From: Candidatus Aldehydirespiratoraceae bacterium | GTDB lineage: Bacteria > Actinomycetota > Acidimicrobiia > Acidimicrobiales > Aldehydirespiratoraceae | Assembly (NCBI GenBank): GCA_965249055.1 | Contig: CBDFKX010000002.1 | Coordinates: 1,481,835-1,545,834, forward strand | Length of the DNA: 64,000 nucleotides | Reading direction: 5' to 3' | Shown: positions 1 to 64,000 of the stretch, piece after piece | How the letters are laid out: each line of letters opens with the position of its first letter | Numbering within the stretch: position 1 is the first letter of the stretch | Position numbers and translations under genes: made by a program | Notes under the pieces: model-generated | The model's database searches: none | What the model saw: only the letters and a program-made list of their open reading frames with translations | What the model was told of the DNA's origin: nothing

Positions 1-2
1 AG

Positions 3-368
3 CCTCGTATTGGCCTTACCGCAGCGGGGTGGCAGCTCCTCGCTGCCTTTGAGGGTCTCTCGGTCGACGAACCCCATGCCCCGGCATCCTTAGCCGCGTT
101 CCTCACTCACCTCAAGGAGCACGCCCCCGCCGACTTGAGGGGCTTCGTCGAGATCCTGGGAGCGATCGGCCCAAAGGGGGCAACACGCCAGGACGTTCTC
201 GACCACGCAAGTACGCAATGGCCCGAGTGGAACGAGAATGAGGTCTCGACCAACGCTGCTGGCTATATCGCCCGTGCCCGAGAGTGGGGACTTGTCGAAC
301 CGAAGCAATCCAATTTTCACTACCACCTGACACCTCTTGGCGTCGAACACATCATGGAAGGAAAGTAA
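3..368 (+). CDS. 5'-partial CDS, winged-helix/HTH-like protein, coupled to the downstream ATPase
   Basis: The frame is open from the window edge (...GLTAAGWQLLAAFEGLSV...GATRQDVLDHAS...GYIARAREWGLVEP...YHLTPLGVEHI). Stop TAA 366-368 overlaps ATG 368 of the next gene. Confidence 0.4.
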   Translation, partial: PRIGLTAAGWQLLAAFEGLSVDEPHAPASLAAFLTHLKEHAPADLRGFVEILGAIGPKGATRQDVLDHASTQWPEWNENEVSTNAAGYIARAREWGLVEPKQSNFHYHLTPLGVEHIMEGK

Positions 369-2704
369 TGACCATCAACGAGAAGATTGTGGAGCAGGCG
401 CTCAGCGCCCGCACGCCACAGGAAGCCGCTGCGGTTCAGGATCTGATTGCCTCGGCCATCGGGAAGCGTTACGAGCGCCCGCTCGGCGATAGGTGGAACA
501 ACCAGGGCATTCTGACTGGATCGGGTGCAAGTTACGACCACAAGTCACTCGAAGTGGTCACGAACATGCAAGACGCGGTCCTTGAACTGGAGGCGCTCCG
601 CAACTACGGCTCCCGGGATGGCACTCCCTTCTCCACCCCTCACGAGGCCGCAGGCTCGCTCTTCGCCAGCCTCAACAGGAGGCAGAAGGCGGAGTTTACA
701 ACCGTAACGATCGACAGTGCTGGCGTCGGATCGGACAAGAAGCGCATCACTCTAACAATGCGCGACTTCGGATGTGGAATCGCCGATACCGACGTCCCCG
801 AGAGTATCTTCTGCGTCGGGGCGAAGAACAAGGACGGGGTTGACTGGCAGCAGGGCACTTTCGGCCTTGGTGGTACGACCACCTACAGGAATGCGGAGGC
901 CGTTGTGCTCGTAACCCGCCAGCACCCCGAACTCTTGGAACCTGGCCAGAGCGACCGGATCACGGTCGCAGTCGTGCAGTGGGAGAGGCAGCGCACCACA
1001 ATCAACGCGTACTACCTCGTCGTCGCCGGGTGGGACAATAGCGACCACTCTTCATTTGCCCAGGCCTTGCCTTTGTCAATCCCCGCGACCGACTTCCCTG
1101 ACTTCGAACCAGGCACGCATGTAGCGCTCATCGCCTACGACACTGAGGGGTTCGCCCGTAGGTCGGGCGATGAGAAGTCTTTCGACATGGTCCTAAACAC
1201 GCGCCTCTTCAGACCGGTCCTACCCATCGTGTACCGCAACAACATCACCCGGCCAGACCGTGACGAGGTCCTAGACGGGCTTGCACGTCGGCTCGAGGAC
1301 AATCCCAGCGAAACGGGTATTGAGGGGGAGGACACCCTCCCCTTCAATCACGACGGTGAGACGTACCAGCTTCCAATCCAGTTCCGGCTCTTTTCCAAAC
1401 CTGGTGAGAGAGGTGAACGCCGCAACTTCGTTGCTCACGGTCATGCGCTATTGATCACCTCCAACGGACAGGTTCACTCCCATTGGACTCCACAGGACTT
1501 CAGACAGCGTACGAAGCTAAACAAGCTGCATGACCGCGTCCTCGTCGAAGTCCGAAGCGATGCCCTGCCCATCGAGGTCCGCACGGAGCTCTTCACAGCT
1601 GACCGGACCCAGCTCGTTCGCATCAGCGTCGCCATGCGACTTGAGAAGGAGATCGCCGCCTTCCTAGACCAGTGGGCAGAACTGTACGACGCCAACAGGG
1701 CGCTCATCCGTGAGGCGATAACGGGGGACAACAACGACCGCCCAACTATCGCCATCGCCGAGAAGATCGCCCGCGCCTTCAAGGCGAAGGGCTTCTCCCT
1801 CGGCGGAGTCGGAACCCGAGGAGGTGGAGGTGGCACCAAACCGCCGGACCCCACCCCTCCTGAAGATCTTTACGACGATCCGACCCACCTTGAGGGGCCA
1901 GAAACGGTTGAGGCGGTCCTTGGCGAGGTCAAGGGGATCCACTTCAAGCTCAACGCCAGGGATGGCTTTATCAGCCGTCGCGTCACCCCTCGGGTTACCT
2001 GCGATCACCCCGACATAGGGCCCTCGGAGATCACCATCGGCGAACTCCGCTCAGGCCGGTTCCGAGTGGCAATCGCCGTTCCAGAGAGTGCCGATCTGGG
2101 CAACTACAAGCTTGAGATCGAGTTGGATGATTGGGCCAGGTCCTCCGGGGGACTCGGTCCTCGCTTCGAGTGGACGACCAAGATCGAGTTTGTTGATGAC
2201 ATCATACCGAGGCCCGCTCCGAAACGCGGTGGAGGTAAGAAGAAGGGCAAGTCGGGCCCCGACGAGGGAGGGCTAGTGGCTCTGATCTGGAAGAGCGATA
2301 CCGAGGATGGTGTCAACTGGAGTCCTGCCACCGTCGGAGAGATCGAGATGGTACCTGGCAAGGATCTAGCCGACAAGCGCCCTGAGTACAAGGATCTCGC
2401 CAAGATCGACACCGAGATTCCCACCATCGTCCTCAACCGTACGTTCTCGCCACTCAAGTCCTACGTCCAGGCTCGGGCCGTCAAAATCGCTGAGGAGCAC
2501 AAAGAAAGAGCGCGTGAGCGGTACGCTGTTGGCGTTGGCGTCGCCCTCTTAGTCCTCGACGACGAGGAACGCAAGGCAGCTGGGAAGGCTGGCAAGCCGA
2601 TCGACGAGGCGGCCCGAACAGCGGGAAAGGTCGCTGCCGCTCGCGCCGTACTCAGCGTGCTACCGGATACGACCGTCTCGCGAAGGAGCTTGACGATTGA
2701 CTGA
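368..2704 (+). CDS. GHKL-superfamily (MORC/MutL/Hsp90-like) ATPase with a long uncharacterised C-terminal region
   Basis: Bergerat-fold motifs occur in order: LEVVTNMQDA (ExxxNxxDA), MRDFGCGI (DxGxG), QQGTFGLGG (GxxGxG). These are followed by a Gly/Pro linker, a beta-rich segment and a Lys/Gly-rich segment. ATG at 368 (MTINEK...) is preferred over the track start at 284. Confidence 0.6.
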   Translation: MTINEKIVEQALSARTPQEAAAVQDLIASAIGKRYERPLGDRWNNQGILTGSGASYDHKSLEVVTNMQDAVLELEALRNYGSRDGTPFSTPHEAAGSLFASLNRRQKAEFTTVTIDSAGVGSDKKRITLTMRDFGCGIADTDVPESIFCVGAKNKDGVDWQQGTFGLGGTTTYRNAEAVVLVTRQHPELLEPGQSDRITVAVVQWERQRTTINAYYLVVAGWDNSDHSSFAQALPLSIPATDFPDFEPGTHVALIAYDTEGFARRSGDEKSFDMVLNTRLFRPVLPIVYRNNITRPDRDEVLDGLARRLEDNPSETGIEGEDTLPFNHDGETYQLPIQFRLFSKPGERGERRNFVAHGHALLITSNGQVHSHWTPQDFRQRTKLNKLHDRVLVEVRSDALPIEVRTELFTADRTQLVRISVAMRLEKEIAAFLDQWAELYDANRALIREAITGDNNDRPTIAIAEKIARAFKAKGFSLGGVGTRGGGGGTKPPDPTPPEDLYDDPTHLEGPETVEAVLGEVKGIHFKLNARDGFISRRVTPRVTCDHPDIGPSEITIGELRSGRFRVAIAVPESADLGNYKLEIELDDWARSSGGLGPRFEWTTKIEFVDDIIPRPAPKRGGGKKKGKSGPDEGGLVALIWKSDTEDGVNWSPATVGEIEMVPGKDLADKRPEYKDLAKIDTEIPTIVLNRTFSPLKSYVQARAVKIAEEHKERARERYAVGVGVALLVLDDEERKAAGKAGKPIDEAARTAGKVAAARAVLSVLPDTTVSRRSLTID

Positions 2705-2747
2705 AATCCCGCGGTCCGAGAGGGTTGCCGTGTCTGGTAGCAGAACG

Positions 2748-3140
2748 CTACTGACCATTTCCATCCCATTTTGGCTCTGTCTGTGGGGTTTGGGCCGTCG
2801 CCTCAGGGGGCTTTGTGAGCGACCCGTCGAGCGCGACCTCAGACAAGTCGAGGCCCACGATCCGGTCAAAGGCTTCCAGCGCCTCGCCGCAAACCCGGTC
2901 GAACACCCCGACCGCGATCCATTCGTCGCGGCGGCCCCGAAGCGTGGTGTCAGACACCTCAAAATCCATGATCGCTTCCACATCGACCCACGACGCCCCC
3001 GAGATGATCCCCCGAAAACACACCCTGTCAGCGATCCGCGGTCGGTGACAACCCAACGGATGGCCCCGATCCGGCGGCGGCAACAACCACTTAGCAGACT
3101 CCGAGGCGAATCCGTTCCGGCTTAGCCGAGATAGCAACAA
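2748..3140 (-). pseudogene. IS5-family transposase N-terminal fragment (DUF4096-like)
   Basis: ...LLPPPDRGHPLGCHRPRIADRVCFRGII..ASW.DV...RRDEWIAVGVFDRV...LDLSEVALDGSLTK matches the N-terminal half of IS5/IS427-type transposases. The DDE half is absent. Confidence 0.6.
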
Positions 3141-3390
3141 GTTGGGGTTCGAGTAGGGCGAAGCTCTGCGCCGAGGATCGCTGACGCTGCCACTCGCTGA
3201 AGCGAGGTCTGCGAGTCGGTGTCACAGCCTCGTGTCATCGTTGGGTTCTCGATTCCGGTGAGTTCCATGACGTGCCAAATGCGATTTCCCCGCAAGGCCG
3301 GGATCGAGGCAGTTGATCCAATACCAGGCTGCTCGGGTATCGCCCGACTCGCAGCTGTCGGCTACTACTCTCCGTGAAAGGATCCCAAGC

Positions 3391-4461
3391 ATGGCCTATA
3401 GAACCATCGACCTCTTTGCAGGAGCGGGCGGGCTCACCGCAGGCTTCTGGCTGGCTCGCGACAGCACAGGAGTTGAACTCTACGATCCTGTCTTCGCGGT
3501 GGAGCACGAGCCGGCGGCTGCAGCCACCTACAAGGCCAACTTCGGCATACACGTCCATGACGGGGACATCGAGTTCATGGACCCCAGGGTGTACCCCAGC
3601 GCCGACATCATCATCGGAGGGCCGCCCTGTCAGGGATTCTCTCCGCTGGGCCGTGACCGCGACCCCGACTCAAAGGCGGCACTCAACGGATTGTGGGAGC
3701 ATTTCCTTGCCGCAGTCGTGCAGGTGCGACCGCGCGCGTTCGTGATCGAGAACGTCCCCCAGTTCCAGCGCTCCGCCCAGTTCAACGAGCTATTGGACCG
3801 GATGGCTAATCACCCCTTCCTGTCGCAGTTCGGCTGTGGCTACGGGGTACTGAATGCCGCGGACTACGGGGTGCCGCAGACCAGGAGACGGGGCATCTTC
3901 ATGGCGGTCTACAAACAGTCCGTGCCTTGGCCTCCTCCGCCGACGCACGGCGACTCCCCGATGTTCGAGCAGCCGTATCGCACAGTGCGCGACGCGATCT
4001 CCGACCTTCCGGCCGAACCCACGACGGATCAACCCACCACAGCCGACGACGGCTCCCAGGATCTCCATATCCGACGCAACCCGCGGGAAACCTCTCTGCA
4101 GCGTTACCGGGCTATCCCACCGGGAGGGAACCGCTTCGATCTGCAGCGCAATCGGCCCGACATCACGCCGGCCTGCTGGCTCAACAAGCCCACGGGCACT
4201 ACTGACGTGATGGGTCGGATGTGGTGGGATAAACCCGGGCCGACGATACGGACCGAGTTCTTCAAGCCCGAGAAGGGACGTTACCTACATCCCGAACACG
4301 ACAGGCCTATCACCCACCGCGAGGCCGCTCGGCTCCAGAGCTTCCCCGACGCCTTCATCTTTGAAGGATCCAAGATCGAGATCGCTCGCCAGATCGGGAA
4401 CGCAGTCCCGCCCGTGCTTGCCCGTGAGATAGCCCTGCACCTGGCGCGCATCCTCGAATAA
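3391..4461 (+). CDS. DNA (cytosine-5)-methyltransferase, partner of the NaeI-like endonuclease
   Basis: IDLFAGAGGLTAGF (motif I), GGPPCQGFS (motif IV), ENV, QTRRR, QIGNAVPP (motif X). Convergent with the nuclease gene across a 43-nt gap. Confidence 0.9.
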   Translation: MAYRTIDLFAGAGGLTAGFWLARDSTGVELYDPVFAVEHEPAAAATYKANFGIHVHDGDIEFMDPRVYPSADIIIGGPPCQGFSPLGRDRDPDSKAALNGLWEHFLAAVVQVRPRAFVIENVPQFQRSAQFNELLDRMANHPFLSQFGCGYGVLNAADYGVPQTRRRGIFMAVYKQSVPWPPPPTHGDSPMFEQPYRTVRDAISDLPAEPTTDQPTTADDGSQDLHIRRNPRETSLQRYRAIPPGGNRFDLQRNRPDITPACWLNKPTGTTDVMGRMWWDKPGPTIRTEFFKPEKGRYLHPEHDRPITHREAARLQSFPDAFIFEGSKIEIARQIGNAVPPVLAREIALHLARILE

Positions 4462-4504
4462 CGCGGGTATCCCGTGGATCACGCTCAGATCGATCTAGCT
4501 GCCC

Positions 4505-5641
4505 TCAGCCTGCTGGCCCGGACTCGATGATCTGTCGGCTCAACCCGAGATAGAGGTCACGGTCGGGACTCGGCCCCGATTTTATTTCGGCACCAGCAAG
4601 TCGCCACCACCCATCACCCAGCCAGACGCTGTTATCCGTTCCATGCTCGGCAGGGACTACCCGGCAAGAAACCAGTTCCCCCTTGTAAGGAACAGGAAGA
4701 TCCAATCCTCGGGCGATGTGGGGGTCAGCCCCCTGGTGGCCCAGGATCAAGAACCCCTCGCCGCCAAGGTTTTTGGCCAACCTCGCATCACGCGCCCGCT
4801 TCATCGGGTCCTTCTGCTGGGCGACAGTCACCATGGTCGACCGGTCGATGATCTCGCGCTGGATCTCGCGCAGCAGGGCGTTCACGCGCCCCTGGCCCGA
4901 AGTGTTCAGCAAGATTGCACGACGGTTCTCTTGGCTCATCCGTCGAAGCGGGTTCGGTGGAAGGTTCTGCAGTCCACTCCAAAGCCAATAGATGCTCTTG
5001 ATCCCGTCGTCGTTCAGACGCCGCTTGTTGTCCCGGTTGTACTGCCTACGACTCTGACCGGAGTCGTCGGTCTTGAATTTGAGCAGGTCATCGCGGATCT
5101 GAACGACACCGGCGGCCCATTGCGCATCGTCGTCGTTCATCCATACCAGGAGTGCGAGATGGTCGGCGGTGCCCGGTTGCTCGTGGTCGTCGCAGAGGTA
5201 CATCTCCATCGGGATCTCCCAACCGCCGAGGTCCTTGGAGAACTTGCAATCGACCTCGTGCCCATCGATCTCCCAGTCGAGGTCGGTGCCGTCGGAGATG
5301 TCGAATTCGATTGTGAGCCCGAGTTCAACCTTGGTGCCCAAGTGGGTCTTCTCCGTCTTTTTGAGCTGTTGGTAGCACCATCGCCGTGTGCGCTGCCCGT
5401 CGAGCAGTTCGTCCAAGGAGTCGCGGAGTACCCAGGCGAATCGCTCAAGACCGTCTGGTTGCTCTTCGAACCAACGAACAAGATCCGTGAGAGCAGGGGT
5501 AGGTGACGAGGACTCTTCACTGGGAGGACGCCGCTTGGTGGACATCCGTGCCTTCGGGTCGTCAGCGAAGCCTTCTGGCGGCGCGCCACGGGACCCCCTC
5601 GATCTTGTCCTTCTACGTCGCATGGAGTCCGGTTGGGTCAC
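4505..5641 (-). CDS. NaeI-family type II restriction endonuclease
   Basis: From memory it resembles R.NaeI along its length: ...RRWCYQQLKKTEKTHLGTKVE..., DLDWEIDGHEVDCKFS (D...D-C-K), TVAQQKDPMKRARD, FLILGHQGADPHIARGLDLPVPYKGELVSCRVVPAE. An internal ATG at 5545 is an alternative start. Confidence 0.7.
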   Translation of the reverse strand: MTQPDSMRRRRTRSRGSRGAPPEGFADDPKARMSTKRRPPSEESSSPTPALTDLVRWFEEQPDGLERFAWVLRDSLDELLDGQRTRRWCYQQLKKTEKTHLGTKVELGLTIEFDISDGTDLDWEIDGHEVDCKFSKDLGGWEIPMEMYLCDDHEQPGTADHLALLVWMNDDDAQWAAGVVQIRDDLLKFKTDDSGQSRRQYNRDNKRRLNDDGIKSIYWLWSGLQNLPPNPLRRMSQENRRAILLNTSGQGRVNALLREIQREIIDRSTMVTVAQQKDPMKRARDARLAKNLGGEGFLILGHQGADPHIARGLDLPVPYKGELVSCRVVPAEHGTDNSVWLGDGWWRLAGAEIKSGPSPDRDLYLGLSRQIIESGPAG

Positions 5642-5715
5642 ACCGCGGGTCTACCGGGACCGTCGTGGTTTTGGCAACCCTGCACACTGCACTTGCCGGG
5701 AATGCCGACTGGGAA

Positions 5716-6138
5716 CTAACGCCGGCTACCAACGGTTGTCTCGCCCTGAGGTCGCGCCGTCCCCTTGGCCGAAGTGCGGACCGACTCCTGGACTAGGTCA
5801 GCTACCGACTCGGGGTCTTCGTGCTCCCAGAACCGCAGCACCGTCCACCCCGCCTGCTGCAGGTAGGTCGTAGTCTCGGCGTCCCGTTCGACGTTGCGGG
5901 CGATCTTGTCGGCCCAGAACTCCGAGTTGGTGGCGGGCTGGGTGTGGTGCTCGGGGCAGCCGTGCCAGTAACAGCCGTCCACGAACACCGCGATCCGGCT
6001 CTTCCGCAGTACCAGATCAGCGGTACGGGGCAGTTCCGGCTGGGGACGGACCGAGACCCTGAAGCGGATACCTCGTCGATGCACCGCAGAGCGTACGGCC
6101 AACTCGGGCTTCGTATCGCGGCTCCGATTGCCCTGCAT
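5716..6138 (-). CDS. vsr: very short patch repair endonuclease
   Basis: NRSRDTKPE, IAVFVDGCYWHGCPEHH, TNSEFWADKIARNVERD, GWTVLRFWEHE. Lies 74 nt upstream of the NaeI-like nuclease gene on the same strand. The track ORF extends to 6201. Confidence 0.85.
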   Translation of the reverse strand: MQGNRSRDTKPELAVRSAVHRRGIRFRVSVRPQPELPRTADLVLRKSRIAVFVDGCYWHGCPEHHTQPATNSEFWADKIARNVERDAETTTYLQQAGWTVLRFWEHEDPESVADLVQESVRTSAKGTARPQGETTVGSRR

Positions 6139-6446
6139 CGACTTGCGGTTGCCGGGCGATGAAGCCCAAGACGTGCTCCCAGAGCCTTCGGCCACCTTCA
6201 AGACAATAGTGGATCAGTCGATCCGACACGGTGCCTCGGCACCGCTGCCCGATCCTGTGTTGGTCGCTGGTCGGATCAAGCCGCGCCATCATTCCCGTCC
6301 AGGTCGCCTGGTGATCGCTGCTGTCACACCCCTGCTGTGTGCTTGTGGTGTGGACTCTCCAGGAATTGATCGGAAGGCGCGAGGGGTGCAATTGCGTCTT
6401 GGTGATGGGCAGAGGGTGCGCGCCCGGGCCGACCGCAGCGGGCAGA

Positions 6447-7543
6447 CTGAGGGCGTGACCGTTGGCTCCGCGATCTCGCTCTTCTCCGGCGCCGGGGGTC
6501 TCGACTTGGGGATCGAGTCGGCGGGGTTCGCCGCACTGGCCGCGGTGGAATGGGACGATGATGCCTGCGATACCTTGGAGAAGAACGCCCCGATCTACTT
6601 TCAGAGTCTCCGCGAGGTGGTTCGGGCCGACCTCTACCCGCTTGCCACCGGCGCAGGTGAGGGTCTGACCACGCGGGACATCCTCCGTGCGGCAGGCCTG
6701 TCGAGCCGGGAGAGGCCTGATCTGCTCGTGGGTGGGCCACCTTGCGTTGCATTCTCCAAGTCAGGCTTCTGGCTCGACTGGAAGCGTGACGGCGTCGACC
6801 CCGCAGCGAGTCTGCTGCAGGCCTATACCCGTGTGCTTGCCGAGGCAAGGCCCCGCTACTTCATTTTTGAGAACGTGTACGCGCTGACCTTCAACAACAA
6901 GGCGAGCAAGCCGGCGTTCACCCGATTGCTGGCGGAGATCGAGGCGGCGGGATACCGGTTTTGGTGGCAAGTGTTGAACACGGCCGACTACGGAGTGCCC
7001 CAGGCCCGTCCTCGTTTGTGTGTCGTGGGGTGTCGCAAGAGAGACACACTGCCTGATCCGCCGGATCCGACTCACCACGGACCATGGGAACGACGAACTA
7101 CGACCGGTGGGCCGCTGCCCCACGTCACGGCTGGCGAGGCGCTCACCGGGTTGATCACCGACCCCGAGCCCCAGGAGGTGATGCGAGGGCGTTGGAGCCA
7201 TCTCCTGCCTGAGGTCCCGCCTGGTGACAACTACCTTTATTTCACGGAGAAGCGTGGTCATCCAGCGCCGATCTTCGAGTGGCGGTCGCGGTATTGGTCG
7301 TTCCTGTTGAAGCTCGATCCAGACAGGCCGTCACCGACGATCCAGGCTCAGCCTGGTCCCAACGTCGGTCCGTTCCACTGGGACAACCGTCGCCTTCGTG
7401 TCCCGGAGCTTCGTAGGCTCTTCACGTTCCCGGACGACTTCGCGTTCGTCGGCAAGCGAGCATCAGTGCAGGCTCAGATCGGGAACTCGGTGCCTCCGCT
7501 ATTCTCGGAGCAGGTCGCTCGAGTCGTTGCGGCTGAGTGCTAG
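6447..7543 (+). CDS. second DNA (cytosine-5)-methyltransferase
   Basis: ISLFSGAGGLDLGIE, GGPPCVAFSKSG, FENV, QARPR, QIGNSVPP. The track start at 6128 overlaps vsr. GTG candidates at about 6385-6447 are more plausible. Confidence 0.85.
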
Positions 7544-7567
7544 CGCGGCCGAACTGAGGAGTGGGCC

Positions 7568-8731
7568 GTGACGGATCTGGCTGGCCGCAGCTACCTCCCC
7601 AAGCTGTACCGCATCTCCAAGTCCCGCGAAACCGTCGTGGACCTGTTGCTCAGAGGTATCGAGGATGGAGGCGGGCGATTGGTTTCATGCTCCTTCCCGG
7701 CCAAGAAGCTGGCACCCATCTACATCGGTGCTGAAGACAGTGACAACCATCGCTTCGGCCTCGTTGTCTATCCGTTCACAACTACAAGGCGAACCACCAG
7801 AAACCGACCCAACACAGAGCACCGCTTCCAGATCCGCTACGGCGACCCAGGACGGGTTCGCCTTGAGCTGAACCCGGTCGGCCATGATCCCGCTGGAGTG
7901 GACATCACTCTGATACTCGCTGTCGACCCCGAGACGGGCATCATCGTCGGCCTGGATCCCCTCGTCTACGCGCAGCTCCCGATGGGAATCTCGGGTTACT
8001 ACCGGGACACGAATGCGGAGGGCGTGATGAGCACGGGTTGGGCCTGGTGGGCGAGGGAGAAGACAAGACCGCGCACGCCCCAGGGCGAGGGTTGGGACGG
8101 TCTGGAATCCATGGTTGGCTTCCGTCCTGATCGCTTGCTTGACTTCGCCCGTTTCGAGGCGCTCGCAACGAGTCTGGGGTTCGACACGGGTCTGCGCCTC
8201 AGCCTCGCCGAGCACTTCCTTCATGGCAGGATCGGTCGCCACGACCTTGAGACTCTCTACGGTGTCAGTGCAGCCACCATCCTCGACATCATCGAGTCGA
8301 ACTTTCGTCTCGGCGTTGCTGTGCGGGGAAGCATTGCAGAACACCACCTAGGTAACTTCCTCGATGGTGATCAGTGCATCGCCTCCTACGAGTCGATCGA
8401 CCAGGACGGAATGCCGGACTTCCGGATCTGGCTCGACGATGGACGCGAACTGACGATCGAGTGCAAGAACGCTCTCAGCGAGACCTACAAGGACGGCGAC
8501 GCAAAGGTAGAGACCCAGAAAACGCGCGACTCCGGCGCGGGAAGAAAGTACGCCTACGACGCCTTCGACATCGTCGCAGCGTGCATGTTCCCGGTCACCA
8601 AACGATGGATGTTCAAGTTCAAGTGGGCCCGCGATCTAACGCCGTGGAACAAAGACAACACAAGGATCGGCGCCATCCAGCGAATCGACGACACCTGGGT
8701 CAACTCCCTCAACGACCTGCTCAAGAGTTAG
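7568..8731 (+). CDS. putative restriction endonuclease (PD-(D/E)xK) cognate to the second m5C methyltransferase
   Basis: Begins 25 nt after the methyltransferase. The C-terminal region carries GMPDF...DGRELTIECKN (PD...E-x-K). No recognisable family otherwise. Confidence 0.4.
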   Translation: MTDLAGRSYLPKLYRISKSRETVVDLLLRGIEDGGGRLVSCSFPAKKLAPIYIGAEDSDNHRFGLVVYPFTTTRRTTRNRPNTEHRFQIRYGDPGRVRLELNPVGHDPAGVDITLILAVDPETGIIVGLDPLVYAQLPMGISGYYRDTNAEGVMSTGWAWWAREKTRPRTPQGEGWDGLESMVGFRPDRLLDFARFEALATSLGFDTGLRLSLAEHFLHGRIGRHDLETLYGVSAATILDIIESNFRLGVAVRGSIAEHHLGNFLDGDQCIASYESIDQDGMPDFRIWLDDGRELTIECKNALSETYKDGDAKVETQKTRDSGAGRKYAYDAFDIVAACMFPVTKRWMFKFKWARDLTPWNKDNTRIGAIQRIDDTWVNSLNDLLKS

Positions 8732-8946
8732 TTCCAGCGCTGAACCCACGGCTGTCTCGGGCTTCGTGTCGTGGTTTCGGTTGGCCTGCATTGACTCGCG
8801 GTTGTGAAGCAATAGAGTCCAAGACTGGCTTCCTGACCGTCAGACGCTTACAAGACCATGACTGGCTCGACCGCTGTGAGGTCCCATCTGGCGCCGAGCC
8901 ATGGGCGATTCGAGCTTTCTGATTTATGGCGATGCGCCGTAGTGGA

Positions 8947-8962
8947 TCGAACATATGTTCGA
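8947..8962. promoter_or_regulatory. LexA SOS box (actinobacterial/Gram-positive type)
   Basis: TCGAACATATGTTCGA is a perfect match to TCGAAC-N4-GTTCGA. It is embedded in an 18-bp perfect palindrome (8946-8963) at the 5' end of the RDD gene. Confidence 0.6.
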
Positions 8963-9632
8963 TACATTATGGACCATGTGCGAGAATCACGTTGAAGGTC
9001 AGAGGCCCGTTACAGGCGAATCCCTCCTAGAGAATGGAACACGTGTCGAACTGGCCTCGCCTGGCGCACGCCTGCTCGCACGCCTGGCAGACACGTTCTT
9101 TGTGTTCTTTCTCGCAGCTGTTGTTCTGATCGTCATCCACAGCCTTCGTGTAGGGCACTTCGAGGAGCCCGAGATTGTGGAACTAGGAGGCCTGGAGGGA
9201 GCTGTCATCGGGGCGGTGTGGTTACTCTATGAAATCGCCGGGTATAGGCGCTGCGGGTCCGGATCGTCGCTGGGTAAGCGCTTGCTGAGAATCCGAGCCG
9301 TTAACGCGAGGGATGGTAGCGCTGTCTCTCTCTGGGCTGCCCTGAACCGCTGGAGCATACTGGCCGGTGGACTGATTGTTTTGGTGATCGCGAGCGGATC
9401 AAACCCGCCCCTGACCTATGTTGCTTTTTCTGCCGTGAGCGCTGTGTCTATACTCTGGTCTCCGACGCGGCAGGGGTGGCATGACATGGCCGCAGGATCC
9501 GTTGTGATCCAGGTGCCAACATGGACGTTTGCTACGTTGTGGGAGCGATTTCGTGAGTCGCGTCGCGAAGATTTGGAGTTGTTGCGCGGTATTCGACGGC
9601 GGATCAAATCGGCTTTCCCCAGCAGACGCTAG
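8955..9632 (+). CDS. RDD-family integral membrane protein
   Basis: ARLLARLADTFFVFFL, hydrophobic segments, and GWHDMAAGSVVI near the C-terminus. ATG 8976 (MCENH...) is an alternative start that would place the SOS box fully upstream. Confidence 0.65.
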   Translation: MFDTLWTMCENHVEGQRPVTGESLLENGTRVELASPGARLLARLADTFFVFFLAAVVLIVIHSLRVGHFEEPEIVELGGLEGAVIGAVWLLYEIAGYRRCGSGSSLGKRLLRIRAVNARDGSAVSLWAALNRWSILAGGLIVLVIASGSNPPLTYVAFSAVSAVSILWSPTRQGWHDMAAGSVVIQVPTWTFATLWERFRESRREDLELLRGIRRRIKSAFPSRR

Positions 9633-9844
9633 AGCCTCGGCCACCAGATCTCCGCTATCTCAAAGCGGGCGCCATTGTTCACCGGGCTGCTGGCGGATTG
9701 TCGGAGCTAACTAATCCTCATCTTCTTGCCGCTTCGTAGGTACCGTCCTGAAGCGCTGAATCGTGACCCCCGACCTCAGAGGCGCTATGTGAGGCGGAAC
9801 GACGCAGCCCGAACTCACAACCGTTTCCTGCAAAAAGTCTGGCC

Positions 9845-10696
9845 GTGGACCAGGGATACGACTCATGTCGCTGGATCGGGCATGGTGGTGTGGTGATTGT
9901 GGTGGCGACAAGCGCGGACGAGCTTGACGGGATGTGCGAACGGCTTCGAGAATTCGGTGTGGGATCGCTGGATGTGACCGAGCCCAGCGACACGCGCCGG
10001 GTGATATTGGCCGCCGTGGAAGACGAGCGGAGTGCCGGGAGCCTTGTGGCGTCGCTTCAAGCTGAGGGTGTGATGGCGGTGACAAGGCCGGACCACGGGG
10101 CAGCCCTGCAAGCATGGTTCCGTGACACCCGTCCGGTCACTTTCGGTGGACGACTGAGCGTCTGCCCGGCATGGTCGGAGCACGACCGCAGCGATCTTGT
10201 CGGGCTGGTCGAACTCGGATTGGGTGGATTTGGAAGCGGCCACCATCCCACGACACAGCAGATGATCGAAGCACTGGTGGAGCGGATCTCCGGCGGTGAG
10301 AGGGTCCTCGATGTCGGCTGCGGGAGCGGGATTCTCGGGCTCTGCGCGCTCAAGCTCGGCGCAGCGAATGTGGTGGCGGTTGATGTCAAGCCGGACGCGG
10401 TCGAAGCGGCACGGCGCAATGCTCGAATCAACGCCATGGGCGATCAGATGGAAGCGACACTCGCCGGTCTGAGCGAAGTCGACGGACCTTTCGATGTGGT
10501 CGTCGCCAACATCGCCAGAGCCGGGATCGTGGAACTCGCCCCGGAGTTGGTCTCCCATGTGTCACCGGGCGGATGGCTTGCCGTAGCAGGGATCTCGCCC
10601 TCTCAATGTTCCCAGATCGTCGAGTTCCTCCATCCCCTCGTCGAAACCGAACGCCGAACGGCCGGTGAATGGTCGACTCTGGTCCTCGCCAACTGA
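9845..10696 (+). CDS. prmA: ribosomal protein L11 methyltransferase-like SAM methyltransferase
   Basis: GSGHHPTTQQMIEAL, VLDVGCGSGILGL, AVDVKPDAVEAARRNARIN, VVANI. The start is uncertain. Confidence 0.65.
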   Translation: MDQGYDSCRWIGHGGVVIVVATSADELDGMCERLREFGVGSLDVTEPSDTRRVILAAVEDERSAGSLVASLQAEGVMAVTRPDHGAALQAWFRDTRPVTFGGRLSVCPAWSEHDRSDLVGLVELGLGGFGSGHHPTTQQMIEALVERISGGERVLDVGCGSGILGLCALKLGAANVVAVDVKPDAVEAARRNARINAMGDQMEATLAGLSEVDGPFDVVVANIARAGIVELAPELVSHVSPGGWLAVAGISPSQCSQIVEFLHPLVETERRTAGEWSTLVLAN

Positions 10697-10769
10697 GACC
10701 GGCAGCGCTGTCGTTAGTTGGTGATCTTGTAGATGTGGATGTAGCCGAGTTGGTGGATCATGGTTGTCG

Positions 10770-11549
10770 TCACCAGCGAAGTTCCCGCTTCCTTACTATG
10801 TCTGCGGGCATGAATAACAGCAACCAAATGGCGACGCACACTGCGAGGCAAGCAAAAAGAACTATCCCCATAACTACCGCGGAGAACGCTAGGGCGGTAA
10901 TCAGGCTGCCGATGCCTTTCTCTAGTCCGAATGATCGGTCGAATACATTGACAGCGGCGTAGGGGATTGCGCAACACGCGAGGATTGTTGCGGTGACCAC
11001 GATCCTCTTCCCCGGCTCTGCGGTGAAGACTCTCGGGCAGGGTCCTGCGGGAGAGTCGGCGATCTTGTAGGTGACGAAGCCGACGGCGACGATCGTCGCG
11101 GCGTAGATCACGGGTATCCCGAGGATGAAGAAGGCTCCGCCGATATTGGCTCCGTAGACGCCCGCGGTGATAACGCGTCCTCCGAAGCCTGTGCTGATTC
11201 CCAAACCGCTGAGTAGTCCCAGGATCATGAACCATGCTCCGCGCCAGTTCCTCAGCCAGTATTCCAAGGCCAGCCAGCTAAGGGCGGCGAACACCGCGAG
11301 CACCGAAACAAGGCCGATGGGATGCTCCAGTTCGACCCAGGAGTCCGGGACCGTGTAGATAGGGCTGTCTCCGGATTCGAGTGTTTGGTCGCCATATAGA
11401 TGCCACGTCGCAACCGGTAGCGCTCCGATCAACAGCCCGCTCGGCAGCACCAGCCGATACCTCGGCCTTCGACCATCCGTTGGAGCGGGCGCTTGCTGCG
11501 GTGGCGGTGGGAGCGACCGGTCGCTGCCTTCGAGCACAGGGGCGTTCAC
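10770..11549 (-). CDS. polytopic membrane protein, unknown function
   Basis: Several long hydrophobic stretches and a Pro-rich N-terminus. The track ORF (to 11720) overlaps the upstream gene by 140 nt. GTG at 11549 avoids the overlap. Confidence 0.35.
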   Translation of the reverse strand: MNAPVLEGSDRSLPPPPQQAPAPTDGRRPRYRLVLPSGLLIGALPVATWHLYGDQTLESGDSPIYTVPDSWVELEHPIGLVSVLAVFAALSWLALEYWLRNWRGAWFMILGLLSGLGISTGFGGRVITAGVYGANIGGAFFILGIPVIYAATIVAVGFVTYKIADSPAGPCPRVFTAEPGKRIVVTATILACCAIPYAAVNVFDRSFGLEKGIGSLITALAFSAVVMGIVLFACLAVCVAIWLLLFMPADIVRKRELRW

Positions 11550-11577
11550 AGTCTCACAGTAACTGGGTCGATGGTGG

Positions 11578-12942
11578 TCATGGTGTTTGGTCCGGCCTGT
11601 CGGCGAGTGTGCTCTCGACGATGGCGGTTGACTCTCGGGAAGCGGCGGCGTAGATGCCTTTGGCCATGAGAGATCGCTCGACACCCCGTCGGGCCATGTA
11701 GATCTCCGCCCGGGCGCCATGTGCCGCGACCGACTCCGGCTCGGCAGTCGTGGCCAGCTCTATGAGTTCGCATGCCAGGCGGAAGTCTCCGGCTGTGGCG
11801 AGCTCTTGGGCGCGACTGATGACCTTCTCTCCGCTACCGACAAGCCGAACGATCTCGGCCGCATATGCGGCCTCGCTCGCAGTCTTGAGCTTTGCGGGGT
11901 TCTGGTCCCACCATCCGCCATAGAGGCGCCAGATGTTGCGAACAACAAACTCGGGTTCGTCGTAGATGGGTTGGAGCCACGGTTTGGACAACAAGTCTTC
12001 GGATACGTCGACGGTCTGAATGATGGTGTCGAGCGATGCTCCATCATTCATCAGCTCAAGCGTGGCATCGACCAGGCCCTCGAGCGCAGAGGCGAGGTCG
12101 CCCAGGATCAGATTGACCTCTGCGGTTCCACGCACTGGGAGGCCGTGCGCAGGTAGCAGAAGTTCGGCCTCGAATGCTTGCATGCGTCGCAGTGCTTTGG
12201 CCCACTCCAGTGGGTACCGCTGGACCTTCTGTGGGTTGCCGGCGTTTGGGAACACCCAAGTTACGAAGTCGCCAACGCACAGGGCGCGGTGCTCTGGAAC
12301 CCATGCCCACGTGTGATCGTCGGTCTCGCCTTTGTCGTGGTGCAGGACAAAGTCGGTGCTGCCGACTGAGACGGTCAGATGATCGTGGTAGGTGACATCT
12401 GGCCAGAGCGTGTCTGGACCGACGAAACGATCAGCACCCGCGCGCAGACTTCCCAGATTCAGTCGTCTCGACACCCCGCCGAACTGACGCGCGTTGATGG
12501 CGACGTTGTAGCCATTTGTGTCTTCGTAGCGTTGTAGACGGACTGGAATGTTGGCGTGGCCGACAACGCGTGGTGGTCGATGGCCAAGAGCCTCGGCATC
12601 GGCCGCGACGGCGCCGCTGCCGCCGACGTGATCCATGTGCCCATGCGTGTAGACGAGCGAATCGACTGGCTTTTTCGACCAGCCCCGGAGAGCTTTGGCG
12701 ACGGCAACACCGCTGAGAGCACCGCTCGCGTCGAAACACACAAGACCGGCGTCGGTCGAGAACGCAACCATATGGGAGAACGACTCGACGATTGCGATGC
12801 CGTCATCGAGTTCGGTGAGCGTGTTGGTTACCCGGTTGGTCGGTTCGTCAGCTGTGCCGGATGCGATCACGCGCGCCGAAAGCTCGAGTGGATCGGCAGT
12901 GCGGAAGGCCGTCGGGTCACGAGGCTTGGGGTGCAGTGACAT
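11578..12942 (-). CDS. MBL-fold alkyl/aryl-sulfatase-like hydrolase (type III sulfatase family, no SCP2 tail)
   Basis: YTHGHMDHVGG (HxHxDH). An SdsA1-like dimerisation region is present (FVVRNIWRLYGGWWDQNPAKL). Confidence 0.65.
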   Translation of the reverse strand: MSLHPKPRDPTAFRTADPLELSARVIASGTADEPTNRVTNTLTELDDGIAIVESFSHMVAFSTDAGLVCFDASGALSGVAVAKALRGWSKKPVDSLVYTHGHMDHVGGSGAVAADAEALGHRPPRVVGHANIPVRLQRYEDTNGYNVAINARQFGGVSRRLNLGSLRAGADRFVGPDTLWPDVTYHDHLTVSVGSTDFVLHHDKGETDDHTWAWVPEHRALCVGDFVTWVFPNAGNPQKVQRYPLEWAKALRRMQAFEAELLLPAHGLPVRGTAEVNLILGDLASALEGLVDATLELMNDGASLDTIIQTVDVSEDLLSKPWLQPIYDEPEFVVRNIWRLYGGWWDQNPAKLKTASEAAYAAEIVRLVGSGEKVISRAQELATAGDFRLACELIELATTAEPESVAAHGARAEIYMARRGVERSLMAKGIYAAASRESTAIVESTLADRPDQTP

Positions 12943-13115
12943 GCTGCATCCTACCTGTGCACAAAGTTGGCCTTGCCTGAGCAGGGATCATCGGACTCGC
13001 CGTAGCTAAAACATTTGCTAGTTAAAAGCGCACTAGTTAGGCTCGGCGCAGGATGACTTATACCCTCTACCGGTGGCTGGTCACGAGTCACGGTTGACCA
13101 AGGAGGACTGACATC

Positions 13116-14273
13116 ATGACTGGTGGAGATGCCACAATGCGGGCGTACGGGGGGCAGCAGCCGGTCCCGACGTTCGACGACCCAGCGTTCAGGAAACTCA
13201 ACAAACCTCTTGCTGAAGCCCGTGTTGCGATCGTGACCTCGGCAGCGCTGCACCGGCCCGATCAGGATCGCTTCGCTGCGGTCGACACAGGCTTTCGGGC
13301 GCTTGACCGTGCTGACCGCAACATCGTCCTGGGCCACTGGAGTCCCAACTTCGACCACACAGGCTTTCAACTCGACCTCAATGTCGTGTATCCGATCGAC
13401 CGGTTGGAGGAATTGGCCGCTCAGCGTGTCATCGGTGATGTCGCGCCACGGCATTTCGCCTTTGCCGGCAACCAACCTGAGACAGTCAGCGAACTGCGTC
13501 TCGACACCGGTCCCGCATGTGCGAAGGAGATGTTGGCCGATGCGGTCGATGTGGTGGTGCTAACGCCGGTTTGACCGGAGTGCACGCGTACCGTGAGTGC
13601 GCTCGCCCATGTCTTCGAAGCCGCTGGTTTGTCAACCATTGTGCTCGCTTCGATGAAGGAGGTAGCCGAGCGGATGATGCCTCCGCGCACGCTCTACTGC
13701 GAGTTCCCGCTGGGCCGTCCGCTGGGTCGTCCCGACGACGTTGAGTTGCAGCTTGATGTCTTGAACCGCGCCTTGGCATTGCTCGACTCGAACGAACCTG
13801 TACTCGAGACCCATCCGCTGGTGATCGAATCCGAGGAAACACCTTTGGCGTGCTCGATCCCGCCGCGCTTCGATGCAACGTTGCCGCCCGCGGTTGATGA
13901 GGCCCAGGGTTTGCGAGCTGCCTATGACCGGTCATTCGACGCTCGGGGTGTCACCTCGGTCGGCCGCGCCATCGACGCCGACACAGTTGTCGATGCACTC
14001 GACGTCCTGGCTCAGTGGGCCGAAGGTTCGTCGTGGAAGGAAACTCCGCTACCGGGCAAGAACACGATCGCGGTCTGTCACGACATACGGGCCTACTACA
14101 CCGAAGCAGCCCTTGAGCTAGCGACAGGGCCGGAGCCAGGAGGGCGTGCGGTCGAAGCCTGGTTCTACACCGAGACCGAAGCCGGCAAGACCATGATGGC
14201 GGCGCGCACACAACTGAAGGAGCAGGACGCACCGTTCCCGTTCTGGTTCTACATGGCCCCCGCCCACCGCTAG
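13116..14273 (+). CDS. GrdB/PrdB-family (glycine/sarcosine/betaine reductase component B-like) candidate selenoprotein, in-frame TGA at 13572-13574
   Basis: Track ORFs 13116..13574 and 13593..14273 are in the same frame and separated only by one TGA. Read-through gives ...DVVVLTPV-U-PECTRTVSALAHVFEAAG.... A paralog at 23967..25199 has the same arrangement. Confidence 0.65.
13578..13604 (+). promoter_or_regulatory. SECIS-like hairpin downstream of the TGA
   Basis: GAGUG/CGCUC outer stem and CACG/CGUG inner stem with loop CGUAC, starting 4 nt after the UGA. Folded by eye only. Confidence 0.3.
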
Positions 14274-14747
14274 CCTGACGGAGGTCGAACTCCGCCATTA
14301 GCCGATAATTAAGGCACAACCCACAACCAGAGAGGAGTCAAATGAACTGAGGACGCCCGTGACTAAAGGCTAGGCAAAGGACGGAGAACCGTTCGGAACA
14401 TGGAAACGTTTGCCACAACTTCGGGGTTGCCAATGGTAACCAACAGCGGGTTGAGCCTTTGAGCAACGGTTTGTCCCTCGATGAACCTCAACCACAAGTC
14501 GTTTTCGACCGCTCAATAGATGTCCCAACAGCACATCAACACGCCGCGGTGCTGCAACATCATGAGCACGGCACGAGAGGGATTCTCTACAGGCGCGCCG
14601 AATGAGATGAGACGCCTTTTACTGAGGTAGACAACCAGCAAGTTGAAGTTGTAGTTGTGATCAGTGCGCCGCCCATGAGCACGGTAGGATTCCTCGGCTT
14701 GCACGTACCGAACGGAAAAGGTGTAAAGTCAGGAGCCGAAGCCGAGC

Positions 14748-14776
14748 TTCGCAAATTGTTTAGGGAGCGTTATAAT
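14748..14776 (+). promoter_or_regulatory. sigma70-like promoter candidate in the AT-richer islet
   Basis: TTCGCA-N17-TATAAT, about 240 nt upstream of the endonuclease-like gene. Confidence 0.25.
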
Positions 14777-15017
14777 TTGTTTTTGACTATGTCGTCGCTA
14801 AGGCACCCGACTTGAAATCCAACATCGACAGCTGAGCGGAAGAACTGGGGCCGACTGGGATGACGGGCGCGGAGCGCGGCCGTCGTGTGGCGAGAGGCGC
14901 GCTGACGCAACGCTCGTGGCGTTAGTTGAGTCCTGCACGCGAATTCTGTTACTGTGCACCGCGATGTCTGTCGAACGACAAGAAATTGATGAATTGTGTT
15001 TTAATTCCAGTGTTGGC

Positions 15018-15575
15018 ATGCCGTATCAGCTCCGCCAATACGACTTTTTTCTTGCAATGCAGGACGTTTATGATTTTTTCTACGATGTCAATACACACCT
15101 GACAAGCAAAGGATTGAGTCGCTTAGAAGATACCCTGCGGAAAGCAAATTTATCAGGAACTCTTTCGGATATGATTACAGCGAATCTGGCGAATCACTCC
15201 CGGGCATTGACGCAAAATACATACCACAACGGTCACCCCGATCTTATTGTCAAAGGAATGTACCCTAATGATTCAATTAAGTCAGGAAGCAATGGTGTTG
15301 AGATAAAGACTACAGTTAAGAAGGGCGGAGCAGTGGACACTCATGGAGCGCGAGAGCAATGGCTGTGCGTTTTTGTATACACGGTTGACAATGCAACCGA
15401 ACCTGCGATTAACCGTTTGCCTCTGAGATTTACGGAAGTGTATCTATCTCATGTCACGGTCGATGACTTTAGGAGAAACGAAAGAGGCGAACTAGGAACC
15501 CGTACGGCTACTCTTCATAAGGAAGGCATCGAAAAACTGCGACGCAATTGGGTCTACCGTGATCTTGATCCTTGA
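15018..15575 (+). CDS. putative type II restriction endonuclease (PD-(D/E)xK)
   Basis: GHPDLIV...NGVEIKTT (PD...E-x-K). Visibly AT-rich codon usage. Convergent with, and overlapping by 22 nt, the methyltransferase gene. Alternative starts at 14916 and 14964. Confidence 0.45.
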   Translation: MPYQLRQYDFFLAMQDVYDFFYDVNTHLTSKGLSRLEDTLRKANLSGTLSDMITANLANHSRALTQNTYHNGHPDLIVKGMYPNDSIKSGSNGVEIKTTVKKGGAVDTHGAREQWLCVFVYTVDNATEPAINRLPLRFTEVYLSHVTVDDFRRNERGELGTRTATLHKEGIEKLRRNWVYRDLDP

Positions 15576-16489
15576 GAAGGTTCGTAATCGATCAACAGCG
15601 GTATGGCGCTTTTGGCAATGTCTAGGTACTTGGGGTCCGACTCAATGCCTACACTCTCATAACCGATGTACTCAGCAGCTGCCATAGTCGATCCTGATCC
15701 GGCGAAGGGATCAAGCACGATTCCATCCCCTAGAGGCAGGATTGCCCGGACTACTTGACGGAGAAATGCCTGTGGTTTGAGGCTGGGATGAGGTGCGATT
15801 CGGCGCTCGTCTGGCCGGGTTGGAGCAGAGGCAATGACATCACCGAAAGGTTGCTCGAGCGAGACACGCCTTAGCCCACCAGTACCCCAGCGACGTAGAT
15901 TGTCTTGGACACGGCCTTGTAGCGGCTTTCGAAACAAGAGCCACGGTTCCCACTTAGACCGAGGCATCACGGAAACGTCGGGGAACTCGTCATGGGCGTT
16001 CTTCGGTCGGTCTCCGCCGCGCATCGTCATGACAAGCCGGACGACTTCACCCCGTCGCTCAAAACCAGCGCGACACACTGCAGGCGCGACACGGTGTGAA
16101 AGAAGAGGATTGGAAGCAACAAGAACATGGGCTCCTGGGACGAGCACAGGGATTAGGGCACGAGCCCACGCTGTAAAAAAGCAGTCCAAAGAGTCCAAGT
16201 CTGCTTCGGTCAACGTGGTGAATCTCGGTACGGGCGATCGCTGATGCCCGTCGAACGCTGGAGGCAAGCGCCATACACCACCCCGCCCCTTCCGCAGTTT
16301 CTGTTGCTGTTCTGGTGTGTACTCCACAAGTCCATACGGAGGGTCAGTTACGACACCGTGTATTGAGTTGGGAGGCTGCTCAGTCAGCCAGTTGATACAG
16401 TCGCCGTGAAACAACGACGCCCTCCCAAACCCAAAAGCGAGCGGCCACACCTTGTGGCCGCTCGCTTCAGCCGAGTTCGTAAACACCAC
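15554..16489 (-). CDS. beta-class DNA methyltransferase (N6-adenine or N4-cytosine)
   Basis: VVTDPPYGL (motif IV) precedes VLDPFAGSGST (motif I), which is the beta-class order. The start is ambiguous: GTG about 16489, overlapping the upstream HTH gene stop, or ATG 16594. Confidence 0.8.
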   Translation of the reverse strand: MVFTNSAEASGHKVWPLAFGFGRASLFHGDCINWLTEQPPNSIHGVVTDPPYGLVEYTPEQQQKLRKGRGGVWRLPPAFDGHQRSPVPRFTTLTEADLDSLDCFFTAWARALIPVLVPGAHVLVASNPLLSHRVAPAVCRAGFERRGEVVRLVMTMRGGDRPKNAHDEFPDVSVMPRSKWEPWLLFRKPLQGRVQDNLRRWGTGGLRRVSLEQPFGDVIASAPTRPDERRIAPHPSLKPQAFLRQVVRAILPLGDGIVLDPFAGSGSTMAAAEYIGYESVGIESDPKYLDIAKSAIPLLIDYEPSQGSRSR

Positions 16490-16718
16490 GTCGGACCCTA
16501 CTGAACTGCTTGGTTGGCCCAGTGTTGAGGTTGAGGTAGCTGCGGACGGAAGACTTGGCAATGGTTGCTCCAAGTCGAGTTTCAACTGCGGCATGGATTT
16601 CTTTCACGCTTAAAGGACCGCCAGCGCTGGCGAGAGCATGCCCGACGGCGTCGCGCACTTCTCCCGGTCTCCGGCGGTTTCGGGTTTTGGGGGAAGCGTT
16701 GACCATGGCTGCAAACAT
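16467..16718 (-). CDS. small HARE-HTH-like DNA-binding protein
   Basis: ...GPLSVKEIHAAVETRLG...SSVRSYLNLN...FSRVRRGVYELG fits the HARE-HTH pattern (PLxxxEI...SVRxxL...FxRVxRGVYxL). Sits directly upstream of the methyltransferase. Confidence 0.45.
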   Translation of the reverse strand: MFAAMVNASPKTRNRRRPGEVRDAVGHALASAGGPLSVKEIHAAVETRLGATIAKSSVRSYLNLNTGPTKQFSRVRRGVYELG

Positions 16719-16891
16719 AGACGTCCAGACGTCAAAATGAGTGGATAGTTGATCTTTGCCGGAGCTTATTGGGAGGGAGTGACAACGACAGTTGCTCAGC
16801 ATGAACCGCCAGCTAGTGGCTTACGCTTGCCGTGAGGGATGGAGCGGTAGCCGAGCCATGTTTGAAGTCGCCAATAAGCTACTAGGTTCAG

Positions 16892-18121
16892 ATGGACCAG
16901 CCTGAGCCGACAATTACAGTTCGTCCGGGGCATCCAGACTTCTTGGATCTCGCCTGGGAGCAGTCCGTCGTCGATTGGGACAGTCCTCGGCTGGTGACGC
17001 TGCCGAAGGGGATCTCGCGTCACGAGGTCAGGTTCGTCGCCTACGACGAAGGCCTGTATGCGATCAAGGAACTGCCCCACAGAGCGGCGCGCAACGACTA
17101 CCAGGTGCTTCGCGCGCTTGAGCGGCTGGAGGGACCGTCGGTCAGTGCGGTGGGCTTAGTTGAGGACCGCTGGGATGACCCTGGAGCGGAACGTTCAGCT
17201 GCTCTGATAACGAGATATGTCGACTTCTCGTTTTCATACCGGGAGTTGCTCGAAGGAACTGGTTTCGGTGAACGGCGCCGACAGATGCTGGCTGCTTTCG
17301 CCGGGCTGCTCGTCGAATTGCATCTGGCTGGTTGTTTCTGGGGTGACTGTTCGTTGTCGAACGTTCTCTTCAAGTACGACGCAATGGCTATAGAGGCTCT
17401 GATGGTTGATGCCGAAACCGCTGAACTGCACCCCGAACTCAGCGACGGTCAACGCCTCCACGACATCGACATCATGACAATCAACGTGGCAGGTGGTATG
17501 GCCGACATAGCGGCTTCACGAGGGGTTGGTATTGATGACGCTGATACCGACCTTGGCGAAGAAATGGCTCGTTGGTACGAATGGCTGTGGGACGAGACAA
17601 CCAGTGAGACCGTGATCGGCACAGACGAGCGCTATCGCATCACCGAACGGATTCGGCACCTCAACGAACTCGGGTTCACGGTCGACGAAGTTGACCTCAC
17701 CTCCACCGATGGAGGCACCCGGCTGCGGATGCGGCCAAGCGTCGGCCCCCGGAACCACAACACGCGTCGCTTGCGGGAGATCACAGGAATTGAGGCGTCG
17801 GAGTGGCAGGCTCGGCACCTGCTCAGCGACATCTATCACTTCTCAGCAGGACGCAGCAGCGAGAAAAGCGGTGATCTGGTGTTGGCTGCGATCCGCTGGC
17901 GAGCCGAACGTTGGGAGCCGGCAATCCGCCGAATTCAAGCTCAGGCGGGGGATGACAATGTCCTGCAGGGATACTGCGACTTCCTGAATTATCGCTATAG
18001 GGCATCGAGTAGCGCCGGCGCCGATCTGGGCCAAGAAGCCGCGTTCGACGGATGGCTCGCAGCCGGTCGCCCCGGTTTCCGCCCCGAACCCGAAGCTTCA
18101 CCGACAAGGACCGACATTTAA
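16892..18121 (+). CDS. DUF4032 domain protein (protein-kinase-like fold)
   Basis: LYAIKELPHRAARNDYQVLRALE..., LHLAGCFWGDCSLSNVLF, MVDAETAELHPELSDGQRLHDIDIM. Confidence 0.6.
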   Translation: MDQPEPTITVRPGHPDFLDLAWEQSVVDWDSPRLVTLPKGISRHEVRFVAYDEGLYAIKELPHRAARNDYQVLRALERLEGPSVSAVGLVEDRWDDPGAERSAALITRYVDFSFSYRELLEGTGFGERRRQMLAAFAGLLVELHLAGCFWGDCSLSNVLFKYDAMAIEALMVDAETAELHPELSDGQRLHDIDIMTINVAGGMADIAASRGVGIDDADTDLGEEMARWYEWLWDETTSETVIGTDERYRITERIRHLNELGFTVDEVDLTSTDGGTRLRMRPSVGPRNHNTRRLREITGIEASEWQARHLLSDIYHFSAGRSSEKSGDLVLAAIRWRAERWEPAIRRIQAQAGDDNVLQGYCDFLNYRYRASSSAGADLGQEAAFDGWLAAGRPGFRPEPEASPTRTDI

Positions 18122-18159
18122 CGTACAAATTGCTGTTCAGTAGTTGTACACTTACCGTT

Positions 18160-18423
18160 ATGGATGTAGCGGTCACTGATTTTCGAGCCCATTTGAGGCA
18201 CTGGTTGGATCAGGTGAGAGACGGTGAAGAGGTTGTGGTCACCGAGAGAGGAATCCCGGTGGCAAAGATCATCGGACTGGAAACCACCGCGATAATCGAG
18301 TCACTGGTCCAGCAGGGAAAAATCTCCAAGCCTTCTTCTCAAAACCGGCCCGTGGCTACCGGTCGCGCGCGGCCGCGGTCCCGCCAGTCGGTCTCAGAGG
18401 TGGTTTCCCGGCAGCGGGACTGA
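18160..18423 (+). CDS. type II antitoxin, Phd/YefM family
   Basis: MDVAVTDFRAHLRHWLDQVRDGEEVVVTERGIPVAKII. Lies 4 nt upstream of the PIN toxin gene. Confidence 0.75.
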   Translation: MDVAVTDFRAHLRHWLDQVRDGEEVVVTERGIPVAKIIGLETTAIIESLVQQGKISKPSSQNRPVATGRARPRSRQSVSEVVSRQRD

Positions 18424-18427
18424 TCGC

Positions 18428-18865
18428 TTGGCCATCGTCTATTTCGACTCCAGCGCGCTTGTCAAGCTGCTGGTTGAGGAGTCTGGGAGCGATATTGTTG
18501 TCGCTCTCTGGGACGGGTGCGATGCTGCGGTCTCGAGCCGTCTCTCCTATCCAGAGGTGTGCGCAGCATTGGCCGCGGCTGGACGCAACCACGACTTGGA
18601 CCAGGCCAGTCTTACTCGCTGCGAACAAGACTGGGAGCACTATTGGGCGGCGATTCGCCCCGTTGAACTCACTCACCCTGTGCAAATGGCGGCTGGTCGG
18701 CTGGCCAAGCAACACAGCCTTCGCGGAGCCGACGCGATCCACGTCGCCAGCGCTTTGGCACTAGGTACTGCGGATGTGGTGGTGGCTGTGTGGGACCCGA
18801 GGCTCCATGCCGGAGTAGTATCGGAGGCTCTGGCAGTGTCTCCGCCCAGTTTGGAAACGACATGA
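18428..18865 (+). CDS. vapC: PIN-domain ribonuclease toxin
   Basis: (TTG)AIVYFDSSALVKLLVEE...SSRLSYPEV...DAIHVASAL. The PIN acidic residues are present. Confidence 0.8.
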   Translation: MAIVYFDSSALVKLLVEESGSDIVVALWDGCDAAVSSRLSYPEVCAALAAAGRNHDLDQASLTRCEQDWEHYWAAIRPVELTHPVQMAAGRLAKQHSLRGADAIHVASALALGTADVVVAVWDPRLHAGVVSEALAVSPPSLETT

Positions 18866-19830
18866 AGGCGATCGAGATCCAAGGTGACCGACTGGTGTGG
18901 AGCGACACACTGAGTCCGTCGTTGGGGGATGGGGAGGTCCGCATTGAGGTCAAAGCCAGCGCCGTGAATCGGGCTGATCTGGCGCAACGAGCGGGCGTCT
19001 ATCCAGCGCCGCCGGGTGCCAGTCCGATTCTCGGACTGGAGTGTTCGGGCGTGGTGTCCGATATCGCCCCAGGTGTGTCCGGCTTTGAGATCGGCGATGA
19101 AGTTTGTGCCCTTCTCGCCGGAGGCGGTTATGCCGAAGAAGTCGTAGTCCCGGCCCCGCAGGTTGTCCCGGTCCCTGCCGGTTTGTCGTTCGTTGAAGCC
19201 GCCGCTCTGCCCGAGGTCTTCGCCACCGCGTATCTGAATCTCTACACCGAAGCTGCCTTGGCTCCCGGCGAACGAGTCCTGTTGCATGCCGGAGCGAGTG
19301 GTGTGGGCACCGCCGCTATTCAATTGTGCAGGGCCTTCGGCAACCCCGTTTTCGTAACGGCTGGTGCCGATGACAAGATCGAGCGCTGCGTAACGCTGGG
19401 GGCGTCCCGAGGCTGCAATCGACATTCAGGGAGATTCGTCGATCACGTCAAGAGCTGGACCGATGGCAACGGCTTCGACGTAATCCTCGATCCGGTGGGT
19501 GCTAGCTATCTCAACGACAACATCAGAAGTCTCGCCATCGACGGTCGGTTGGTGCTGATCGGCTTGATGGGCGGCACCAACGCAGAAATCTCGCTTGGGC
19601 TGTTGATGATGAAACGACTGCGAGTGATCGGTTCAACACTGCGAGCCAGGCCGGTGGCTGCGAAAGCTGTGATCATGTCGGCGCTTCGCGAACGGGTCTG
19701 GCCGCTTATCGAATCGGGTGAGATCGGTCCCATCATCAACGAGGTGATCCCCATTGCCGAGACCGAGCGGGCTCACGAACTGATCGAATCCAACGGAACT
19801 TTCGGCAAAGTCGTCCTCAAAGTTGACTAG
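18862..19830 (+). CDS. NAD(P)H:quinone oxidoreductase (zinc-independent MDR family)
   Basis: MKAIEI...VNRADLAQRAGVYPAPPGASPILGLECSGVV...HAGASGVGTAAIQL. ATG 18862 overlaps the vapC stop (ATGA). Confidence 0.8.
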   Translation: MKAIEIQGDRLVWSDTLSPSLGDGEVRIEVKASAVNRADLAQRAGVYPAPPGASPILGLECSGVVSDIAPGVSGFEIGDEVCALLAGGGYAEEVVVPAPQVVPVPAGLSFVEAAALPEVFATAYLNLYTEAALAPGERVLLHAGASGVGTAAIQLCRAFGNPVFVTAGADDKIERCVTLGASRGCNRHSGRFVDHVKSWTDGNGFDVILDPVGASYLNDNIRSLAIDGRLVLIGLMGGTNAEISLGLLMMKRLRVIGSTLRARPVAAKAVIMSALRERVWPLIESGEIGPIINEVIPIAETERAHELIESNGTFGKVVLKVD

Positions 19831-21046
19831 TTAGGCCAAGCACCGCCCCGGTTAATCGCTGGTTCGGCTTTTCAGGTTGGGAACATGGCTTCGATGAGAT
19901 GGGGGCCGGGTTCGCGGTAGGCGCGGTCAAGTTCGTTGCACAGATCCTCGGCTGTGGTGACCCGCGCGGCGGGGACGCCTTGGCCCTCCGCGAGGCGACA
20001 AAAGTCGAGATCAGGCTGACTCAAATCGAACATGGCGCGAGCCGCCGGGCCGCCAGCATCGGCACCCACACGGTCGAGTTCCATCGCAAGAATTGCGTAG
20101 GCCCGATTGTTGCACAACAGCGTGGTGACGTTGAGTTGCTCATGGGCCTGTGTCCACAACGACTGAATCGTGTACATGGCGCTGCCGTCGGCTTGGAGGT
20201 TCAGCACCGGACGGTCTTTGCACGCAACCGCGGCAGCCGTTGCGACCGGCATGCCCTGGCCGATCGCTCCGCCAGTCAGGCTGATCCAGTCGTGCTCGGG
20301 AGCATTGCGGGTGGCACCGAGCATGAACATCCCGCAGGTAGCGGCCTCGTCAGACACAATCGCCTGCTCAGGCAGGGTGGCGGCCACGGCTTGTGCGGCT
20401 GTCACCACATCAATCGATCCTGTCGGTCGCTCCAATTCGCCAGCTTGCGGAACCTTGGTCAGGTCCGCGTCGGCGGCGATCAAATCGCTGAGCGTTTCGA
20501 GCGCGCAAAGTGCTTCAGTGCCCGGCTCAGCCAGAGTGTGCAGAGTGCAGCCGCTCGGAACCAACCGGCTGGGTTTGTCCGGATAGGCGAAGAAGGCGAC
20601 GGGTTCACGTGCCCCCACCAAGATGAGATGTTCGACATCGTTGAGCTGGGCCATGGCCATCTCGCCGAGATATGGGAGCCTGCCCGGCTCGAACCTGCCG
20701 GCACCTCGTGTCATTCGGGTGGGAAAGGTCTCGTGCAGCGCCTTGGCCCCTGTGACATCACAGATTCGTTCCAGTGCTCCTACACCGCGACGATTCAACA
20801 CTGCGGCTCCGACCAGCAGTGCGCTCCTAGACCCGACTGTGCTCAGGGTGCGTGCGGCGTCTTCGATAGCAGCATCGCTAACCGCAGGCACCGAGGTTGG
20901 CTTGATCCGAGGCGCCCCGACGGCACCGGAGGACCAAGAAACATCTGCGGGAAGAATCAAAGTGGCGATGCCGGCACCCGAACGCGCCGCGGCAACGGCT
21001 TGTGCCGCGTCGGCTGCTACCGCTGCGACACTTTCGCTACGTCGTA

Positions 21047-22540
21047 CCCCCCTTTACCTTGTTGGTGGCCCTGGTGTGGCAATGTCGGGGTTGGTTGCTC
21101 GCCGCGGTGGGTAGGGCTGTTTCCCCCTGTCACTTTTGATGGCTTGGGGGGTGTTGCCGCCCGCTGTGGTCGGGTGTCTGGGACCTCTTACAGGGACATG
21201 CTTTAGGGCTGAATGTAAAGTGGTTGAGGCGCAGGCTCCGGGAGCATCCGAGTTCAGATCAATCCCAGAGCAAAGGAGCTTCTGTAATGTCAGATTCGGT
21301 TCATGTCGGTGTTGAGGTGTTCGTCGGTGTCGACATCGCCAAAGGCGATCATTACGCCTGCGCGGTGACCTCGACCGGTGAGGAGGTGTTGGCTCGGTCG
21401 GTGCGAAACGACGAGACAACGATCCGCTGCCTGATCGACGATGCAAAGGTGCACGGCGCTGTGGCGTTGGTGATCGACACGACCAGCTCGGCGGCGTCGC
21501 TGCTGATGGAGACCGCAGCATCCACCCAGGTGCCGGTGGCTTATGTCACCGGCCTAGCGATGCGCCGCGCCGCGGATCTTTATGCCGGAGCGGCAAAGAC
21601 CGACCCTAAAGACGCTTTGGTCCTCGCCGACTATGCCCGCCGTAACGCCGACCGCCTGAGTTGGACACGAATCAACGACGAGCTGCTGGTGAAGCTACGC
21701 ATCTTGAACGGACGAGACGTCGATCTAGCCGCGGACGCCACCCGGACCGTCAACAGGCTCAGAGACGCCTTATTGGCTATATCACCAGCACTGGAACGAG
21801 CCATAGGCGACAAACTGGTAACCAACCAAGGGCTGCGCGACGTGTTGGTGTCGTGGCCCACGCCCACAGCGCTCAAAGCAGCCGGCCGCTCCCGCATAGC
21901 CAACCGCATCGCCAAAAACTCACCACGCACAACTCAACGACTGACCGAGGCGATCACCGCAGCGCTCGACGCGCAGAGTCTCACAGTCACAGCCGAGACC
22001 GCCTGGGGCGACACCATCTGTGACCTCGCCGCGGACCTCAACCGAATCTGTCAACACCGAAACCAACTCGGCATCGACATCAACAACGCGTTCATGGAGC
22101 ACCCCCTGGGAAAAGTCCTCGCTAGTCTGTGCGGGTTCGGCCCGCGGACCGGAGCTAGAACCCTCGCTGAGATCGGCGATCCCCACCGCTTCGCCAACCC
22201 TGGCAGACTCGCCTCCTACGCCGGACTCGCACCCATCAACTGGCAATCAGGCACCCACAACACCACCCGAAAATCCCGAGGCGGCAACCACCGACTCAAA
22301 AACGCCATGTTCCAAGCAGCCTTCGTCGCCACCCAACACGACCCCACCGCCCGCGCCTACTACCAACAAAAACGAGCCCAAGGCAAACGCCACAACGCCG
22401 CCGTCATCTGCGTCGCCCGCCGCCGCTGCGACATCATCTTAGCCATGCTCAAAACCCAAACCCCCTACCAACCCACACAACACCAACCCCTACCCCAAGC
22501 CGCCTAAAAAGACTTGACAACAAGACAGGGACACCCCCCC
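21047..22540 (+). mobile_element. IS110-family insertion sequence, copy A (1494 bp)
   Basis: The shared sequence with copy B starts at a C6 run and ends at a C7 run. It has a 240-nt non-coding left end and a 33-nt right end, and no terminal inverted repeats. Confidence 0.9.
21287..22507 (+). CDS. IS110-family (DEDD) transposase/recombinase
   Basis: [14 protein letters not shown]... (DEDD_Tnp_IS110 N-terminus) and [22 protein letters not shown]...[13 protein letters not shown] (Transposase_20). AAGGAG lies 9 nt upstream of the ATG. Confidence 0.9.
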
Positions 22541-22918
22541 GAAACGGACGCCGCAACGGAATCGATGTCGGATTCGAGCGGTGCATCAAGCGCCTTGTGG
22601 TGCAGGGCATGGTCGCCAACCACGTTGATCATCGGTGTGCCGGCCCGGCGGGCGTTGTGCAGGTTCGCCAGCCCATTCCCTAGCCCAGGGCCGAGATGCA
22701 GCAACGTTGCAGCCGGAATGCCTGTCATCCGGGCGTAGCCGTCGGCTGCCCCGGTGACCACGCCTTCGAACAGTCCGAGCACGGCCCGCATTTCTGGCAC
22801 ATCGTCGAGCGCGGCGACGAAATGCATCTCGGAGGTACCGGGGTTGGCGAAGCAGACGTCAACGCCGGAGTCAACGAGTGTTCGCAATAGGGCTTGGGCG
22901 CCGTTCATCTCGGCCATG

Positions 22919-23974
22919 TCAGTTATGGATCAGGCCGTCGTCGAACACATCGGCAGTGGTCACCAGTCCGGCCCGGTTGTCGAAGTCGGGCGCCAGTTCC
23001 CGTCCGTCATAGAGGACCAGCCAGAGGCGCAGGAGGTGGCGTTTGCGGTCTGGTTCGTCATAGTCCTCGAAGGCTGAGCGTGAATGGGCGACGGCGTAGT
23101 TGTTGACTAGGGCGATATCGCCTTGTTTGAGCCGGAACCGGACGTGGATGCCGGGGTCAGCGGCAAGCTGGTCGACGAGGCTCAGCAGCTGGTCCTGTGC
23201 CTCGGTCAGTGGGGGGCACTCGTCGAAGCGCCGGGCCGCGGTTCGGGCGTAACCCGAGTTGTGGCGCAGCGAGAGTTGACCGTTGGTCATCGAAGCCAAG
23301 ACTCGGGTGTAGAAGGGCCCGCCGTCGGGGTGCTCCTCATAGCGACAGTCGAAGTTGAACGGCTGGTAGTAGGTGTCGATCAAGTCTGGTCGGCGGGAGA
23401 GTACTTCGTTGTAGATGGCCTGGAGCGGTGCCAGAGCGCTGTCGCCGCCTTCCCTGGAGGTTCGCAGGCACATAAGAGCAAGCAGATCGGTTGACGTATC
23501 GGTGTGGAACGGTAGGGCGATCCGAACCTGGTAGCCGCGGGCGTTGGTGTCGGTGAAAATGTCCTTGCCGGTGTCTCGGACGTGTCCAAGCAGATGACCC
23601 TGGGCGTTCTGCTTGACCGGGACACCCATCTGGCGGCCGAGGGCGTAGTAGACGAGTCCAGCTTCACGTTCACTCCAACCCTCGATGTCGAGGCCGCGGA
23701 TCACCACGAAGCCGATGCCGTTCTCCAGTTGCTCGGACCATTGAGCGATCGTGTCAGCCAACCCAGGCAGCGGGACCGAGGTGGGGTCGATGGCGCCGAG
23801 GCCGGTCTCGCGAGCCACCAGGTCGACGCGAAGGCGCTCAAGTTCGGCGAGTTCGATGTCGTTGAGTTGGTAGATGTAGTCGCTGGGCCTTAGGTCTACG
23901 CCACGCCAGGTGGCAGCGCCGGTTAGCGGTTCACGCACTATGACTCGGCTATCAGGTACTCGGTTGTCAGGCAT
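22919..23974 (-). CDS. TauD/TfdA-family Fe(II)/2-oxoglutarate dioxygenase
   Basis: [11 protein letters not shown] (HxD), ...[12 protein letters not shown] (distal His/Arg). Overlaps the upstream GrdB-like gene by 8 nt. Its stop is 1 nt from the ThDP enzyme start. Confidence 0.75.
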
Positions 23975-25199
23975 TGGTCTCTCCAGTCGTTGGCAGTGGG
24001 TCGGGAATCAGCGCTGCCATGTGGTCTCGGGGGACCACCGCTCGTTCACCAAAGTTCCGCAAGACAGGGTCGGGGTCTTGCAGTAAGCGACCAGCCAGCG
24101 CGCCGAGTAATCGACCGAGCGCCGTCTGGCGCCAGAACCAGGTCGTACGTTCGGCGGTTGTTGCGGCGCCAGGCTGTTGGGAGACGGCATGCAGGTACCA
24201 GGTCCGTAAATCATCGGCGGCTAGGCGAGCGGCGTTGACCAGTGAGTGGTCGCCCAGAAGATCCGAAACGTCTGTGCCCGCAGCGACCTGTCCGATGAAG
24301 GAGACCGCCTCATCGAGTCCCATGTTGCTGTTCGGGGCCGGAGCAGGCGCAAGCTCAGCCCACGGGGCGAGTTTGCGGATCTCCACAAGAGCAGCATCGA
24401 CAAGTTCTGGTTCATCGGTGGTTTCGGGAGCGAAGGAGATCGGACAGGCCCAGACCATCTCGTCGTCCGTCACCGGAGCGTCGTCTGCGAAGTCAGCCAA
24501 CACAACCGGCCCGTCGGAGCGTTCAAGCAACTCAAGCGCCTCGCGCAACACTCGACGTTGGAAGTCAGGCTTGTTCGGCGCGCCGAACGGACGGCCGAGT
24601 TCGAACGGCACCCACAAAAACCGGGGTAGTCGCATCGCTTCGGTCTGCTCCCGAATGAGTGAGATACCCGTTGTCGCCACACCAGCTGCTTCCAGGTAGT
24701 GCGATACCGCGCCGACCGCGCGGGTGCAATTCGGTCAAACGGGGACCAAACAAACGGCGTCGACACTGTCAGCTTCAAGGAGCCGGGCAAGCTCTGCTGT
24801 GGTGGGTTCGATCATCACCGGGGGCCAACCCGCGCCCATCAGCGAGTAGTGGTGATCGGCAACCGACCCGATCACGCCCTCGGCGGCCAGTTCACGGAGC
24901 CGATCGAGTGGGAAGACCGTGTTGACGTCTTCACGAAAACCGGTGCGGTCGAAGTGCACCGACGAGTGGGTCATGGTGAGCCTTGTCAGGTCGATATCGC
25001 CCGGAACCACCCGGTAGGACAGATCGACGTAGGAGAAGGCGTCGTCGCCCAGTCGATGAAGTCCGGCCGTGGTCAGCAGAGCGACTCGGCGATCGTGCAG
25101 CGGCGGTCCCTCGACCCAGGGTGAAGCGTCGTAGATAGGCAGTTCTTTGCCCATGATGTGGTCTCGTTCGGCTTTGGTGAGATCGCTGAGTTGGACCAT
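23967..25199 (-). CDS. GrdB/PrdB-family candidate selenoprotein, paralog 2, in-frame TGA at 24735-24737
   Basis: Track ORFs 24735..25199 and 23967..24680 share a frame. Read-through gives ...DAVCLVPV-U-PNCTRAVGAVSHYLEAAG.... Homologous to copy 1 on both sides of the TGA. Confidence 0.65.
24707..24723 (-). promoter_or_regulatory. SECIS-like hairpin downstream of the TGA
   Basis: On the mRNA, CCGCGC-GGUCG-GCGCGG forms a perfect 6-bp stem with a 5-nt loop, starting 12 nt after the UGA. A possible UGC/GCA outer stem is also present. Confidence 0.35.
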
Positions 25200-25238
25200 G
25201 GTTATCGGCGGTGAGTCACAGGGGGTCGGGTGGCGGAC

Positions 25239-26329
25239 TCACACCAACTGGGTCTCGCGCCGCGAATCCGACATCGAGACGATGTACCCGATCGCCGGGT
25301 CGGCCTGGCCCTCTAGGAGGTTCTGATAGACGGCGATGATCTCATTGGGGCCGGTTCGATGAGTGACAGTGAGCCAGCGGTCCGTGGTGTCTAGGAGACT
25401 GTGGAACGAACGGCCGATCCGCGAGGTCAACTCAGCTGCCCCCCACTCTTGGTTCCGCTTCGTTACCTGGCCCGGAGCGAAAAAAACTCGGGCTTCGGCC
25501 CCGCAAGATCTGTAGCCGAGCCGCCCGGATCCTCCCAGTGAGTGGCCCCGACCGTCAGCGAGCAAGCAAGGTTGTCCGCGAAGTGTGTGTGTACTGCCGA
25601 GCGGACCGTGCCGCTGCCAGCGGTGTCGACCAGACACGAGGTGATTAAGGCGTCAAGGTGGCCGATCTCGTCGTAGGTGATCACCTGTCCGTACATGCGG
25701 AGGCTCTCGACGAAACTACGGTTGCGGGACGACGTGAGTCCGACGCAGTCGTGGCCGCGGTGGGCCAGACAGTCAGCGAGGCAGATCGAGGTCTTTGATG
25801 AGGCGCTGGTGACGAGGGTCTGGGAAGCACCGTGGAATTTGTGATCGGCGAGGTAGTCGTCAATGAGGAACGAAGTCATGAACAGACCGCGCAGCAGCAG
25901 ATACTCATCGACTTGGTCGCTCCGAAACGTCGGGTCGCTGTCGACATCGATGAAGTCGGTGTAGGTGCTGGCGTGGTTGGCGCGATGCGCGCCGATATCG
26001 CGGAACCCGCTTCGTCGGGGCTGAGCGTTGATGACAAGCTGGTCAGACATCGGGTAGAAGCCGAAGAAGCGCCCGCCGAGGGGAATTTCAGGGTTGGACG
26101 TTTCGACAACCGAGCCGAGTCCCATGGCCGGGAGCCGTCCCCAAGGGGTTTCGGTGGGGAAGAACTCCCAGTAGTCGAGCATGTCGCCAGCCACTGCGTA
26201 GGTGACGTTGTTGGTGGTGAATGCGAACCGTTCGACGGCGAGACGAATCTGGCCTTCTGCTAGTTCAGCAGCGGGTTTGTCGATGATCCGGGTGTCTCTG
26301 AAATTCTCGCGGTTGACCTCGAAATCCAT
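25239..26329 (-). pseudogene. DUF2855-family protein with a frameshift in a T7 run
   Basis: N-terminus: MDFEVNRENF...LAVERFAFTTNNVTYAVAGDMLDYWEFFP. The ORF ends ...PEFFSLRAR*, while the +1 frame continues ...FFAPGQVTKRNQEWGAAELTSR... to 25239. The frame switch is at the homopolymer 25480-25486. Confidence 0.55.
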
Positions 26330-26430
26330 GGGCGGATCCTAACAACTGAGCACAACTATTGCCAGTCTGAAGCGCAATACAGTAGGTTGAAGCGGTAATT
26401 CAAAGCCGATACAGGATACTCCGGCCGACT

Positions 26431-27396
26431 ATGCACATTCTTCAAACACCCGATGACGCAGCCGACCACCTGGTCGACTATCCGGGAAGCCGCCGCTACG
26501 TGTCAGTCCCGGCCGGCGACGGGCAAGACCTGAGAATCCATATGGTCGATGCCGGTGACCGATCTGCTCCAGCGGTGGTGTTCCTCCATGGCAACCCCTC
26601 GTGGTCGTACCTGTGGCGGCACCAGATCGCGGCAGCGGTTGACGCCGGGTACCGGGCGATCGCTCCAGATCTGGTTGGGATGGGTCTGTCCGACAAACCG
26701 TCTGAGATGTCCGACTACAGCGTCGCACGCCATGTCGGCTGGATGCGCGCGGTGTTGTTCGACCAGCTCGGCCTCACCGATATCTCATTCGTGCTACACG
26801 ACTGGGGTGGGATAATCGGGATGCGCCTCGCCGCTGAGCAGCCCGAACGAGTCGGGCGCATGGTCATCTCCAACACCGGACTGCCGTGGCGTGACGTTAC
26901 TGCACCGTTGCCCGAAGTCATCGAAGCTTCGGGTCCGCTGGCCGACTTCCAGGCATTCGCGGCGGAAGCCCCGAAGTGGGAGCCTTGGACTCTGCTTGGA
27001 ATGGTCATGGCCTCCCAACCTGGGTCCGAACTCGAATCGGCTTACCAAGCGCCATACCCGGAGCAGAATCTGACGGTCGGCAGTCGCGCCTTCACACAGT
27101 TGTTACCGACCCGCGCCGACAATCCGATGTACCCCGACAACTATGAGGCCTGGAAGGTTCTCGACACCTTCACCAAGCCTGTGCTCACTGTCTTCAGCGA
27201 CAAAGATGCGGTGGCCCCCGACGGGTGGAAACCGATTGTTGACCGCATCCCTGGAGCCGGCGGCCAACCCCACACGATCCTTGAGGGAGGTGGCCACTTT
27301 GTCCAAGAAGACCTGCCGGAGCAGTACACAGAGACACTGATGGGTTGGTTGGGAGACGCAGGTGAGCGTCCGCTTGCTACGGTCGTGGCGCGATGA
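26431..27396 (+). CDS. haloalkane dehalogenase (alpha/beta hydrolase)
   Basis: VVFLHGNPSWSYLWRHQI, FVLHDWGGIIG (nucleophile elbow), GGHFVQED. Confidence 0.8.
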   Translation: MHILQTPDDAADHLVDYPGSRRYVSVPAGDGQDLRIHMVDAGDRSAPAVVFLHGNPSWSYLWRHQIAAAVDAGYRAIAPDLVGMGLSDKPSEMSDYSVARHVGWMRAVLFDQLGLTDISFVLHDWGGIIGMRLAAEQPERVGRMVISNTGLPWRDVTAPLPEVIEASGPLADFQAFAAEAPKWEPWTLLGMVMASQPGSELESAYQAPYPEQNLTVGSRAFTQLLPTRADNPMYPDNYEAWKVLDTFTKPVLTVFSDKDAVAPDGWKPIVDRIPGAGGQPHTILEGGGHFVQEDLPEQYTETLMGWLGDAGERPLATVVAR

Positions 27397-27998
27397 CAGA
27401 CAGCGGCGAAATCCAGACCCCGATCGACGGGCGTGCCGCTCGACGGGAACGCAACATAGACATTGTGCTCGACGTGGTGCTTGAGATGTTTGCCGAAGAG
27501 TCGCTGTTCCCCACCATCGAGCAAGCCGCGAAACGGTCCGGGCTGTCGTTGCGCTCGTTGTATCGGTACTTCGCTGACCCAGGAGAGTTGCTTGAAGCAG
27601 TCATTAAACGCAACCGCGAGGTCTCAGCTGATGATGCCCATCTTTCGTCGATCGGCCAGGGACCGCTTCTTACTCGGGTCGATGATTTCATAGCGATGCG
27701 GATGCGCCTCCACGAGAGGATTGGCCCGGTGTATCGAGCGACGGTCGCCAACGCCGCGCTGAATTCACGCATCCGCGACGAACTGGCCGCAACCCGCAAC
27801 GATTTCCGTGTTCAATTCGAGCTTCAGTTCGCCCCCGAATTGAATGAACGCAAGCGGTCTGATCGAGTGGCTGTGCTGTCCGCCGGAGACGTGATCACTC
27901 AACTCGATTCGATCGATTTTCTGCGCCGTCACCGTCAACTGACCGTTGCTGAGACTGAGGACTCGCTGCGCATCGTGCTGTTGGCAATTCTCGTGTAG
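27393..27998 (+). CDS. TetR-family transcriptional regulator
   Basis: N-terminal HTH (...TIEQAAKRSGLSLRSLYRYF). ATGA overlap with the dehalogenase gene. Confidence 0.8.
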   Translation: MTDSGEIQTPIDGRAARRERNIDIVLDVVLEMFAEESLFPTIEQAAKRSGLSLRSLYRYFADPGELLEAVIKRNREVSADDAHLSSIGQGPLLTRVDDFIAMRMRLHERIGPVYRATVANAALNSRIRDELAATRNDFRVQFELQFAPELNERKRSDRVAVLSAGDVITQLDSIDFLRRHRQLTVAETEDSLRIVLLAILV

Positions 27999-28064
27999 TG
28001 CCAGTTAAACTAGCATAATATCGTCCAACTGAGTCACCAGACTCATTCCAGAAGGTCACCACCG

Positions 28065-28589
28065 ATGAACAGTCCGACAAGTCCCACGATTAACTCGATA
28101 CCCGTAGCCAAGACACCCCCCGGTGGCTGGACCGAATGGCCGGCCCCGATCCTCGTTGGTTGCCGGGAACCCCGCCCCGAGGGCGCACCGGACCTTGATG
28201 GTTACTGGCAGACGATTGAGGTGACGGTCAACGATCAGGTCGTACCCGACCACCCGTCGGTAGGAGGTGTCACTCGGATCGAGCAGGCCGGTGATCGACT
28301 GGTTGTGATCGGTGGGGGCGTGGTTCACGACATGCGCTGCGACGGCACGCTCGAAAACGGGGTCCATGATGTGGCCGAGTTCGACAAGAGAACCGAGATC
28401 AATGTCGCGGCGAGCTACGAAGACGGTGTGCATGTGCTGCGCCCCGAGGGGATGAACTTTGAGGTTCGTCGCTGGCGCGAGGGTGAACACCTGGTCTGGG
28501 ACTACGCGCGTTTCGTGGCGCGAATGAGACATCTCGGGTCATCAGATCTCGATCCCAGCGATGTCTTTGCTGCAATCGCCGACGCCTGA
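28065..28589 (+). CDS. hypothetical protein (paralog of 31432..31803)
   Basis: Coding-like. Duplicated at 31328 onward, with the first 82 nt identical. Confidence 0.45.
   Translation: MNSPTSPTINSIPVAKTPPGGWTEWPAPILVGCREPRPEGAPDLDGYWQTIEVTVNDQVVPDHPSVGGVTRIEQAGDRLVVIGGGVVHDMRCDGTLENGVHDVAEFDKRTEINVAASYEDGVHVLRPEGMNFEVRRWREGEHLVWDYARFVARMRHLGSSDLDPSDVFAAIADA
28117..28575 (+). repeat. segmental duplication, copy 1 (matches about 31328..31786)
   Basis: 28117-28198 is identical to 31328-31409. The remainder is roughly 85% identical by eye. Confidence 0.8.
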
Positions 28590-28623
28590 TACGAACCACC
28601 ACTAACCAACGAAGGAGCGACAG

Positions 28624-29085
28624 ATGGAGGTAGTGAACGAAGTAGTGCCGAGCACCGCGGAACGCATTGAGGAAATGATGCAACCCGGTCCCGACGCCCC
28701 GATCTACATGGTCAACCTCTTGAAGTTCAAGGACCGGGCTGAGTATGAAGACGGGCGCGAGACTGATCTCAGCGGCTATGACGCGTATCAGATCTATGGA
28801 CGAGAGGTCTTCAAGTTGTTACCCGAATACGGCGGCAAGTTCGTGTTTGCCGGTGATGTGACCTTTCTGTCACTCGGCCAGGTCGAGGAACTCTGGGACG
28901 AGATCGCCATCGTGATGTACTCGTCGCGGGCAGATCTGGTGGCAATGTCGTCGTCGGAGGCGTGGCAGGAGATCGCGGTGCATCACACCGCGGGACTGGC
29001 CGGCCAACTGAACATCGAAACCGTGGCTCAGCCAGGATTGCCGGTTGCGCCCGGTGGCCGACATCTTGCGGGAGTCCTGGCATGA
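28624..29085 (+). CDS. DUF1330-domain protein with a chimeric C-terminus
   Basis: PIYMVNLLKFKDRAEYEDG...IAIVMYSSRADLVAMSSSEAWQEI. The last 13 or so codons are read out of frame from a copy of the nitronate monooxygenase 3' end. Confidence 0.55.
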   Translation: MEVVNEVVPSTAERIEEMMQPGPDAPIYMVNLLKFKDRAEYEDGRETDLSGYDAYQIYGREVFKLLPEYGGKFVFAGDVTFLSLGQVEELWDEIAIVMYSSRADLVAMSSSEAWQEIAVHHTAGLAGQLNIETVAQPGLPVAPGGRHLAGVLA

Positions 29086-29112
29086 TTGCCAGGCCCGTGC
29101 CCGTTCCCTAGG
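29046..29112 (+). repeat. 67-bp copy of the 3' end of the nitronate monooxygenase gene (matches 32659..32725)
   Basis: 64 of 67 positions are identical. The copy ends exactly where the IS481-type remnant begins. Confidence 0.8.
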
Positions 29113-29662
29113 TGTGCATTCCGAGGACGTTGTCCTTGGTTAGTTGGGTGAGGGTGGCCATGGGGGTGTCCCAGTTGAGGGCTCCGTGGGGCCGGTGTTG
29201 ATTGTAGTGGGTCATGAACATTTGGTGGGGGTCGCTGCGTTGGGTGTCTGATTCCCAGTCGCGGGCGTAGGCCCATTCCTCGTTGAGGATGCGGTTGAAT
29301 CGCTCGACTTTGCCGTTGGTCTGGGGCCTGTAGGGCCGGGTGCGCTTAGGGCTGGTGCGGGTGTCTTTGAGTGCTCGTCGGAAGGTGTCTGAGCGGTAGC
29401 ACGGTCCGTTGTCGGTGAGCACGCGTTCACAGCCGATCCACAACAGCGCGAACCAAGCGGCGGCGCGTCTCCAGAAACCGGCTGCGGTGTCGCCGGTCTC
29501 GTTGGTGTGGATCTCTGAGTAGCCGAGGCGGGTGCGGTCGTCGATGGCTGAGTGCACGTAGCGGTACCCGACCTTGCGTCGGGGCCCGGCCCGGCCGCGG
29601 CCGTGTATGCGCCAGCCGCCGCCGTCAGGGATCGCGGGGAGTTTTTTGACGTCTACATGCAC
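29108..29662 (-). pseudogene. IS481-family transposase, integrase-core fragment (N-terminal HTH region lost)
   Basis: ELVHVDVKKL...DDRTRLGYSEI...VLTDNGPCYRS...TRPYRPQTNGKVERFNR...YNQHRPHGAL. There is an in-frame stop just upstream of the core and no recognisable HTH region. Confidence 0.75.
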
Positions 29663-30081
29663 CAGCTCGCCTGGGGTTTCGCGCTGCAGGCCTGGTCACG
29701 ATGGCAAAGTGTGCGACGCCGACACCCGCCGCCGTCGCATCCCTTACTCGCAGCGATCCCGACCTGGCGTCGTTTTCCCGAATGCCGGGTGCCTCGGCAT
29801 CGACGCACCGGATCGATGACATTCGGGCCGTGATTGCCGGCCTTCGGTTTGGTCGGATCGGCTGCGTATGGCAGATGGAAGCCACCGTCCCAATCGCAGC
29901 TCGGGCCGTTGATAACGACCTCGCCGAGGTGAAGCGCAGGTGGCATGGGATTCTCGATCGGGCCATGGATCATCGAACAACCGGAGCAAGTGGATAGTCT
30001 AGTGAATCGCATTCACGCAGTGGTGAGCGACCCTCAGATCACGATCGCGTAGTAGCCTCCAGTCTCGCTCGCGGAACCAGA

Positions 30082-31203
30082 TCACTCGAAGAATTGAACG
30101 CAATTGAGTTCCTCGAACGCCTGGATGAGTCGTGCGCCGAACGACGCCTCACCAGCACGAAGCCAGCCCCGCGGGTCGTAGTGCTTCTTGTTCGGTGCGT
30201 CCTTGCCCTCGGGGTTGCCGATCTGCCCTTGTAGGTAGTCGCCCCGCTCGTTGGAGTAGTCCCGGACACCCGACCAGAAGGCCCACTGCAGATCGGTGTC
30301 GATGTTCATCTTGATCACGCCATACCCGATCGCCTCGCGAATCTCAGCCTCAGTCGAGCCTGATCCTCCGTGGAACACGAAGTTGACTGGTTTGGGCGAC
30401 GCGGTGTCGAACTCCGTGTGTACATGAGCCTGAGCGTCGCGCAGAATGGTGGGCGTCAGCTTCACGTTGCCTGGCCGGTACACGCCGTGCACGTTTCCGA
30501 ACGCGGCGGCGATAGTGAAGTTGGGCGAGACTTTCTGGAGTTGGCCGTAGGCGTAGGCGACTTCTTCGGTCGTCGAGTACAGATCCTCGGGACTTGCGTC
30601 TTCGTTGTTGACACCATCTTCCTCACCTCCGGTGATGCCGAGTTCGATTTCGAGCGTCATGCCCATGGCGGTCATGCGTTCGAGGTACTTGGAGCATGTG
30701 TCGATGTTCTGCTCGATCGGCTCTTCGGAGAGGTCGAGCATGTGGGAACTGAATAGAGGGCGACCGGTCGCTGCGTAGACCGCCTCACCTTCGTCCAGCA
30801 GCCCGTCGATCCATGGCAGCAGCTTGCGCGCAGCGTGATCCGTGTGGAGAATTACGCGCGCGCCGTACGAAGCGGCAAGGGCGTTGACGTGGTGGGCAGC
30901 CGCGGTGGCCCCTGCGACCGCGGCGTCGTTCGAGCCCAACCCGATTCCCTTGCCAGCGTTGAACGCTGCTCCGCCGCTCGAGAACTGAATGATCACGGGA
31001 CTGTTTACCGCGACCGCAGCTTCCATTGCCGCGTTCATCGAGTTGCTTCCGACGCAGTTCACCGCCGGGATCGCTCTCTGCTCCGCCTTGGCTTTGGCGA
31101 AGATTTCACGGAGCGAGGAACCGGTCAGAACTCCAGCGGGGAAGTCAGTGTTTAATTCTGCTACCATCGACTCAGGATAACGGAGCGGTTCGGCGATGAT
31201 CAA
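30082..31203 (-). CDS. fbaA: class II fructose-bisphosphate aldolase
   Basis: Collinear with actinobacterial FbaA from memory: IIQFSSGGAAF, HTDHAA, LEIELGITGGEEDGV, AAFGNVHGVYRPGNVKL, FVFHGGSGS, KMNIDTDLQWAF. ATG 31167 is an alternative start. Confidence 0.85.
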   Translation of the reverse strand: MIIAEPLRYPESMVAELNTDFPAGVLTGSSLREIFAKAKAEQRAIPAVNCVGSNSMNAAMEAAVAVNSPVIIQFSSGGAAFNAGKGIGLGSNDAAVAGATAAAHHVNALAASYGARVILHTDHAARKLLPWIDGLLDEGEAVYAATGRPLFSSHMLDLSEEPIEQNIDTCSKYLERMTAMGMTLEIELGITGGEEDGVNNEDASPEDLYSTTEEVAYAYGQLQKVSPNFTIAAAFGNVHGVYRPGNVKLTPTILRDAQAHVHTEFDTASPKPVNFVFHGGSGSTEAEIREAIGYGVIKMNIDTDLQWAFWSGVRDYSNERGDYLQGQIGNPEGKDAPNKKHYDPRGWLRAGEASFGARLIQAFEELNCVQFFE

Positions 31204-31431
31204 GGTTTCGAGCGAGAGCAGCGTCCGACCTGTGGCGACAATCGACTCGGTAGTGTTCGACCTAAATGGCAGACTCGTGGACTCGCGGGGCGCACTGGCT
31301 CGGACACGCAGTGAGGCGGTCCGTCAGCCCCCGGTGGCTGGACCGAATGGCCGGCCCCGATCCTCGTTGGTTGCCGGGAACCCCGCCCCGAGGGCGCACC
31401 GGACCTTGACGGCTATTGGCAGACGTTCGAA

Positions 31432-31803
31432 GTGACGGTTAACGATGAGGTCGTACCCGACCATCACGGCTTGGGGGTTGTCACTCGGATCGAACAAGCC
31501 GGAGATCGAATAATCGTGATCGGTGGGGGGGTGGTTCACGACATGCGCTGCGACGGCACGCTTGAGAACGGAGTCCGTGACGTGGCCGAGTTCGATAAGA
31601 GCACTGAGATCATCGTCGCGGCGAGTTACGAAGACGGTGTACATGTGCTGCGCCCCCAAGGTATGAACTTTGAGGTCCGTCGTTGGCGCGAGGGTGCACA
31701 CTTGATGTGGGACTACGCCATGTTCGTGGCGCGGATGAGGCACCTCGGGTCATCAGACGCTGATCCCCAGGAGGTCCTGGCCTCAGTCGCGGTCCGCTCC
31801 TAG
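31432..31803 (+). CDS. hypothetical protein, paralog of 28065..28589 (possibly N-terminally truncated)
   Basis: Homology starts at 31328, but an in-frame TGA lies just upstream and the first usable start is GTG 31432. Confidence 0.4.
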   Translation: MTVNDEVVPDHHGLGVVTRIEQAGDRIIVIGGGVVHDMRCDGTLENGVRDVAEFDKSTEIIVAASYEDGVHVLRPQGMNFEVRRWREGAHLMWDYAMFVARMRHLGSSDADPQEVLASVAVRS

Positions 31804-31814
31804 GAGGTGCCGGG

Positions 31815-32741
31815 ATGAAGACCCGGATCACAGAACTCTTGGGGATTGACATCCCGGTGGTGCAGGCCCCAATGGGTTACATCGCCCGGGCGCAGTTGGC
31901 TTCGGCGGTATCCAACGCTGGAGGTATGGGCATCATTGAGACGTCCTCGGGTCAACTCGATGAGATCAAGGTGGAGATCGCCAAGATGCGTGACCTCACC
32001 GACCGCCCGTGGGGGGTCAACATCGCTCAGATGTTGATGCCGGACGCCACTGTGATCGATTTTGTGATCGAACACGATGTCCGGTTCGTGACGACCTCGG
32101 CAGGCGATCCTCGGCGTTTCACTTCAATGCTCAAGGCTGCGGGGATCACCGTGTTTCATGTGGTGCCGACCTTACGAGGCGCGCTCAAAGCGGTTGACGC
32201 TGGGGTGGACGGATTGATCGTGGAGGGAGTCGAGGGCGGCGGTTTCAAGAACGCCCACGGGTCGTCGACGATGGTGCTGACGCCACTGGTAAGAGCCGCG
32301 GTGGAGGTGCCGGTGATCGCTGCGGGAGGTATCTGCGACGGTGTGTCGATGGCCGCCGCGCTAACGCTCGGCGCCGACGGTGTACAGATGGGCACGCGAA
32401 TGCTGTCCGCTTCAGAGTCACCGGTTCACGACAACTGGAAACAGGCGGTAATAGCGGCCGCAGAGACCGACACGGTGTTGTTGAACCGATTCGGACGTCC
32501 GGGCATGCGGGCGTTGCGAACAGAGCTGACAGCTGAGATGGAGCACAGCGATCAAGTTCATCTGCCTGGGTTGGATCTGCTCATGGAGCAGTACTTCGGT
32601 GGGCGGATGGATGTGGCGGTGCCGTTCGGCGGCCAAGTAATGGGCCGTATCGATGAAGTGCGCCCGGTGGCCGACATCTTGCGGGAATCCTGGCATGATT
32701 GCCAGGCCCGTCTCCGTTCCCTAGGCGAGGCTGCCGGCTAG
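31815..32741 (+). CDS. nitronate monooxygenase (NMO/FabK-like FMN oxidoreductase)
   Basis: ELLGIDIPVVQAPMGYIA...NAGGMGIIE...PVIAAGGICDG...GADGVQMGTR. Confidence 0.8.
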   Translation: MKTRITELLGIDIPVVQAPMGYIARAQLASAVSNAGGMGIIETSSGQLDEIKVEIAKMRDLTDRPWGVNIAQMLMPDATVIDFVIEHDVRFVTTSAGDPRRFTSMLKAAGITVFHVVPTLRGALKAVDAGVDGLIVEGVEGGGFKNAHGSSTMVLTPLVRAAVEVPVIAAGGICDGVSMAAALTLGADGVQMGTRMLSASESPVHDNWKQAVIAAAETDTVLLNRFGRPGMRALRTELTAEMEHSDQVHLPGLDLLMEQYFGGRMDVAVPFGGQVMGRIDEVRPVADILRESWHDCQARLRSLGEAAG

Positions 32742-32751
32742 CGAACATAGC

Positions 32752-32924
32752 AGCTACTTTGGGCGGTGAGTCAGTTCGCTCGCAGCGGTGACCGCCTTGC
32801 CCCCGACCAAGGCGAGGTGGTGGCAAGCGGTTCACCTGTCGATGTTCTGTCAGACCCTCGTGTCATCGAGTCGTACTTGGGCACCGAATCCGCTGCCAGT
32901 CAACGATCTGGACCAAGATCATGA
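32752..32924 (+). pseudogene. C-terminal remnant of a Liv-type branched-chain amino acid ABC ATPase
   Basis: ...GDRLAPDQGEVVASGSPVDVLSDPRVIESYLGTE fits the LivG/LivF C-terminus (DR..VL..G.V.A.G.P.EV..DPRV.EAYLG). No upstream part is present. Confidence 0.5.
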
Positions 32925-32975
32925 TGTCGGAGTGCATCCGGCGAAAGAGCACGAATAGCCGGGTAATGTTTCGTT

Positions 32976-33602
32976 ATGACTAGTCGGGTGCGACGGGATC
33001 GCGCAGATATCCGTGATCTGCTGCTGGAAGCGGCTATCGCCGAGTTTGCGGAAAATGGTTTCGAAGGCGCTTCGACGATCTCAATTGCCAAAAGAGCCGA
33101 CGCGCACCAGCCCCAAATCAACTACCACTTCTCGTCAAAAGCGGAGTTGTGGCGAGCCGCAATGGACCACCTGTTCTCCCAACTTGACGAGGGCCTCGGT
33201 TACTTCGATCCTGACGCCGATCCGGCGCGAAACTTTGTGTTCTTCCTGCGAAGGTTTGTTGAGTTTTGCGCTGAACGCCCGCAGCTCAACCAGATCATGG
33301 TTCAGGAGGCGACTGCCGTCTCGGAGCGGTTGGAGTGGCTCGTCGACAGGCACATCCGCCCGAGATATTCAACGTTGGCTGCTCAATGGACACAGCTACA
33401 AGATCTTGGTGTCGCGGCCCCGATCGATGTCAGACTCTTTCATCATGTGCTTATGGGAGCGGTCTCGTTGCCCTATACGGTTCGGTTGGAGTTGGAGCTC
33501 TTGACCGGCGCCGATCCTTCCGATCCTGCGCTGATTGACGCACACGTCGACGGCCTGGTTGCAACCCTTCTTCCCGGGCTTCGCGATTCGATGACAAGCT
33601 GA
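32976..33602 (+). CDS. TetR-family transcriptional regulator
   Basis: LLEAAIAEFAENGFEGASTISIAKRADAHQPQINYHFSSK. Confidence 0.8.
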   Translation: MTSRVRRDRADIRDLLLEAAIAEFAENGFEGASTISIAKRADAHQPQINYHFSSKAELWRAAMDHLFSQLDEGLGYFDPDADPARNFVFFLRRFVEFCAERPQLNQIMVQEATAVSERLEWLVDRHIRPRYSTLAAQWTQLQDLGVAAPIDVRLFHHVLMGAVSLPYTVRLELELLTGADPSDPALIDAHVDGLVATLLPGLRDSMTS

Positions 33603-33617
33603 GAGTGTGCAGCAGAG

Positions 33618-35087
33618 TTGAGCGAACGGTTGATTGTGCGGACCCGAGGCCCTCACCCGTTGGTTGCTGCGGCGCTTTCGGTGATTTGGCCCGGTCTCGG
33701 ACATTTTGGGCATCGCAACCGCCGCGCTTTGGTACTGCTACTGAGCTCACTCGCACTTAGCGGCGCGTTGGTTGCCTATGTTGCCACGCGCAGTCAATCA
33801 ACCTTGCTCACCTGGACTTTTGCTCGGTCACCTTTGTGGATCGCCATTGTTGTTGCGGCACTGTCTCTGGTATTTCGAATTTGGGTTGCGGTTGATGCTT
33901 ACATGGTTGCCCACGGCTGGCCTCAACCCCGAGTTCGATCCCGTCGGACTCACCGAGCGATTGCGGCTGCGACGTTTGTTGTTTTGGCCGCCTTCATTGC
34001 CGTGCCGCACTTCTTTGTCGTTCGCTACGCGGTTGCTCAGCTTGATCTGTTGCACGACGTCTTCAGTGCGACAACGACCGTGACCGCAACTCCGACTCCG
34101 CTTGTCGATACGGAGGAGCCATCCGAAAAAGATTCGCTTGCGCATGGTTCTCCCGATCAGGGTTCCGAGCCGGGTTCTTCGTCGATTCCTCCGGATACAA
34201 CGGTGCCAAGAGAGACTTGGGATGGAGACGAACGCCTCACCATCGCGTTGCTTGGCGGTGATAGCGGATTTGACCGCGTTGGAGTGCGAACGGACACGAT
34301 CATTTTGATTTCCATTGATGTGGACACCGGCGACGCGGCAGCTTTCAACATCCCTCGTAACTGGAGAGACCTCACATTCCCTGAAGGCACACCCGCGGCC
34401 GAGCAGTGGCCTGATGGCTATATGGGTATTGCCAACGAGGTCTATTCCCTCGGTTTGAGTCACCCAGATATTTTCCCGGATGTAAGCGACCCTGCGGGTC
34501 ACGCCATCAAGTCCGCCATTGCTCAACTCACGGGCATACCGGTGCAGTATTACGTGCTGATCGACATGGTGGGCTTTATCGAGGTCGTCGACTTGTTCGG
34601 CGGTATCGACCTCCACGTCACCGAAGAGATCAACGACCGACTAAAGCCCGCCGTACTCGGCGGCGAACCAATGGACATCGTGGTCGAACCTGGGAACTAT
34701 CGCTTCAATGGTTTGACCGCTCTGGCTTATGTGAGGGCCAGAACCCGATCCTCTGATTATCACCGCATGAATCGGCAACGTTGCGTCGTCGAAGCCTTGA
34801 TCAACCAGGTGTCGATTCCAGCGGTACTCACCAACTTCGTGTCACTGACCGGGATCATTTCGTCGCATGTCCAAACAGACATTCCGCTTGATCGTGTTGA
34901 CGAACTCGTTGATGTTGCCCGCAAGCTTGACACTTCGTGGATTGTGACCGTCAATTTCATCCCTCCGGAGTTCCCGTCGGGCAGTGCGCCAACGCCTTTG
35001 GTGCGGGAGGCTGTTGCCGAGGCGTTGTTAGGCGTCGCAAACGAAGCTAATGCTGCTCTCTCTGAGTCCTGCCAAAACCCCGAGTAG
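33618..35087 (+). CDS. LCP-family (LytR-CpsA-Psr) cell-envelope phosphotransferase with an N-terminal membrane region
   Basis: GVRTDTIILISID...AFNIPRN...ALAYVRARTRSSDYHRMNRQ. Confidence 0.8.
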   Translation: MSERLIVRTRGPHPLVAAALSVIWPGLGHFGHRNRRALVLLLSSLALSGALVAYVATRSQSTLLTWTFARSPLWIAIVVAALSLVFRIWVAVDAYMVAHGWPQPRVRSRRTHRAIAAATFVVLAAFIAVPHFFVVRYAVAQLDLLHDVFSATTTVTATPTPLVDTEEPSEKDSLAHGSPDQGSEPGSSSIPPDTTVPRETWDGDERLTIALLGGDSGFDRVGVRTDTIILISIDVDTGDAAAFNIPRNWRDLTFPEGTPAAEQWPDGYMGIANEVYSLGLSHPDIFPDVSDPAGHAIKSAIAQLTGIPVQYYVLIDMVGFIEVVDLFGGIDLHVTEEINDRLKPAVLGGEPMDIVVEPGNYRFNGLTALAYVRARTRSSDYHRMNRQRCVVEALINQVSIPAVLTNFVSLTGIISSHVQTDIPLDRVDELVDVARKLDTSWIVTVNFIPPEFPSGSAPTPLVREAVAEALLGVANEANAALSESCQNPE

Positions 35088-35871
35088 GACCCGTGTCAGT
35101 GTGATCGTGTCCTTGCTGGCCGTGATGCCCGTGATCGTCTAGCACGAGCATGCCCTGATCGTGTTTGTGATCTCGGTGGTCTCCCAGTAGGCGTTCACCG
35201 AAAGCCTCCCTGAGCCGCTCCTCGGTGAGCATTTCTTGTGGGCTGCCAGCCCCGATGAGCCTGTTGGCGAGCAACATCACAGAATCACAGTGCCGGGCTT
35301 CGTCAAGGTGGTGTGTGGTGAGGATCACAATCGCGCCCCGGCGGGAATAATCCTCGATCATCGCAAGGATTCGGTCTTGGCTTGGGATGTCAAGACCGGT
35401 TATCGGCTCGTCCAAGAGCAACAGATCCGGTTCAGACGCCAGTACTTGGGCGATCCGGACTCGCTGCTGCTGTCCACCGCTGAGTTCGCCGAAACTGTGA
35501 TTAAAGAGATGGTTGATGTTGAGGCGCTCGCCGGCAGCGTGCATGGCTGCTCGGTCAGCGGCCTTGAGACGGCCGGTGAGGCCCCGCTCGCGATATCGGC
35601 CCATTGCTAACACTTCCTTGGGGGTGAGAGGCATCCAGGTAGCGGGCAGGTGTTGGCAGACGTATGCAAGCCGGTCGGGTACGCCATCGATCTGTCCGGA
35701 GGTGGGGTGTATCAATCCAGCGATGCTCTCCAGCATTGTGGTCTTGCCCGAGCCGTTGACTCCCATGACCGCGGTGGACGTGCCGGGTTCGAACCTGTGG
35801 GTGACATCGTCGAGAGCGTTGAAGTCGTCGAATCGAACGGTCAGGTTCTCAACTTTCACGGCCATCTTCAC
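35047..35871 (-). CDS. metal (Zn/Mn) ABC transporter ATP-binding protein with a His-rich C-terminal tail
   Basis: GVNGSGKTT (Walker A), LSGGQQQRVRIAQ, LLLDEP. Tail: HRDHKHDQ...DDHGHHGQQGHDH. Confidence 0.85.
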   Translation of the reverse strand: MKMAVKVENLTVRFDDFNALDDVTHRFEPGTSTAVMGVNGSGKTTMLESIAGLIHPTSGQIDGVPDRLAYVCQHLPATWMPLTPKEVLAMGRYRERGLTGRLKAADRAAMHAAGERLNINHLFNHSFGELSGGQQQRVRIAQVLASEPDLLLLDEPITGLDIPSQDRILAMIEDYSRRGAIVILTTHHLDEARHCDSVMLLANRLIGAGSPQEMLTEERLREAFGERLLGDHRDHKHDQGMLVLDDHGHHGQQGHDHTDTGPTRGFGRTQREQH

Positions 35872-35880
35872 GCAGTCAGA

Positions 35881-36921
35881 CTAGTTGGGCTGTGCAGAGG
35901 AAAACCGACGGCTTCTCCGGTCCGTTCTGCTCGGCAGAAAGTCCGCACCGCAGCTGTCCTCAGCGCAGTCAGTACCGGAAGATTCGAATTGGAAGGTTGT
36001 GTGTGTGATTCCGTGTTCCTGCTCAGCGATGCGCTGTAACTCAACCAGCAGCTCCGCTTGATCCCTGGATTGGTCAGGGTCGATGAGAACATGCGCCGTA
36101 AGCGATACGAACCCTGACGTCACCGTCCATGCGTGGACATCGTGAATCGCATCCACACCCGGCACGTTCTCCATGTCCGAGCGCAGCTTGCGCAGGTCAA
36201 GATCCTCCGGTACGCCCTCCATCAACACGGCAAGCACCGTTTTGGCGAGATTCCAAGAACCGATGAGGATTAGCAGCACGATCAAGACGCTGATGATCGG
36301 GTCGACGATGACAATCCACTCAACGTCACGCCACACCAAGATGATGATTCCTGAGAGCAGGACGCCGATCGAGCCCATGATGTCGGCCATGACGTGTTGC
36401 AGAGCGCCCTTGACGTTGATGCTTTGTTTTGATGGGTCGCGCAGCATATAAGCCACGGCGATGTTCACGAACATACCGATGCCGCCGACGACGAGAACGG
36501 TGGCTCCTTCGACCTCCGTTTCTCGCCAGCTATTAAAGCGGTTGATCGCTTCCCACATGATCCAGCCAGAGATCAGCCATAGCGACACGACGTTGACCCC
36601 GGCCGCCAGAATCTCGGCGCGGTTGTTGCCGTAGGTGCGCTTGGCCGAGGCTGGCCGTTTGGCCAGCCGGATGGCGAAGAGCGCCAAAGCGATGGAAGTG
36701 CTGTCGGTAAGCATGTGGCCCGCGTCGGCGATCAGCGCCAGGCTTCCCGAGATCACGCCTCCTAGGAGCTCGACGACCATGAAGAGGCCTGTGATCGTGA
36801 GCGCGCCGACAAGGACGCGTCGCGATGCCTCTCTCAGATCGTGATGGTCCTGCCCGTTGTTCCGGTTGCTGCTGTCGCCTGAGGCGGATCGAGCCCTGCG
36901 TCTACGCAGTCTGCGAGCCAT
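35881..36921 (-). CDS. cation diffusion facilitator (CzcD/ZitB-like) efflux transporter
   Basis: Six hydrophobic segments, SLALIADAGHMLTD, HVMADIMGS, and a C-terminal cytoplasmic domain. Confidence 0.85.
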   Translation of the reverse strand: MARRLRRRRARSASGDSSNRNNGQDHHDLREASRRVLVGALTITGLFMVVELLGGVISGSLALIADAGHMLTDSTSIALALFAIRLAKRPASAKRTYGNNRAEILAAGVNVVSLWLISGWIMWEAINRFNSWRETEVEGATVLVVGGIGMFVNIAVAYMLRDPSKQSINVKGALQHVMADIMGSIGVLLSGIIILVWRDVEWIVIVDPIISVLIVLLILIGSWNLAKTVLAVLMEGVPEDLDLRKLRSDMENVPGVDAIHDVHAWTVTSGFVSLTAHVLIDPDQSRDQAELLVELQRIAEQEHGITHTTFQFESSGTDCAEDSCGADFLPSRTDRRSRRFSSAQPN

Positions 36922-37044
36922 GGCGTTCCTAACCGGGGTATTGATGGGCTACCAACCTTGATTTCAGTATGCCCAGTTGATTCAGAAAGTAGCAAGGTTC
37001 GACGACGCCTCGGTGCTGGTGACGGGCTGTCAGCGGTCCAACTT

Positions 37045-37521
37045 TCAGACGAGACGCTCGCATTTTGCACAGTGACCGTGAAGGTCAAGGCTGTGATGAA
37101 GGGGCTTGAAACTGGCGCGGGTAGCGACCAGGTTGAGGTGCTGATCTAGCAGCTCCTCGACCGCATCGTCGAGACGGACATCTTCGATAACGCCGCAGTT
37201 GACGCATACGAGGTGATGGTGGTGTGAGAGCAATGGCTCGGCCAATTCGAAGTGGGCATGGCCGCCGCTGCTGGTTATGCGATTGACAATACCGCATCGC
37301 TCTAGGACTTCAAGGTTGCGGTAGACGGAACTGGAGGCCAGATCGGGCGCGATTGCGACGATGTCGGGCAGCGTGAGCGGTTGGCTCGATCCAACTAATG
37401 CATCGACAAGACGGTGGCGCCCGGTTGTATAGCGGTGGTTGTCGTTGGAGAGTCGCTTGTGCACAAAAGCATGATGTTCAAAGGACTGGTCGTCGGGTCG
37501 GGTTGCTGTTGGCTTTTCCAT
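37045..37521 (-). CDS. zur: Fur-family metalloregulator, probably Zur
   Basis: RYTTGRHRLVDAL..., HHHLVCVNCGVIEDV, HGHCAKCE. Divergent from the znuA-like gene. ATG 37521 leaves the operator-like palindrome upstream. Confidence 0.75.
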   Translation of the reverse strand: MEKPTATRPDDQSFEHHAFVHKRLSNDNHRYTTGRHRLVDALVGSSQPLTLPDIVAIAPDLASSSVYRNLEVLERCGIVNRITSSGGHAHFELAEPLLSHHHHLVCVNCGVIEDVRLDDAVEELLDQHLNLVATRASFKPLHHSLDLHGHCAKCERLV

Positions 37522-37538
37522 CAGGGGTTTTAAATGTA

Positions 37539-37551
37539 AATGAGACTCATT
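37539..37551. promoter_or_regulatory. Fur/Zur-box-like palindrome
   Basis: AATGAG-A-CTCATT (6-1-6 perfect) inside an AT-rich patch between the divergent zur and znuA-like genes. Confidence 0.4.
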
Positions 37552-37589
37552 ATCATTATTACGCATCAACTCTCGAAGGGATCATAGTC

Positions 37590-38576
37590 GTGCGTGTCAG
37601 ACTGCGAACCATATTGGTGATCACGGGGCTGGTTCTAGTGATAGCTGGATGCGCAGATGACTCGTCGGATGGGGAATCGTCGGGTGATGCCGTCGCTACT
37701 GTTCCTAGGGTTCTAGCGACAACTGGTATCTGGTCAGACATCGTTTCGAACGTGGCTTGTGGCGGAATCGTTGATGTGGAGACGATTATCCCCGTCGGCG
37801 GTGATCCCCACGGGTTTGAGCCGTCGCTACAAGACCGTGAGCGCATGGAGAACGCCGCTCTAGTGGTGGTCAACGGCCTTGACCTGGAAGAACGCCTCGA
37901 AGATACCTTGGCAGCAGTTGAGGACTCCGGCACCCCCGTGTTCGAAGCCACCGAGCACACTGAAGCGATCCCCTTCTCGTCGGAGCTGAGCGAACATCAC
38001 CGCGACGGTTCCGAAAATGATGTCGCCGAAGAAGATGACCACCCGGGCGGTGGGGATCCGCATGTATGGTTCGATCCACAGCGGGTCTCGGAAATACTTC
38101 CCGAACTGGCCCATCGCTTGACTACCGATGTGGGGCTCGCGACCGATGCCATCGAGGAGTGCCTGCGTGACTACCAAGCCGAACTCGCAGCGGTTGATGG
38201 CGAAATTATGGAACTAGTCGAGCGAGTGCCTGCCGACAGCCGCAAACTAGTAACCAACCATGACGCTTTGGGTTACTTCGCCAATCGCTACGGATTCGAG
38301 ATTATCGGGACAGTGATCCCCACAGGGGCAATATCTGAGACAAGCCCCGCCCAGCTTCAGGCGTTGGCTGAAACCATCGAACACCAGGGGGTCAAGGCAA
38401 TATTTGCCGAGACTCTGCACTCCACCGACGTCGCCGACACACTTGCGTCGCGGGTCGACGACGTCGAGGTCGTGACGCTTTTTACTGGCAGTCTCGGCCC
38501 ACCGGGCAGTGGCGCAGAGGACTATGTCGGGTTAATGCGCACCAATGCACGTCTGATAGTTGACGCGCTCGGTTAG
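37590..38576 (+). CDS. metal ABC transporter substrate-binding lipoprotein (ZnuA/TroA-like)
   Basis: GTG start. Signal peptide with lipobox LVIAGC. Acidic/His-rich loop (SEHHRDGSENDVAEEDDHPGGGDPH) typical of ZnuA. Confidence 0.8.
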   Translation: MRVRLRTILVITGLVLVIAGCADDSSDGESSGDAVATVPRVLATTGIWSDIVSNVACGGIVDVETIIPVGGDPHGFEPSLQDRERMENAALVVVNGLDLEERLEDTLAAVEDSGTPVFEATEHTEAIPFSSELSEHHRDGSENDVAEEDDHPGGGDPHVWFDPQRVSEILPELAHRLTTDVGLATDAIEECLRDYQAELAAVDGEIMELVERVPADSRKLVTNHDALGYFANRYGFEIIGTVIPTGAISETSPAQLQALAETIEHQGVKAIFAETLHSTDVADTLASRVDDVEVVTLFTGSLGPPGSGAEDYVGLMRTNARLIVDALG

Positions 38577-38584
38577 AACTGACT

Positions 38585-39442
38585 GTGGAGTTTCTGACCG
38601 ACCCAGTGACGTGGTGGATAGATCCATTCACGTCCAACTCATTCATGCGAAACGCGCTCTACGCGGGCTTGCTTGTGGTACTCACCACCTCGGTTGTGGG
38701 CACTTGGGTCGTGTTGCGTGGGATGAGCTTCTTGGGCGATGCCCTGGCACACGGCGTGCTCCCCGGCATCGCTGTAGCGTTCATCATCGGTGTGAACACC
38801 ACAATCGGAGCGTTTGTTGCAGCCTTGGTGATGGTGTTGGGTATCAACTTGATCCGAAATCATTCGCCGCTCCCCGAAGACGCCTCAATTGGAGTGCTCT
38901 TCGTGGGTTTCCTGGCTCTGGCCGTGGTGATCATGTCGAGTTCGTCGGGGTCATACACGGGTGACCTCAATCGCTTTCTGTTCGGCTCGATCACCGGAGT
39001 CGACTCTGGAGACCTTCGGCGTCAAGCAATTGCGGCGGTGATCTCGTTGGCTGGCGTGACTGTTTTTTATCGAGCGTTTCTGGTGATGACTTTCGACGAA
39101 GCCCAGGCACAGGTCTTGGGTCTGCGCCCCCGTCTAGCGCACGCGATGCTGCTGGTGTTGCTGGTGATCTCAATCGTTTCGTCTTTCGAAGCGGTCGGGA
39201 ACCTATTGGTGTTCGCCTTTTTGATCGCGCCGCCCGCGACTGCGGTGCTGCTGGTAAGGAGAGTGCCGCGCATCATGATCGTGGCGACTGCCATCGGAGC
39301 GGGGTCGACAGTGGTCGGGCTGCTCATCAGCTATCACCACAGCACCGCCGCCGGAGCCACGATGGCCCTTGCGACGGTAGTTGTCTTTCTCGTCGTGCTC
39401 ACCTCAAAGTCGGTGCTGAATGCAATTGGAGAGCGTCGCTAG
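38585..39442 (+). CDS. metal ABC transporter permease (ZnuB-like)
   Basis: Polytopic. MSFLGDALAHGVLPGIA is typical of the ABC-3 family. Confidence 0.8.
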   Translation: MEFLTDPVTWWIDPFTSNSFMRNALYAGLLVVLTTSVVGTWVVLRGMSFLGDALAHGVLPGIAVAFIIGVNTTIGAFVAALVMVLGINLIRNHSPLPEDASIGVLFVGFLALAVVIMSSSSGSYTGDLNRFLFGSITGVDSGDLRRQAIAAVISLAGVTVFYRAFLVMTFDEAQAQVLGLRPRLAHAMLLVLLVISIVSSFEAVGNLLVFAFLIAPPATAVLLVRRVPRIMIVATAIGAGSTVVGLLISYHHSTAAGATMALATVVVFLVVLTSKSVLNAIGERR

Positions 39443-39501
39443 AACTCAACGCGGCAGACTTTGGGATTGGTCGCAGACCTGCGCCTAATATCAGTCGGGC
39501 T

Positions 39502-41097
39502 ATGGCTGCGTCGGAACAGCAACGCCGGCTAGGTGAGCATTTCGAGTTCCCCCAGACCGTCGAACACGTTGAGGGCAGCGGGCCGCGCAACATGGTCGTC
39601 TTGCTGCTTGACAGCCTTAACCGCCACATGCTCGGGGCCTACGGGGGCGACGAATTCGAAACCCCCAACCTTGATCGCCTAGCGGCTCGGTCGCTCAGGT
39701 TCACCCGTCATTACTCGGCGTCCTTGCCTTGTATGCCGGCCCGACACGATCTGCTCTGCGGATCCTGGGACTTCCTGTGGCGTCCCTGGGGGTCGATTGA
39801 ATTGTGGGAGAACAACGTCACCCAGGATCTACGGATGACCGGGGTAACGAGTCAGCTGATTACTGATCACCCTCATCTGTTTGAAACTGGCGGGGAGAAC
39901 TATCACACCGATTTCTCTGCCTGGGATTACCTCCGGGGTCACGAAGGTGACCCTTGGAAGACCCGTCCCGACCCGTCGTGGCTGGGTACTCCCGCTTTGC
40001 CTGCAGCACAGGGGATGTTTCGACGTGGTTATGACTACTCCCGTACCTACTTCCGGGAGGAGGGCGATTTCCCGGGCCCGAAAACCATGGCGGCAACCGC
40101 CGATTGGCTCGACCACAACGCAGGTGCCCACGAACGCTTCTTTTTGTTCGTCGATGAATTCGACCCCCACGAACCTTTCGACACGCCCGATCCCTGGACA
40201 TTCAAGTATCACGACCAGCGAGACGCGGAGTTGATGATCTGGCCGCCGTACGGCACCGATCCGGTCGGCAGTGGTGACATTACCGAGGCTCAGGCAGCGC
40301 AAATCCGTGCCAACTACGGCGCCAAACTGTCGATGATTGATCACTGGCTGGGCCGTGTTCTCGACGCTATGGACCGCAACGGGCTGTGGGACGACACGGT
40401 ACTTGTGCTTTGCACCGATCATGGGCACTATCTCGGTGAACACGGCGGCGCCTTCGGTAAACCGGGATTGCCGATCTACAACACGCTGGGGCACATTCCG
40501 ATGCTGATCTCCTGGCCGGGAGCGGTACCGGGCGCTTGTGATGCGCTCACGACCACGGTCGACATCCACGCCACGATCGTCGATCTTTTTGGTGCAGAGC
40601 CCCGCCACCGCACCCACGGCAAATCGTTGCGGCCGTTGCTCGACGGCCACGCCGAAGCGGTTCGCGAGTGGACTTTGCAGGGCTATTTCGGTCGTGAAGT
40701 AAACGTGATTGACGTTGCCGGGAAATACGTTCGCACCACGCCAGATGGGCCGTTCCCGTTGTCGATGTGGTCGAACCGTTGGTCGACGATGCCGGTCCAC
40801 GCTCTGCCGCGTTTTGGGCTGCCCCGCCCAGACGACCGAGCGTTTCTTGATCGAATGCCAGGATCAGACGTGCCGGTGATCCGCCAACCCTTCAGCGCAG
40901 AATCAGACGGGTCGCATCCCTTCATTGCCGGCCGTTCGGTTTCGGATACGCATCTTCTTTTCGATGTTGCTGATGCGGACGAGTCGGAGAACATGTCCGG
41001 TTCGCGACGCGAGGCGTACTACGTCGAGTTGCTGAGACATGCCCTGAACGAGGTGGATGCACCCGAAGATCAACTGCAACGACTCGGCCTGTCGTGA
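39502..41097 (+). CDS. type I (formylglycine-dependent) sulfatase 1
   Basis: VVLLLDSLN..., SLPCMPARHDL (C-x-P-x-R), CTDHGHYLGEHG. No signal peptide. Confidence 0.8.
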   Translation: MAASEQQRRLGEHFEFPQTVEHVEGSGPRNMVVLLLDSLNRHMLGAYGGDEFETPNLDRLAARSLRFTRHYSASLPCMPARHDLLCGSWDFLWRPWGSIELWENNVTQDLRMTGVTSQLITDHPHLFETGGENYHTDFSAWDYLRGHEGDPWKTRPDPSWLGTPALPAAQGMFRRGYDYSRTYFREEGDFPGPKTMAATADWLDHNAGAHERFFLFVDEFDPHEPFDTPDPWTFKYHDQRDAELMIWPPYGTDPVGSGDITEAQAAQIRANYGAKLSMIDHWLGRVLDAMDRNGLWDDTVLVLCTDHGHYLGEHGGAFGKPGLPIYNTLGHIPMLISWPGAVPGACDALTTTVDIHATIVDLFGAEPRHRTHGKSLRPLLDGHAEAVREWTLQGYFGREVNVIDVAGKYVRTTPDGPFPLSMWSNRWSTMPVHALPRFGLPRPDDRAFLDRMPGSDVPVIRQPFSAESDGSHPFIAGRSVSDTHLLFDVADADESENMSGSRREAYYVELLRHALNEVDAPEDQLQRLGLS

Positions 41098-42608
41098 CGC
41101 GGCATCAGGCCCGTCAACCCAACGTCTTGTGGTTGATGTGCGACGAGTTGCGGCCCGACGGCGTGGGTTGCTATGGCAACAAGTGGGGGGTTGTCGATAC
41201 ACCAAACCTTGATTCTTTGGCTGAGACCGGTACCCGTTTTGATCGTTTCTTTGTGAACTCTCCGATTTGTGTGTCGTCGCGCACGGCTTACCTGACAGGA
41301 CGTCGCCCCGCGGTTACGGGCGCGTACGGCAACGAAGCTTCGTATCGCTGGTTCCCACCCGAGACCTATACACCGCAACAACAAGAGACTCCCGAGACAT
41401 TTGTGGAGATGCTGGCTGATGCTGGCTACGTCACGCGCAACCTTGGGAAACAGCATCTCAACAGATTGCTTGAGCCATTCGAAACGTCTGACACCAGTAA
41501 CGCGGATCAGTGGCGTCTCATGCAAGCAGTCTCTCAGGTTGGAGTCGATATCCAGCGCAACGGGGTCGGCTCTGCGATCGGAGGTGTCTGGCCCACCGGT
41601 CACGAATATCCCCACGACGCGCTGGCAGATCAGGCGGGGGCGTGGTTTGCCGAGGCGCCGACGGACAAGCCGTGGTTGCTGCGTGTTTCGTTCTTGCAAC
41701 CGCACACCCCAGTTGTGGTTCCTGAACCGTTCGCGAGCCGTTTCGTTGACCAGGACTGGACCACACCCAGAGATATCCGCGCTTCGGTCAGCGCCTTTGA
41801 ACAGAACTTCGGTGACGTCACTAGGCCAAGCGATGTCGATGATGAGTGGATCAGCTTGGCGAGAGCCCGCTACTACGGGTTGACAGCATGGCTCGACCAC
41901 CAGATTGGGCAGGTCTTGTCCGCGCGCGAAGAGTCTGGACAGCGTGACTCGACCGTCGTGGTGTTCTGCTCAGACCACGGAGCCGGGTTGGGTGAAAGGG
42001 GCAACTGGGCCAAGCATGTTTTTGCTCCCCAAGTTCAGGGTTCGCCGCTGATCGTGGCGGGGGCAGGTATAGACCAGGGCGTGCTGCGCAACGACCTCTG
42101 TGAAGCAGTTGACTTTGCTCCAACAATCCTCGCGCTCGCCGGGGTGGAGCCGACGGCTGCTGTTGACGGCCGTGACCTATTCGCGTCAAACAGCGGGGGA
42201 CCGGCATTCGGCGCAATCGGATACGGGCTTCGAGAATGTTTGGCGCAACCAATGACACGTAACGGACAGTGGCCCGACGGCCGGGGTTGGCCGCAACGTT
42301 TTTGTGTGCGTGATGATCGCTACCGACTTGATCGCTCGACTCGAATGGACGGGCATGTCATTGACGCTGAGGACACGGATGCGGATATCTTCTTGGCCGA
42401 TTCGCAAACGGACCCCGATGAGATCTGCAACCTGGCCGACGATGGGGCCAATGCTGAGGTACGTGATCGGTTACTTTCGCTGCTTGAGAGCCACATTGTC
42501 AGAGCAGCCGTTCCTGAACTCGATGACTTCTACCAAGCTTGGCCGTCGATCATTGAGGAGATAATCGCTGAGAGGCTGGGACCTAAGAGTTCGGGAGAAG
42601 ACACTTGA
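41094..42608 (+). CDS. type I sulfatase 2 (variant C-V-S-S-R signature)
   Basis: LWLMCDELRPD, SPICVSSRTAYLTGR, CSDHGAGLGERG. ATGA-type overlap with the upstream gene. Confidence 0.8.
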   Translation: MTRHQARQPNVLWLMCDELRPDGVGCYGNKWGVVDTPNLDSLAETGTRFDRFFVNSPICVSSRTAYLTGRRPAVTGAYGNEASYRWFPPETYTPQQQETPETFVEMLADAGYVTRNLGKQHLNRLLEPFETSDTSNADQWRLMQAVSQVGVDIQRNGVGSAIGGVWPTGHEYPHDALADQAGAWFAEAPTDKPWLLRVSFLQPHTPVVVPEPFASRFVDQDWTTPRDIRASVSAFEQNFGDVTRPSDVDDEWISLARARYYGLTAWLDHQIGQVLSAREESGQRDSTVVVFCSDHGAGLGERGNWAKHVFAPQVQGSPLIVAGAGIDQGVLRNDLCEAVDFAPTILALAGVEPTAAVDGRDLFASNSGGPAFGAIGYGLRECLAQPMTRNGQWPDGRGWPQRFCVRDDRYRLDRSTRMDGHVIDAEDTDADIFLADSQTDPDEICNLADDGANAEVRDRLLSLLESHIVRAAVPELDDFYQAWPSIIEEIIAERLGPKSSGEDT

Positions 42609-44029
42609 TGGCCAACTCTTCGAGTCCCTCGAACTTGGTGCGACCCAACGTTTTGTTCATCATGACCGACCAATGGCGCTGGGATTGGCTCAGTTGTATG
42701 GGGACTGTCGGCCCGAGCACGCCACACGTTGACGCCCTAGCTGCGCGCGGCGTTCATATGACTCACCTGGTTACGGACTCTGCGATTTGCGCGCCAGCAC
42801 GGATTGCTCTGGCATCAGCGATGTCACCGCTACGTCTTGACTGTTTGACGAACAGTTCGGTCCTTCCGGCCGGTACCGAAACGTGGCACCACCGTTTCCG
42901 TGACAGCGGATACCGGGTTGGGTTGGTCGGCCAAACTGATCTGTCGAAACCGACCCGCAACATAGGGTTGAAGGGCAATCGCGAGCTTGTCTATGAATGG
43001 GGTTTCAGCGACGGGCTCGAGGTGGAGGGCAAGATGCATGCCGCGGCTGGTGGAGAGGGATATCCACTGGGACCGTACGGCGCGTTCCTTGCTTCACGAG
43101 GACTATTCGAGGCATTTCACCACGATTACAACGCCCGCAACATCCCCATGTACAAGGCCATGTTCAGTAACGGGCATTACGACGACCCGGACTGGTATCG
43201 GGATTCGGTGCTTCCCGCGGATGCATTTGCAGACACCTGGATCGGTGAACGCGCGGTGGACTGGCTTGCTACGGCGGGAGACGGCCCGTGGAATCTGATG
43301 GTGAGTTTCGCTGGACCCCATGATCCCTTCGATCCACCGACCGTCTGGGCCGACATGTTCCGACATGCCGACATGGCCGATCCGGTTCTCAACGCCAACG
43401 ACAACAAACCGCTTTACCTCACGACTTCGGCTTGGGGATTTGATGCTGCCCACATAGCGGAGATTCGGCGTCAATACAGCGCCTCGTGTGCCGCCATTGA
43501 TCACGAGGTTGGCCGCATGGTGGCCGTGCTTGAGGACCGCGGGCTTGTTGCTGAGACGATTGTGGTCTTCACCTCAGATCACGGGGAGATGCTCGGCGAT
43601 CATCACCGGTTCCAAAAGCATGTCGCGTATGAGCCCTCGGTGCGGGTTCCTTTTGTGGCTGCCGGTCCTGGTATTGCCCAAGGAAGCAGTGAAGCGCTGG
43701 CGCAGCTCAGCGATGTGGGGCCGACCCTTTGTGAACTCGCTGGTCTTGAACCCTGGCGCGGTGTTGATGGAATGTCGTTTGCCTCGACTCTGACCTCTCC
43801 CACGGTTCCGCATCGTGATGCTGTCGTCTGTGTTGAACCGCATTACCGCATGGTTCGAACCCAAGACCGCAAATTCATCTGGAACCGCAACGACATCGAG
43901 GAGGTCTACGATCTCGGCGGCGACCCCGGTGAGTGTGAAAATCTGCGTGGGACTGCGCCCGAACACGAACTACTCGACCTCCTGATTGAGCACACCGGAC
44001 CCTTGCCCGAAGGCCCTAGTCTGTTGTGA
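42605..44029 (+). CDS. type I sulfatase 3
   Basis: LFIMTDQWRWD, SAICAPARIAL, TSDHGEMLGDHH. Overlaps the upstream gene. Confidence 0.8.
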   Translation: MMANSSSPSNLVRPNVLFIMTDQWRWDWLSCMGTVGPSTPHVDALAARGVHMTHLVTDSAICAPARIALASAMSPLRLDCLTNSSVLPAGTETWHHRFRDSGYRVGLVGQTDLSKPTRNIGLKGNRELVYEWGFSDGLEVEGKMHAAAGGEGYPLGPYGAFLASRGLFEAFHHDYNARNIPMYKAMFSNGHYDDPDWYRDSVLPADAFADTWIGERAVDWLATAGDGPWNLMVSFAGPHDPFDPPTVWADMFRHADMADPVLNANDNKPLYLTTSAWGFDAAHIAEIRRQYSASCAAIDHEVGRMVAVLEDRGLVAETIVVFTSDHGEMLGDHHRFQKHVAYEPSVRVPFVAAGPGIAQGSSEALAQLSDVGPTLCELAGLEPWRGVDGMSFASTLTSPTVPHRDAVVCVEPHYRMVRTQDRKFIWNRNDIEEVYDLGGDPGECENLRGTAPEHELLDLLIEHTGPLPEGPSLL

Positions 44030-44153
44030 CGGGAAACAACTGGGGAGCGCAACTTGAATTCGATGCATCGCCAACAGAATCTGGGCGAACAGCTTCTTGA
44101 GATAATCCGCACGACCCGCTCGGCGGATGATTCGAACCGGTTGAGGAGGAAGC

Positions 44154-44942
44154 ATGGATCTATCCACCATCGACTACGAAGTACGTGACCATGTGGCCCA
44201 TCTGAGGTTCACCCAAGGTGATAGCGCAAATGTCGTTAACCGGGTCTTTGCTGCGGATTTGAGGGCGGTGATGCTTGAGATCGAGTGGGATGACAAGGTG
44301 CGTGCCGTGTCGGTTACAGCCGAAGGCAAGTTGTTCAGTGCTGGTGGCGATCTCAAAGAGTTCCATTCCAAAGGCGCGGATCTTCCCAAACATGTCGCCG
44401 ACCTACTCGCCGACTTCCACACGGCCATCTACAAGATGAACCGCATCCCCAAACCGTTCGTGGCCGGGGTCCGTGGTGGAGTGGGCGGAGCGGGACTCTC
44501 GCTGGTCGGGGCTTTCGATCTAGTCGTATCCGGTGAATCAGCCAAGTACACGATGGCCTACACCCGAGCGGGTATGACACCCGACGGAACTTCTAGCTAC
44601 TTCGTTGCCCGCCACATTGGGGTACGTCGGATGCTCGATCTGACGCTCACCAACCGGACGTTGTCAGCAGTCGAAGCTGAAGCTTGGGGGTTAGTGAACC
44701 GGGTGGTGCCCGATGATGAGGTCGACGAGGCGACTCAGCAGCTTGCTCAACAACTAGCCGACGGTGCCCCGTATGCGATCGGTAACGCCAAGCGCATCAT
44801 CTATGAGGGTTACGAGCGGTCTCTCGAAGAAGCCGGCGAGATTGAAGGTGTGATGATCACAGGCGCAGCCGCAACCAACGACGGCAAGGAAGGAATCGCC
44901 GCATTCGTTGAAAAACGCCGTCCCAACTTCACTGGTTCCTGA
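44154..44942 (+). CDS. enoyl-CoA hydratase/isomerase (crotonase) family protein
   Basis: FSAGGDLKEF, GGVGGAGLSL, oxyanion-hole pattern. Confidence 0.85.
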   Translation: MDLSTIDYEVRDHVAHLRFTQGDSANVVNRVFAADLRAVMLEIEWDDKVRAVSVTAEGKLFSAGGDLKEFHSKGADLPKHVADLLADFHTAIYKMNRIPKPFVAGVRGGVGGAGLSLVGAFDLVVSGESAKYTMAYTRAGMTPDGTSSYFVARHIGVRRMLDLTLTNRTLSAVEAEAWGLVNRVVPDDEVDEATQQLAQQLADGAPYAIGNAKRIIYEGYERSLEEAGEIEGVMITGAAATNDGKEGIAAFVEKRRPNFTGS

Positions 44943-44953
44943 AACGCCCGACC

Positions 44954-45727
44954 TTGACTGACCAGCCGACTTCTCCAACGAACAGGCAACCTAGCGACGA
45001 GCGCTACATGCACGGGTACCACGAGGTGATCGTGGGGTCGTACACTCGCCATACCGCGGAGACGTGCGCGGGCTTTCTGCTGCCTGGCCTGCAACCGGAC
45101 ACAGTGCTACTCGATTTGGGTTGTGGCCCCGGCACGATCACTGCCGGTCTGGCTCGCCGGGTCGGGCGCGCGGTCGGATTAGATGCATCCGCGGAGATGG
45201 TCGACGCTGCGCAAAACCACGCCGCAGACTGCGGGATCGACAATGCGACTTTTGAGGTCGGTTCGGCTTACGACCTGCCATTCAGCGATGACAGCTTCGA
45301 CGTGGTGTACGCCCATCAGGTGTTCCAGCATCTGTCGCAACCCGTCGAGGCACTGCGGGAAGTCCGCCGAATCCTGAAACCCGGAGGGATAGTGGCAATT
45401 CGTGACTCCGATTACGAAACGATGATCCACGCTCCAGTGACCGAGGCCATCGTTCGTTGGCGAGAGCTCTATCACCAGGTGTCCAGGGCCAACGGCGGCG
45501 AACCGAACGCTGGGCGGCATTTGTTGTCCTGGGCGACCGAGGCCGGATTTGTTGAGCCCGAAGTCACCACCGACACGGTCACGCATGCGACTCTCGAAGG
45601 GCGCACCGCTTGGGGCGAGATGTGGGCGGTGCGCGTAGTAGACAGCGACTTTGCCCGTCACGCGGTAGACCACGGGCTCTCCACCCGAGCCGAACTGCAG
45701 CAAATATCGGACTCCTTTCGCCACTGA
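44954..45727 (+). CDS. class I SAM-dependent methyltransferase (see finding: TGA at an expected Trp, ORF continues to 45796)
   Basis: VLLDLGCGPGTIT, FDVVYAHQVFQHL, LKPGGIVAI. Confidence 0.75.
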   Translation: MTDQPTSPTNRQPSDERYMHGYHEVIVGSYTRHTAETCAGFLLPGLQPDTVLLDLGCGPGTITAGLARRVGRAVGLDASAEMVDAAQNHAADCGIDNATFEVGSAYDLPFSDDSFDVVYAHQVFQHLSQPVEALREVRRILKPGGIVAIRDSDYETMIHAPVTEAIVRWRELYHQVSRANGGEPNAGRHLLSWATEAGFVEPEVTTDTVTHATLEGRTAWGEMWAVRVVDSDFARHAVDHGLSTRAELQQISDSFRH

Positions 45728-45919
45728 ACGAGCGAACCCTCCGGTTTCTGGGCCTACATGTGCGGCGAAGTCATCGCCACCTGCCCCTCAACTTGACCAG
45801 ACTGGAGTTCTTGTCCTGCCCAGCAGTCTGCTGAGTGATCTGCGGGATCGTTCGGCGAAACCAACTAGGGTCTGGCGCTGATGGCTGGAGGCCGACGAGA
45901 GGAGGACCTTGGGGTGGTG

Positions 45920-46912
45920 ATGTCCTCGGAGGTTGCGGGTCGGGTTCCGCTCGTTGACTTGTCGGGAGCGTTCGAGCCAGGCCGACGGCGCGATCACGCC
46001 GTTGAGGCGATCAGGCGGGCCTGCGAAGAAGTGGGTTTTCTGGTCATTACAGGTCACGGAGTCAGCAGCGAAACCGTGCAAAGGATCGAAGAAGTCTCCC
46101 GCCAATTCTTCGCCCTCCGGATTACCGAGAAGATGAAACTCATGTGCCCGGAAGGCAACAGGCGGGGCTATAAGCCTCTCGGTGGCACGCTGCTGGCGTC
46201 GTCACGTGGGGTTGAGACACCCCCAGACCTGTGCGAGTTGTACCTCCTCAACCGGTTTGATGACTCCGAAGCGGCCCGGCGCGCTGGATTGCGCGAAGGC
46301 CGCGAAGCCTTCTTCGCGCCAAACGTCTGGCCTGACCCAGAGCAGGTTCTGAATTTCCGGGAGACCTTCGAGACCTACTACGCGGTGATGGAGGGTTTGG
46401 CCGCCAGGCTGATGGCCTTGATGGCGCTGGCCCTCGGCCTGAACGAGCACTGGTTCGACGACAAGATCGCCGACCATGTCACGGCCCTCTCCGCCATCCA
46501 CTACCCGGCCCTTGGCGTAGCCCCTCTCCCCGGGCAGTACCGACGCGGGCCGCATTCGGACTGGGGCAGCCTCACTGTGTTGCACCATGACGGTGGACCG
46601 GGTCTGCAGATCATGTCGCCCGAAGGCCAATGGGAGGACGTACCGGTGGTCCGCGGGTCCTTTGTGGTGAATATCGGTGACCTGATGGCAATGTGGACCA
46701 ACGACCGTTGGGTTTCGACGGTGCACCGCGTCGTCGTGCCATCCGATGACTGGCGTGAGCGGATCTCGATCGCGTTCTTCCACCAACCGACTTACGACGC
46801 ACGCATCGAATGCATCCCCACCTGCACGTCAACCGACGACCCTCCTCGTCATGAACCGACCACTTCAGGCGAGTGGCTGGAATCGATGATCGACAAGACC
46901 ACCGCCTATTGA
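45920..46912 (+). CDS. 2OG-Fe(II) oxygenase (isopenicillin-N-synthase-like family)
   Basis: VPLVDLSG...GFLVITGHGV (DIOX_N), HSDWGSLTVLHHD, WVSTVHRV. Confidence 0.75.
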   Translation: MSSEVAGRVPLVDLSGAFEPGRRRDHAVEAIRRACEEVGFLVITGHGVSSETVQRIEEVSRQFFALRITEKMKLMCPEGNRRGYKPLGGTLLASSRGVETPPDLCELYLLNRFDDSEAARRAGLREGREAFFAPNVWPDPEQVLNFRETFETYYAVMEGLAARLMALMALALGLNEHWFDDKIADHVTALSAIHYPALGVAPLPGQYRRGPHSDWGSLTVLHHDGGPGLQIMSPEGQWEDVPVVRGSFVVNIGDLMAMWTNDRWVSTVHRVVVPSDDWRERISIAFFHQPTYDARIECIPTCTSTDDPPRHEPTTSGEWLESMIDKTTAY

Positions 46913-46989
46913 CGGAGCGGCCAAGACTCGATGTCTCCGAACCTCTAGCATGAGTGCCGGCTGGGACGTACCAAAGACCGGGAGGTCGC

Positions 46990-48009
46990 ATGAACCCTCG
47001 AAGAGACATGGTCATCGGTGCCATTGCCTGCATCGTCATCTTCTTCTTCTTTGTCAGCATCGATTTGTACGAGACAGTCTCGGACTTCACGAGTGAACAC
47101 GAGGGCTGGCAACTCGTTGAGATCCTGGCGGCTGTGCCTACGCTCGCCCTGGTCACCTCCTGGTTCGCCGTGCGGCGCTGGCTGGAAGTAGCCCACCTCA
47201 ACGACAGGCTGGCTCATACCGTCGGACAACTCAAAGAAGCGATTAATGAACGCCAGGCCATGGAGGAACAGATCGGCGAGGCTTACAAAATGGCGGCGAT
47301 GGGCGCGCTATCTGGAGGGCTCACCCGGGAACTCAACAATGTGATGCAGCCGATCGTGACCTTGGCGCAACTGGGAGTCGACCAAATCGACCAAAGCGAG
47401 GCGCAACGGGAGAATATGGGTCGCATACTCTTGGCGGCGGAGCGTGGTTGCAAGATTCTCGAGAGTTCATTGGCTGACCCTGTTGGCGGATTCGGTGACG
47501 CAGAAGAGATCATCCCGTCGCAGGGGTTGTCGAGTGTGATTGCCCAGGTAGGAAAGTCGGTCGGAAACGATGTGACGATTGTGTCCCGCTTCAGCGACGA
47601 GGGTGGCGTGATCTCAGTGAACCGTGAAGAATTCGACTCGGTGTTTACGAGTTTGCTGACCAACGCGGCACAGGCCATGAAGCGTGGGGGCGAGATCACG
47701 GTGGGACTCTCGACCCGCACACTTGACGAGGCCCAGGCGAGTGTGCAGGGAGTTTCAGCTGGCAGCTACTTCAGTGTCACTGTGGCCGACCAAGGCATTG
47801 GCATGACCGATGATGTGCGAACCCAAGTTTTTGATCCGTTCTTCACAACCAAATCGGCCGACGGATGCGCCGGTCTGGGTCTCACCATCGCCTATGAACA
47901 GGTTCACGGATGGTCGGGCAGGATCACTGCGGAATCGTCTTATGGTGAGGGTTCGACGTTCGAAGTTCTCATCCCCCACCACCATGCAGACGAAGCCCCA
48001 GGAGCCTGA
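46990..48009 (+). CDS. membrane histidine-kinase-like protein with Arg in place of the H-box histidine
   Basis: Two N-terminal TM segments. DHp-like ...MGALSGGLTRELNNVMQPI (expected AHELNNP). Intact N, G1 (DQGIGM), F (FDPFFTTK) and G2 (GLGLTIA) boxes. Confidence 0.7.
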   Translation: MNPRRDMVIGAIACIVIFFFFVSIDLYETVSDFTSEHEGWQLVEILAAVPTLALVTSWFAVRRWLEVAHLNDRLAHTVGQLKEAINERQAMEEQIGEAYKMAAMGALSGGLTRELNNVMQPIVTLAQLGVDQIDQSEAQRENMGRILLAAERGCKILESSLADPVGGFGDAEEIIPSQGLSSVIAQVGKSVGNDVTIVSRFSDEGGVISVNREEFDSVFTSLLTNAAQAMKRGGEITVGLSTRTLDEAQASVQGVSAGSYFSVTVADQGIGMTDDVRTQVFDPFFTTKSADGCAGLGLTIAYEQVHGWSGRITAESSYGEGSTFEVLIPHHHADEAPGA

Positions 48010-48012
48010 ATA

Positions 48013-48384
48013 ATGGCGACCGTGTTGGTGGTTGACGACGACCCGGGGGTGCGCTTTGCGCTGACGCGGCTTTTGGATGCTTGTGGTGACCATGAGGTAA
48101 TCGAAGCCGACAGCTGCGAAGCAGCGCTGGAGCTAATGGCTTCCCGCAAGCCGGACCTGGTTTTGACAGAGTCCGTGATGCCGACAATGACCGCGATCGA
48201 GTACATAAAGGCGTTGCGCTGGGCCTGCCCTCGCGCCGGGATCGTGGCTTTGTCTGCGGGTGGTATGCACCAAAGCCCAGAGTTCGCTACCGGCCTTGCC
48301 AGCACCGCAGGAGCCGACGAAGTCCTGCGCAAACCTGTCAAAAACGAACCCCTGCTAGCCGCCGTCAACAAAGTCCTCCGCTGA
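48013..48384 (+). CDS. stand-alone receiver domain with Glu at the phospho-acceptor position
   Basis: VLVVDDDPG..., PDLVLTESVMP (expected DLVLLDxxMP), VALSAG, LRKPV. Confidence 0.75.
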   Translation: MATVLVVDDDPGVRFALTRLLDACGDHEVIEADSCEAALELMASRKPDLVLTESVMPTMTAIEYIKALRWACPRAGIVALSAGGMHQSPEFATGLASTAGADEVLRKPVKNEPLLAAVNKVLR

Positions 48385-48731
48385 GCCCCCGGATTGCCTT
48401 CCCGCAAACCGGCTTGCTCCTAACGGAAGGTGCTCCAAGAGGCGAGGTAAGATAGTGCGGATGGACGGATCGACTGGATCTGCTGCTGATGACGCTGCGC
48501 TTCAGAAGCTCCTTGAAGCTTGCCAACTGTACGAGGACTATTTGGCCGTCAGGTCTGTCGCCGAGTCGGCGACGCTTCGTGATCTGGCGACCAAGGCCGT
48601 GTCTGAGGACAGCTACCTAGACCACGCCTCGACTCGCCGACATGAAATATCGGTCCAGAAAGACTCATATGTCCAAGCGCTGAGGTCCGCCACCGCGGAC
48701 ACCGACGGTCTGGTTTCAGGAGATGTGCGAA

Positions 48732-49115
48732 ATGGCTCTTGCTGAGATAGCAGTGGTTGGCTCCCTAGGCTCCACCTCAGAGCCAGCATTGCTAGCTGCG
48801 GTGCACAAAGCACTGGTCACCGGACTCAGTGTGCCAGAAGACGACCCGACCGTCCTTCTCTCTGACGCGTCGACCAAGAACGCATTATTACCAGGGAAGC
48901 TCGCAAGGATGGTTCTTGTCAGGGTAACGATGTTTGTGGGTCGTAGCCCGGCGACGCTTTCCAAGTTGCACGCAATTATCGCTACCGAACTGAACGCTGC
49001 TGGCATCGAATCAGACGAGATCAGAACGGTCTTCATCGAAACCACAGTGTCCAACTGGGGGATAGCTGGACGGCCGCAGAACGTTGCGAGCGTGGGCTTT
49101 CAGATTCACAGATGA
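48732..49115 (+). CDS. tautomerase-superfamily-like protein (Tautomerase_2 type)
   Basis: ...VRVTMFVGRSPATLSKLHAIIATEL...DEIRTVFIETTVSNWG. The N-terminus is MA..., not the catalytic MP.... Confidence 0.35.
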   Translation: MALAEIAVVGSLGSTSEPALLAAVHKALVTGLSVPEDDPTVLLSDASTKNALLPGKLARMVLVRVTMFVGRSPATLSKLHAIIATELNAAGIESDEIRTVFIETTVSNWGIAGRPQNVASVGFQIHR

Positions 49116-49234
49116 GGAGGTGGCCCGGTGGACTCGACATCAGCGCTGACTCATGGACCCGACCGACCCGACCCTTTTGTCGCGTCTCAGGGCGCTCCAA
49201 ACGCTGGCACTCTCGGGACGACCGTTAGAGGGAT

Positions 49235-49465
49235 TTGATGATCCGAACCGTGACGTTCGACTGCTACGGTACGTTGATTGATTGGGACACCGGCGTGTTG
49301 CAGGCGATCGCTGATGCCTGCGCTGAGTCGCGACAATTCGATGACCAGATTGCGCTCAAGTCCTTTGATCGGGCAGAAATCCTTTCCACTTCTAAGCCGT
49401 ACCGCTCTTACAGAGAAGTCCTCGCCGAAGTAGCGCGGGCCACAGGATCCTACGCGTATTTGTGA
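49235..49465 (+). pseudogene. HAD-superfamily (haloacid dehalogenase type II-like) N-terminal fragment
   Basis: VTFDCYGTLIDWDTG (DxYGTL motif I). Only 76 codons; motifs II-IV are absent. Confidence 0.5.
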
Positions 49466-49511
49466 GTTGTTGGTTGGTTTAGGCGATGTCGACGTCGTCG
49501 GGTCCTGCAGA

Positions 49512-50636
49512 TCACAGGTGCGCCCGCGTCCAGAGGTCTAGGTCGGTGGTGAGTTGTAGGGCGTGGAGGGCTTGTTGGGCGTTTTCGAGTAGTGCGGCGC
49601 CGCGTTTGGCGAAGAACTCGTCGGAGTCGGCGACAGCATCGCCGCCGTAGCGTTGGTGTTCGGTGTCTGAGGCACGTTCGAGCATCAGAGGGGTGAGCCA
49701 GTCGTATTTGACCGCTGAGGCGGCCATGGCCAGTTCGACAATTCTTGGATCGCCGTGCCAACCGGCATCACCGAGGCCACCAACGTAAGCATCGAGTGTC
49801 GCTTGGCGAAGCTGGGGTAGCTGATCCGGCTCAACGAAGAAGTCGAACGCTGCGTCTGGAACGAGGTTTCCTATGTCCTCGCCGAGCGCTCCGTCACCGA
49901 CGAAGGCCCAATCCAGCAGAACAAAGCCATCATCAGTCTCGATCAGGTTCTTGGTCCAGAAGTCAAGGTGGCACAGGGTGCGTGGAAGCGACTCGAGCAC
50001 TGAGTAGAGCCGATGACGCTGTGCGTGCAGTTCGGTGGCGGCCGGCCTCAAAGCCGGGGGGAAGTTGTCGGCAACAACGGGTTGATCCCACGCGCGATCG
50101 TCGTCGAGCAACTCCCAGACAACCGGTTTTTCGCTGCTGTAGTCGCGCAAGAAGCCTTGAGACAGCCATTCAACGTCTGGTAGCGCTCCGCTGAGAGCGA
50201 GTTTGCCTTGAGCTGCTCCCAAACGCCGTGCTGCTTCGGCATAGGTGTCAATGTCCCAGTTCTCGGCTGGTGTGCCGTCAACGAATTCCATGGCAACAAC
50301 CGTGTCTTCGTCGGTGATATCGAGACCCACGCAGACCGGTGCCCGTACACCTTCTTCAGCGAAGCACTGGACGACACCGGATTGGTAGGCGAGAGGCTCA
50401 CGAAGCCAGTAATTCCACCGATCAGTGGATTCGCAGTCCTGTGACCAGTGCCGCGTGAACGCCGTGGTACCAACCTCGCGGTGGCGGGCCAGTCGCTTCA
50501 CGACCAGACGGCGATCACCCTTCGTCAATTCCCAGATATCGGCTGTAAGCCAGCGATTGTGCTGGGGCTCCACGACATCCCACGCGTCCGCCTCCAACCC
50601 AACCCGAATCAGGGTTTCGTTCAGCCGCGGATCCAC
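49512..50636 (-). CDS. phosphotransferase (APH/choline-kinase-like) family protein
   Basis: LCHLDFWTKNLI (Brenner motif HxDxxxxN), LLDWAFVGDGALGEDIG. Confidence 0.7.
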   Translation of the reverse strand: MDPRLNETLIRVGLEADAWDVVEPQHNRWLTADIWELTKGDRRLVVKRLARHREVGTTAFTRHWSQDCESTDRWNYWLREPLAYQSGVVQCFAEEGVRAPVCVGLDITDEDTVVAMEFVDGTPAENWDIDTYAEAARRLGAAQGKLALSGALPDVEWLSQGFLRDYSSEKPVVWELLDDDRAWDQPVVADNFPPALRPAATELHAQRHRLYSVLESLPRTLCHLDFWTKNLIETDDGFVLLDWAFVGDGALGEDIGNLVPDAAFDFFVEPDQLPQLRQATLDAYVGGLGDAGWHGDPRIVELAMAASAVKYDWLTPLMLERASDTEHQRYGGDAVADSDEFFAKRGAALLENAQQALHALQLTTDLDLWTRAHL

Positions 50637-50695
50637 CCTTTAACCCTAGAAGCACCTGCAATCGCAGAGAGCGGATAGCGACGCGGGCGGGATGG

Positions 50696-51358
50696 CTAGG
50701 GGCTAGGTGTGGAGTTGGAGTCGGGAGGATGGGTGACTTTAAGGGACAAGAAGCGGAGTGGGAGCTCGATCAGCGCGGTGGGACCGTGTGTCACCTCACC
50801 CCGAAATTGCATGGAGTCGCCTGCGGTGAGCACGTACCGCTTGGTGCCGTAGCCGTACTCGACGCAGCCCTCAAGGATGTATATGAACTCCACGCCACCG
50901 TGTTGGAACAGCGGGAAAACCTCGTTGGGTTCGGTGATTGTGACGTACAGCGATTCGATCTCACGGGTTGGACCTCGCAGCGATCCGAGATCGTGATACA
51001 CCCTGCCGGGTCCAGCACCTTCGTGAATGATCTCCATCCCTTGTCCAGCGGGGACGATCACTGCATCGCGTTCTTCGTCCAGCCCTCGAAAAAAGGCTGT
51101 AAAGGGAACCTCGGCCGCGTCAGCCAAGCTGATGAGTGTGCTGAAACTTGGTGAGGTCTGCCCATGCTCGACTTTGGAGAGCATCCCGATTGATAGTCCC
51201 GCGGCGTCTGCGAATTGCTCCATGGTCAAGCCCATGCCCACCCGGAGTTCGCGCACTCGCCGACCAACGCTCTCGCACACCTCATCGGTTGTCAGTCGGC
51301 CTGTTCGGCTGTCGCTGACGGTCCGCGGCGCTTCTGGGTCGCTTCCTTCAGGTGGCAT
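50696..51358 (-). CDS. XRE-family HTH regulator with a C-terminal cupin domain
   Basis: VGRRVRELRVGMGLTMEQFADAAGLSIGMLSKVEHG, followed by a cupin region (FIYILEGCVEY...GDSMQF). Lies 17 nt downstream of the gmaS-like gene. Confidence 0.75.
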   Translation of the reverse strand: MPPEGSDPEAPRTVSDSRTGRLTTDEVCESVGRRVRELRVGMGLTMEQFADAAGLSIGMLSKVEHGQTSPSFSTLISLADAAEVPFTAFFRGLDEERDAVIVPAGQGMEIIHEGAGPGRVYHDLGSLRGPTREIESLYVTITEPNEVFPLFQHGGVEFIYILEGCVEYGYGTKRYVLTAGDSMQFRGEVTHGPTALIELPLRFLSLKVTHPPDSNSTPSP

Positions 51359-51375
51359 GTTGGTGGCGTCGATTC

Positions 51376-52731
51376 TCAGAACAGAGTGAGGTACTGGTCG
51401 ATCTCAGATTGGGTGACCTGGTGATGGTGGGCCATGAACTCAGCTTTTTTGGTCTTTACAAAATAGTCCCGATAGGAGCCGTCGGGGGTCATCCCGAGTC
51501 CTTTCTCAAGGACATCGCAGGTGGCCAGGTTTTCTGCTGCATGCAGCAGAGTAGGCGGCAACGTGACGATCCCTCGGTCTGCGATCTCTTCAGCGGAGAG
51601 CTTGAACAAGTTGTCCTCATTCGGTTGACCGGGGTCGACTCCTCGGTCAATACCGTCGAGTCCGCAAGCAAGCATCGCCGCGAACATCAGGTATGGGTTC
51701 GCTGCTCCATCGGCGAGACGGAGTTCCAACCGGTCTGGCTCGGGTATGCGGATCATCTGGGTGCGGTTGTTGCCCCCATACGCCGCGTAAGCCGGTGCCC
51801 ATGTCGCCCCCGATGTTGGGGCACCCACCCCCATTCGCTTGTAGGAGTTGACGATGGGGCAGAGGATTGCGACAAGCGACGGGGCATGTTCGATCAACCC
51901 GGCCGCGAACTGATAGGCCAAGTCGCTCAATCCCAAGCCTTTGGAGTCGTCGTCGCCTCCAACGAAGAGCGGTTCGTTGTCGAGCGACCAAAGGCTTGAA
52001 TGAGCATGGAGCCCGTTGCCGGTCTTGTCGGCGAAGGGTTTGGGCATGAACGTCGCATAGCGGCCATCGCGGGTGGCCATTGTGTGGATCATCAACCGGA
52101 ACAGCACCAGCCGATCAGCGGTTGTGAGGGCATCGGCATACTGCCAGTTCTGTTCGAACTGGCCGTTGGCGTCCTCATGGTCGTTGGCGTAGTTGCCCCA
52201 TCCCATGGCGTTGAGATTGCGTGAGACTTCGGTGAGGTGGGGCAGCATGCGGGTGAGGCCCTTGGCGTCATAACAGGGTTGTTCGTCCACGTCACGCTCG
52301 TCTGCGACCACGATTGACCCGTCGGGGTTCCTGTTGACCAGGGAATACTCGGCTTCGACACCCGCGTTGAACACCAAACCACGCGACGTGAGATCGTCGA
52401 GCGCTTGGCGCAGGATCACGCGTGGTGCATAGGGCCAGAGTTCGCCTTCAACGGTTGGGTCGCATTGCAAGGCGGCGACATTGGGTTGCCATGGCAACTG
52501 GGTGTAGGAAGCGGGATCGGGAATGGCCAAGATGTCGGGGCTAGACGGGTCCTGGCCAATGGGACCCGCGGCAAAACCTGCGAATCCGGCACCTTCGTTC
52601 ATTACGGTCTCGAGCGCTTCAACCGGAACTAGCTTGGCGCACGGTTTGCCGTGCATCTCCACAAACATTGCGTAGATGAACTCGACACCATCGTTTTCGA
52701 CCCGTGCTTTGATTTCTTCGTATGCGCCCAT
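51376..52731 (-). CDS. gmaS: glutamine-synthetase-family ligase, gamma-glutamylmethylamide synthetase-like
   Basis: GS beta-grasp and catalytic motifs (FMPKPF.DKTGNGLHAHSSLW, NRTQMIRIP). GAAGGAG lies upstream of ATG 52731. Divergent from the mgsABC-like genes. The symbol is assigned from context only. Confidence 0.65.
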   Translation of the reverse strand: MGAYEEIKARVENDGVEFIYAMFVEMHGKPCAKLVPVEALETVMNEGAGFAGFAAGPIGQDPSSPDILAIPDPASYTQLPWQPNVAALQCDPTVEGELWPYAPRVILRQALDDLTSRGLVFNAGVEAEYSLVNRNPDGSIVVADERDVDEQPCYDAKGLTRMLPHLTEVSRNLNAMGWGNYANDHEDANGQFEQNWQYADALTTADRLVLFRLMIHTMATRDGRYATFMPKPFADKTGNGLHAHSSLWSLDNEPLFVGGDDDSKGLGLSDLAYQFAAGLIEHAPSLVAILCPIVNSYKRMGVGAPTSGATWAPAYAAYGGNNRTQMIRIPEPDRLELRLADGAANPYLMFAAMLACGLDGIDRGVDPGQPNEDNLFKLSAEEIADRGIVTLPPTLLHAAENLATCDVLEKGLGMTPDGSYRDYFVKTKKAEFMAHHHQVTQSEIDQYLTLF

Positions 52732-52907
52732 CGACAACTCCTTCGTCTGAACTGAACCTGTGCGCGATTCACCTGAGGAAACCTCTACTGTAGGTGAAAT
52801 ATCTTCACCGTTGTCAAGAGATGCGGCTAAGGTTTGCGAACCTGCCCGAGGCAGACCGCCGAGCTTAAACCGCCCGAAGAAAATTCTTGGAGGAGTCGAA
52901 CTCAAGC

Positions 52908-53807
52908 ATGTGTGGGATTGTCGGTTTGTTCTTAAAAACTGCCACTTACCGCGACGAACTGGGAAGGCTCACCGCGGTCATGCTGCATGAAATGCGTGAA
53001 CGAGGCCCCGACAGCGCCGGATTCGCCGTCTACGACCAGGGTGACAGCGAACGAACGAGGATCACTGTGCTGGTGACCGACGAATCGGTCAACCGTCGCC
53101 AGACAGCCGACGCTTTAGAAGCCGAGCTCGGAGCCGAAGTCACTCTGCGGGAAATCCATGACCACGCCGTGTTCGAAACAACCGGAGATGGTCGTGTTGC
53201 GCGCCAATGGCTCATCGACAACGTAGCTGGAGTCGATGTATTGAGCTATGGCCAACAGATCGAGCTCTACAAGTCGGTCGGAGATCCCGATCTGGTTGCT
53301 ATCCGCTACGACCTTGCGTCACGCCGCGGTACACACGCCATCGCGCACACTCGCATGGCTACTGAGTCCGCCGTCACCACCAACGGATCGCACCCGTTCG
53401 TAACCGGGGCGGACACATGCTTGGTCCACAACGGCTCACTGTCTAATCACAACCAGCTTCGGGAACGGTTAGTCCAGCGAGGCGAGTCTTTCCAGACCGA
53501 GAACGATTCCGAAGTTGCTGCCGGCTATCTCTCCTGGAAATTGCGTACCGGCGACACCATCGACGGTGCCCTATCCAGCGCACTGAGCGACCTCGACGGC
53601 TTCTACACCTTCGCCATCGGCGTCAAGAACGGTTTTGCCATCCTGCGAGACCCGATTGCATGCAAGCCGGCCGTCGTGGCGGAAACCGATGATTGGGTAG
53701 CGATGTCGTCGGAGTATCGAGCAATCGCTCAACTCCCCGACGTAAGCCATGCAGAAATATTTGAACCCGAGCCGACCCGTGTCTACTCGTGGAGTTTGGC
53801 CTCATGA
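52908..53807 (+). CDS. class II glutamine amidotransferase-like subunit (MgsA/GlxB-like)
   Basis: MCGIVG N-terminal nucleophile, HTRMATES, HNGSLSNH. Confidence 0.75.
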   Translation: MCGIVGLFLKTATYRDELGRLTAVMLHEMRERGPDSAGFAVYDQGDSERTRITVLVTDESVNRRQTADALEAELGAEVTLREIHDHAVFETTGDGRVARQWLIDNVAGVDVLSYGQQIELYKSVGDPDLVAIRYDLASRRGTHAIAHTRMATESAVTTNGSHPFVTGADTCLVHNGSLSNHNQLRERLVQRGESFQTENDSEVAAGYLSWKLRTGDTIDGALSSALSDLDGFYTFAIGVKNGFAILRDPIACKPAVVAETDDWVAMSSEYRAIAQLPDVSHAEIFEPEPTRVYSWSLAS

Positions 53808-54499
53808 CCGTTTCGATCGACCTGTCCCAGGTACCACTACGTGAACTGAACAAACGCCTGCACGAAACCGATGAGGGACACTTCGTTGTGCGCAATCCAC
53901 GCGGGGCCCATGCCTTGGCGGTAGGAATCACATCGGCGGTCACCGTCGACGTGGATGGATCAGTCGGTTACTTCTGTGCGGGGATGAACATGATGGGCAC
54001 GGTGCGTGTCGACGGCAACGCCAGCACCGGACTCGCTGAGAACATCATGTCGGGGATGGTACGGATAACCGGTAACGCCACGATGTCGGCGGGCGCTACG
54101 GGTCATGGCGGTTTGGTGGTCATTGAAGGCAACGCTGGGGCTCGCTGCGGTATTTCCATGAAAGGCGTCGACATTGTGGTCGGTGGCCATGTCGGGCATA
54201 TGAGCGCATTCATGGCCCAAGCCGGCAACCTCGTCGTGCTCGGCGACGCCGACCACGACCTTGGCGATTCGATATATGAAGCTGAGGTGTTTGTGCGGGG
54301 CAAAGTCGCATCGTTGGGATCTGATTGCGTGGAAAAAGAAATGACCCCGCAACACCTGGACACGCTCAGCCGCCTGCTCACAGCCGCAGAAATGTCTGCC
54401 GAACCAAGCGACTTTCGTCTCTACGGATCAGCCCGAGAGCTCTACAACTTCCATGTTGACGACGTTGATGCGGCCGCTGCGGCGAAAGGACGGCCATGA
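53804..54499 (+). CDS. GXGXG-motif protein (MgsB/GlxC-like, GltB C-terminal-domain-like)
   Basis: Repeated beta-helix pattern (VDGSVGYFCAGMN..., VRITGNA..., VVIEGNAGARCG...). ATGA overlap with the upstream gene. Confidence 0.75.
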   Translation: MTVSIDLSQVPLRELNKRLHETDEGHFVVRNPRGAHALAVGITSAVTVDVDGSVGYFCAGMNMMGTVRVDGNASTGLAENIMSGMVRITGNATMSAGATGHGGLVVIEGNAGARCGISMKGVDIVVGGHVGHMSAFMAQAGNLVVLGDADHDLGDSIYEAEVFVRGKVASLGSDCVEKEMTPQHLDTLSRLLTAAEMSAEPSDFRLYGSARELYNFHVDDVDAAAAAKGRP

Positions 54500-55812
54500 A
54501 CCAACAGAGATGGCACCACCGAGAGTCCTACACGTTCGACCGCAATGTGATCGCGGAGATCCGGCGGGCGGCCAATACCGGGATCTACCGGATTCGAGGT
54601 TGGGGAGCCAAGCGGGAACTGCCCACCTTCGATGATCTCGTGTTCCTCGGTGCTTCGATGTCGCGCTACCCGTTGGAGGGTTACCGCGAGGCGTGTGCCA
54701 CGGATCTTGTGATTGGTGAGGCGCGTGCCGAGCGACCCGTTCGTCTCGCCATTCCGATCACCATCGCAGGGATGAGTTTCGGGTCGTTGTCGGCGCAGGC
54801 AAAAGAAGCTCTCGGTCGGGGTGCTACCGCGGCTGGTACCTCTACGACCACCGGGGACGGCGGTATGACGGCTGAGGAGCGCGGACACTCCAAGACGCTT
54901 GTTTACCAGTACTTGCCGTCGCGTTACGGGATGAACCCAGATGATCTGCGCCGCGCTGACGCTATTGAGGTAGTTGTTGGGCAAGGTGCCAAACCAGGTG
55001 GCGGCGGGATGCTGCTAGGGCAGAAGATCAATGAACGCGTGGCGGAGATGCGTACGCTCCCCGAGGGGATCGATCAGCGGTCAGCGTGTCGTCATCCCGA
55101 CTGGACTGGTCCTGACGACCTGATGATCAAGATCATCGAACTGCGCGAGATCGTCGATTGGCAGGTTCCGATCTATGTCAAGGTTGGGGCCGCTCGCCCG
55201 TACTACGACACCTGCTTGGCGATCAAGGCGGGTGCCGACGCGATAGTTGTCGACGGGATGCAGGGGGGCACAGCAGCCACCCAAGATGTCTTTATCGAAC
55301 ATGTCGGTATCCCCACGATCGCTGCTGTTCCGGAGTCGGTGCGCGCGCTCAAGGAACTCGGTGTCCATCGTGAGGTGAAACTGATCGCTGCTGGCGGGAT
55401 TCGTTCGGGTGCCGATGTGGCTAAGGCAATAGCGTTGGGGGCCGACGCGGTTTCGCTCGGCACTGCCGCACTGATCGCCATCGGAGACAACGATCCCGCG
55501 CTTGACGAGCAGTATCGGGAATTGGGTTCGGCGGCCGGTTTTTGGGAAGACTTTCAAGCAGGAAACGACCCGGCGGGGATTACCACGCAGGAACCTGAGT
55601 TGGCGAGCCGCCTTGATCCAGAACTGGCCGGTCGGCGCTTGGCCAACTATTTGCAGGTTTTGACCCTTGAGCTTCAGACGCTGGCTCGGGCCAACGGAAA
55701 GTCCCATGTCCACAACCTTGAGCCTGAGGATCTGGCTGCTCTCACCGTGGAGGCAGCAGCCATGGCCAGGGTGCCGCTCGCGGGCACGGAATGGATTCCC
55801 GGTAGTTCTTGA
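54496..55812 (+). CDS. FMN-binding glutamate-synthase-family protein (MgsC/GlxD-like)
   Basis: ISAMSFGSLS-type segment (IAGMSFGSLSAQAKEAL), QGAKPGGGG, VDGMQGGTAA, AAGGIRSGADVAKAIALGADAV. Confidence 0.8.
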   Translation: MNQQRWHHRESYTFDRNVIAEIRRAANTGIYRIRGWGAKRELPTFDDLVFLGASMSRYPLEGYREACATDLVIGEARAERPVRLAIPITIAGMSFGSLSAQAKEALGRGATAAGTSTTTGDGGMTAEERGHSKTLVYQYLPSRYGMNPDDLRRADAIEVVVGQGAKPGGGGMLLGQKINERVAEMRTLPEGIDQRSACRHPDWTGPDDLMIKIIELREIVDWQVPIYVKVGAARPYYDTCLAIKAGADAIVVDGMQGGTAATQDVFIEHVGIPTIAAVPESVRALKELGVHREVKLIAAGGIRSGADVAKAIALGADAVSLGTAALIAIGDNDPALDEQYRELGSAAGFWEDFQAGNDPAGITTQEPELASRLDPELAGRRLANYLQVLTLELQTLARANGKSHVHNLEPEDLAALTVEAAAMARVPLAGTEWIPGSS

Positions 55813-55887
55813 CGGAGGCGCGGCCCATGTGTCAGCGTGTCAATGTCTTGAATCTTGGAGCAGTAAATTTCGTGGGAGGGAAACCTA

Positions 55888-56061
55888 ATGCCATCCAGTC
55901 TGCAGTCGACAGGGATGCTTCTAGTTGTCGCCTTGGTTTTTGGCTTGACACTCGCCGTTGTGGGAGAGTCTGGCCCTGCGGGTGCTGATTCCTTCCCGGG
56001 AGGCAACGGAAAACAGGCAGTCGGCAAGCTCTACTGGTGGTTGCGACAGAGTGCAGTGTAG
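55888..56061 (+). pseudogene. 5' fragment of a secreted-protein gene truncated by IS30
   Basis: Untracked 57-codon ORF with a signal peptide: MPSSLQSTGMLLVVALVFGLTLAVVGESGPAGADSFPGGNGK... It runs into the IS30 inverted repeat at 56036. Confidence 0.3.
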
Positions 56062-57056
56062 GTGTGTTGGGCTGAGTTCCAGTTGTGGAGTTTGCGGGGC
56101 ATGTGGTTGAGGTTGTCTTGGATCAACGCGAGTTGTATGGGGTTGAGGTTGAGGTTGGTGCTTTTGGGGAGCCGGCGTCGTAGCAGTCCGTTGGTTTGTT
56201 CGTTGCTGGGGCGTTGCCACGGGGATCGTGCTTGGCAGAAGAACACTTCGATGTTGCAGTTGTGTTCGATGTCGGCCCAGCGTGCCATTTCGCTGCCTTG
56301 GTCCCAGGTGAGGGTTTTGGCCATCTCAGCGGGTTGACGACCAAACGCTGCGGTGACGGCTCGGGTCACGTTGTCGGCGCTGTAACCGTGCGGCAGCGGC
56401 ACCACCAAAGTGAGCCGGCTGACGCGTTCTACGAGCGTGGCGATCGCGCTGGCGTTGTTGGCGCCGATCATCAAGTCGCCTTCCCAGTGTCCTGGTTCGC
56501 TGCGGTCGTCTGCTTGCTGGGGGCGTTGCGTCAGGGGCCGGTACGGGCCTAAAGCGCTGCGTTTGGCGGTTTCGCAACGGCTGCGGGGTTTACGCCTGCG
56601 CCGACCGCGGGGCAGGCTCTGCCACGAACCCGCTTTGAGTCCGCTGGTGTTGTTGTTGTTGGCGTAACAGGCCCGATAGATCGTCTCGGCGGACACCGCC
56701 ATCCCTCTAGTGTGCAGGTCCGCAGAGATCGCATGCGGCGATCAACGCAGTTTCAACCCCTTAGCGACCTCACCAGCCAAAACCGCGTCACCAGCGAGTT
56801 TGTGAACCTTCGGTCGAGCCGCGTCGACACCCGTGCGGCGATGAGCGCGACCAGCCCGATAACCATCACGCCCGCCGCCACGGCCAAGCTCGCGATACAC
56901 CGTGGACCGGCAACGACCCAACCGATCCGCCATCTCCGCCACGCTCAACCCCGCCTCAGACATCACCTCGATCCGTGTCCGCTCATCGAAACACAAACGC
57001 TGTGCCATACTGAAAACCTCCATCGGTTCGGTTGCTGACTCTTCACCGACCATCAT
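56031..57056 (-). pseudogene. IS30-family transposase with an in-frame TGA (56742-56744)
   Basis: Both track ORFs (56742..57056 and 56031..56702) share a frame. Reading ...GLKLR-TGA-SPHAISADLH..., Trp (RWSP) is expected at the stop. The DDE region (HWEGDLMIG...TWDQGSEM...NEQTNGLLRR) is intact. Confidence 0.8.
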
Positions 57057-57077
57057 GGCCGATCTGTCGCAACCACC
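56036..57077 (-). mobile_element. IS30-family insertion sequence (about 1042 bp)
   Basis: Perfect 15-bp terminal inverted repeats: GGTGGTTGCGACAGA at 56036-56050 and its complement at 57063-57077. No clear target duplication was seen. Confidence 0.75.
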
Positions 57078-58069
57078 GATGGAGGTCGCCGTCCTCGAAA
57101 ATCGGGTTTTCTGAATTTGGCACGCACAGGGTCCGTCGGTGGGGTGGTGGGGTCTTGTCGGCGTTCGGGCGGGTGGTCCGGTTGGTGTGGCACAAGCAAC
57201 GTTGGCCTTGCCCAGCAGCCGGGTTCAACAGGGTGAGTAGGGTCCACTTGTTCGCGAGTATTCGGATGCGGTTGACGCTTCAGTCTGCTGTCACCGTCGG
57301 TTCCGTACGGCGCCGATTACCGGCTCTACGCGTATTAGCGGGGAGTGATGGTGTTTGGGGAAGTCCTCAGTTGAGCTTCTATGTCAACCGGGGGCAGGGT
57401 TGTTGTTTTAGGTCGTCTTGGAGGGATTTCCAGACACGGTCTTAGATGCGCCGTTTGAGGTATCGGATGGCTTCTCGTTTGTTTTTGCCGCGGTCAAGGC
57501 AGCGTTGGTAGCAAGCGCGGCCTTCGGAGCCGGGTCGGCTGATTTGGGTGATGGCGGCGGTATGGATGGCGCGGTTGAGTTGGCGGTTGCCTCCTCGGTT
57601 GAGTCTGCGGCGCACGACGCGCCCTGAACTGGCTTCGATTGGGGCGGTGCCGTTGGCCATGGCGAAGCGGTCTTTGGTCGCGAAGCGGGCTGGTTCGCCG
57701 ATCTCGGCGAGGATCTCTGCTGCGGTCAGCGCGCCGATGCCGTAAATGTCGTTGAGGCTGGTGGGTGTCGCTGAACGTCGAGGCGATACGTTGGGCCAGC
57801 GCGTCGATCTTGCGGCCGAGGCGGCGTATGTTGCGGATTCGGATGCGGATGCGGGTGATTTCGGCGGATGCGCTGTCGTTGCCCCGCAGAAACCTGCTCG
57901 CGGCGTCGAGACCGGCACCGCTGGTGAGTGGCCCGGCACGGTGTGATATCCGCAGCGGATCTTCTCCAGGGTGCTGTGAGCCGGTTGAGGGCCACGGTGC
58001 GGTCCTTGACGAGTTCGCGGCGGTAGCGGACCAGCGCGGCGAGGACGTCACAAGCGCCGACGAAGCGGA

Positions 58070-59563
58070 GGGGGGGTGTCCCTGTCTTGTTGTCAAGTCT
58101 TTTTAGGCGGCTTGGGGTAGGGGTTGGTGTTGTGTGGGTTGGTAGGGGGTTTGGGTTTTGAGCATGGCTAAGATGATGTCGCAGCGGCGGCGGGCGACGC
58201 AGATGACGGCGGCGTTGTGGCGTTTGCCTTGGGCTCGTTTTTGTTGGTAGTAGGCGCGGGCGGTGGGGTCGTGTTGGGTGGCGACGAAGGCTGCTTGGAA
58301 CATGGCGTTTTTGAGTCGGTGGTTGCCGCCTCGGGATTTTCGGGTGGTGTTGTGGGTGCCTGATTGCCAGTTGATGGGTGCGAGTCCGGCGTAGGAGGCG
58401 AGTCTGCCAGGGTTGGCGAAGCGGTGGGGATCGCCGATCTCAGCGAGGGTTCTAGCTCCGGTCCGCGGGCCGAACCCGCACAAACTAGCGAGGACTTTTC
58501 CCAGGGGGTGCTCCATGAACGCGTTGTTGATGTCGATGCCGAGTTGGTTTCGGTGTTGACAGATTCGGTTGAGGTCCGCGGCGAGGTCACAGATGGTGTC
58601 GCCCCAGGCGGTCTCGGCTGTGACTGTGAGACTCTGCGCGTCGAGCGCTGCGGTGATCGCCTCGGTCAGTCGTTGAGTTGTGCGTGGTGAGTTTTTGGCG
58701 ATGCGGTTGGCTATGCGGGAGCGGCCGGCTGCTTTGAGCGCTGTGGGCGTGGGCCACGACACCAACACGTCGCGCAGCCCTTGGTTGGTTACCAGTTTGT
58801 CGCCTATGGCTCGTTCCAGTGCTGGTGATATAGCCAATAAGGCGTCTCTGAGCCTGTTGACGGTCCGGGTGGCGTCCGCGGCTAGATCGACGTCTCGTCC
58901 GTTCAAGATGCGTAGCTTCACCAGCAGCTCGTCGTTGATTCGTGTCCAACTCAGGCGGTCGGCGTTACGGCGGGCATAGTCGGCGAGGACCAAAGCGTCT
59001 TTAGGGTCGGTCTTTGCCGCTCCGGCATAAAGATCCGCGGCGCGGCGCATCGCTAGGCCGGTGACATAAGCCACCGGCACCTGGGTGGATGCTGCGGTCT
59101 CCATCAGCAGCGACGCCGCCGAGCTGGTCGTGTCGATCACCAACGCCACAGCGCCGTGCACCTTTGCATCGTCGATCAGGCAGCGGATCGTTGTCTCGTC
59201 GTTTCGCACCGACCGAGCCAACACCTCCTCACCGGTCGAGGTCACCGCGCAGGCGTAATGATCGCCTTTGGCGATGTCGACACCGACGAACACCTCAACA
59301 CCGACATGAACCGAATCTGACATTACAGAAGCTCCTTTGCTCTGGGATTGATCTGAACTCGGATGCTCCCGGAGCCTGCGCCTCAACCACTTTACATTCA
59401 GCCCTAAAGCATGTCCCTGTAAGAGGTCCCAGACACCCGACCACAGCGGGCGGCAACACCCCCCAAGCCATCAAAAGTGACAGGGGGAAACAGCCCTACC
59501 CACCGCGGCGAGCAACCAACCCCGACATTGCCACACCAGGGCCACCAACAAGGTAAAGGGGGG
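58070..59563 (-). mobile_element. IS110-family insertion sequence, copy B (1494 bp, inverted relative to copy A)
   Basis: All six-frame ORFs inside it are reported with translations identical to copy A on the opposite strand. Coordinates map as x <-> 80610-x. The same C-run ends are present. Confidence 0.9.
58103..59323 (-). CDS. IS110-family (DEDD) transposase/recombinase, copy B
   Basis: Translation identical to 21287..22507. Confidence 0.9.
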   Translation of the reverse strand: MSDSVHVGVEVFVGVDIAKGDHYACAVTSTGEEVLARSVRNDETTIRCLIDDAKVHGAVALVIDTTSSAASLLMETAASTQVPVAYVTGLAMRRAADLYAGAAKTDPKDALVLADYARRNADRLSWTRINDELLVKLRILNGRDVDLAADATRTVNRLRDALLAISPALERAIGDKLVTNQGLRDVLVSWPTPTALKAAGRSRIANRIAKNSPRTTQRLTEAITAALDAQSLTVTAETAWGDTICDLAADLNRICQHRNQLGIDINNAFMEHPLGKVLASLCGFGPRTGARTLAEIGDPHRFANPGRLASYAGLAPINWQSGTHNTTRKSRGGNHRLKNAMFQAAFVATQHDPTARAYYQQKRAQGKRHNAAVICVARRRCDIILAMLKTQTPYQPTQHQPLPQAA

Positions 59564-59686
59564 CAGGTCGTCGTCGCGTGCTGAGATACGGGCGATCTCC
59601 AAGGCGTCGACCGGGTCGGTTTTGGTGCGGGTGCGCTGCCTGCGGCGGGCCGCTGCGGTGAACTGCGGGAGGTTATCGATTCGGTA

Positions 59687-60103
59687 TTGCTTGCGTTAAC
59701 GACCTCAGTACCCGACCGGATGGCTCAGGTGATCCCAGGTACGAGTAACTCCATGTTGGAATCACTGCGCTCTGGCGGTAACGAGGTTTTTGAGACGTAT
59801 CACTCGTACCTGCGGGCTTACATCCAACACTTCCATGTCGCGCCGATCCTTGACGCTGTTTCTGTCCTCCCAATTGACGAACTTGGGGCGATGGCAGAGA
59901 CCCTCGTGAATCTGACCTCATTCAAACGGCGTGTGACCCTTGATGCGGAGACGGTTGGCGGGCCGATTGATGTCGCGGTGATCTCGAAGGGCGATGGACT
60001 AGTCTGGATTTGCCGGAAGCACTATTTCGACCCAACACTGAACCATCACTTCTTCGCCAACTATTTTCGCTACGGTTCTTCCAAGGAGCAGGGTGAACTA
60101 TGA
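59687..60103 (+). pseudogene. 3' part of a gene of uncertain family (possibly Ntn/proteasome-beta-like), 5' end lost at the IS junction
   Basis: ...ETVGGPIDVAVISKGDGLVWICRKHYFDPTLNHHF. The upstream in-frame sequence is the antisense of the IS remnant. Confidence 0.3.
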
Positions 60104-60291
60104 CAACAGGCCAAACGCAGAACAGAGTCTTCAGGTCGTACGAGCAACTCGAACGTGAACTGATGCCGAAGCGTGCCAAGGAACTGCGCGCCAGACGAAT
60201 GGAAGGGGATCTTCGGAAGACGTTACTGGAGATTAAGCGCCGACCAATCACCGACGCAGCAGCAGCAATCACCGACGCCGCAGCGGAGTAG
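60100..60291 (+). CDS. small charged hypothetical protein
   Basis: ATGA overlap with the upstream ORF. Lys/Arg/Glu-rich with a duplicated ITDAAA tail. No family recognised. Confidence 0.2.
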   Translation: MTTGQTQNRVFRSYEQLERELMPKRAKELRARRMEGDLRKTLLEIKRRPITDAAAAITDAAAE

Positions 60292-60316
60292 CGCCCTCTA
60301 GCTGTATCAACGCCCC

Positions 60317-60898
60317 CTAGGCGCGGATCCATTTGGGGTCGTTGGAGTTGCTGTGATTGGCGAGCGCGTCCAGCAGCGCAGCAGGACATTCCTCGGCCAG
60401 CAAGGTGTGGCGGTTGGAGGGTTTGAGGATCGTCCGCTTGACCATGGTGTCGAACTGGTCGAGAAGAGGCTGCCAGAAACCGTTGACATTCAGCACGCCC
60501 ACCGGCTTGGCCATGATGCCGAGTTGGTTCCAGGTGAGGGTCTCGGCAAGTTCGTCGAGCGTGCCAAAACCGCCAGGAAGGGCGATGAAAGCATCGGACA
60601 TCTCATACATGAGTGCCTTGCGGGTATGCATCGAATCGACTTTTTCGAGAGAGGTGAGACTCTCATGGCCAACCTCGTCGTCAAAGAGGTCGGTCGGGAT
60701 AATCCCGGTCACGCGTCCGCCCCGTGACATCACCGTGTCGGCGATCAAACCCATCAGTCCGACCGCACCACCGCCGTAGACAAGTTCAATGTCGCGCTCA
60801 ACAAGAAGTTTGCCCAACTCGATTGTTGCATCGGTGATCTCTGGGTCCGTTCCCGGAGACGAAGCGCAGAACACGCACACTCGTTGAAACTTGTGCAT
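60317..60898 (-). CDS. LOG-family cytokinin riboside 5'-monophosphate phosphoribohydrolase-like protein
   Basis: VCVFCAS, YGGGAVGLMG, PGGFGTLDEL. Confidence 0.85.
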   Translation of the reverse strand: MHKFQRVCVFCASSPGTDPEITDATIELGKLLVERDIELVYGGGAVGLMGLIADTVMSRGGRVTGIIPTDLFDDEVGHESLTSLEKVDSMHTRKALMYEMSDAFIALPGGFGTLDELAETLTWNQLGIMAKPVGVLNVNGFWQPLLDQFDTMVKRTILKPSNRHTLLAEECPAALLDALANHSNSNDPKWIRA

Positions 60899-60989
60899 CG
60901 GGAAACCCTACTGTGCTGTGCTTGTTGTTGGTCACGGGGTTTGGTTCCTCAAGAGGACGGCAACTGGTCAGACGGCGTACTGTTGGAGC

Positions 60990-61781
60990 GTGCAGCACGG
61001 GATATTTGTAGCGCCGTTCGGGCCGTTCGCGGACCCCCATCGACTGATGGATCTAGGGCGAGCGGTCGAGGAGTCGGGTTGGGACGGAATCTACGTGTGG
61101 GACCATGTGCTGCGCCCCGAGAGCAACGAGATCATCGACACGTGGGTCGCTCTGGCGGTTTTGGCCACGGCCACGCGGCGGCTTCGTCTCGGTCCGATGG
61201 TCACACCGGTGCCACGCCGTCGTCCCATAAAGCTGGTCAGAGAAGTGCTGACGGTCGATCTGCTGAGCGAGGGCCGGTTGACTCTCGGTGTCGGATCCGG
61301 CACCGACACCGGAGGCGAACTGGCCCGTTTTGATGAGGTGATCGACCCGCGGATCCGCGGCCAGCGCCTCGACGAGGGCCTGCGGATCGTTGCCGAACTC
61401 TTGGAGGGCGAGTTCGTCGTCCATTTCGGTGAGCATTTCACTGTGGACGGCGTATCGGCCGAGCCCCGAACGGTGCAGCGACCCCGCCCCCCGATCTGGT
61501 GCGCGGCGCGCGGCACTGCAATGAAACCGGTGCGCCGCGCGGCCCGTTACGAGGGCATGTTCCCGATCGAACTGAACCACGACAGCTTTTGTCGGGCACT
61601 TGACGAAATAGCCACCGTGCGCGGCAATCTCGATGGGTTCGATATCTGCCTACGAACCGAATTCGACGGCACACCGCCGCCGTTTGTTGACGAGGGAGCC
61701 ACCTGGCTTCTGCGCTCTTTTCCTGCTGTGACCGACCCGGCAACCGTGTTCGACGCAGTTATCCACGGCCCGCCAGGCTGA
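60990..61781 (+). CDS. luciferase-like (LLM class) flavin/F420-dependent oxidoreductase
   Basis: GIFVAPFGPFADP...AVEESGWDGIYVWDHV...RLRLGPMVTPVPRRRP...GRLTLGVGSG. The start is uncertain. Confidence 0.7.
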   Translation: MQHGIFVAPFGPFADPHRLMDLGRAVEESGWDGIYVWDHVLRPESNEIIDTWVALAVLATATRRLRLGPMVTPVPRRRPIKLVREVLTVDLLSEGRLTLGVGSGTDTGGELARFDEVIDPRIRGQRLDEGLRIVAELLEGEFVVHFGEHFTVDGVSAEPRTVQRPRPPIWCAARGTAMKPVRRAARYEGMFPIELNHDSFCRALDEIATVRGNLDGFDICLRTEFDGTPPPFVDEGATWLLRSFPAVTDPATVFDAVIHGPPG

Positions 61782-61894
61782 GCCGCCAGACGAGTCGCCA
61801 CGCCAAATCTGATAGTTCGCAGTGTGGATCAACTGCGGCTGGTTCGGGCACGGCTGCGTAAGCCAGATAGATTGCGGGCGTGGTTGACCAGTCA

Positions 61895-63436
<1,542 letters not shown>

Positions 63437-63459
63437 GGGCTCCAGAGTGGACCGTTGCG

Positions 63460-63630
63460 ATGATTGAGTTCTCACCGACACCTTCAGAAGAGGAAGCCGC
63501 AGCCATTCTGGCCGCCTATGAGCTCCTGTGGCCTCAGCCGAGTGAAGTTGTTGCGCCGCGGAGTGTGTCTCGTTGGCGTTTCGCCGGTCGTCGCTGGTCA
63601 CCGCGCCCCGGCTACGGCGGTTGGGCCTGA
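63460..63630 (+). CDS. acyl-CoA carboxylase epsilon subunit (untracked 56-codon ORF)
   Basis: MIEFSPTPSEEEAAAILAAYELLWPQP...SRWRFAGRRW... Lies 24 nt downstream of the beta subunit. The PTxEExAA N-terminus and the W/R-rich tail match the ACC_epsilon pattern. Confidence 0.6.
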   Translation: MIEFSPTPSEEEAAAILAAYELLWPQPSEVVAPRSVSRWRFAGRRWSPRPGYGGWA

Positions 63631-63643
63631 CCCGTCGACCAGT

Positions 63644-64000
63644 TCAGTTGTCAGCCAACAGTTCCAGCAACGCTGGGCCGAGTATTTCGGCCGCGAAAAT
63701 TTCGGAGCGCTCGAAGTCAAGGTGAACGCCGTCGGTTCGGCCGTAGCGACCGTGATGACCCGAAGCATCCAACTCGACCGCAGTGTCGACCAAAGCCACG
63801 CCTGCACCTTCAGTGTCGGACTCGAATTCAGCCACCAGAGCACGTACAAGCGAGTTGTAAGCCTCGGCCCTGCGGGGGTCGTGGTCGATTCCCACTTCGT
63901 AATACGAGAGCAGATAGGGAGCGGTTGCAAACACGACTTTGGCGTTGACAGAGTGAGCGTTCGTCAACAACTTTCGGTAGGAACGTTCTATATCGGCTGC
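63644..64000 (-). CDS. SGNH/GDSL-like hydrolase, partial (continues past the window end)
   Basis: C-terminal DGVHL (block V DxxH). The frame is open to position 64000. Confidence 0.4.
   Translation of the reverse strand, partial: AADIERSYRKLLTNAHSVNAKVVFATAPYLLSYYEVGIDHDPRRAEAYNSLVRALVAEFESDTEGAGVALVDTAVELDASGHHGRYGRTDGVHLDFERSEIFAAEILGPALLELLADN

What the first reader, a model, noticed from the sequence alone, without database searches (positions are those of the whole stretch)
46990..48384. Two-component-like pair in which both phospho-acceptor residues are replaced (His to Arg, Asp to Glu)
The kinase-like protein keeps membrane anchors, a DHp-like helix and complete N/G1/F/G2 ATP-binding boxes. 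However, the H-box reads GGLT-R-ELNNVMQP (CGG at 47326-47328) where A-H-E-L-N-x-P is expected.

The receiver gene starts 3 nt downstream. It keeps the acidic pocket (VDDD), the Ser/Thr (ALSAG) and the Lys (RKP). It has Glu (GAG 48169-48171) in DLVLT-E-SVMP where the phosphorylatable Asp belongs. D-to-E substitutions are classical phosphomimetics.

Co-loss in both partners suggests a phosphorylation-independent signalling pair. ATP binding or protein-protein interaction may be retained. Random decay of one gene looks less likely.
Basis: partly seen in the sequence, partly recalled or inferred. Interest (0 to 1): 0.55.

Follow-up and report, generated by a model that had tools for sequence, protein, structure and literature searches.

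The report
Two-component pair lacking both phospho-acceptor residues
A membrane sensor-kinase gene and its partner regulator gene have both replaced the residue that normally carries the phosphate (His to Arg, Asp to Glu), and a whole clade of Acidimicrobiaceae keeps this state under purifying selection, so it is a working signalling pair that no longer uses the normal His-to-Asp phosphate hand-off.

Summary
The ORF at 46990-48009 is a 2-TM, DHp+CA histidine-kinase homologue with Arg113 (CGG 47326-47328) in the phospho-His column. The ORF at 48013-48384 is a 123-aa single-domain receiver with Glu53 (GAG 48169-48171) in the phospho-Asp column.

It is not recent decay:
- All 25 kinase clusters (58-93% identity) have Arg, and all 24 receiver sequences of the clade have Glu.
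- Six pairs read from DNA are Arg/Glu, five sister pairs are His/Asp, and none is mixed.
- The Arg clade is monophyletic (100/100 bootstrap) and nested among His-bearing relatives.
- Both genes have dN/dS of about 0.1, and the Arg and Glu codons vary synonymously.
- The rest of both active sites is kept, and these are the most conserved segments within the clade.

Best reading: a cognate pseudo-kinase/pseudo-receiver pair that signals by regulated binding. Arg113 may pair with Glu53 across the old phosphotransfer interface. That mechanism is inferred, not shown.

Pseudo-kinases and Asp-less receivers are each known. I found no description of a conserved operonic pair with reciprocal, charge-complementary replacements. 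I rate it a new variant of a known kind, interest about 0.6.

The parts
46990..48009 (+). Pseudo-histidine-kinase gene (339 aa): two TM helices, a signalling helix, a DHp hairpin and a CA (HATPase_c) domain
   Evidence: ORF. Pfam HATPase_c 61.8 bits. The closest NCBIfam profiles are VirA-like, CckA and AtoS. AF2 model: helices 3-36, 42-131 and 137-161, then an alpha/beta domain at 172-329. Foldseek top hits are ZraS 9jfj, LvrB 8vc9 and CckA 5idj.
47011..47175 (+). Membrane anchor: TM1 (about aa 8-30), short outer loop (about aa 31-45), TM2 (about aa 46-62)
   Evidence: Hydrophobic stretches VIGAIACIVIFFFFVSI and ILAAVPTLALVTSWFAV. The AF2 helices break at residues 37-41. dN/dS is 0.09-0.10 within the clade.
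47290..47382 (+). H-box / DHp helix alpha1 (aa 101-131), MAAMGALSGGLT-R-ELNNVMQPIVTLAQLGV
   Evidence: Aligns to the H-boxes of CckA and LvrB. It is the most conserved kinase segment in the Arg clade, with mean pairwise identity 0.91 against 0.77 overall.
47326..47328 (+). Arg113 codon (CGG) in the phospho-His column
   Evidence: Arg in 25/25 clade sequences. The codon is CGG, CGA or CGC in different loci. Sister lineages have CAC or CAT (His).
47398..47472 (+). DHp helix alpha2 (aa 137-161). It includes Glu158 (GAG 47461-47463), which replaces the Lys/Arg of most His-bearing relatives
   Evidence: AF2 secondary structure. Clade-discriminating columns 157-160. E158 aligns with Arg of CckA 'LVRKLL' and Lys of LvrB 'IMKNLL'.
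47503..47976 (+). CA / ATP-binding domain (aa 172-329). N box N225 (47662-47664), G1 D267-x-G-x-G (from 47788), F box FDPFFTTK, G2 ...DGCA-GLGL (47860-47883)
   Evidence: Pfam HATPase_c covers aa 215-330. N225, G269, G271, G295 and G297 are invariant and D267 nearly so. The Arg clade differs at positions 291-294 and 221. dN/dS is 0.12-0.14.
48000..48015 (+). Operon junction: AGGAG (48000-48004), kinase stop TGA (48007-48009), receiver ATG (48013-48015)
   Evidence: In nine of the eleven related loci read, the receiver start overlaps the kinase stop or begins 2-3 nt after it. L096 has a 45-nt gap.
48013..48384 (+). Pseudo-receiver gene (123 aa, single REC domain, no output domain)
   Evidence: Pfam Response_reg 64.2 bits, model positions 1-111 of 111. 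AF2 pLDDT 94 with a (beta-alpha)5 fold. Foldseek TM 0.88 to Spo0F and KdpE.
48034..48042 (+). Acidic pocket Asp8-Asp9-Asp10 (GAC GAC GAC)
   Evidence: DDD is conserved in all Glu-clade receivers.
48169..48171 (+). Glu53 codon (GAG) in the phospho-Asp column
   Evidence: Glu in all 24 clade receiver sequences. The codon is GAG or GAA. Sister lineages have GAC or GAT (Asp).
48253..48255 (+). Ser81 (TCT), the conserved Thr/Ser position at the end of beta4
48331..48333 (+). Lys107 (AAA), the conserved Lys after beta5 (RKP)
   Evidence: (K107 and P108 invariant in 56 sequences).

Best explanation
This is a cognate pseudo-histidine-kinase / pseudo-receiver pair. It descends from an ordinary His-Asp two-component system, has given up His-to-Asp phosphotransfer, and remains functional.

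Shown:
- Both acceptor residues are replaced (His to Arg113, Asp to Glu53).
- The replacement happened once, at the base of an Acidimicrobiaceae clade.
- Both genes, and these two residues specifically, have been held by purifying selection since then.
- The rest of both active sites and the DHp docking helix are the best-conserved parts.

Inferred mechanism:
- The receiver still docks on the DHp helix of the membrane-anchored kinase-like protein.
- In that complex the old His and Asp positions face each other. The longer, oppositely charged Arg113 and Glu53 could close the gap normally filled by the phosphoryl group and form a salt bridge. This would be a frozen mimic of the phosphotransfer or product complex.
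- Signal input through the two TM helices and short outer loop, and/or the nucleotide state of the still-conserved CA domain, would change the DHp conformation. That would set how tightly the receiver is held.
- The free receiver, with Glu53 contacting Ser81 and Lys107 as a partial phosphomimic, would be in an 'on-like' state. It would act on an unidentified target through its highly conserved alpha4-beta5 face.

In short, the proposal is a partner-switch (sequestration and release) built from two-component parts.
For: Column assignment:
- (alignments to CckA, LvrB and CheY-type structures).
- (E53, S81 and K107 at the ends of beta3, beta4 and beta5).

Clade survey:
- Arg in 25/25 kinases at 58-93% identity, and His in 10 more distant family members.
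- Glu in all 24 clade receiver sequences, and Asp in about 30 sister receivers.

Pairs:
- Arg/Glu pairs read from DNA: window, L094, L095, L091, L081, L096.
- His/Asp pairs read from DNA: L082, L093, L083, L084/L085, L097.
- No mixed pair was found.

Derived, single origin: the Arg clade is monophyletic in 100/100 bootstraps with the acceptor column masked, and it is nested among His-bearing lineages.

Selection:
- dN/dS within the clade is 0.11 (kinase) and 0.13 (receiver). The figures for a His/Asp pair of similar divergence are 0.20 and 0.29.
- All three kinase regions are constrained, at 0.09-0.14.
- The Arg codon is CGG, CGA or CGC and the Glu codon is GAG or GAA.

Interface kept:
- Within the clade the H-box helix is 0.91 identical, against 0.77 for the whole protein.
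- The receiver beta4 loop and alpha4 are 0.97 identical, against 0.83 overall.
- E114, N116, N117, Q120, P121, I122, T124 and Q127 are invariant across both clades.

Docking does not need the acceptors: the HK853(H260A)-RR468(D53A) complex keeps the normal architecture (PMC7005713).

Glu as a partial phosphomimic: it is the commonest replacement in Asp-less receivers, at 26% (PMC4395418; PMC12632262).

No other kinase or receiver gene lies in the 64-kb window.
Against: - No coordinates or complex model could be obtained, so the Arg113-Glu53 contact is only a geometric argument.
- Arg113 might instead pair within the kinase with Glu158. This residue is a clade-specific Lys/Arg-to-Glu change on DHp alpha2, at about the same height in the hairpin.
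- A pure binding model does not obviously need an intact Mg2+-binding acidic pocket, or N, G1 and F boxes under dN/dS of about 0.13. Their retention hints at remaining chemistry.
- Asp-to-Glu is not activating in every receiver (PMC4395418).
- The downstream target is unknown, and no gene neighbour is conserved across both clades.
- The two substitutions count as one evolutionary event, so functional coupling is plausible but not replicated.
Confidence: 0.55

Rival explanations
1. The CA domain is still an active phosphotransferase or ATPase with a different acceptor. It might phosphorylate Ser/Thr/Tyr on the receiver (for example Thr52 or Ser81) or on itself, as in RsbW/SpoIIAB-type kinases, plant phytochromes or subfamily-2 ethylene receptors. 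Alternatively it might simply hydrolyse ATP as a timer.
For: - N225, G269, G271, G295 and G297 are invariant, and D267 and the FDPFFTTK residues nearly so.
- CA-domain dN/dS is 0.12-0.14.
- Glu114 and Asn116/Asn117 next to the Arg are invariant.
- Thr52 and Ser81 are conserved in the receiver.
Against: - Thr52 and Ser81 are equally conserved in the His/Asp sisters, so they are not a new feature.
- The residue before the Arg (Thr, Ile or Val at 112) is not conserved.
- The start of the G2 box, which positions the ATP phosphates, has drifted in the Arg clade from GxGT to DGCA, and N221 is mostly Ser.
- This reading does not explain why Arg and Glu specifically are fixed.
Confidence: 0.15
2. The two proteins no longer work with each other. 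Each has been recruited separately into other two-component circuits. The kinase-like protein would act like DivL, reading or modulating another regulator or kinase. The receiver would act as a decoy or competitor for other kinases.
For: - Known pseudo-kinases such as DivL work this way (PMC4211667, PMC9430884).
- Pseudo-receivers that modulate other systems have been proposed (PMC12632262).
- A second His-less lineage of the same family (P0251, Gly at the His position) stands alone without a receiver.
Against: - The two genes stay translationally coupled in the same order. In five of the six Arg/Glu loci the receiver start overlaps the kinase stop or begins 3 nt after it, and L096 has a 45-nt gap.
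- The docking helix and the receiver active-site loops are the most conserved segments.
- No other kinase or receiver lies in the window.
- Both acceptor residues changed on the same branch.
Confidence: 0.15
3. Phosphotransfer persists with new atoms. The CA domain phosphorylates the guanidinium of Arg113, giving a phosphoramidate like phospho-His or the phosphagen phospho-arginine. The phosphoryl group then moves to Glu53, giving an acyl phosphate like gamma-glutamyl phosphate.
For: - Everything needed for catalysis except the two acceptor atoms is kept: the Glu114 general base, the N, G1 and F boxes, the Asp8/Asp9 metal site, Ser81 and Lys107.
- Arg and Glu are each strictly conserved through synonymous codon turnover.
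- Both products are chemically analogous to the canonical intermediates. This rests on general biochemical knowledge and was not tested here.
- Protein arginine phosphorylation exists in bacteria (McsB; PMC9112008).
Against: - I know of no histidine-kinase fold that makes phospho-Arg, and no receiver that accepts on Glu.
- The ALR survey notes that Glu can be phosphorylated but knows of no bacterial signalling example (PMC4395418).
- Both side chains are longer, which would crowd an in-line transfer unless the docking geometry shifts.
- The G2 box and lid residues that hold the gamma-phosphate have drifted.
Confidence: 0.04
4. The genes are decaying remnants of a two-component system, and the two substitutions are neutral accidents.
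For: Loss of one acceptor removes the constraint on the other, so double loss could follow passively. Background rates of single loss are 0.9% for HisKA and 2.0% for REC (PMC12632262).
Against: - Intact ORFs occur in 25 or more sequence clusters down to 58% identity.
- dN/dS is about 0.1 in both genes and in every kinase region.
- Arg and Glu are invariant despite synonymous change.
- The active-site regions are the most conserved segments.
- By contrast, in the pseudokinase PsmA the His position is variable and the ATP motifs are lost (PMC12963549).
Confidence: 0.02

Closest known systems
CckA / NtrB / AtoS / ZraS-type sensor histidine kinases (H-box 'AHExNNPL')
   Same: - DHp hairpin plus Bergerat-fold CA domain.
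- The H-box sequence around the acceptor: GGL-x-E-L-N-N-x-x-x-P-I.
- N, G1 and F boxes.
- Best sequence and fold matches.
- Operon with a receiver gene directly downstream.
   Different: - Arg instead of the phospho-acceptor His.
- Small two-TM sensor with an outer loop of about 15 aa, and no PAS or HAMP domain.
- The DHp is not recognised by Pfam HisKA.
- The first half of the G2 box has changed.
DivL of Caulobacter (pseudo-histidine kinase, Tyr in place of His)
   Same: - Histidine-kinase fold without the His.
- Retained DHp/CA core, used to bind a single-domain receiver (DivK).
- Signalling by binding rather than phosphotransfer (PMC4211667, PMC5361649). DivL structure 4q20 is among the fold matches.
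   Different: - DivL reads a genuinely phosphorylated receiver made by other kinases, and its partner keeps the Asp.
- DivL has multiple PAS domains and regulates CckA.
- Here the operonic partner has itself lost the Asp.
PsmA of Streptomyces (histidine pseudokinase, hybrid HK-like; PMC12963549)
   Same: Actinobacterial HK-like protein without the H-box His. Its function is independent of phosphorelay.
   Different: - In PsmA the His position is variable (Glu, Asp, Gln, Val or Tyr).
- Its phosphatase motif and ATP-binding residues are lost.
- Its REC keeps the Asp.
- Here the replacement is one fixed residue, the ExxN motif and the core ATP-binding residues (N225, G1, F box, GLGL) are kept, and the partner's Asp is replaced.
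Aspartate-less / pseudo-receiver domains (ALR, PsR), for example ChxR (Glu), plant PRRs (Glu), FrzS, RitR
   Same: REC fold lacking the phospho-Asp. Glu is the commonest replacement and is often read as a phosphomimic (PMC4395418, PMC12632262).
   Different: - The pseudo-receivers discussed in the two surveys I read include orphans and multi-domain proteins, and pseudo-receivers often also lose DD2, Thr or Lys.
- Here the domain stands alone and keeps the DD, Ser and Lys positions.
- It is encoded immediately after a kinase-like partner that lost its His on the same branch.
Plant subfamily-2 ethylene receptors and phytochrome HKRD
   Same: Histidine-kinase-derived signalling modules that have lost the His and still signal.
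   Different: They are eukaryotic, fused architectures with different outputs (CTR1, PIFs). There is no separate cognate receiver with a complementary substitution.

Membership tests
Sensor histidine kinase (DHp + CA, HisKA-like class) | Helical-hairpin DHp domain followed by a CA domain | tested here: met
   AF2 helices 42-131 and 137-161, then an alpha/beta domain at 172-329. Foldseek hits ZraS, CckA, KinB and HK853 with probability 1.00.
Sensor histidine kinase (DHp + CA, HisKA-like class) | Phospho-acceptor His in the H-box | tested here: not met
   Arg113 aligns with the His of CckA and LvrB. Arg in 25/25 clade members. No alternative conserved His.
Sensor histidine kinase (DHp + CA, HisKA-like class) | ATP-binding N, G1, F and G2 boxes | tested here: inconclusive
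   HATPase_c scores 61.8 bits. N225, D267/G269/G271, FDPFFTTK and GLGL are kept, but G291, G293 and T294 of the G2 box and N221 have changed in the Arg clade. Binding was not measured.
Sensor histidine kinase (DHp + CA, HisKA-like class) | Autophosphorylation from ATP and phosphotransfer to the partner | not testable with these tools
   Needs [gamma-32P]ATP assays.
Response regulator receiver (PF00072) | (beta-alpha)5 receiver fold | tested here: met
   Pfam 64.2 bits over the full model. AF2 pLDDT 94. TM 0.88 to Spo0F and KdpE.
Response regulator receiver (PF00072) | Phospho-acceptor Asp at the end of beta3 | tested here: not met
   Glu53. Glu in all 24 clade receiver sequences.
Response regulator receiver (PF00072) | Acidic metal-binding pair, Thr/Ser and Lys | tested here: met
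   D8/D9(/D10), S81 and K107 are present and conserved in the clade.
Pseudo-histidine kinases (sense of Collins & Childers, as cited in PMC12632262) | Histidine-kinase fold lacking one or more core functions (here the acceptor His) yet maintained | tested here: met
   Fold. His absent. Purifying selection.
Aspartate-less receiver / pseudo-receiver (PMC4395418, PMC12632262) | Recognised as REC but lacking the phosphorylatable Asp | tested here: met
Cognate two-component pair (physical HK-RR partnership) | Adjacent co-oriented genes and a conserved docking surface | tested here: met
   The junction is conserved: the receiver start overlaps the kinase stop or begins 2-3 nt after it in nine of the eleven related loci read, and L096 has a 45-nt gap. 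The H-box helix and the receiver loops are the most conserved segments. Actual binding is not testable with these tools.

The most novel reading that the evidence does not exclude
The pair is a working phosphorelay with new acceptor atoms. The kinase-fold CA domain would phosphorylate Arg113, giving a phospho-arginine phosphoramidate. It would then pass the phosphoryl group to Glu53 of the receiver, giving a gamma-glutamyl acyl phosphate. This would explain why every other catalytic residue on both sides has been kept under strong selection: the Glu114 base, the N, G1 and F boxes, the Asp8/Asp9 metal site, Ser81 and Lys107.
Probability: 0.04. Interest if true: 0.95.

Novelty: new variant of a known kind. 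Interest (0 to 1): 0.6.

Why it matters
Pseudo-receivers make up several percent of bacterial receiver domains. A 2025 review states that how they are switched on and off 'remains a mystery' (PMC12632262).

Here the likely controlling partner is encoded next door. It is itself a pseudo-kinase with an otherwise intact interface. Close sister systems with canonical His/Asp provide natural controls.

That makes a long-standing question directly testable: what do dead two-component parts do, and does the old phosphotransfer interface become a binding switch? Simple mutants could address it (R113H, E53D, charge swaps, back-mutation to resurrect phosphotransfer).

It also exposes a blind spot. This family's DHp is not detected by Pfam HisKA, and NCBI labels the protein 'ATP-binding protein'. 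Censuses of pseudo-kinases based on HisKA would therefore miss such pairs.

Tried and rejected
(1) The genome-contig scan with the family alignment was swamped by the generic FDPFFTTK motif.

(2) A metagenome scan with a back-translated GGMH..P..A..LA..AGAD pattern gave 5 loci. Two were real (L086, and L088 which equals L092). Three were PdxJ genes matching by chance.

(3) An exact look-up of the window receiver found nothing, although an identical protein, P0121, exists in the collection.

(4) Read-through fusion idea. In the window, kinase and receiver are in the same frame, separated by TGA plus one codon. In L094 and L095 the junction is a 1-nt overlap in a different frame, so I dropped this idea.

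(5) Alternative acceptor His: none is conserved.

(6) Conserved neighbours as a clue to output.
- Within the Arg/Glu clade the pair sits between a Zur/ZnuABC cluster and an HTH-cupin plus GS-like/NMG-synthase-like cluster.
- Sister His/Asp loci have quite different neighbours. Three of the five distinct His/Asp loci carry a SAM methyltransferase after the receiver, and it is not orthologous to the window's methyltransferase.
- No functional link could be drawn.

(7) The promoter and terminator scan was uninformative.

(8) Structure prediction returns no coordinates, so the distances Arg113-Glu53 and Arg113-Glu158 could not be measured. I did not attempt a fused kinase-receiver construct for the same reason.

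(9) My first bootstrap script timed out. I reran it with my own distance code.

(10) Literature searches for a described pair lacking both His and Asp found none. The library is incomplete, so absence there is not proof.
Full report
**1. What is in the sequence**

Two co-oriented ORFs sit at the stated coordinates.
- The first runs from ATG 46990 to TGA 48007-48009 and encodes 339 aa.
- The second starts at ATG 48013, three nucleotides after that stop, and encodes 123 aa. An AGGAG precedes it at 48000-48004.
- The first protein has two hydrophobic helices separated by about 15 residues. A long helix runs into a helical hairpin, followed by an alpha/beta domain. The AF2 model has helices 3-36, 42-131 and 137-161, with the domain at 172-329.
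- Pfam finds HATPase_c at 61.8 bits. NCBIfam profiles of VirA-like, CckA, AtoS and ZraS kinases align from about residue 72-85 to the C-terminus. Foldseek places the model with ZraS, LvrB, CckA, KinB and HK853.
- The second protein matches the whole Response_reg model at 64.2 bits. It folds as a canonical (beta-alpha)5 receiver with pLDDT 94 and TM 0.88 to Spo0F and KdpE.

**2. The two acceptor columns**

- phmmer alignments to solved structures put Arg113 (CGG 47326-47328) opposite the phospho-His of CckA (GGVA-H-DFNN) and LvrB.
- They put Glu53 (GAG 48169-48171) opposite the phospho-Asp of CheY-type receivers.
- In the receiver model, E53, S81 and K107 lie at the C-terminal ends of beta3, beta4 and beta5, which are the canonical places.
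- No other His is conserved throughout the clade, and the DHp of the window protein contains none.
The G2 box reads DGCA-GLGL instead of GxGT-GLGL, and the first Asn of the N box is mostly Ser in this clade, so the ATP-binding motifs are not entirely canonical.
- The missing Pfam HisKA hit is a family trait shared by most His-bearing relatives. It is not a result of the His loss.

**3. Survey of relatives**

- A search of 5.8 billion proteins found a compact family of 334-353-aa proteins with the same architecture.
- The 24 clusters most similar to the window protein (58-93% identity) are named Acidimicrobiaceae or Acidimicrobiia where a name exists. All have Arg in the acceptor column.
- The next ten (39-52% identity) all have His.
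- All 24 close receiver sequences have Glu. About thirty more distant family receivers have Asp, at least one of them from Gemmatimonadota.
- I read the gene pairs from DNA in eleven independent loci. Six are Arg/Glu: window, L094, L095, L091, L081 and L096. Five are His/Asp: L082, L093, L083, L084/L085 and L097. None is mixed.
- In nine of these loci the receiver start overlaps the kinase stop or begins 2-3 nt after it. L096 has a 45-nt gap.

**4. Polarity and selection**

- A neighbour-joining tree with the acceptor column removed gives the Arg clade 100/100 bootstrap support. It nests the clade inside a grade of His-bearing lineages. Arg/Glu is therefore derived and arose once.
- The apparent co-variation is thus a single event. 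It shows linkage in time but is not a replicated correlation.
- Within the clade, dN/dS is 0.11 for the kinase and 0.13 for the receiver, at dS of about 0.7. A His/Asp pair of similar divergence gives 0.20 and 0.29.
- The TM region (0.09-0.10), the DHp (0.08-0.09) and the CA domain (0.12-0.14) are all constrained.
- The Arg codon is CGG, CGA or CGC, and the Glu codon is GAG or GAA. Residue identity has therefore been held through synonymous turnover, although a single base change would restore His or Asp.
- Inside the clade the H-box helix is the most conserved part of the kinase (0.91 against 0.77 overall).
- The receiver's beta4 loop and alpha4 (0.97 each), beta5/Lys (0.91) and beta3/Glu loop (0.87) exceed its average of 0.83.
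- Decay is excluded.

**5. Other changes on the same branch**

- In the kinase: Leu119 to Met. In helix alpha2, position 158 changes from Lys/Arg to Glu, with neighbouring Ser159 and Ser160.
- In the receiver: the two residues after the acceptor, Gly61 to Ala, Gly82 to Ala, Arg103 to Glu, and Arg106.
- The basal members P0024 (kinase) and P0182 (receiver; 514-bp contig, partner unknown) already have Arg113/Glu158 and Glu53/Arg106 respectively. They still keep Thr294, Gly82 and Arg103.
- The acceptor changes are therefore early, and some of the rest came later.
- Glu158 lies at roughly the same height in the hairpin as Arg113 (helix ends). It is a possible intramolecular partner for the Arg, and this competes with my preferred model.

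**6. Mechanism**

Shown:
- His-to-Asp transfer is chemically impossible with these residues.
- The pair is maintained as a unit.
- The former phosphotransfer surfaces are the most constrained parts.

Inferred:
- The receiver still docks on DHp alpha1. The residues just after the acceptor are invariant across both clades (E114, N116, N117, Q120, P121, I122, T124, Q127).
- Docking of HK853 and RR468 survives removal of both acceptors (PMC7005713).
- In the docked state the two acceptor positions face each other across a gap normally occupied by the phosphoryl group.
- Arg reaches further than His, Glu reaches further than Asp, and their charges are opposite. A direct salt bridge is therefore geometrically plausible.
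- I propose a sequestration and release switch. The membrane pseudo-kinase holds the receiver. Input through the TM helices and loop, or the nucleotide state of the CA domain, changes the DHp and releases the receiver.
- The free receiver would be 'on-like' because Glu53 engages Ser81 and Lys107. It would then act on an unknown target.
- I put about 0.85 on 'functional pair without His-Asp transfer' and about 0.35 on the salt-bridge latch specifically.

**7. Rivals**

- The retained metal site and ATP boxes suggest residual chemistry. One option is Ser/Thr kinase or ATPase activity (0.15). A long shot is a phospho-Arg to glutamyl-phosphate relay (0.04), which nothing here excludes and which would be remarkable.
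- The two proteins could each serve other circuits, as DivL does (0.15). Their tight coupling and co-conserved interface argue against that.
- Neutral decay is refuted (0.02).

**8. Comparison with what is known**

- Pseudo-histidine kinases and Asp-less receivers are each established. His is missing in 0.9% of HisKA domains and Asp in 2.0% of REC domains. Glu is the most frequent replacement, at 26% (PMC12632262; PMC4395418).
- DivL (Tyr for His) binds a real phospho-receiver.
- PsmA of Streptomyces has a variable residue at the His position, degenerate ATP motifs and a retained Asp (PMC12963549).
- The present case differs in four ways. The replacement is a single fixed residue. Almost all other catalytic and docking residues are kept. 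The operonic partner lost its Asp on the same branch. The two new residues are charge-complementary.
- Four literature searches found no description of such a pair. The library is incomplete.
- A second His-less lineage in the wider family took a different path. P0251 and P0266 have Gly, and P0275 has Ala. Their H-box is degraded, and P0251 has no adjacent receiver.

**9. Verdict**

This is a new variant of a known kind: a cognate pseudo-kinase/pseudo-receiver pair.

Interest is 0.6. A specialist would not be astonished that such a pair exists. But the pair offers a clean, naturally controlled system for asking how dead two-component parts signal. It also leaves open a small chance of new phospho-chemistry.

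Noticed in passing
window 35881-39442 and 50696-55812: The pair sits between two clusters. On one side is a zinc-homeostasis cluster: CDF exporter, Fur/Zur, ZnuA and an ABC-3 permease. On the other is an HTH_3/Cupin_2 regulator, a glutamine-synthetase-like gene and a GATase/GXGXG/Glu_synthase trio that looks like a gamma-glutamylmethylamide / N-methylglutamate (methylamine) pathway. The same frame recurs in L094 and L095 and partly in L091, while the genes in between differ.
   Followed up: partly
window 39502-44029: Three consecutive sulfatase-family genes (531, 504 and 474 aa) lie between the Znu genes and the enoyl-CoA hydratase. They are absent at the corresponding place in L094 and L095.
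   Followed up: no
L084 7436-8197, L085 5674-6417, L093 7409-8173: In three of the five distinct His/Asp sister loci a class-I SAM methyltransferase follows the receiver directly. It is 70% identical between L093 and L084, which is more than their kinases (59%). The methyltransferase in the window (44954-45727) is not its orthologue, with only 30% identity over the SAM motif.
   Followed up: partly
P0153, P0154, P0156, P0160-P0162, P0168, P0169, P0174-P0176; L084 7009-7407: A sub-group of the His/Asp sister receivers keeps the Asp but has Glu-His-Asp or Glu-Arg-Asp where the acidic metal-binding pair should be. The family therefore seems prone to active-site variation in more than one way.
   Followed up: no
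P0251, P0266, P0275; L098 4001-5014: There is a second, independent His-less lineage of the same small two-TM kinase family. It has Gly or Ala at the His position and a degraded H-box (GGFAGELRR). In L098 the gene lies between ssb and gyrA, with no receiver gene or remnant next to it.
   Followed up: partly
P0182 (514-bp contig): This is a Glu-type receiver of 131 aa with features otherwise typical of the Asp-type sisters (SGGG, DRTL, long C-terminal tail). It is probably a basal member of the Arg/Glu clade. Its kinase partner could not be recovered.
   Followed up: partly
window 48253-48285 (receiver aa 81-91): The beta4-alpha4 loop carries the motif S-[AG]-G-G-M-H-Q-x-P-E. It is conserved in both the Glu and Asp clades, and wider relatives have SGGGR there. 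This includes a near-invariant His86 close to the active site, and its role is unknown.
   Followed up: no
window 56031-56702: An rve-family integrase/transposase gene lies on the minus strand just beyond the Glu_synthase-like gene.
   Followed up: no
window 46990-48009 (annotation): Pfam HisKA does not recognise this family's DHp in most His-bearing members either. NCBI names members 'ATP-binding protein' or 'hypothetical protein'. Censuses of pseudo-kinases that start from HisKA hits would miss the family.
   Followed up: yes

What the first reader, a model, noticed from the sequence alone, without database searches (positions are those of the whole stretch)
46990..48384. Two-component-like pair in which both phospho-acceptor residues are replaced (His to Arg, Asp to Glu)
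The kinase-like protein keeps membrane anchors, a DHp-like helix and complete N/G1/F/G2 ATP-binding boxes. However, the H-box reads GGLT-R-ELNNVMQP (CGG at 47326-47328) where A-H-E-L-N-x-P is expected.

The receiver gene starts 3 nt downstream. It keeps the acidic pocket (VDDD), the Ser/Thr (ALSAG) and the Lys (RKP). It has Glu (GAG 48169-48171) in DLVLT-E-SVMP where the phosphorylatable Asp belongs. D-to-E substitutions are classical phosphomimetics.

Co-loss in both partners suggests a phosphorylation-independent signalling pair. ATP binding or protein-protein interaction may be retained. Random decay of one gene looks less likely.
Basis: partly seen in the sequence, partly recalled or inferred. 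Interest (0 to 1): 0.55.

Follow-up and report, generated by a model that had tools for sequence, protein, structure and literature searches.

The report
Kinase–receiver pair without phospho-acceptor residues
A membrane sensor kinase and its partner receiver protein in sponge-associated Acidimicrobiia have both swapped their phosphate-carrying residues (His to Arg, Asp to Glu) yet stay strongly conserved, which makes them a natural candidate for two-component signalling without phosphotransfer.

Summary
The kinase-like gene (46990-48009) has Arg113 (CGG 47326-47328) where CckA, LvrB and ZraS have the phospho-His. The receiver gene starts 3 nt downstream (48013-48384) and has Glu53 (GAG 48169-48171) where CheY and KdpE have the phospho-Asp.

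This is not local decay. The pair belongs to a two-gene module (2 TM helices, DHp and CA domains, plus a stand-alone receiver) found in several phyla.
- All 18 other pairs in the Acidimicrobiia lineage and one Rhodobacterales MAG read R+E.
- All 22 pairs in the other lineages read H+D. No R+D or H+E pair was seen.
- R and E are invariant over about 2.3 substitutions per site, with synonymous codon changes.
- dN/dS is about 0.1-0.2 for both genes. The sensor, DHp and ATP-binding modules are each constrained.
- The ATP-binding boxes, the receiver's acidic pocket, Ser and Lys, and the receiver-docking face are all retained.

The trees favour one origin, so the co-variation amounts to about one event.

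Best reading: a functional sensor-receiver pair that signals by binding rather than phosphotransfer. This is inferred, not shown. It is a new variant of known pseudo-kinases and aspartate-less receivers.

The parts
46980..46985 (+). Shine-Dalgarno-like GGGAGG, 4 nt upstream of the kinase ATG
   Evidence: Read from the sequence.
46990..48009 (+). Kinase-like gene (339 aa): 2 TM helices, signalling helix, DHp, HATPase_c. A sequence-level pseudo-histidine kinase.
   Evidence: dN/dS is 0.11-0.18 within its clade.
47008..47061 (+). TM1 (residues 7-24)
   Evidence: Hydropathy scan. Conserved across the family.
47113..47172 (+). TM2 (residues 42-61). It follows a loop of about 17-20 residues and leads into the invariant WFAxRRW motif.
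   Evidence: The sensor/TM module has median dN/dS 0.086.
47275..47385 (+). DHp helix 1 with the H-box (residues 96-132). This is the predicted receiver-docking face.
   Evidence: PDB alignments. Interface residues from the complex model. N116, N117, Q120, P121, T124, L125 and Q127 are invariant in the Arg clade.
47326..47328 (+). Arg113 codon (CGG) at the phospho-His column
   Evidence: Orthologs use CGG or CGA.
47632..47979 (+). HATPase_c (CA) domain, residues 215-330. Contains N225 (47662-47664), G1 D267-G271 (47788-47802), F281/F284 and G2 G295-L298 (47872-47883).
   Evidence: Pfam hit. Motif table. Codon check. Median dN/dS 0.107.
48000..48004 (+). AGGAG ribosome-binding site for the receiver, inside the end of the kinase gene (translational coupling)
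   Evidence: Read from the sequence.
48013..48384 (+). Stand-alone receiver gene (123 aa). An aspartate-less receiver with an otherwise complete active site.
48034..48042 (+). Acidic pocket D8-D9-D10
   Evidence: D9 and D10 are invariant in the Glu clade. D8 is D in 15 and E in 1.
48169..48171 (+). Glu53 codon (GAG) at the phospho-Asp column
   Evidence: Orthologs use GAG or GAA.
48253..48255 (+). Ser81 (the conserved T/S position). It is followed by the family-specific A/G-G-G-M-H-Q loop.
48331..48333 (+). Lys107 (the conserved K position, in RKP)

Best explanation
The two genes encode a functional, co-translated sensor-receiver pair. It descends from a canonical HisKA-type histidine kinase and CheY-like receiver module and has given up His-to-Asp phosphotransfer.

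Proposed mechanism:
- The membrane sensor (2 TM helices and a short loop) still receives a signal. It passes the signal down a continuous helix into the DHp domain.
- The receiver still docks on the canonical DHp face.
- Glu53 sits in an intact acidic, Ser and Lys pocket, where it acts as a partial phospho-Asp mimic.
- Arg113 lies at the mouth of that pocket and stands in for the protonated His. The complex therefore resembles a permanent 'kinase plus phosphorylated receiver' product state.
- Output is set by signal-dependent capture, release or allosteric shaping of the receiver, not by a phosphoryl group. The state of the nucleotide-bound CA domain may also contribute.

Shown by computation: the substitutions, their clade-wide fixation, purifying selection on every module, retention of the ATP-binding and docking residues, and a predicted canonical interface.

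Inferred: absence of phosphotransfer, an Arg-Glu or Arg-acidic-pocket electrostatic contact, binding-based output, and the still unknown downstream target.
For: 1. Acceptor columns. R113 aligns to the phospho-His of CckA, LvrB and ZraS. E53 aligns to the phospho-Asp of CheY and KdpE.

2. Fixation.
- All 24 kinase clusters at 58-93% identity have R.
- All 22 orthologous receiver clusters have E.
- Besides the window, 18 loci are R+E and 22 family loci are H+D. There are no mixed pairs.
- A further 62 more distant kinase-receiver loci are H+D.

3. Long-term constraint.
- The R/E subtree spans 2.3 substitutions per site with both residues invariant.
- Codons vary synonymously: CGG/CGA and GAG/GAA.
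- dN/dS is 0.11-0.18 for the kinase and mostly 0.1-0.2 for the receiver.
- Median dN/dS per module: sensor/TM 0.086, DHp 0.105, CA 0.107.

4. Machinery kept.
- The N, G1, F and G2 residues and E114 (H+1) are invariant.
- The receiver's D9, D10, S81 and K107 are invariant. By contrast, only 29% of aspartate-less receivers keep the second acidic residue (PMC4395418).

5. Internal control for docking.
- A second His-less lineage (L046-L049: G, D or S at the His column) has no adjacent receiver.
- That lineage has changed N116, N117, Q120, V123, T124, Q127 and L128.
- The same residues are invariant in the R/E clade.

6. Complex model.
- ipSAE was 0.67 and the best of 3 controls scored 0.00.
- In calibration the mark was reached by 51 of 78 solved complexes and 2 of 108 mismatched pairs.
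- The three runs agree in at least 76% of contacts, and the partner's pLDDT is at least 82.
- The interface is DHp residues 112-132 and 142-154 (including R113) against receiver helix 1, residue 55, residues 82-84 and residues 106-111.
- Kinase-receiver complexes have been solved, so the pass may reflect likeness to them rather than binding by this copy.

7. Local adaptation around the site. In the E clade D+1 changes from V/L to A/S/T, D+2 from N to V/S, and T+1 from G to A.

8. Precedent.
- Engineered DesK H188Q and EnvZ H243Q still signal without phosphorylation (PMC12033271).
- Glu at the Asp site can partly activate receivers (PMC12632262, PMC4395418).
Against: - No biochemical or expression data exist for any member.
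- Complete retention of the ATP-binding residues, with dN/dS 0.107 on the CA domain, is more than a pure scaffold needs. It leaves room for retained chemistry.
- A direct R113-E53 contact was not resolved. E53 is not among the confidently touching residues.
- Glu is only sometimes an effective phosphomimic (PMC4395418).
- The co-variation rests on about one event. R/E monophyly has 96/76 support. A two-origin tree is not rejected (p-AU 0.35). The order and coupling of the two changes therefore cannot be demonstrated statistically.
- No conserved neighbour or output partner was found, so the physiological role is unknown.
Confidence: 0.6

Rival explanations
1. Phosphochemistry is retained with non-canonical acceptors. 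Either the intact CA domain phosphorylates Arg113 (a phosphoramidate, like phospho-His) and the group passes to Glu53 (an acyl phosphate, like phospho-Asp). Or the CA domain acts as a GHKL-type Ser/Thr kinase on the receiver, for example on T52, S54 or H86.
For: - All ATP-binding residues are invariant, as is the H+1 Glu that acts as general base (established knowledge of HisKA kinases). The CA domain has dN/dS 0.107.
- The receiver keeps its full metal-binding and phosphoryl-binding set of D9, D10, S81 and K107. Most aspartate-less receivers do not (PMC4395418).
- Both replacement residues are the chemically nearest N-nucleophile and carboxylate alternatives.
- Arg and Glu phosphorylation exist elsewhere in biology (PMC9112008, PMC4395418).
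Against: - No histidine kinase is known to phosphorylate Arg. Guanidinium is a poor nucleophile, and known Arg kinases such as McsB have a different fold (own knowledge).
- The orphan His-less lineage L046-L049 also keeps the N, G1 and G2 residues. In this family, retention of the ATP site therefore does not by itself imply phosphotransfer.
- T52 and S54 are not conserved in the Rhodobacterales R/E pair.
Confidence: 0.1
2. The module is constitutive and signal-blind. Glu53 locks the receiver permanently 'on' (or 'off'). The kinase-like protein is kept only as a membrane anchor or chaperone for it, or for an unrelated ATP-binding role. No information flows through the pair any more.
For: - Glu at the Asp site is the commonest substitution in aspartate-less receivers and is often associated with constitutive activity (PMC12632262, PMC4395418).
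- The host lineage includes sponge symbionts living in a stable habitat (PMC11706023), where fixing a pathway state is plausible (inference).
Against: - The sensor/TM module is the most constrained part of the kinase, with median dN/dS 0.086.
- The Arg residue is invariant rather than drifting, as an unneeded position would.
- The docking face is invariant.
- The two genes remain translationally coupled in all 19 R/E loci, including the window.
Confidence: 0.2
3. Decaying pseudogenes. One or both genes are non-functional remnants after loss of the catalytic residues.
For: Loss of both acceptor residues and the absence of a Pfam HisKA hit.
Against: - Reading frames are intact in 19 loci.
- dN/dS is 0.1-0.2.
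- R and E are invariant over 2.3 substitutions per site, with synonymous codon turnover.
- All other motifs are conserved.
Confidence: 0.02

Closest known systems
Canonical members of the same two-gene family (H+D pairs in Latescibacterota, Gemmatimonadaceae, Gamma- and Alphaproteobacteria MAGs, e.g. L026, L032, L036, L040). More distantly, CckA/VirA/NtrB-like HisKA kinases with CheY-like receivers.
   Same: - Same architecture: 2 TM helices, signalling helix, DHp and CA, about 335-340 aa, followed 0-10 nt downstream by a receiver of about 123-133 aa.
- 41-52% (kinase) and 41-56% (receiver) identity to the window's proteins.
- Identical H-box context GGL-x-[HR]-E-[LF]-N-N-V-[LM]-Q-P.
- Identical receiver loop GGMHQ.
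   Different: They have His and Asp at the acceptor positions. The window's clade has Arg and Glu, plus small changes at D+1, D+2 and T+1 and a one-residue insertion at receiver position 26.
DivL of Caulobacter (pseudo-histidine kinase, His replaced by Tyr; PMC4211667, PMC5361649)
   Same: A histidine-kinase homolog without the phospho-acceptor His. It works by binding a single-domain receiver (DivK) through the DHp/CA region instead of phosphorylating it.
   Different: - DivL's partner DivK keeps its Asp and is phosphorylated by other kinases. DivL reads that phosphorylation state.
- The two genes are not a co-substituted operonic pair.
- Here the receiver cannot be phosphorylated on Asp at all.
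Aspartate-less receivers / pseudo-receivers with Glu at the Asp site (ChxR, plant PRRs, fungal Rim15; PMC4395418, PMC12632262)
   Same: A Response_reg fold with Asp replaced by Glu, the commonest substitution (26% of aspartate-less receivers).
   Different: - Characterised bacterial examples are nearly all orphans. [quoted passage not shown]
- They usually carry output domains and often lose other pocket residues.
- This one is a stand-alone receiver with DD, S and K all intact.
- It is translationally coupled to a kinase homolog that has lost its His.
Engineered DesK H188Q and EnvZ H243Q ('allosteric coupling activation', PMC12033271)
   Same: A kinase without the acceptor His still transmits a signal to its regulator through the protein-protein interface.
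   Different: - Those are laboratory mutants whose regulators still have Asp.
- The substitution is Gln, not Arg.
- Here the state is natural, fixed and paired with a change in the receiver.
CmrRST of Clostridioides difficile (PMC12548384, discussed in PMC12632262)
   Same: A pseudo-receiver encoded in the same operon as a sensor kinase.
   Different: CmrS keeps its His, and a canonical regulator (CmrR) is also present. Only one of the three proteins is atypical.

Membership tests
HisKA-type sensor histidine kinase | Sequence homology over DHp and CA to known histidine kinases | tested here: met
   phmmer against PDB: CckA 4.9e-17, LvrB, ZraS, FixL. NCBIfam VirA-like 1e-43, below its cut-off. 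Family relatives carry PF00512.
HisKA-type sensor histidine kinase | Phospho-acceptor His in the H-box of DHp helix 1 | tested here: not met
   Arg113 occupies the column. No alternative conserved His exists. There is no Pfam HisKA hit.
HisKA-type sensor histidine kinase | HATPase_c domain with N, G1, F and G2 nucleotide-binding boxes | tested here: met
   PF02518 at E 1e-16. N225, D267xGxG271, F281/F284 and G295LGL are invariant.
HisKA-type sensor histidine kinase | ATP-dependent autophosphorylation and phosphotransfer | not testable with these tools
   Needs a biochemical assay.
Pseudo-histidine kinase (sensu Collins and Childers, as summarised in PMC12632262) | Histidine-kinase homolog lacking at least one canonical function or residue but retained under selection | tested here: met
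   His is absent. dN/dS is 0.11-0.18. Loss of activity itself was not assayed.
Response regulator receiver domain (PF00072) | Profile match over the whole (beta-alpha)5 domain | tested here: met
   E 1.5e-17 over residues 4-119 and profile positions 1-111. There are many PDB matches.
Response regulator receiver domain (PF00072) | Phospho-acceptor Asp at the end of beta3 | tested here: not met
   Glu53.
Response regulator receiver domain (PF00072) | Acidic pair (DD), T/S and K | tested here: met
   D8/D9(/D10), S81 and K107 are conserved in the clade.
Aspartate-less receiver / pseudo-receiver | PF00072 match that lacks the phosphorylatable Asp | tested here: met
   Definition taken from PMC4395418 and PMC12632262.
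FAT GUY receivers (PFxFATG[G/Y] motif; SdrG/Sma0114 type, recalled from memory) | PFxFATG[G/Y] motif spanning beta4 and including the conserved Thr | tested here: not met
   The window's SPEFATG lies after the S81-AGGMHQ loop, in the helix-4 region. It is one residue short, and relatives read PELATT, PGMATS or PGLAES there. The resemblance is coincidental.

The most novel reading that the evidence does not exclude
The pair may still run a phosphorelay with new chemistry. Arg113 would be phosphorylated by the intact CA domain (phospho-arginine in place of phospho-histidine). The group would then be transferred to Glu53 in the intact metal-binding pocket (gamma-glutamyl phosphate in place of aspartyl phosphate). 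This would be a previously unseen Arg-to-Glu two-component relay. The sequence evidence does not exclude it, because every residue needed for ATP binding, general-base catalysis and phosphoryl coordination is invariant. Nothing positively supports it.
Probability: 0.04. Interest if true: 0.95.

Novelty: new variant of a known kind. Interest (0 to 1): 0.62.

Why it matters
Pseudo-histidine kinases and pseudo-receivers are common. About 0.9% of HisKA domains lack the His and about 2% of receivers lack the Asp (PMC12632262). How they are switched on and off is described in that review as 'a mystery'. Nearly all studied bacterial cases are orphans.

This pair offers a matched natural experiment.
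- The kinase homolog and the receiver are translationally coupled, and both acceptor residues have been exchanged.
- Everything else is conserved: sensor, docking face, ATP site and receiver pocket.
- Canonical H+D sister pairs at 41-56% identity are available as built-in controls.

That makes several questions directly testable in vitro:
- Can His/Asp-less two-component proteins signal purely by binding?
- Does an Arg-Glu pair mimic the post-transfer complex?
- What is the retained ATP site for?

The family also seems to move between phyla of sponge-associated bacteria. It may therefore sense something specific to that habitat.

Tried and rejected
- Pfam HisKA gave no hit for the window's kinase at E up to 1. 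The column assignment therefore rests on PDB pairwise alignments and the family alignment.
- The look-up of encoding contigs for the deep Arg-clade kinases P0024 and P0025 showed a 124-aa Response_reg gene 3 nt downstream but returned no DNA. The receiver word-search did not recover those receivers. Their acceptor residue is therefore unknown.
- The genome search over 400 genomes of the class found true orthologs only in the window's own genus. The wider family came from the search for related loci.
- Conserved neighbours: none beyond the pair across phyla. Synteny holds only among close relatives. No output partner was identified.
- The own genome has no close paralog of this pair. The next best kinase hit is 29% identical over the CA domain only. 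It has about 9 receiver domains in total. A 'decoy for a canonical paralog of the same family' is therefore unlikely.
- The look-up of sequencing runs returned coded names and no RNA holder. It gives no information on habitat or expression.
- The promoter and terminator scan gave nothing above shuffled expectation.
- The FAT GUY motif resemblance was rejected.
- Alternative acceptor His: none conserved.
- Independent double origin (which would be strong co-evolution evidence): not supported. R/E is monophyletic in the best trees (95/78 and 96/76). The alternative is not rejected either (p-AU 0.35).
- Literature searches for a described kinase-receiver pair lacking both acceptor residues found none. 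Collins and Childers 2021 is not in the library and could not be read.
- The supplement of PMC12632262 gave no table of residues replacing His.
Full report
**1.

Kinase-like gene:
- The ORF runs from ATG 46990 to TGA 48009 and encodes 339 aa. GGGAGG lies 4 nt upstream of the ATG.
- Orthologs begin with the same MNPRRD, so this start is preferred over the upstream GTG at 46954.
- Residues 7-24 and 42-61 are hydrophobic enough for two membrane helices, separated by a loop of roughly 17-20 residues.
- A continuous helical linker leads from TM2 into the H-box.
- Pfam finds HATPase_c (residues 215-330) but no HisKA.
- phmmer against solved structures aligns residues 96-332 to CckA. GGLT-R-ELNN aligns without gaps to GGVA-H-DFNN. 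LvrB, ZraS and FixL align likewise.
- Codon 113, CGG at 47326-47328, therefore sits exactly on the phospho-His column.

Receiver gene:
- It starts 3 nt after the kinase stop (ATG 48013). AGGAG lies 8 nt upstream, inside the end of the kinase gene.
- The product matches Response_reg end to end.
- Alignments to CheY, KdpE and others place Glu53 (GAG 48169-48171) on the phospho-Asp.
- D8/D9/D10, S81 and K107 occupy the other active-site columns.

**2. It belongs to a distinct two-gene family**

- A word-indexed search of 5.8 billion proteins found about 35 clusters with the same length and architecture, at 93% down to 40% identity.
- In their alignment the H-box block is ungapped and nearly invariant. 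Every member at 58% identity or more reads R. Every member at 52% or less reads H.
- An exhaustive profile-free search of 1.84 billion representatives added further clusters with the same architecture at 30-41% identity. All have His except one more member of a separate His-less lineage.
- Locus retrieval from species-representative genomes and metagenomes gave 44 family loci with flanks.

**3. The two substitutions go together**

For every locus I extracted the kinase ORF and the ORF immediately downstream.

| Group | Loci | Kinase / receiver |
|---|---|---|
| Window and Acidimicrobiia loci (record titles: Acidimicrobiales, Acidimicrobiaceae, Ca. Aldehydirespiratoraceae; 67-95% identity) | Window plus 17 | R + E |
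| Rhodobacterales MAG (L027, 49%) | 1 | R + E |
| Latescibacterota, Gemmatimonadaceae, Gamma- and Alphaproteobacteria loci, plus metagenome contigs | 22 | H + D |
| Mixed pairs (R+D or H+E) | 0 | none seen |

- All 22 orthologous receiver clusters in the protein database carry E.
- Among more distant kinase-receiver loci fetched by the same scans, 62 are H+D.
- A fourth group (L046-L049: Rhodospirillales and Boseongicola) has G, D or S at the His column and no receiver downstream. In L046 the next gene is gyrA.

**4. How many events**

- Trees were built with the trait columns removed. The R kinases form one clade, with L027 sister to the Acidimicrobiia group (95/78).
- The short receiver alignment leaves L027 unresolved.
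- The concatenated tree again gives one R/E clade (96/76, not starred).
- A tree that keeps L027 outside is only 0.95 log-likelihood units worse and is not rejected (p-AU 0.35).
- L027 shares the one-residue insertion at receiver position 26 with the Acidimicrobiia receivers.
- One origin followed by transfer between phyla is therefore the most parsimonious reading. The perfect co-occurrence counts as about one event, not repeated co-evolution.
- The informative points are the absence of intermediates and what happened afterwards.

**5. Both residues and both genes are under selection**

- The R/E subtree has a total length of 2.3 substitutions per site, with R and E invariant.
- Their codons vary synonymously: CGG or CGA, and GAG or GAA. 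The His and Asp relatives use CAC/CAT and GAC/GAT.
- Pairwise dN/dS within the clade is 0.11-0.18 for the kinase and mostly 0.1-0.2 for the receiver. This is similar to the canonical gammaproteobacterial kinases at 0.10-0.23.
- Median dN/dS by module: sensor/TM 0.086, linker and DHp 0.105, CA 0.107. Only the inter-domain stretch is relaxed, at 0.27.
- Only eight kinase columns differ consistently between the R and H clades.
- N225, D267, G269, G271, F281, F284, G295 and G297 are invariant across the family. So are the H+1 Glu and N116/N117.
- In the receiver, D9, D10, S81 and K107 are invariant in the E clade.
- Clade-specific receiver changes cluster around the site. D+1 changes from V/L to A/S/T, D+2 from N to V/S, and T+1 from G to A.
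- Decay is excluded.

**6. The docking face is kept, with an internal control**

- A complex model was run with two copies of residues 85-339 and two receivers. It scored ipSAE 0.67, and the best of 3 controls scored 0.00.
- In calibration the mark was reached by 51 of 78 solved complexes and 2 of 108 mismatched pairs. The three runs agree in at least 76% of contacts, and the partner's pLDDT is at least 82.
- Kinase-receiver complexes have been solved. The pass may therefore come from memory and shows likeness, not binding by this copy.
- The interface is the textbook one. DHp residues 112-132 (including R113) and 142-154 meet receiver helix 1, residue 55, the 82-84 loop and residues 106-111.
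- In the R/E clade the core contact residues N116, N117, Q120, P121, T124, L125 and Q127 are invariant.
- In the orphan His-less lineage L046-L049, which has no receiver, N116, N117, Q120, V123, T124, Q127 and L128 have all changed.
- That contrast is what one expects if the R/E kinases still bind their receivers.

**7. Context**

- Nothing beyond the two genes is conserved across phyla.
- In the window the neighbours are a sulfatase, an enoyl-CoA hydratase, a methyltransferase and a 2OG-Fe(II) oxygenase upstream. Downstream lie a tautomerase-like gene, an APH-family phosphotransferase, an XRE-cupin regulator and a glutamine-synthetase-like gene.
- The genome (3.59 Mb, 95% complete) has no close paralog of the pair and about nine receiver domains.
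- Aldehydirespiratoraceae (UBA11606) contains a sponge-symbiont lineage (PMC11706023).
- Many of the H+D loci come from MAGs whose isolate codes I recognise, from my own knowledge, as sponge-microbiome studies such as PMC8163846. This was not verified here.

**8. Mechanism**

- The most economical reading is that phosphotransfer has been replaced by binding.
- Glu in an otherwise intact pocket can partly mimic aspartyl phosphate (PMC12632262, PMC4395418). Arg can stand in for a protonated His.
- Together they would resemble the post-transfer (phosphatase-state) complex. The signal would act through DHp conformation on capture, release or shape of the receiver.
- Engineered DesK H188Q and EnvZ H243Q show that kinases can signal this way (PMC12033271).
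- Rivals considered: retained chemistry with Arg/Glu or Ser/Thr acceptors, favoured only by the fully conserved ATP site and pocket; a signal-blind constitutive module, disfavoured by the tightly constrained sensor; and decay, which is refuted.

**9. Comparison and novelty**

- Pseudo-histidine kinases such as DivL, and aspartate-less receivers with Glu, are both known.
- A recent review notes that only CmrT and FrzS among 20 characterised bacterial atypical regulators are not orphans. It describes no pair in which both partners lost their acceptor (PMC12632262). My searches found none either.
- I therefore class this as a new variant of a known kind: a natural, conserved, operonic pseudo-kinase and pseudo-receiver pair with canonical sister pairs for comparison.

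Noticed in passing
L046:3818-4999, L047:1228-2343, L048:3333-4514, L049:35-1306: A second, independent His-less lineage of the same kinase family occurs in Rhodospirillales and Boseongicola MAGs. The His column holds G, D or S, and NN has become RR or GR. There is no adjacent receiver (gyrA follows in L046). The N, G1 and G2 boxes are still intact. These are orphan pseudo-kinases whose receiver-docking residues have changed.
   Followed up: partly
L012-L049, L088-L093 (record titles): The two-gene module occurs in Actinomycetota, Latescibacterota, Gemmatimonadota, Alpha- and Gammaproteobacteria. The gene tree does not follow phylum boundaries. For example, Gemmatimonadaceae nest among Latescibacterota, and a Rhodobacterales copy is sister to the Acidimicrobiia copies. 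This suggests horizontal spread, apparently among sponge-associated bacteria. The habitat is inferred from isolate names and was not verified.
   Followed up: partly
window 48256-48273 (receiver residues 82-87): All family receivers, E and D clades alike, carry an invariant G-G-M-H-Q loop right after the conserved Ser. It contains an invariant His86 next to the active site. More distant relatives (Woeseiaceae) lack it. Its role is unknown.
   Followed up: no
L032:5012-5410, L043:5009-5407, L044:5009-5407, L045:5009-5407: In the Latescibacterota and Gemmatimonadaceae subgroup the receiver keeps the phospho-Asp, but the acidic pair reads E-H instead of D-D. In the same loci the kinase frame is open for about 560 extra codons upstream. 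In L044 this region is a separate kinase-like ORF (2313-4004), so a second kinase gene or a fusion may be present. dN/dS in this subgroup is unusually high, at 0.3-0.6.
   Followed up: no
L028:4177-5379: In this Latescibacterota locus the receiver region is found only inside a long overlapping ORF, with a partial match covering receiver residues 43-122. This could be a frameshift, a different start or an assembly problem.
   Followed up: no
window 48455-48745 (+): A 96-codon ORF lies directly downstream of the receiver. It has no Pfam match and is conserved in six close relatives only (L012-L014, L016, L022, L024). It overlaps the start of a tautomerase-like ORF (48723-49115).
   Followed up: no
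window 42605-44029 and 49512-52905: The neighbourhood holds a sulfatase upstream. On the minus strand downstream lie an APH-family phosphotransferase, an XRE-cupin regulator and a glutamine-synthetase-like gene with a 70-residue N-terminal extension. Synteny holds only within the genus and family, and nothing links these genes to the pair.
   Followed up: partly

What the first reader, a model, noticed from the sequence alone, without database searches (positions are those of the whole stretch)
46990..48384. Two-component-like pair in which both phospho-acceptor residues are replaced (His to Arg, Asp to Glu)
The kinase-like protein keeps membrane anchors, a DHp-like helix and complete N/G1/F/G2 ATP-binding boxes. 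However, the H-box reads GGLT-R-ELNNVMQP (CGG at 47326-47328) where A-H-E-L-N-x-P is expected.

The receiver gene starts 3 nt downstream. It keeps the acidic pocket (VDDD), the Ser/Thr (ALSAG) and the Lys (RKP). It has Glu (GAG 48169-48171) in DLVLT-E-SVMP where the phosphorylatable Asp belongs. D-to-E substitutions are classical phosphomimetics.

Co-loss in both partners suggests a phosphorylation-independent signalling pair. ATP binding or protein-protein interaction may be retained. Random decay of one gene looks less likely.
Basis: partly seen in the sequence, partly recalled or inferred. Interest (0 to 1): 0.55.

Follow-up and report, generated by a model that had tools for sequence, protein, structure and literature searches.

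The report
Kinase–receiver pair without phosphorylation sites
A bacterial sensor-kinase gene and its partner receiver gene have each swapped the one residue that normally carries the phosphate (His to Arg, Asp to Glu), and evolution has kept both swaps, so the pair probably signals without passing a phosphate.

Summary
The gene at 46990..48009 (+) encodes a 339-aa, two-transmembrane histidine-kinase-like protein. It has complete ATP-binding boxes, but Arg113 (CGG 47326-47328) sits in the column of the phospho-acceptor His. The gene at 48013..48384 (+), 3 nt downstream, encodes a 123-aa stand-alone receiver with Glu53 (GAG 48169-48171) in the phospho-Asp column. The acidic pocket, Ser81 and Lys107 are intact.

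This is not recent decay.
- All 25 kinase relatives of at least 58% identity carry Arg, and they form one clade (100/100 support) nested inside His-bearing relatives.
- All 22 receiver orthologues carry Glu.
- Of the gene pairs I read directly on DNA, eight were Arg/Glu, six were His/Asp and none was mixed.
- dN/dS is 0.13-0.19, and both codons show synonymous turnover (CGG/CGA, GAG/GAA).
- All six species genomes sampled in the genus have the pair. The genome's nine other receiver-domain matches all keep Asp.
- A second, independent His-less lineage of the same family (His to Gly/Ala) has a decayed H-box and no adjacent receiver.

The best reading is a conserved pseudo-kinase/pseudo-receiver pair that signals by regulated binding rather than phosphotransfer. 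That mechanism is inferred, not shown. I rate it a new variant of a known kind.

The parts
46980..46985 (+). Shine-Dalgarno-like GGGAGG, 4 nt before the ATG of the kinase-like gene
   Evidence: Read from the sequence. Orthologues all begin MNPRRDM, which supports ATG 46990 rather than GTG 46954.
46990..48009 (+). Pseudo-histidine-kinase gene (339 aa): two TM segments, coiled-coil linker, DHp-like hairpin, HATPase_c domain
   Evidence: The best NCBIfam matches are VirA-like and CckA models, all far below their cut-offs. The AF2 model matches the DHp-CA portions of ZraS and CckA.
47008..47172 (+). Membrane module: TM1 (about residues 7-29), a 15-20-residue loop, and TM2 (about residues 44-61)
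   Evidence: Kyte-Doolittle peaks and helices in the AF2 model. Mean majority-residue fraction is 0.92 within the Arg clade.
47302..47352 (+). H-box region GALSGGLTRELNNVMQP (residues 105-121). Helix 1 of the DHp, which holds it, is the most conserved part of the protein.
   Evidence: E114, N116, N117, Q120 and P121 are invariant in all 36 family members. DHp helix 1 has a majority fraction of 0.94 in the Arg clade.
47326..47328 (+). Codon CGG = Arg113, in the column of the phospho-acceptor His
   Evidence: Arg is present in 25 of 25 clade members. The codon is CGG or CGA in different species.
47497..47979 (+). Catalytic/ATP-binding (HATPase_c) domain with N box (N225, 47662-47664), G1 (D267-G271, 47788-47802), F box (F281-K288, 47830-47853) and G2 (G295-L298, 47872-47883)
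   Evidence: Pfam hit at residues 215-330. The motif residues are invariant or nearly invariant. AF2 pLDDT is 80-90 in this region.
48000..48004 (+). Shine-Dalgarno-like AGGAG for the receiver gene, inside the 3' end of the kinase-like gene
   Evidence: Read from the sequence. The 3-nt gap between stop and start is also present in the Arg/Glu loci L002, L003 and L015 and in the His/Asp loci L010, L011 and L098. The gap is 2 nt in L012 and larger in L013, L014 and L097.
48013..48384 (+). Stand-alone pseudo-receiver gene (123 aa), canonical (beta-alpha)5 fold
   Evidence: TM-score 0.88 to Spo0F and KdpE receivers.
48034..48042 (+). Acidic pocket D8-D9-D10 (metal-binding 'DD' residues)
   Evidence: D8 and D9 are invariant across alignment A2 and D10 is present in at least 90% of its rows. 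All full-length Glu-clade sequences read DDD.
48169..48171 (+). Codon GAG = Glu53, in the column of the phospho-acceptor Asp
   Evidence: Glu is present in 22 of 22 clade members. The codon is GAG or GAA in different species.
48253..48333 (+). S81 ('T' position), the family-specific beta4-alpha4 segment AGGMHQSPEFATGLASTAGADEV, and K107 ('K' position, 48331-48333)
   Evidence: The segment is nearly identical in every Glu-clade sequence. It is shared as SGGGMHQxP...AGAD by Asp-bearing relatives, which makes it the likely output face (inference).

Best explanation
This is a functional two-gene signalling module descended from an ordinary membrane histidine kinase and its single-domain response regulator.

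On one ancestral branch in an Acidimicrobiia lineage, the phospho-acceptor His became Arg and the phospho-acceptor Asp became Glu. Both new residues have been kept by selection ever since. His-to-Asp phosphotransfer is therefore abolished.

The proposed mechanism below is inferred.
1. The membrane module still senses something and changes the DHp/CA conformation, with ATP or ADP binding to the intact CA domain acting as a conformational cofactor.
2. That change controls whether the kinase-like dimer binds or releases the receiver.
3. Glu53, sitting in an intact Mg/Ser/Lys pocket, holds the receiver in a phospho-mimetic, active-like state.
4. Arg113 and Glu53 are charge-complementary and both longer than His and Asp. 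They may contact each other directly across the former phosphotransfer site.
5. Free receiver acts on an unknown partner through its strongly conserved alpha4-beta5 face.

Shown here: the residue identities, the domain integrity, the single origin, the purifying selection and the co-retention. Inferred: loss of phosphotransfer, regulated binding, the Arg-Glu contact and the output.
For: Acceptor columns:
- Arg113 and Glu53 occupy the acceptor columns.
- No other His or Asp is conserved through the clade. H69 and H76 vary within it.

Comparative pattern:
- Arg is in 25 of 25 kinase relatives down to 58% identity, forming one clade (100/100) nested among His types.
- Glu is in 22 of 22 receiver orthologues, and Asp is in all 28 close family relatives.
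- Pairs read on DNA. Arg/Glu: window, L002, L003, L106, L107, L109, L015/L016, L097. His/Asp: L010, L011, L012, L013, L014, L098. No mixed pair was found.

Selection:
- dN/dS is 0.126-0.158 for the kinase and 0.163-0.185 for the receiver at unsaturated dS. That is no higher than the 0.24/0.26 of a canonical His/Asp pair.
- Synonymous turnover occurs at both codons.
- The H-box helix is the most conserved region of the protein.
- The ATP-binding boxes, E114, N116/N117, DD, S81 and K107 are all retained.

Distribution:
- The pair is present in 6 of 6 species genomes sampled in the genus.
- The other nine receiver-domain matches of the genome (eight above Pfam's cut-off) all keep Asp, so the organism still runs normal phosphotransfer.

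Contrast: an independent His-less lineage (His to Gly/Ala) shows a decayed H-box, long branches and no adjacent receiver. That is what relaxation looks like in this family.

Precedent for signalling without the His: DesK H188Q and EnvZ H243Q still activate their pathways (PMC12033271). DivL senses a response regulator without kinase activity (PMC4211667). Asp-to-Glu can activate receivers without phosphate (PMC4395418).
Against: - There is no biochemical evidence of any kind.
- No output partner was identified, and no conserved neighbour gene exists outside close relatives.
- A pure binding model does not by itself require a complete ATP-binding site, nor the general-base Glu next to position 113, yet both are strictly kept.
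- Asp-to-Glu is often not sufficient to activate a receiver (PMC4395418).
- The Arg-Glu contact could not be modelled, because no complex prediction was available.
- The covariation rests on a single evolutionary transition.
- The receiver partner of the P0022/P0023 sub-clade could not be read, because no DNA was obtainable.
Confidence: 0.6

Rival explanations
1. The pair still performs phosphoryl chemistry by a non-canonical route. One option is autophosphorylation on Arg113 (a phosphoramidate, like phospho-His) followed by transfer to Glu53 (an acyl phosphate, like phospho-Asp). Another is use of a different residue, such as a Ser/Thr on the receiver.
For: Everything needed for phosphoryl chemistry except the two acceptors is strictly conserved.
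- The N, G1, F and G2 boxes are kept.
- E114, the acidic residue next to the acceptor that is required for kinase activity in HisKA kinases, is kept.
- The receiver keeps DDD, S81 and K107. In Asp-less receivers generally, the second acidic residue survives in only 29% (PMC4395418).
- Both replacements are chemically the nearest possible phospho-acceptors (N-P and acyl-P). PMC4395418 notes that Glu can be phosphorylated.
Against: - I know of no histidine kinase that phosphorylates Arg, and none turned up in the papers searched.
- According to PMC4395418, no bacterial signalling example of phospho-Glu is known.
- Retention of S81, K107 and DD is equally explained if Glu53 must mimic phospho-Asp.
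- The guanidinium of Arg is protonated and a poor nucleophile unless it has a dedicated active site (general chemistry).
Confidence: 0.06
2. The kinase-like protein is the functional unit: a scaffold, an ATPase, or a modulator of another membrane or signalling protein. The receiver is a dispensable passenger or only a stabilising subunit, with no signal passing from one to the other.
For: - A sister His-less lineage of the same family exists without any adjacent receiver. The kinase-like protein can therefore persist alone.
- The TM module is very strongly conserved, at 0.92, which is compatible with an intramembrane partner.
- Known pseudo-kinases such as DivL and PsmA act as scaffolds or sensors (PMC4211667, PMC12963549).
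Against: - The receiver is under purifying selection as strong as that on the kinase (dN/dS 0.16-0.19).
- Its Glu53 and its alpha4-beta5 face are invariant.
- It keeps a translationally coupled arrangement in every Arg-clade locus seen with enough flanking DNA.
- The genome holds no close paralogous kinase for heterodimerisation. The next best hit is 29% identical, over the CA domain only.
Confidence: 0.2
3. The pair is decaying. Loss of one phospho-site released the other from selection, and both genes are on the way to becoming pseudogenes.
For: - Pfam HisKA is not detected.
- Both changes are single-nucleotide steps from His (CAC to CGC) and Asp (GAC to GAR).
- The L015/L109 lineage shows faster evolution of the pair than of the neighbouring regulator: 67% and 73% identity against 92%.
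Against: - The reading frames are intact in all eight Arg/Glu loci read.
- dN/dS is 0.13-0.19.
- Arg and Glu are invariant despite synonymous codon changes.
- The H-box helix is the most conserved region of the protein.
- The HisKA model also fails on most His-bearing relatives, so the missing hit is a family trait.
- Real relaxation in the sister Gly/Ala lineage looks different: a decayed H-box, long branches and no adjacent receiver.
Confidence: 0.04

Closest known systems
DivL (Caulobacter) with DivK: a pseudo-histidine kinase that senses a single-domain response regulator
   Same: It is a class I kinase fold with the phospho-His replaced. It works by binding a single-domain receiver rather than phosphorylating it, with information flowing through DHp/CA conformations (PMC4211667, PMC5361649). 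The DivL structure 4q20 is among the fold matches of the model.
   Different: - DivL has Tyr at the His position and multiple PAS domains, and it is not a close relative.
- Its partner DivK keeps the Asp and must be phosphorylated by other kinases to bind.
- Here the partner itself has lost the Asp, and the genome has no other kinase of this family.
Asp-less / pseudo-receivers with Glu at the phospho-site (plant PRRs, fungal Rim15p, Chlamydia ChxR)
   Same: Asp-to-Glu at the phospho-site is the commonest replacement, at 26% of Asp-less receivers (PMC4395418), and is typical of plant PRRs (PMC12632262). These proteins function without Asp phosphorylation.
   Different: - Those proteins carry output domains (CCT, kinase, winged helix), and the bacterial examples are mostly orphans. 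[quoted passage not shown]
- This one is a stand-alone receiver encoded 3 nt after a dedicated kinase-like partner that has also lost its site.
- It keeps the full DD/S/K pocket.
PsmA of Streptomyces (hybrid histidine pseudokinase)
   Same: It is an actinobacterial kinase-like protein lacking the H-box His, conserved within one taxon, with a function independent of phosphotransfer (PMC12963549).
   Different: - In PsmA the residue at the His position is variable (E, D, Q, V, Y).
- In PsmA the ExxN motif and the ATP-binding motifs are lost, and the fused receiver keeps its Asp.
- Here Arg is invariant, the ExxN and ATP-binding boxes are intact, and the separate receiver has Glu.
Allosteric coupling activation by His-less kinase mutants (DesK H188Q, EnvZ H243Q)
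   Same: It shows experimentally that a sensor kinase without its His can still transmit a regulated signal to its response regulator by binding (PMC12033271). That is the mechanism proposed here.
   Different: Those are laboratory mutants acting on Asp-bearing regulators, and the route is secondary. Here the state is natural, fixed in a clade, and both partners are changed.
CckA / VirA / NtrB-type (HPK4-like) histidine kinases
   Same: These are the best sequence and structure matches: H-box GGxAH[DE][FL]NN, DHp-CA fold and all ATP boxes.
   Different: All scores lie far below the family cut-offs. The architecture is minimal (two TM segments, no PAS or receiver domain), and the His is replaced.

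Membership tests
Class I sensor histidine kinase (DHp + HATPase_c) | Helical-hairpin dimerisation/phosphotransfer domain with a recognisable H-box | tested here: met
   Aligns over the H-box and both DHp helices with CckA 5idj, LvrB and ZraS. The fold matches DHp-CA structures. The Pfam HisKA model itself does not hit, and it also fails on most His-bearing relatives.
Class I sensor histidine kinase (DHp + HATPase_c) | Phospho-acceptor His in the H-box | tested here: not met
   Arg113 occupies the column. No other His is conserved in the clade.
Class I sensor histidine kinase (DHp + HATPase_c) | ATP-binding Bergerat fold with N, G1, F and G2 boxes | tested here: met
   HATPase_c hit at 9.9e-17. 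N225, D267, G269, G271, F281-T287 and G295-L298 are conserved.
Class I sensor histidine kinase (DHp + HATPase_c) | ATP-dependent autophosphorylation and phosphotransfer | not testable with these tools
   Needs purified protein and labelled ATP.
Response regulator receiver domain (PF00072) | (beta-alpha)5 fold | tested here: met
   Pfam 1.5e-17. AF2 pLDDT 94.5 with five strands and five helices. TM-score 0.88 to Spo0F and KdpE.
Response regulator receiver domain (PF00072) | Phospho-acceptor Asp at the end of strand 3 | tested here: not met
   Glu53 occupies the column.
Response regulator receiver domain (PF00072) | Other active-site residues: DD, Ser/Thr, Lys | tested here: met
   D8/D9(/D10), S81 and K107 are aligned and conserved.
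Pseudo-receiver / aspartate-less receiver (ALR), as defined in PMC12632262 and PMC4395418 | Recognised as PF00072 but lacking the phospho-Asp | tested here: met
   Glu is the commonest ALR replacement (PMC4395418).
Pseudo-histidine kinase (sense of Collins and Childers, as cited in PMC12632262) | Histidine-kinase architecture lacking one or more kinase functions, here the phospho-His | tested here: met
   Loss of activity itself is inferred from the missing His.
DivL orthologue | Tyr at the His position, PAS-domain N-terminus, alphaproteobacterial CckA pathway | tested here: not met
   Arg rather than Tyr. The N-terminus has two TM segments and no PAS domain. The organism belongs to the Acidimicrobiia, judging by source names of close homologues.

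The most novel reading that the evidence does not exclude
The pair is a two-component system that has changed its chemistry rather than lost it. The intact ATP-binding domain would phosphorylate Arg113, and the phosphoryl group would pass to Glu53 in the intact Mg/Ser/Lys pocket. That would be an Arg-to-Glu phosphorelay in place of His-to-Asp.

A less radical reading is also not excluded, and I put it at about 0.35. In it the pair is a natural, fully phosphorylation-independent two-component system, whose Arg113-Glu53 contact replaces the phosphotransfer step and whose signal is carried only by regulated binding.
Probability: 0.05. Interest if true: 0.92.

Novelty: new variant of a known kind. 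Interest (0 to 1): 0.6.

Why it matters
Pseudo-kinases and pseudo-receivers are each known. How bacterial pseudo-receivers are switched on and off is called 'a mystery' in the 2025 review (PMC12632262), and nearly all studied examples are orphans.

This case offers three things:
- a natural, minimal system (two small proteins with one residue changed in each and everything else intact);
- canonical His/Asp sister pairs to serve as built-in controls;
- a second His-less lineage that took a different route.

That makes the system a clean test bed for three questions. Can a sensor kinase signal to its partner purely by binding, which would be the natural counterpart of the DesK H188Q and EnvZ H243Q experiments? 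Does Glu in an intact pocket really mimic phospho-Asp? Why is an ATP site kept when there is no acceptor?

The papers I searched describe no cognate pair in which both acceptor residues are replaced and conserved. The library is limited to open-access papers and preprints.

Tried and rejected
- **Genome-contig scan with the kinase alignment.** The FDPFFTTK pattern pulled in about 600 generic kinases at roughly 30% identity. It was useless for the covariation question.
- **Methyltransferase link.** A Methyltransf_11 gene lies near the pair in the window (44954..45727) and in L003, and directly after the receiver in the His/Asp loci L011 and L012. Glu methylation has been suggested for Asp-less receivers (PMC4395418). 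The proteins share only the generic SAM-binding motif and are not orthologues, so I rejected the link.
- **A conserved unknown protein of about 190 aa downstream of His/Asp pairs.** No similarity was found. One of the candidates is an aldolase fragment.
- **HTH_3/Cupin_2 regulator as output.** It is adjacent in L002, L003 and L015 and lies 2.3 kb away in the window. It is absent next to the P0022/P0023 Arg-type loci and next to all His/Asp loci. I treat it as shared gene order among close kin, not as a partner.
- **Compensating His or Asp elsewhere.** H69, H76 and H306 are not conserved across the clade or family. D48 is the common 'PD' residue of strand 3 and is not an acceptor.
- **Promoter and terminator scans.** They gave nothing above the shuffled expectation.
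- **Reading the receiver next to P0022, P0023 and P0027.** No DNA was obtainable.
- **The genome search on the contigs of L099/L100.** I replaced it with a local six-frame HMM search that included positive controls.
Full report
**1. The observation**

The window holds two co-directional ORFs, 46990..48009 (339 aa) and 48013..48384 (123 aa), separated by 3 nt. Each is preceded by a Shine-Dalgarno-like motif.

The first protein:
- Pfam finds HATPase_c (9.9e-17) and no HisKA domain.
- The best NCBIfam models are VirA-like and CckA kinases, far below their cut-offs.
- phmmer against PDB aligns the segment GALSGGLTRELNNVMQP with the H-boxes of CckA (5idj...GGVAHDFNNLL...) and LvrB. This puts Arg113 (CGG, 47326-47328) in the phospho-His column.
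- Two hydrophobic segments, about residues 7-29 and 44-61, support a two-TM topology with a short loop.
- The N, G1, F and G2 boxes are present and conserved.

The second protein:
- Pfam finds Response_reg (1.5e-17).
- It aligns end to end with an archaeal CheY (6er7), KdpE and other receivers. Glu53 (GAG, 48169-48171) sits opposite the phospho-Asp, and D8/D9, S81 and K107 sit opposite the other active-site residues.
- An AF2 model (pLDDT 94.5) is a canonical (beta-alpha)5 receiver with E53 at the end of strand 3. Its TM-score to Spo0F and KdpE is 0.88.

The kinase model is confident only in the CA domain. It matches the DHp-CA portions of ZraS and CckA.

**2. Relatives**

A search of 5.8 billion proteins found about 35 full-length relatives of the kinase-like protein.
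- Those of 58-93% identity (P0001-P0024, Acidimicrobiia metagenome-assembled genomes by the names given) all read GGL[TIV]RELNN.
- Those of 52% identity or less (P0025-P0036) read GGLAHE[FL]NN.
- In a maximum-likelihood tree the Arg types are one clade (100/100), nested within His types. One change suffices. The result was confirmed with added representatives.

The receiver shows the same split. Twenty-two orthologues (60-93% identity) have Glu in VVTEAVMP, and all more distant relatives have Asp. The receivers of both kinds share an unusual, strongly conserved segment after strand 4, S[AG]GGMHQxPExAxxLAxxAGAD. They are therefore one family.

**3. Covariation read directly on DNA**

- Arg/Glu pairs: the window; five other species genomes of the same genus (L002, L003, L106, L107, L109); metagenome contigs L015/L016; and L097, the most divergent Arg type, whose partial receiver reads PDVVVTEPIMAQM.
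- His/Asp pairs: L010, L011, L012, L013, L014, L098.
- No mixed pair was seen.
- The 3-nt spacing between the genes is also found in several canonical pairs (L010, L011, L098).

This perfect covariation reflects a single transition, not many independent ones, so it cannot be treated as a statistical test.

**4. Selection**

| Comparison (Nei-Gojobori) | dN/dS kinase | dN/dS receiver |
|---|---|---|
| window vs L002 | 0.126 | 0.170 |
| window vs L003 | 0.158 | 0.185 |
| L002 vs L003 | 0.153 | 0.163 |
| canonical His/Asp pair, L098 vs L012 | 0.238 | 0.263 |

For these Arg-clade comparisons dS is 0.5-0.8. Neighbouring genes give the same dS (about 0.65) with lower ratios: 0.046 for the HTH-cupin regulator and 0.076 for the enoyl-CoA hydratase.

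Arg113 is encoded by CGG or CGA, and Glu53 by GAG or GAA, in different species. The amino acids, not the codons, are therefore being kept. Glu would need only one third-position change to revert to Asp.

Within the Arg clade, the H-box helix is the most conserved part of the protein (0.94), followed by the TM segments. E114, N116, N117, Q120 and P121 are invariant in the whole family.

**5. Distribution**

In 401 genomes sampled across the class and 401 across the order, orthologues occur only in the window's own genus. They are in 6 of 6 species there, in 0 of 4 genomes of other genera of the same family, and in none elsewhere.

The genome (3.59 Mb) has ten matches to the receiver profile, nine of them above Pfam's cut-off. 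All nine others carry Asp. This is the only match with Glu and the only one whose open frame is too short to hold an output domain. No close paralogue of the kinase exists.

**6. An internal contrast**

A profile search of 1.84 billion representatives showed His in 144 of the 149 top hits I aligned. One of the five exceptions had a gap at that column. Besides the Arg clade, the exceptions are P0263 and P0280 (His to Gly, GGGFAGELRRVLEP) and P0295 (His to Ala, GEAFAAKVASVLEP).

These are full-length members of the same two-TM family. They form a separate clade (100/100) on a long stem, separated from the Arg clade by His types. So the His was lost at least twice. In this second lineage:
- the rest of the H-box has decayed;
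- no receiver gene lies next to the kinase-like gene, either on P0263's contig (SSB, kinase-like gene, GyrA-like gene) or within 4 kb on L099 and L100. I checked this with a six-frame HMM search that found the receiver in four control loci.

This shows what relaxation looks like in this family. It also underlines that the Arg/Glu lineage is doing something different: it keeps the partner and the entire interface.

**7. What else changed on the stem branch**

Clade-diagnostic replacements:
- Kinase: I95, M119, L157, E158 (Lys/Arg to Glu), S160, E235, G292, A301, Q304, H306 and V326.
- Receiver: A54 (the residue after the site), A61 (Gly to Ala in the MPGMxG loop), Y64, A67, A82 (Gly to Ala after S81), S88, T98, E103 (Arg to Glu) and R106 (Gln/Ala to Arg, next to K107).

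Several lie around the former active site and include charge reversals. That fits a remodelled contact surface (inference).

**8. Mechanism**

Shown: the two acceptor residues are replaced, everything else needed for the fold, ATP binding, metal binding and partner recognition is conserved, and both replacements are maintained by selection.

Inferred: canonical His-to-Asp transfer is impossible, and the pair works by regulated protein-protein interaction. Published precedents make this plausible.
- DesK H188Q and EnvZ H243Q still transmit regulated signals without phosphorylation (PMC12033271).
- DivL uses its DHp-CA module to sense a single-domain regulator (PMC4211667).
- Asp-to-Glu can give phosphate-independent activation, although often only together with other changes (PMC4395418).

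Retention of S81, K107 and the DDD pocket is what one expects if the longer Glu carboxylate must engage the same groups that bind the phosphoryl oxygens.

Arg and Glu are charge-complementary and longer than His and Asp. A direct Arg113-Glu53 contact across the old phosphotransfer site is therefore an attractive hypothesis. It would explain why both changes are held together, but I could not model the complex.

The signal and the output partner are unknown. Neighbouring genes are not conserved beyond close kin.

**9. Rivals**

- Decay is essentially excluded by sections 2-6.
- A changed chemistry (phospho-Arg to acyl-phospho-Glu, or another acceptor) is not excluded. It is the only reading that directly explains the strict retention of the ATP site and of E114. 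It has no precedent, and I give it about 5%.
- A model in which the kinase-like protein works alone and the receiver is accessory gains some support from the receiver-less sister lineage. It is weakened by the receiver's own strong conservation.

**10. Comparison with the known**

Both proteins fail the defining test of their parent families, which is the acceptor residue. They meet the definitions of pseudo-histidine kinase and aspartate-less pseudo-receiver.

His is missing in 0.9% of HisKA domains and Asp in 2.0% of receivers. Glu is the commonest replacement (PMC12632262, PMC4395418). So each half is a known kind.

What I did not find described in the papers searched is a cognate, operon-encoded pair in which both sites are replaced by specific, conserved residues while every other catalytic feature is retained. 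Characterised bacterial pseudo-receivers are almost all orphans (PMC12632262). Characterised pseudo-kinases such as PsmA have variable residues at the His position and degraded ATP sites (PMC12963549).

I therefore rate it a new variant of a known kind. Its interest is moderate to good, chiefly as a clean natural test system.

Noticed in passing
P0263, P0280, P0295, P0407; L099:4001-5005 and L100:4001-5014: A second, independent His-less lineage of the same two-TM kinase family (His to Gly or Ala). Its H-box is decayed and its branches are long. No receiver gene lies within 4 kb. The gene sits between an SSB gene and a GyrA-like gene.
   Followed up: partly
L015:6001-7934 and L109, compared with window 46990-48384 and 50696-51358: In the P0021 lineage the kinase-like protein is only 67% identical to the window's and the receiver 73%. 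The adjacent HTH_3/Cupin_2 regulator is 92% identical. The pair therefore evolves much faster than its neighbour there, yet keeps Arg and Glu.
   Followed up: partly
window 45881-46912 and 48455-50636: Compared with L002, L003 and L015, the window carries extra genes around the pair. Upstream is a 2OG-Fe(II) oxygenase. Downstream, before the HTH-cupin regulator (50696..51358, -), are a 96-aa ORF with no Pfam match, a tautomerase-like ORF (48723..49115), a short 76-aa ORF with no Pfam match (49235..49465) and an APH-family phosphotransferase (49512..50636, -). The locus looks like a spot where genes are gained and lost.
   Followed up: no
P0158, P0163, P0169 (receivers of His/Asp-type relatives; for example L011:7009-7407): These Asp-bearing relatives read AEHDE or TEHDE where the window has VDDDP. 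The second metal-binding acidic residue may therefore be His in them. By the strict definition that would make them pseudo-receivers of another sort.
   Followed up: no
P0034 and P0280: Two metagenomic family members change reading frame in the CA domain, so their C-termini are unrelated sequence. This is either assembly error or genuinely broken copies.
   Followed up: no
window 46990-48009 and relatives P0025-P0032: The Pfam HisKA model fails on most His-bearing members of this family too. The DHp of this family is simply too divergent for the model, so a missing HisKA hit is not evidence of degeneration.
   Followed up: yes
window 51376-52905 (-) and 42605-44029 (+): A glutamine-synthetase-family gene lies directly beyond the HTH-cupin regulator, and a sulfatase gene lies upstream of the locus. 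Neither is linked to the pair in other lineages.
   Followed up: no
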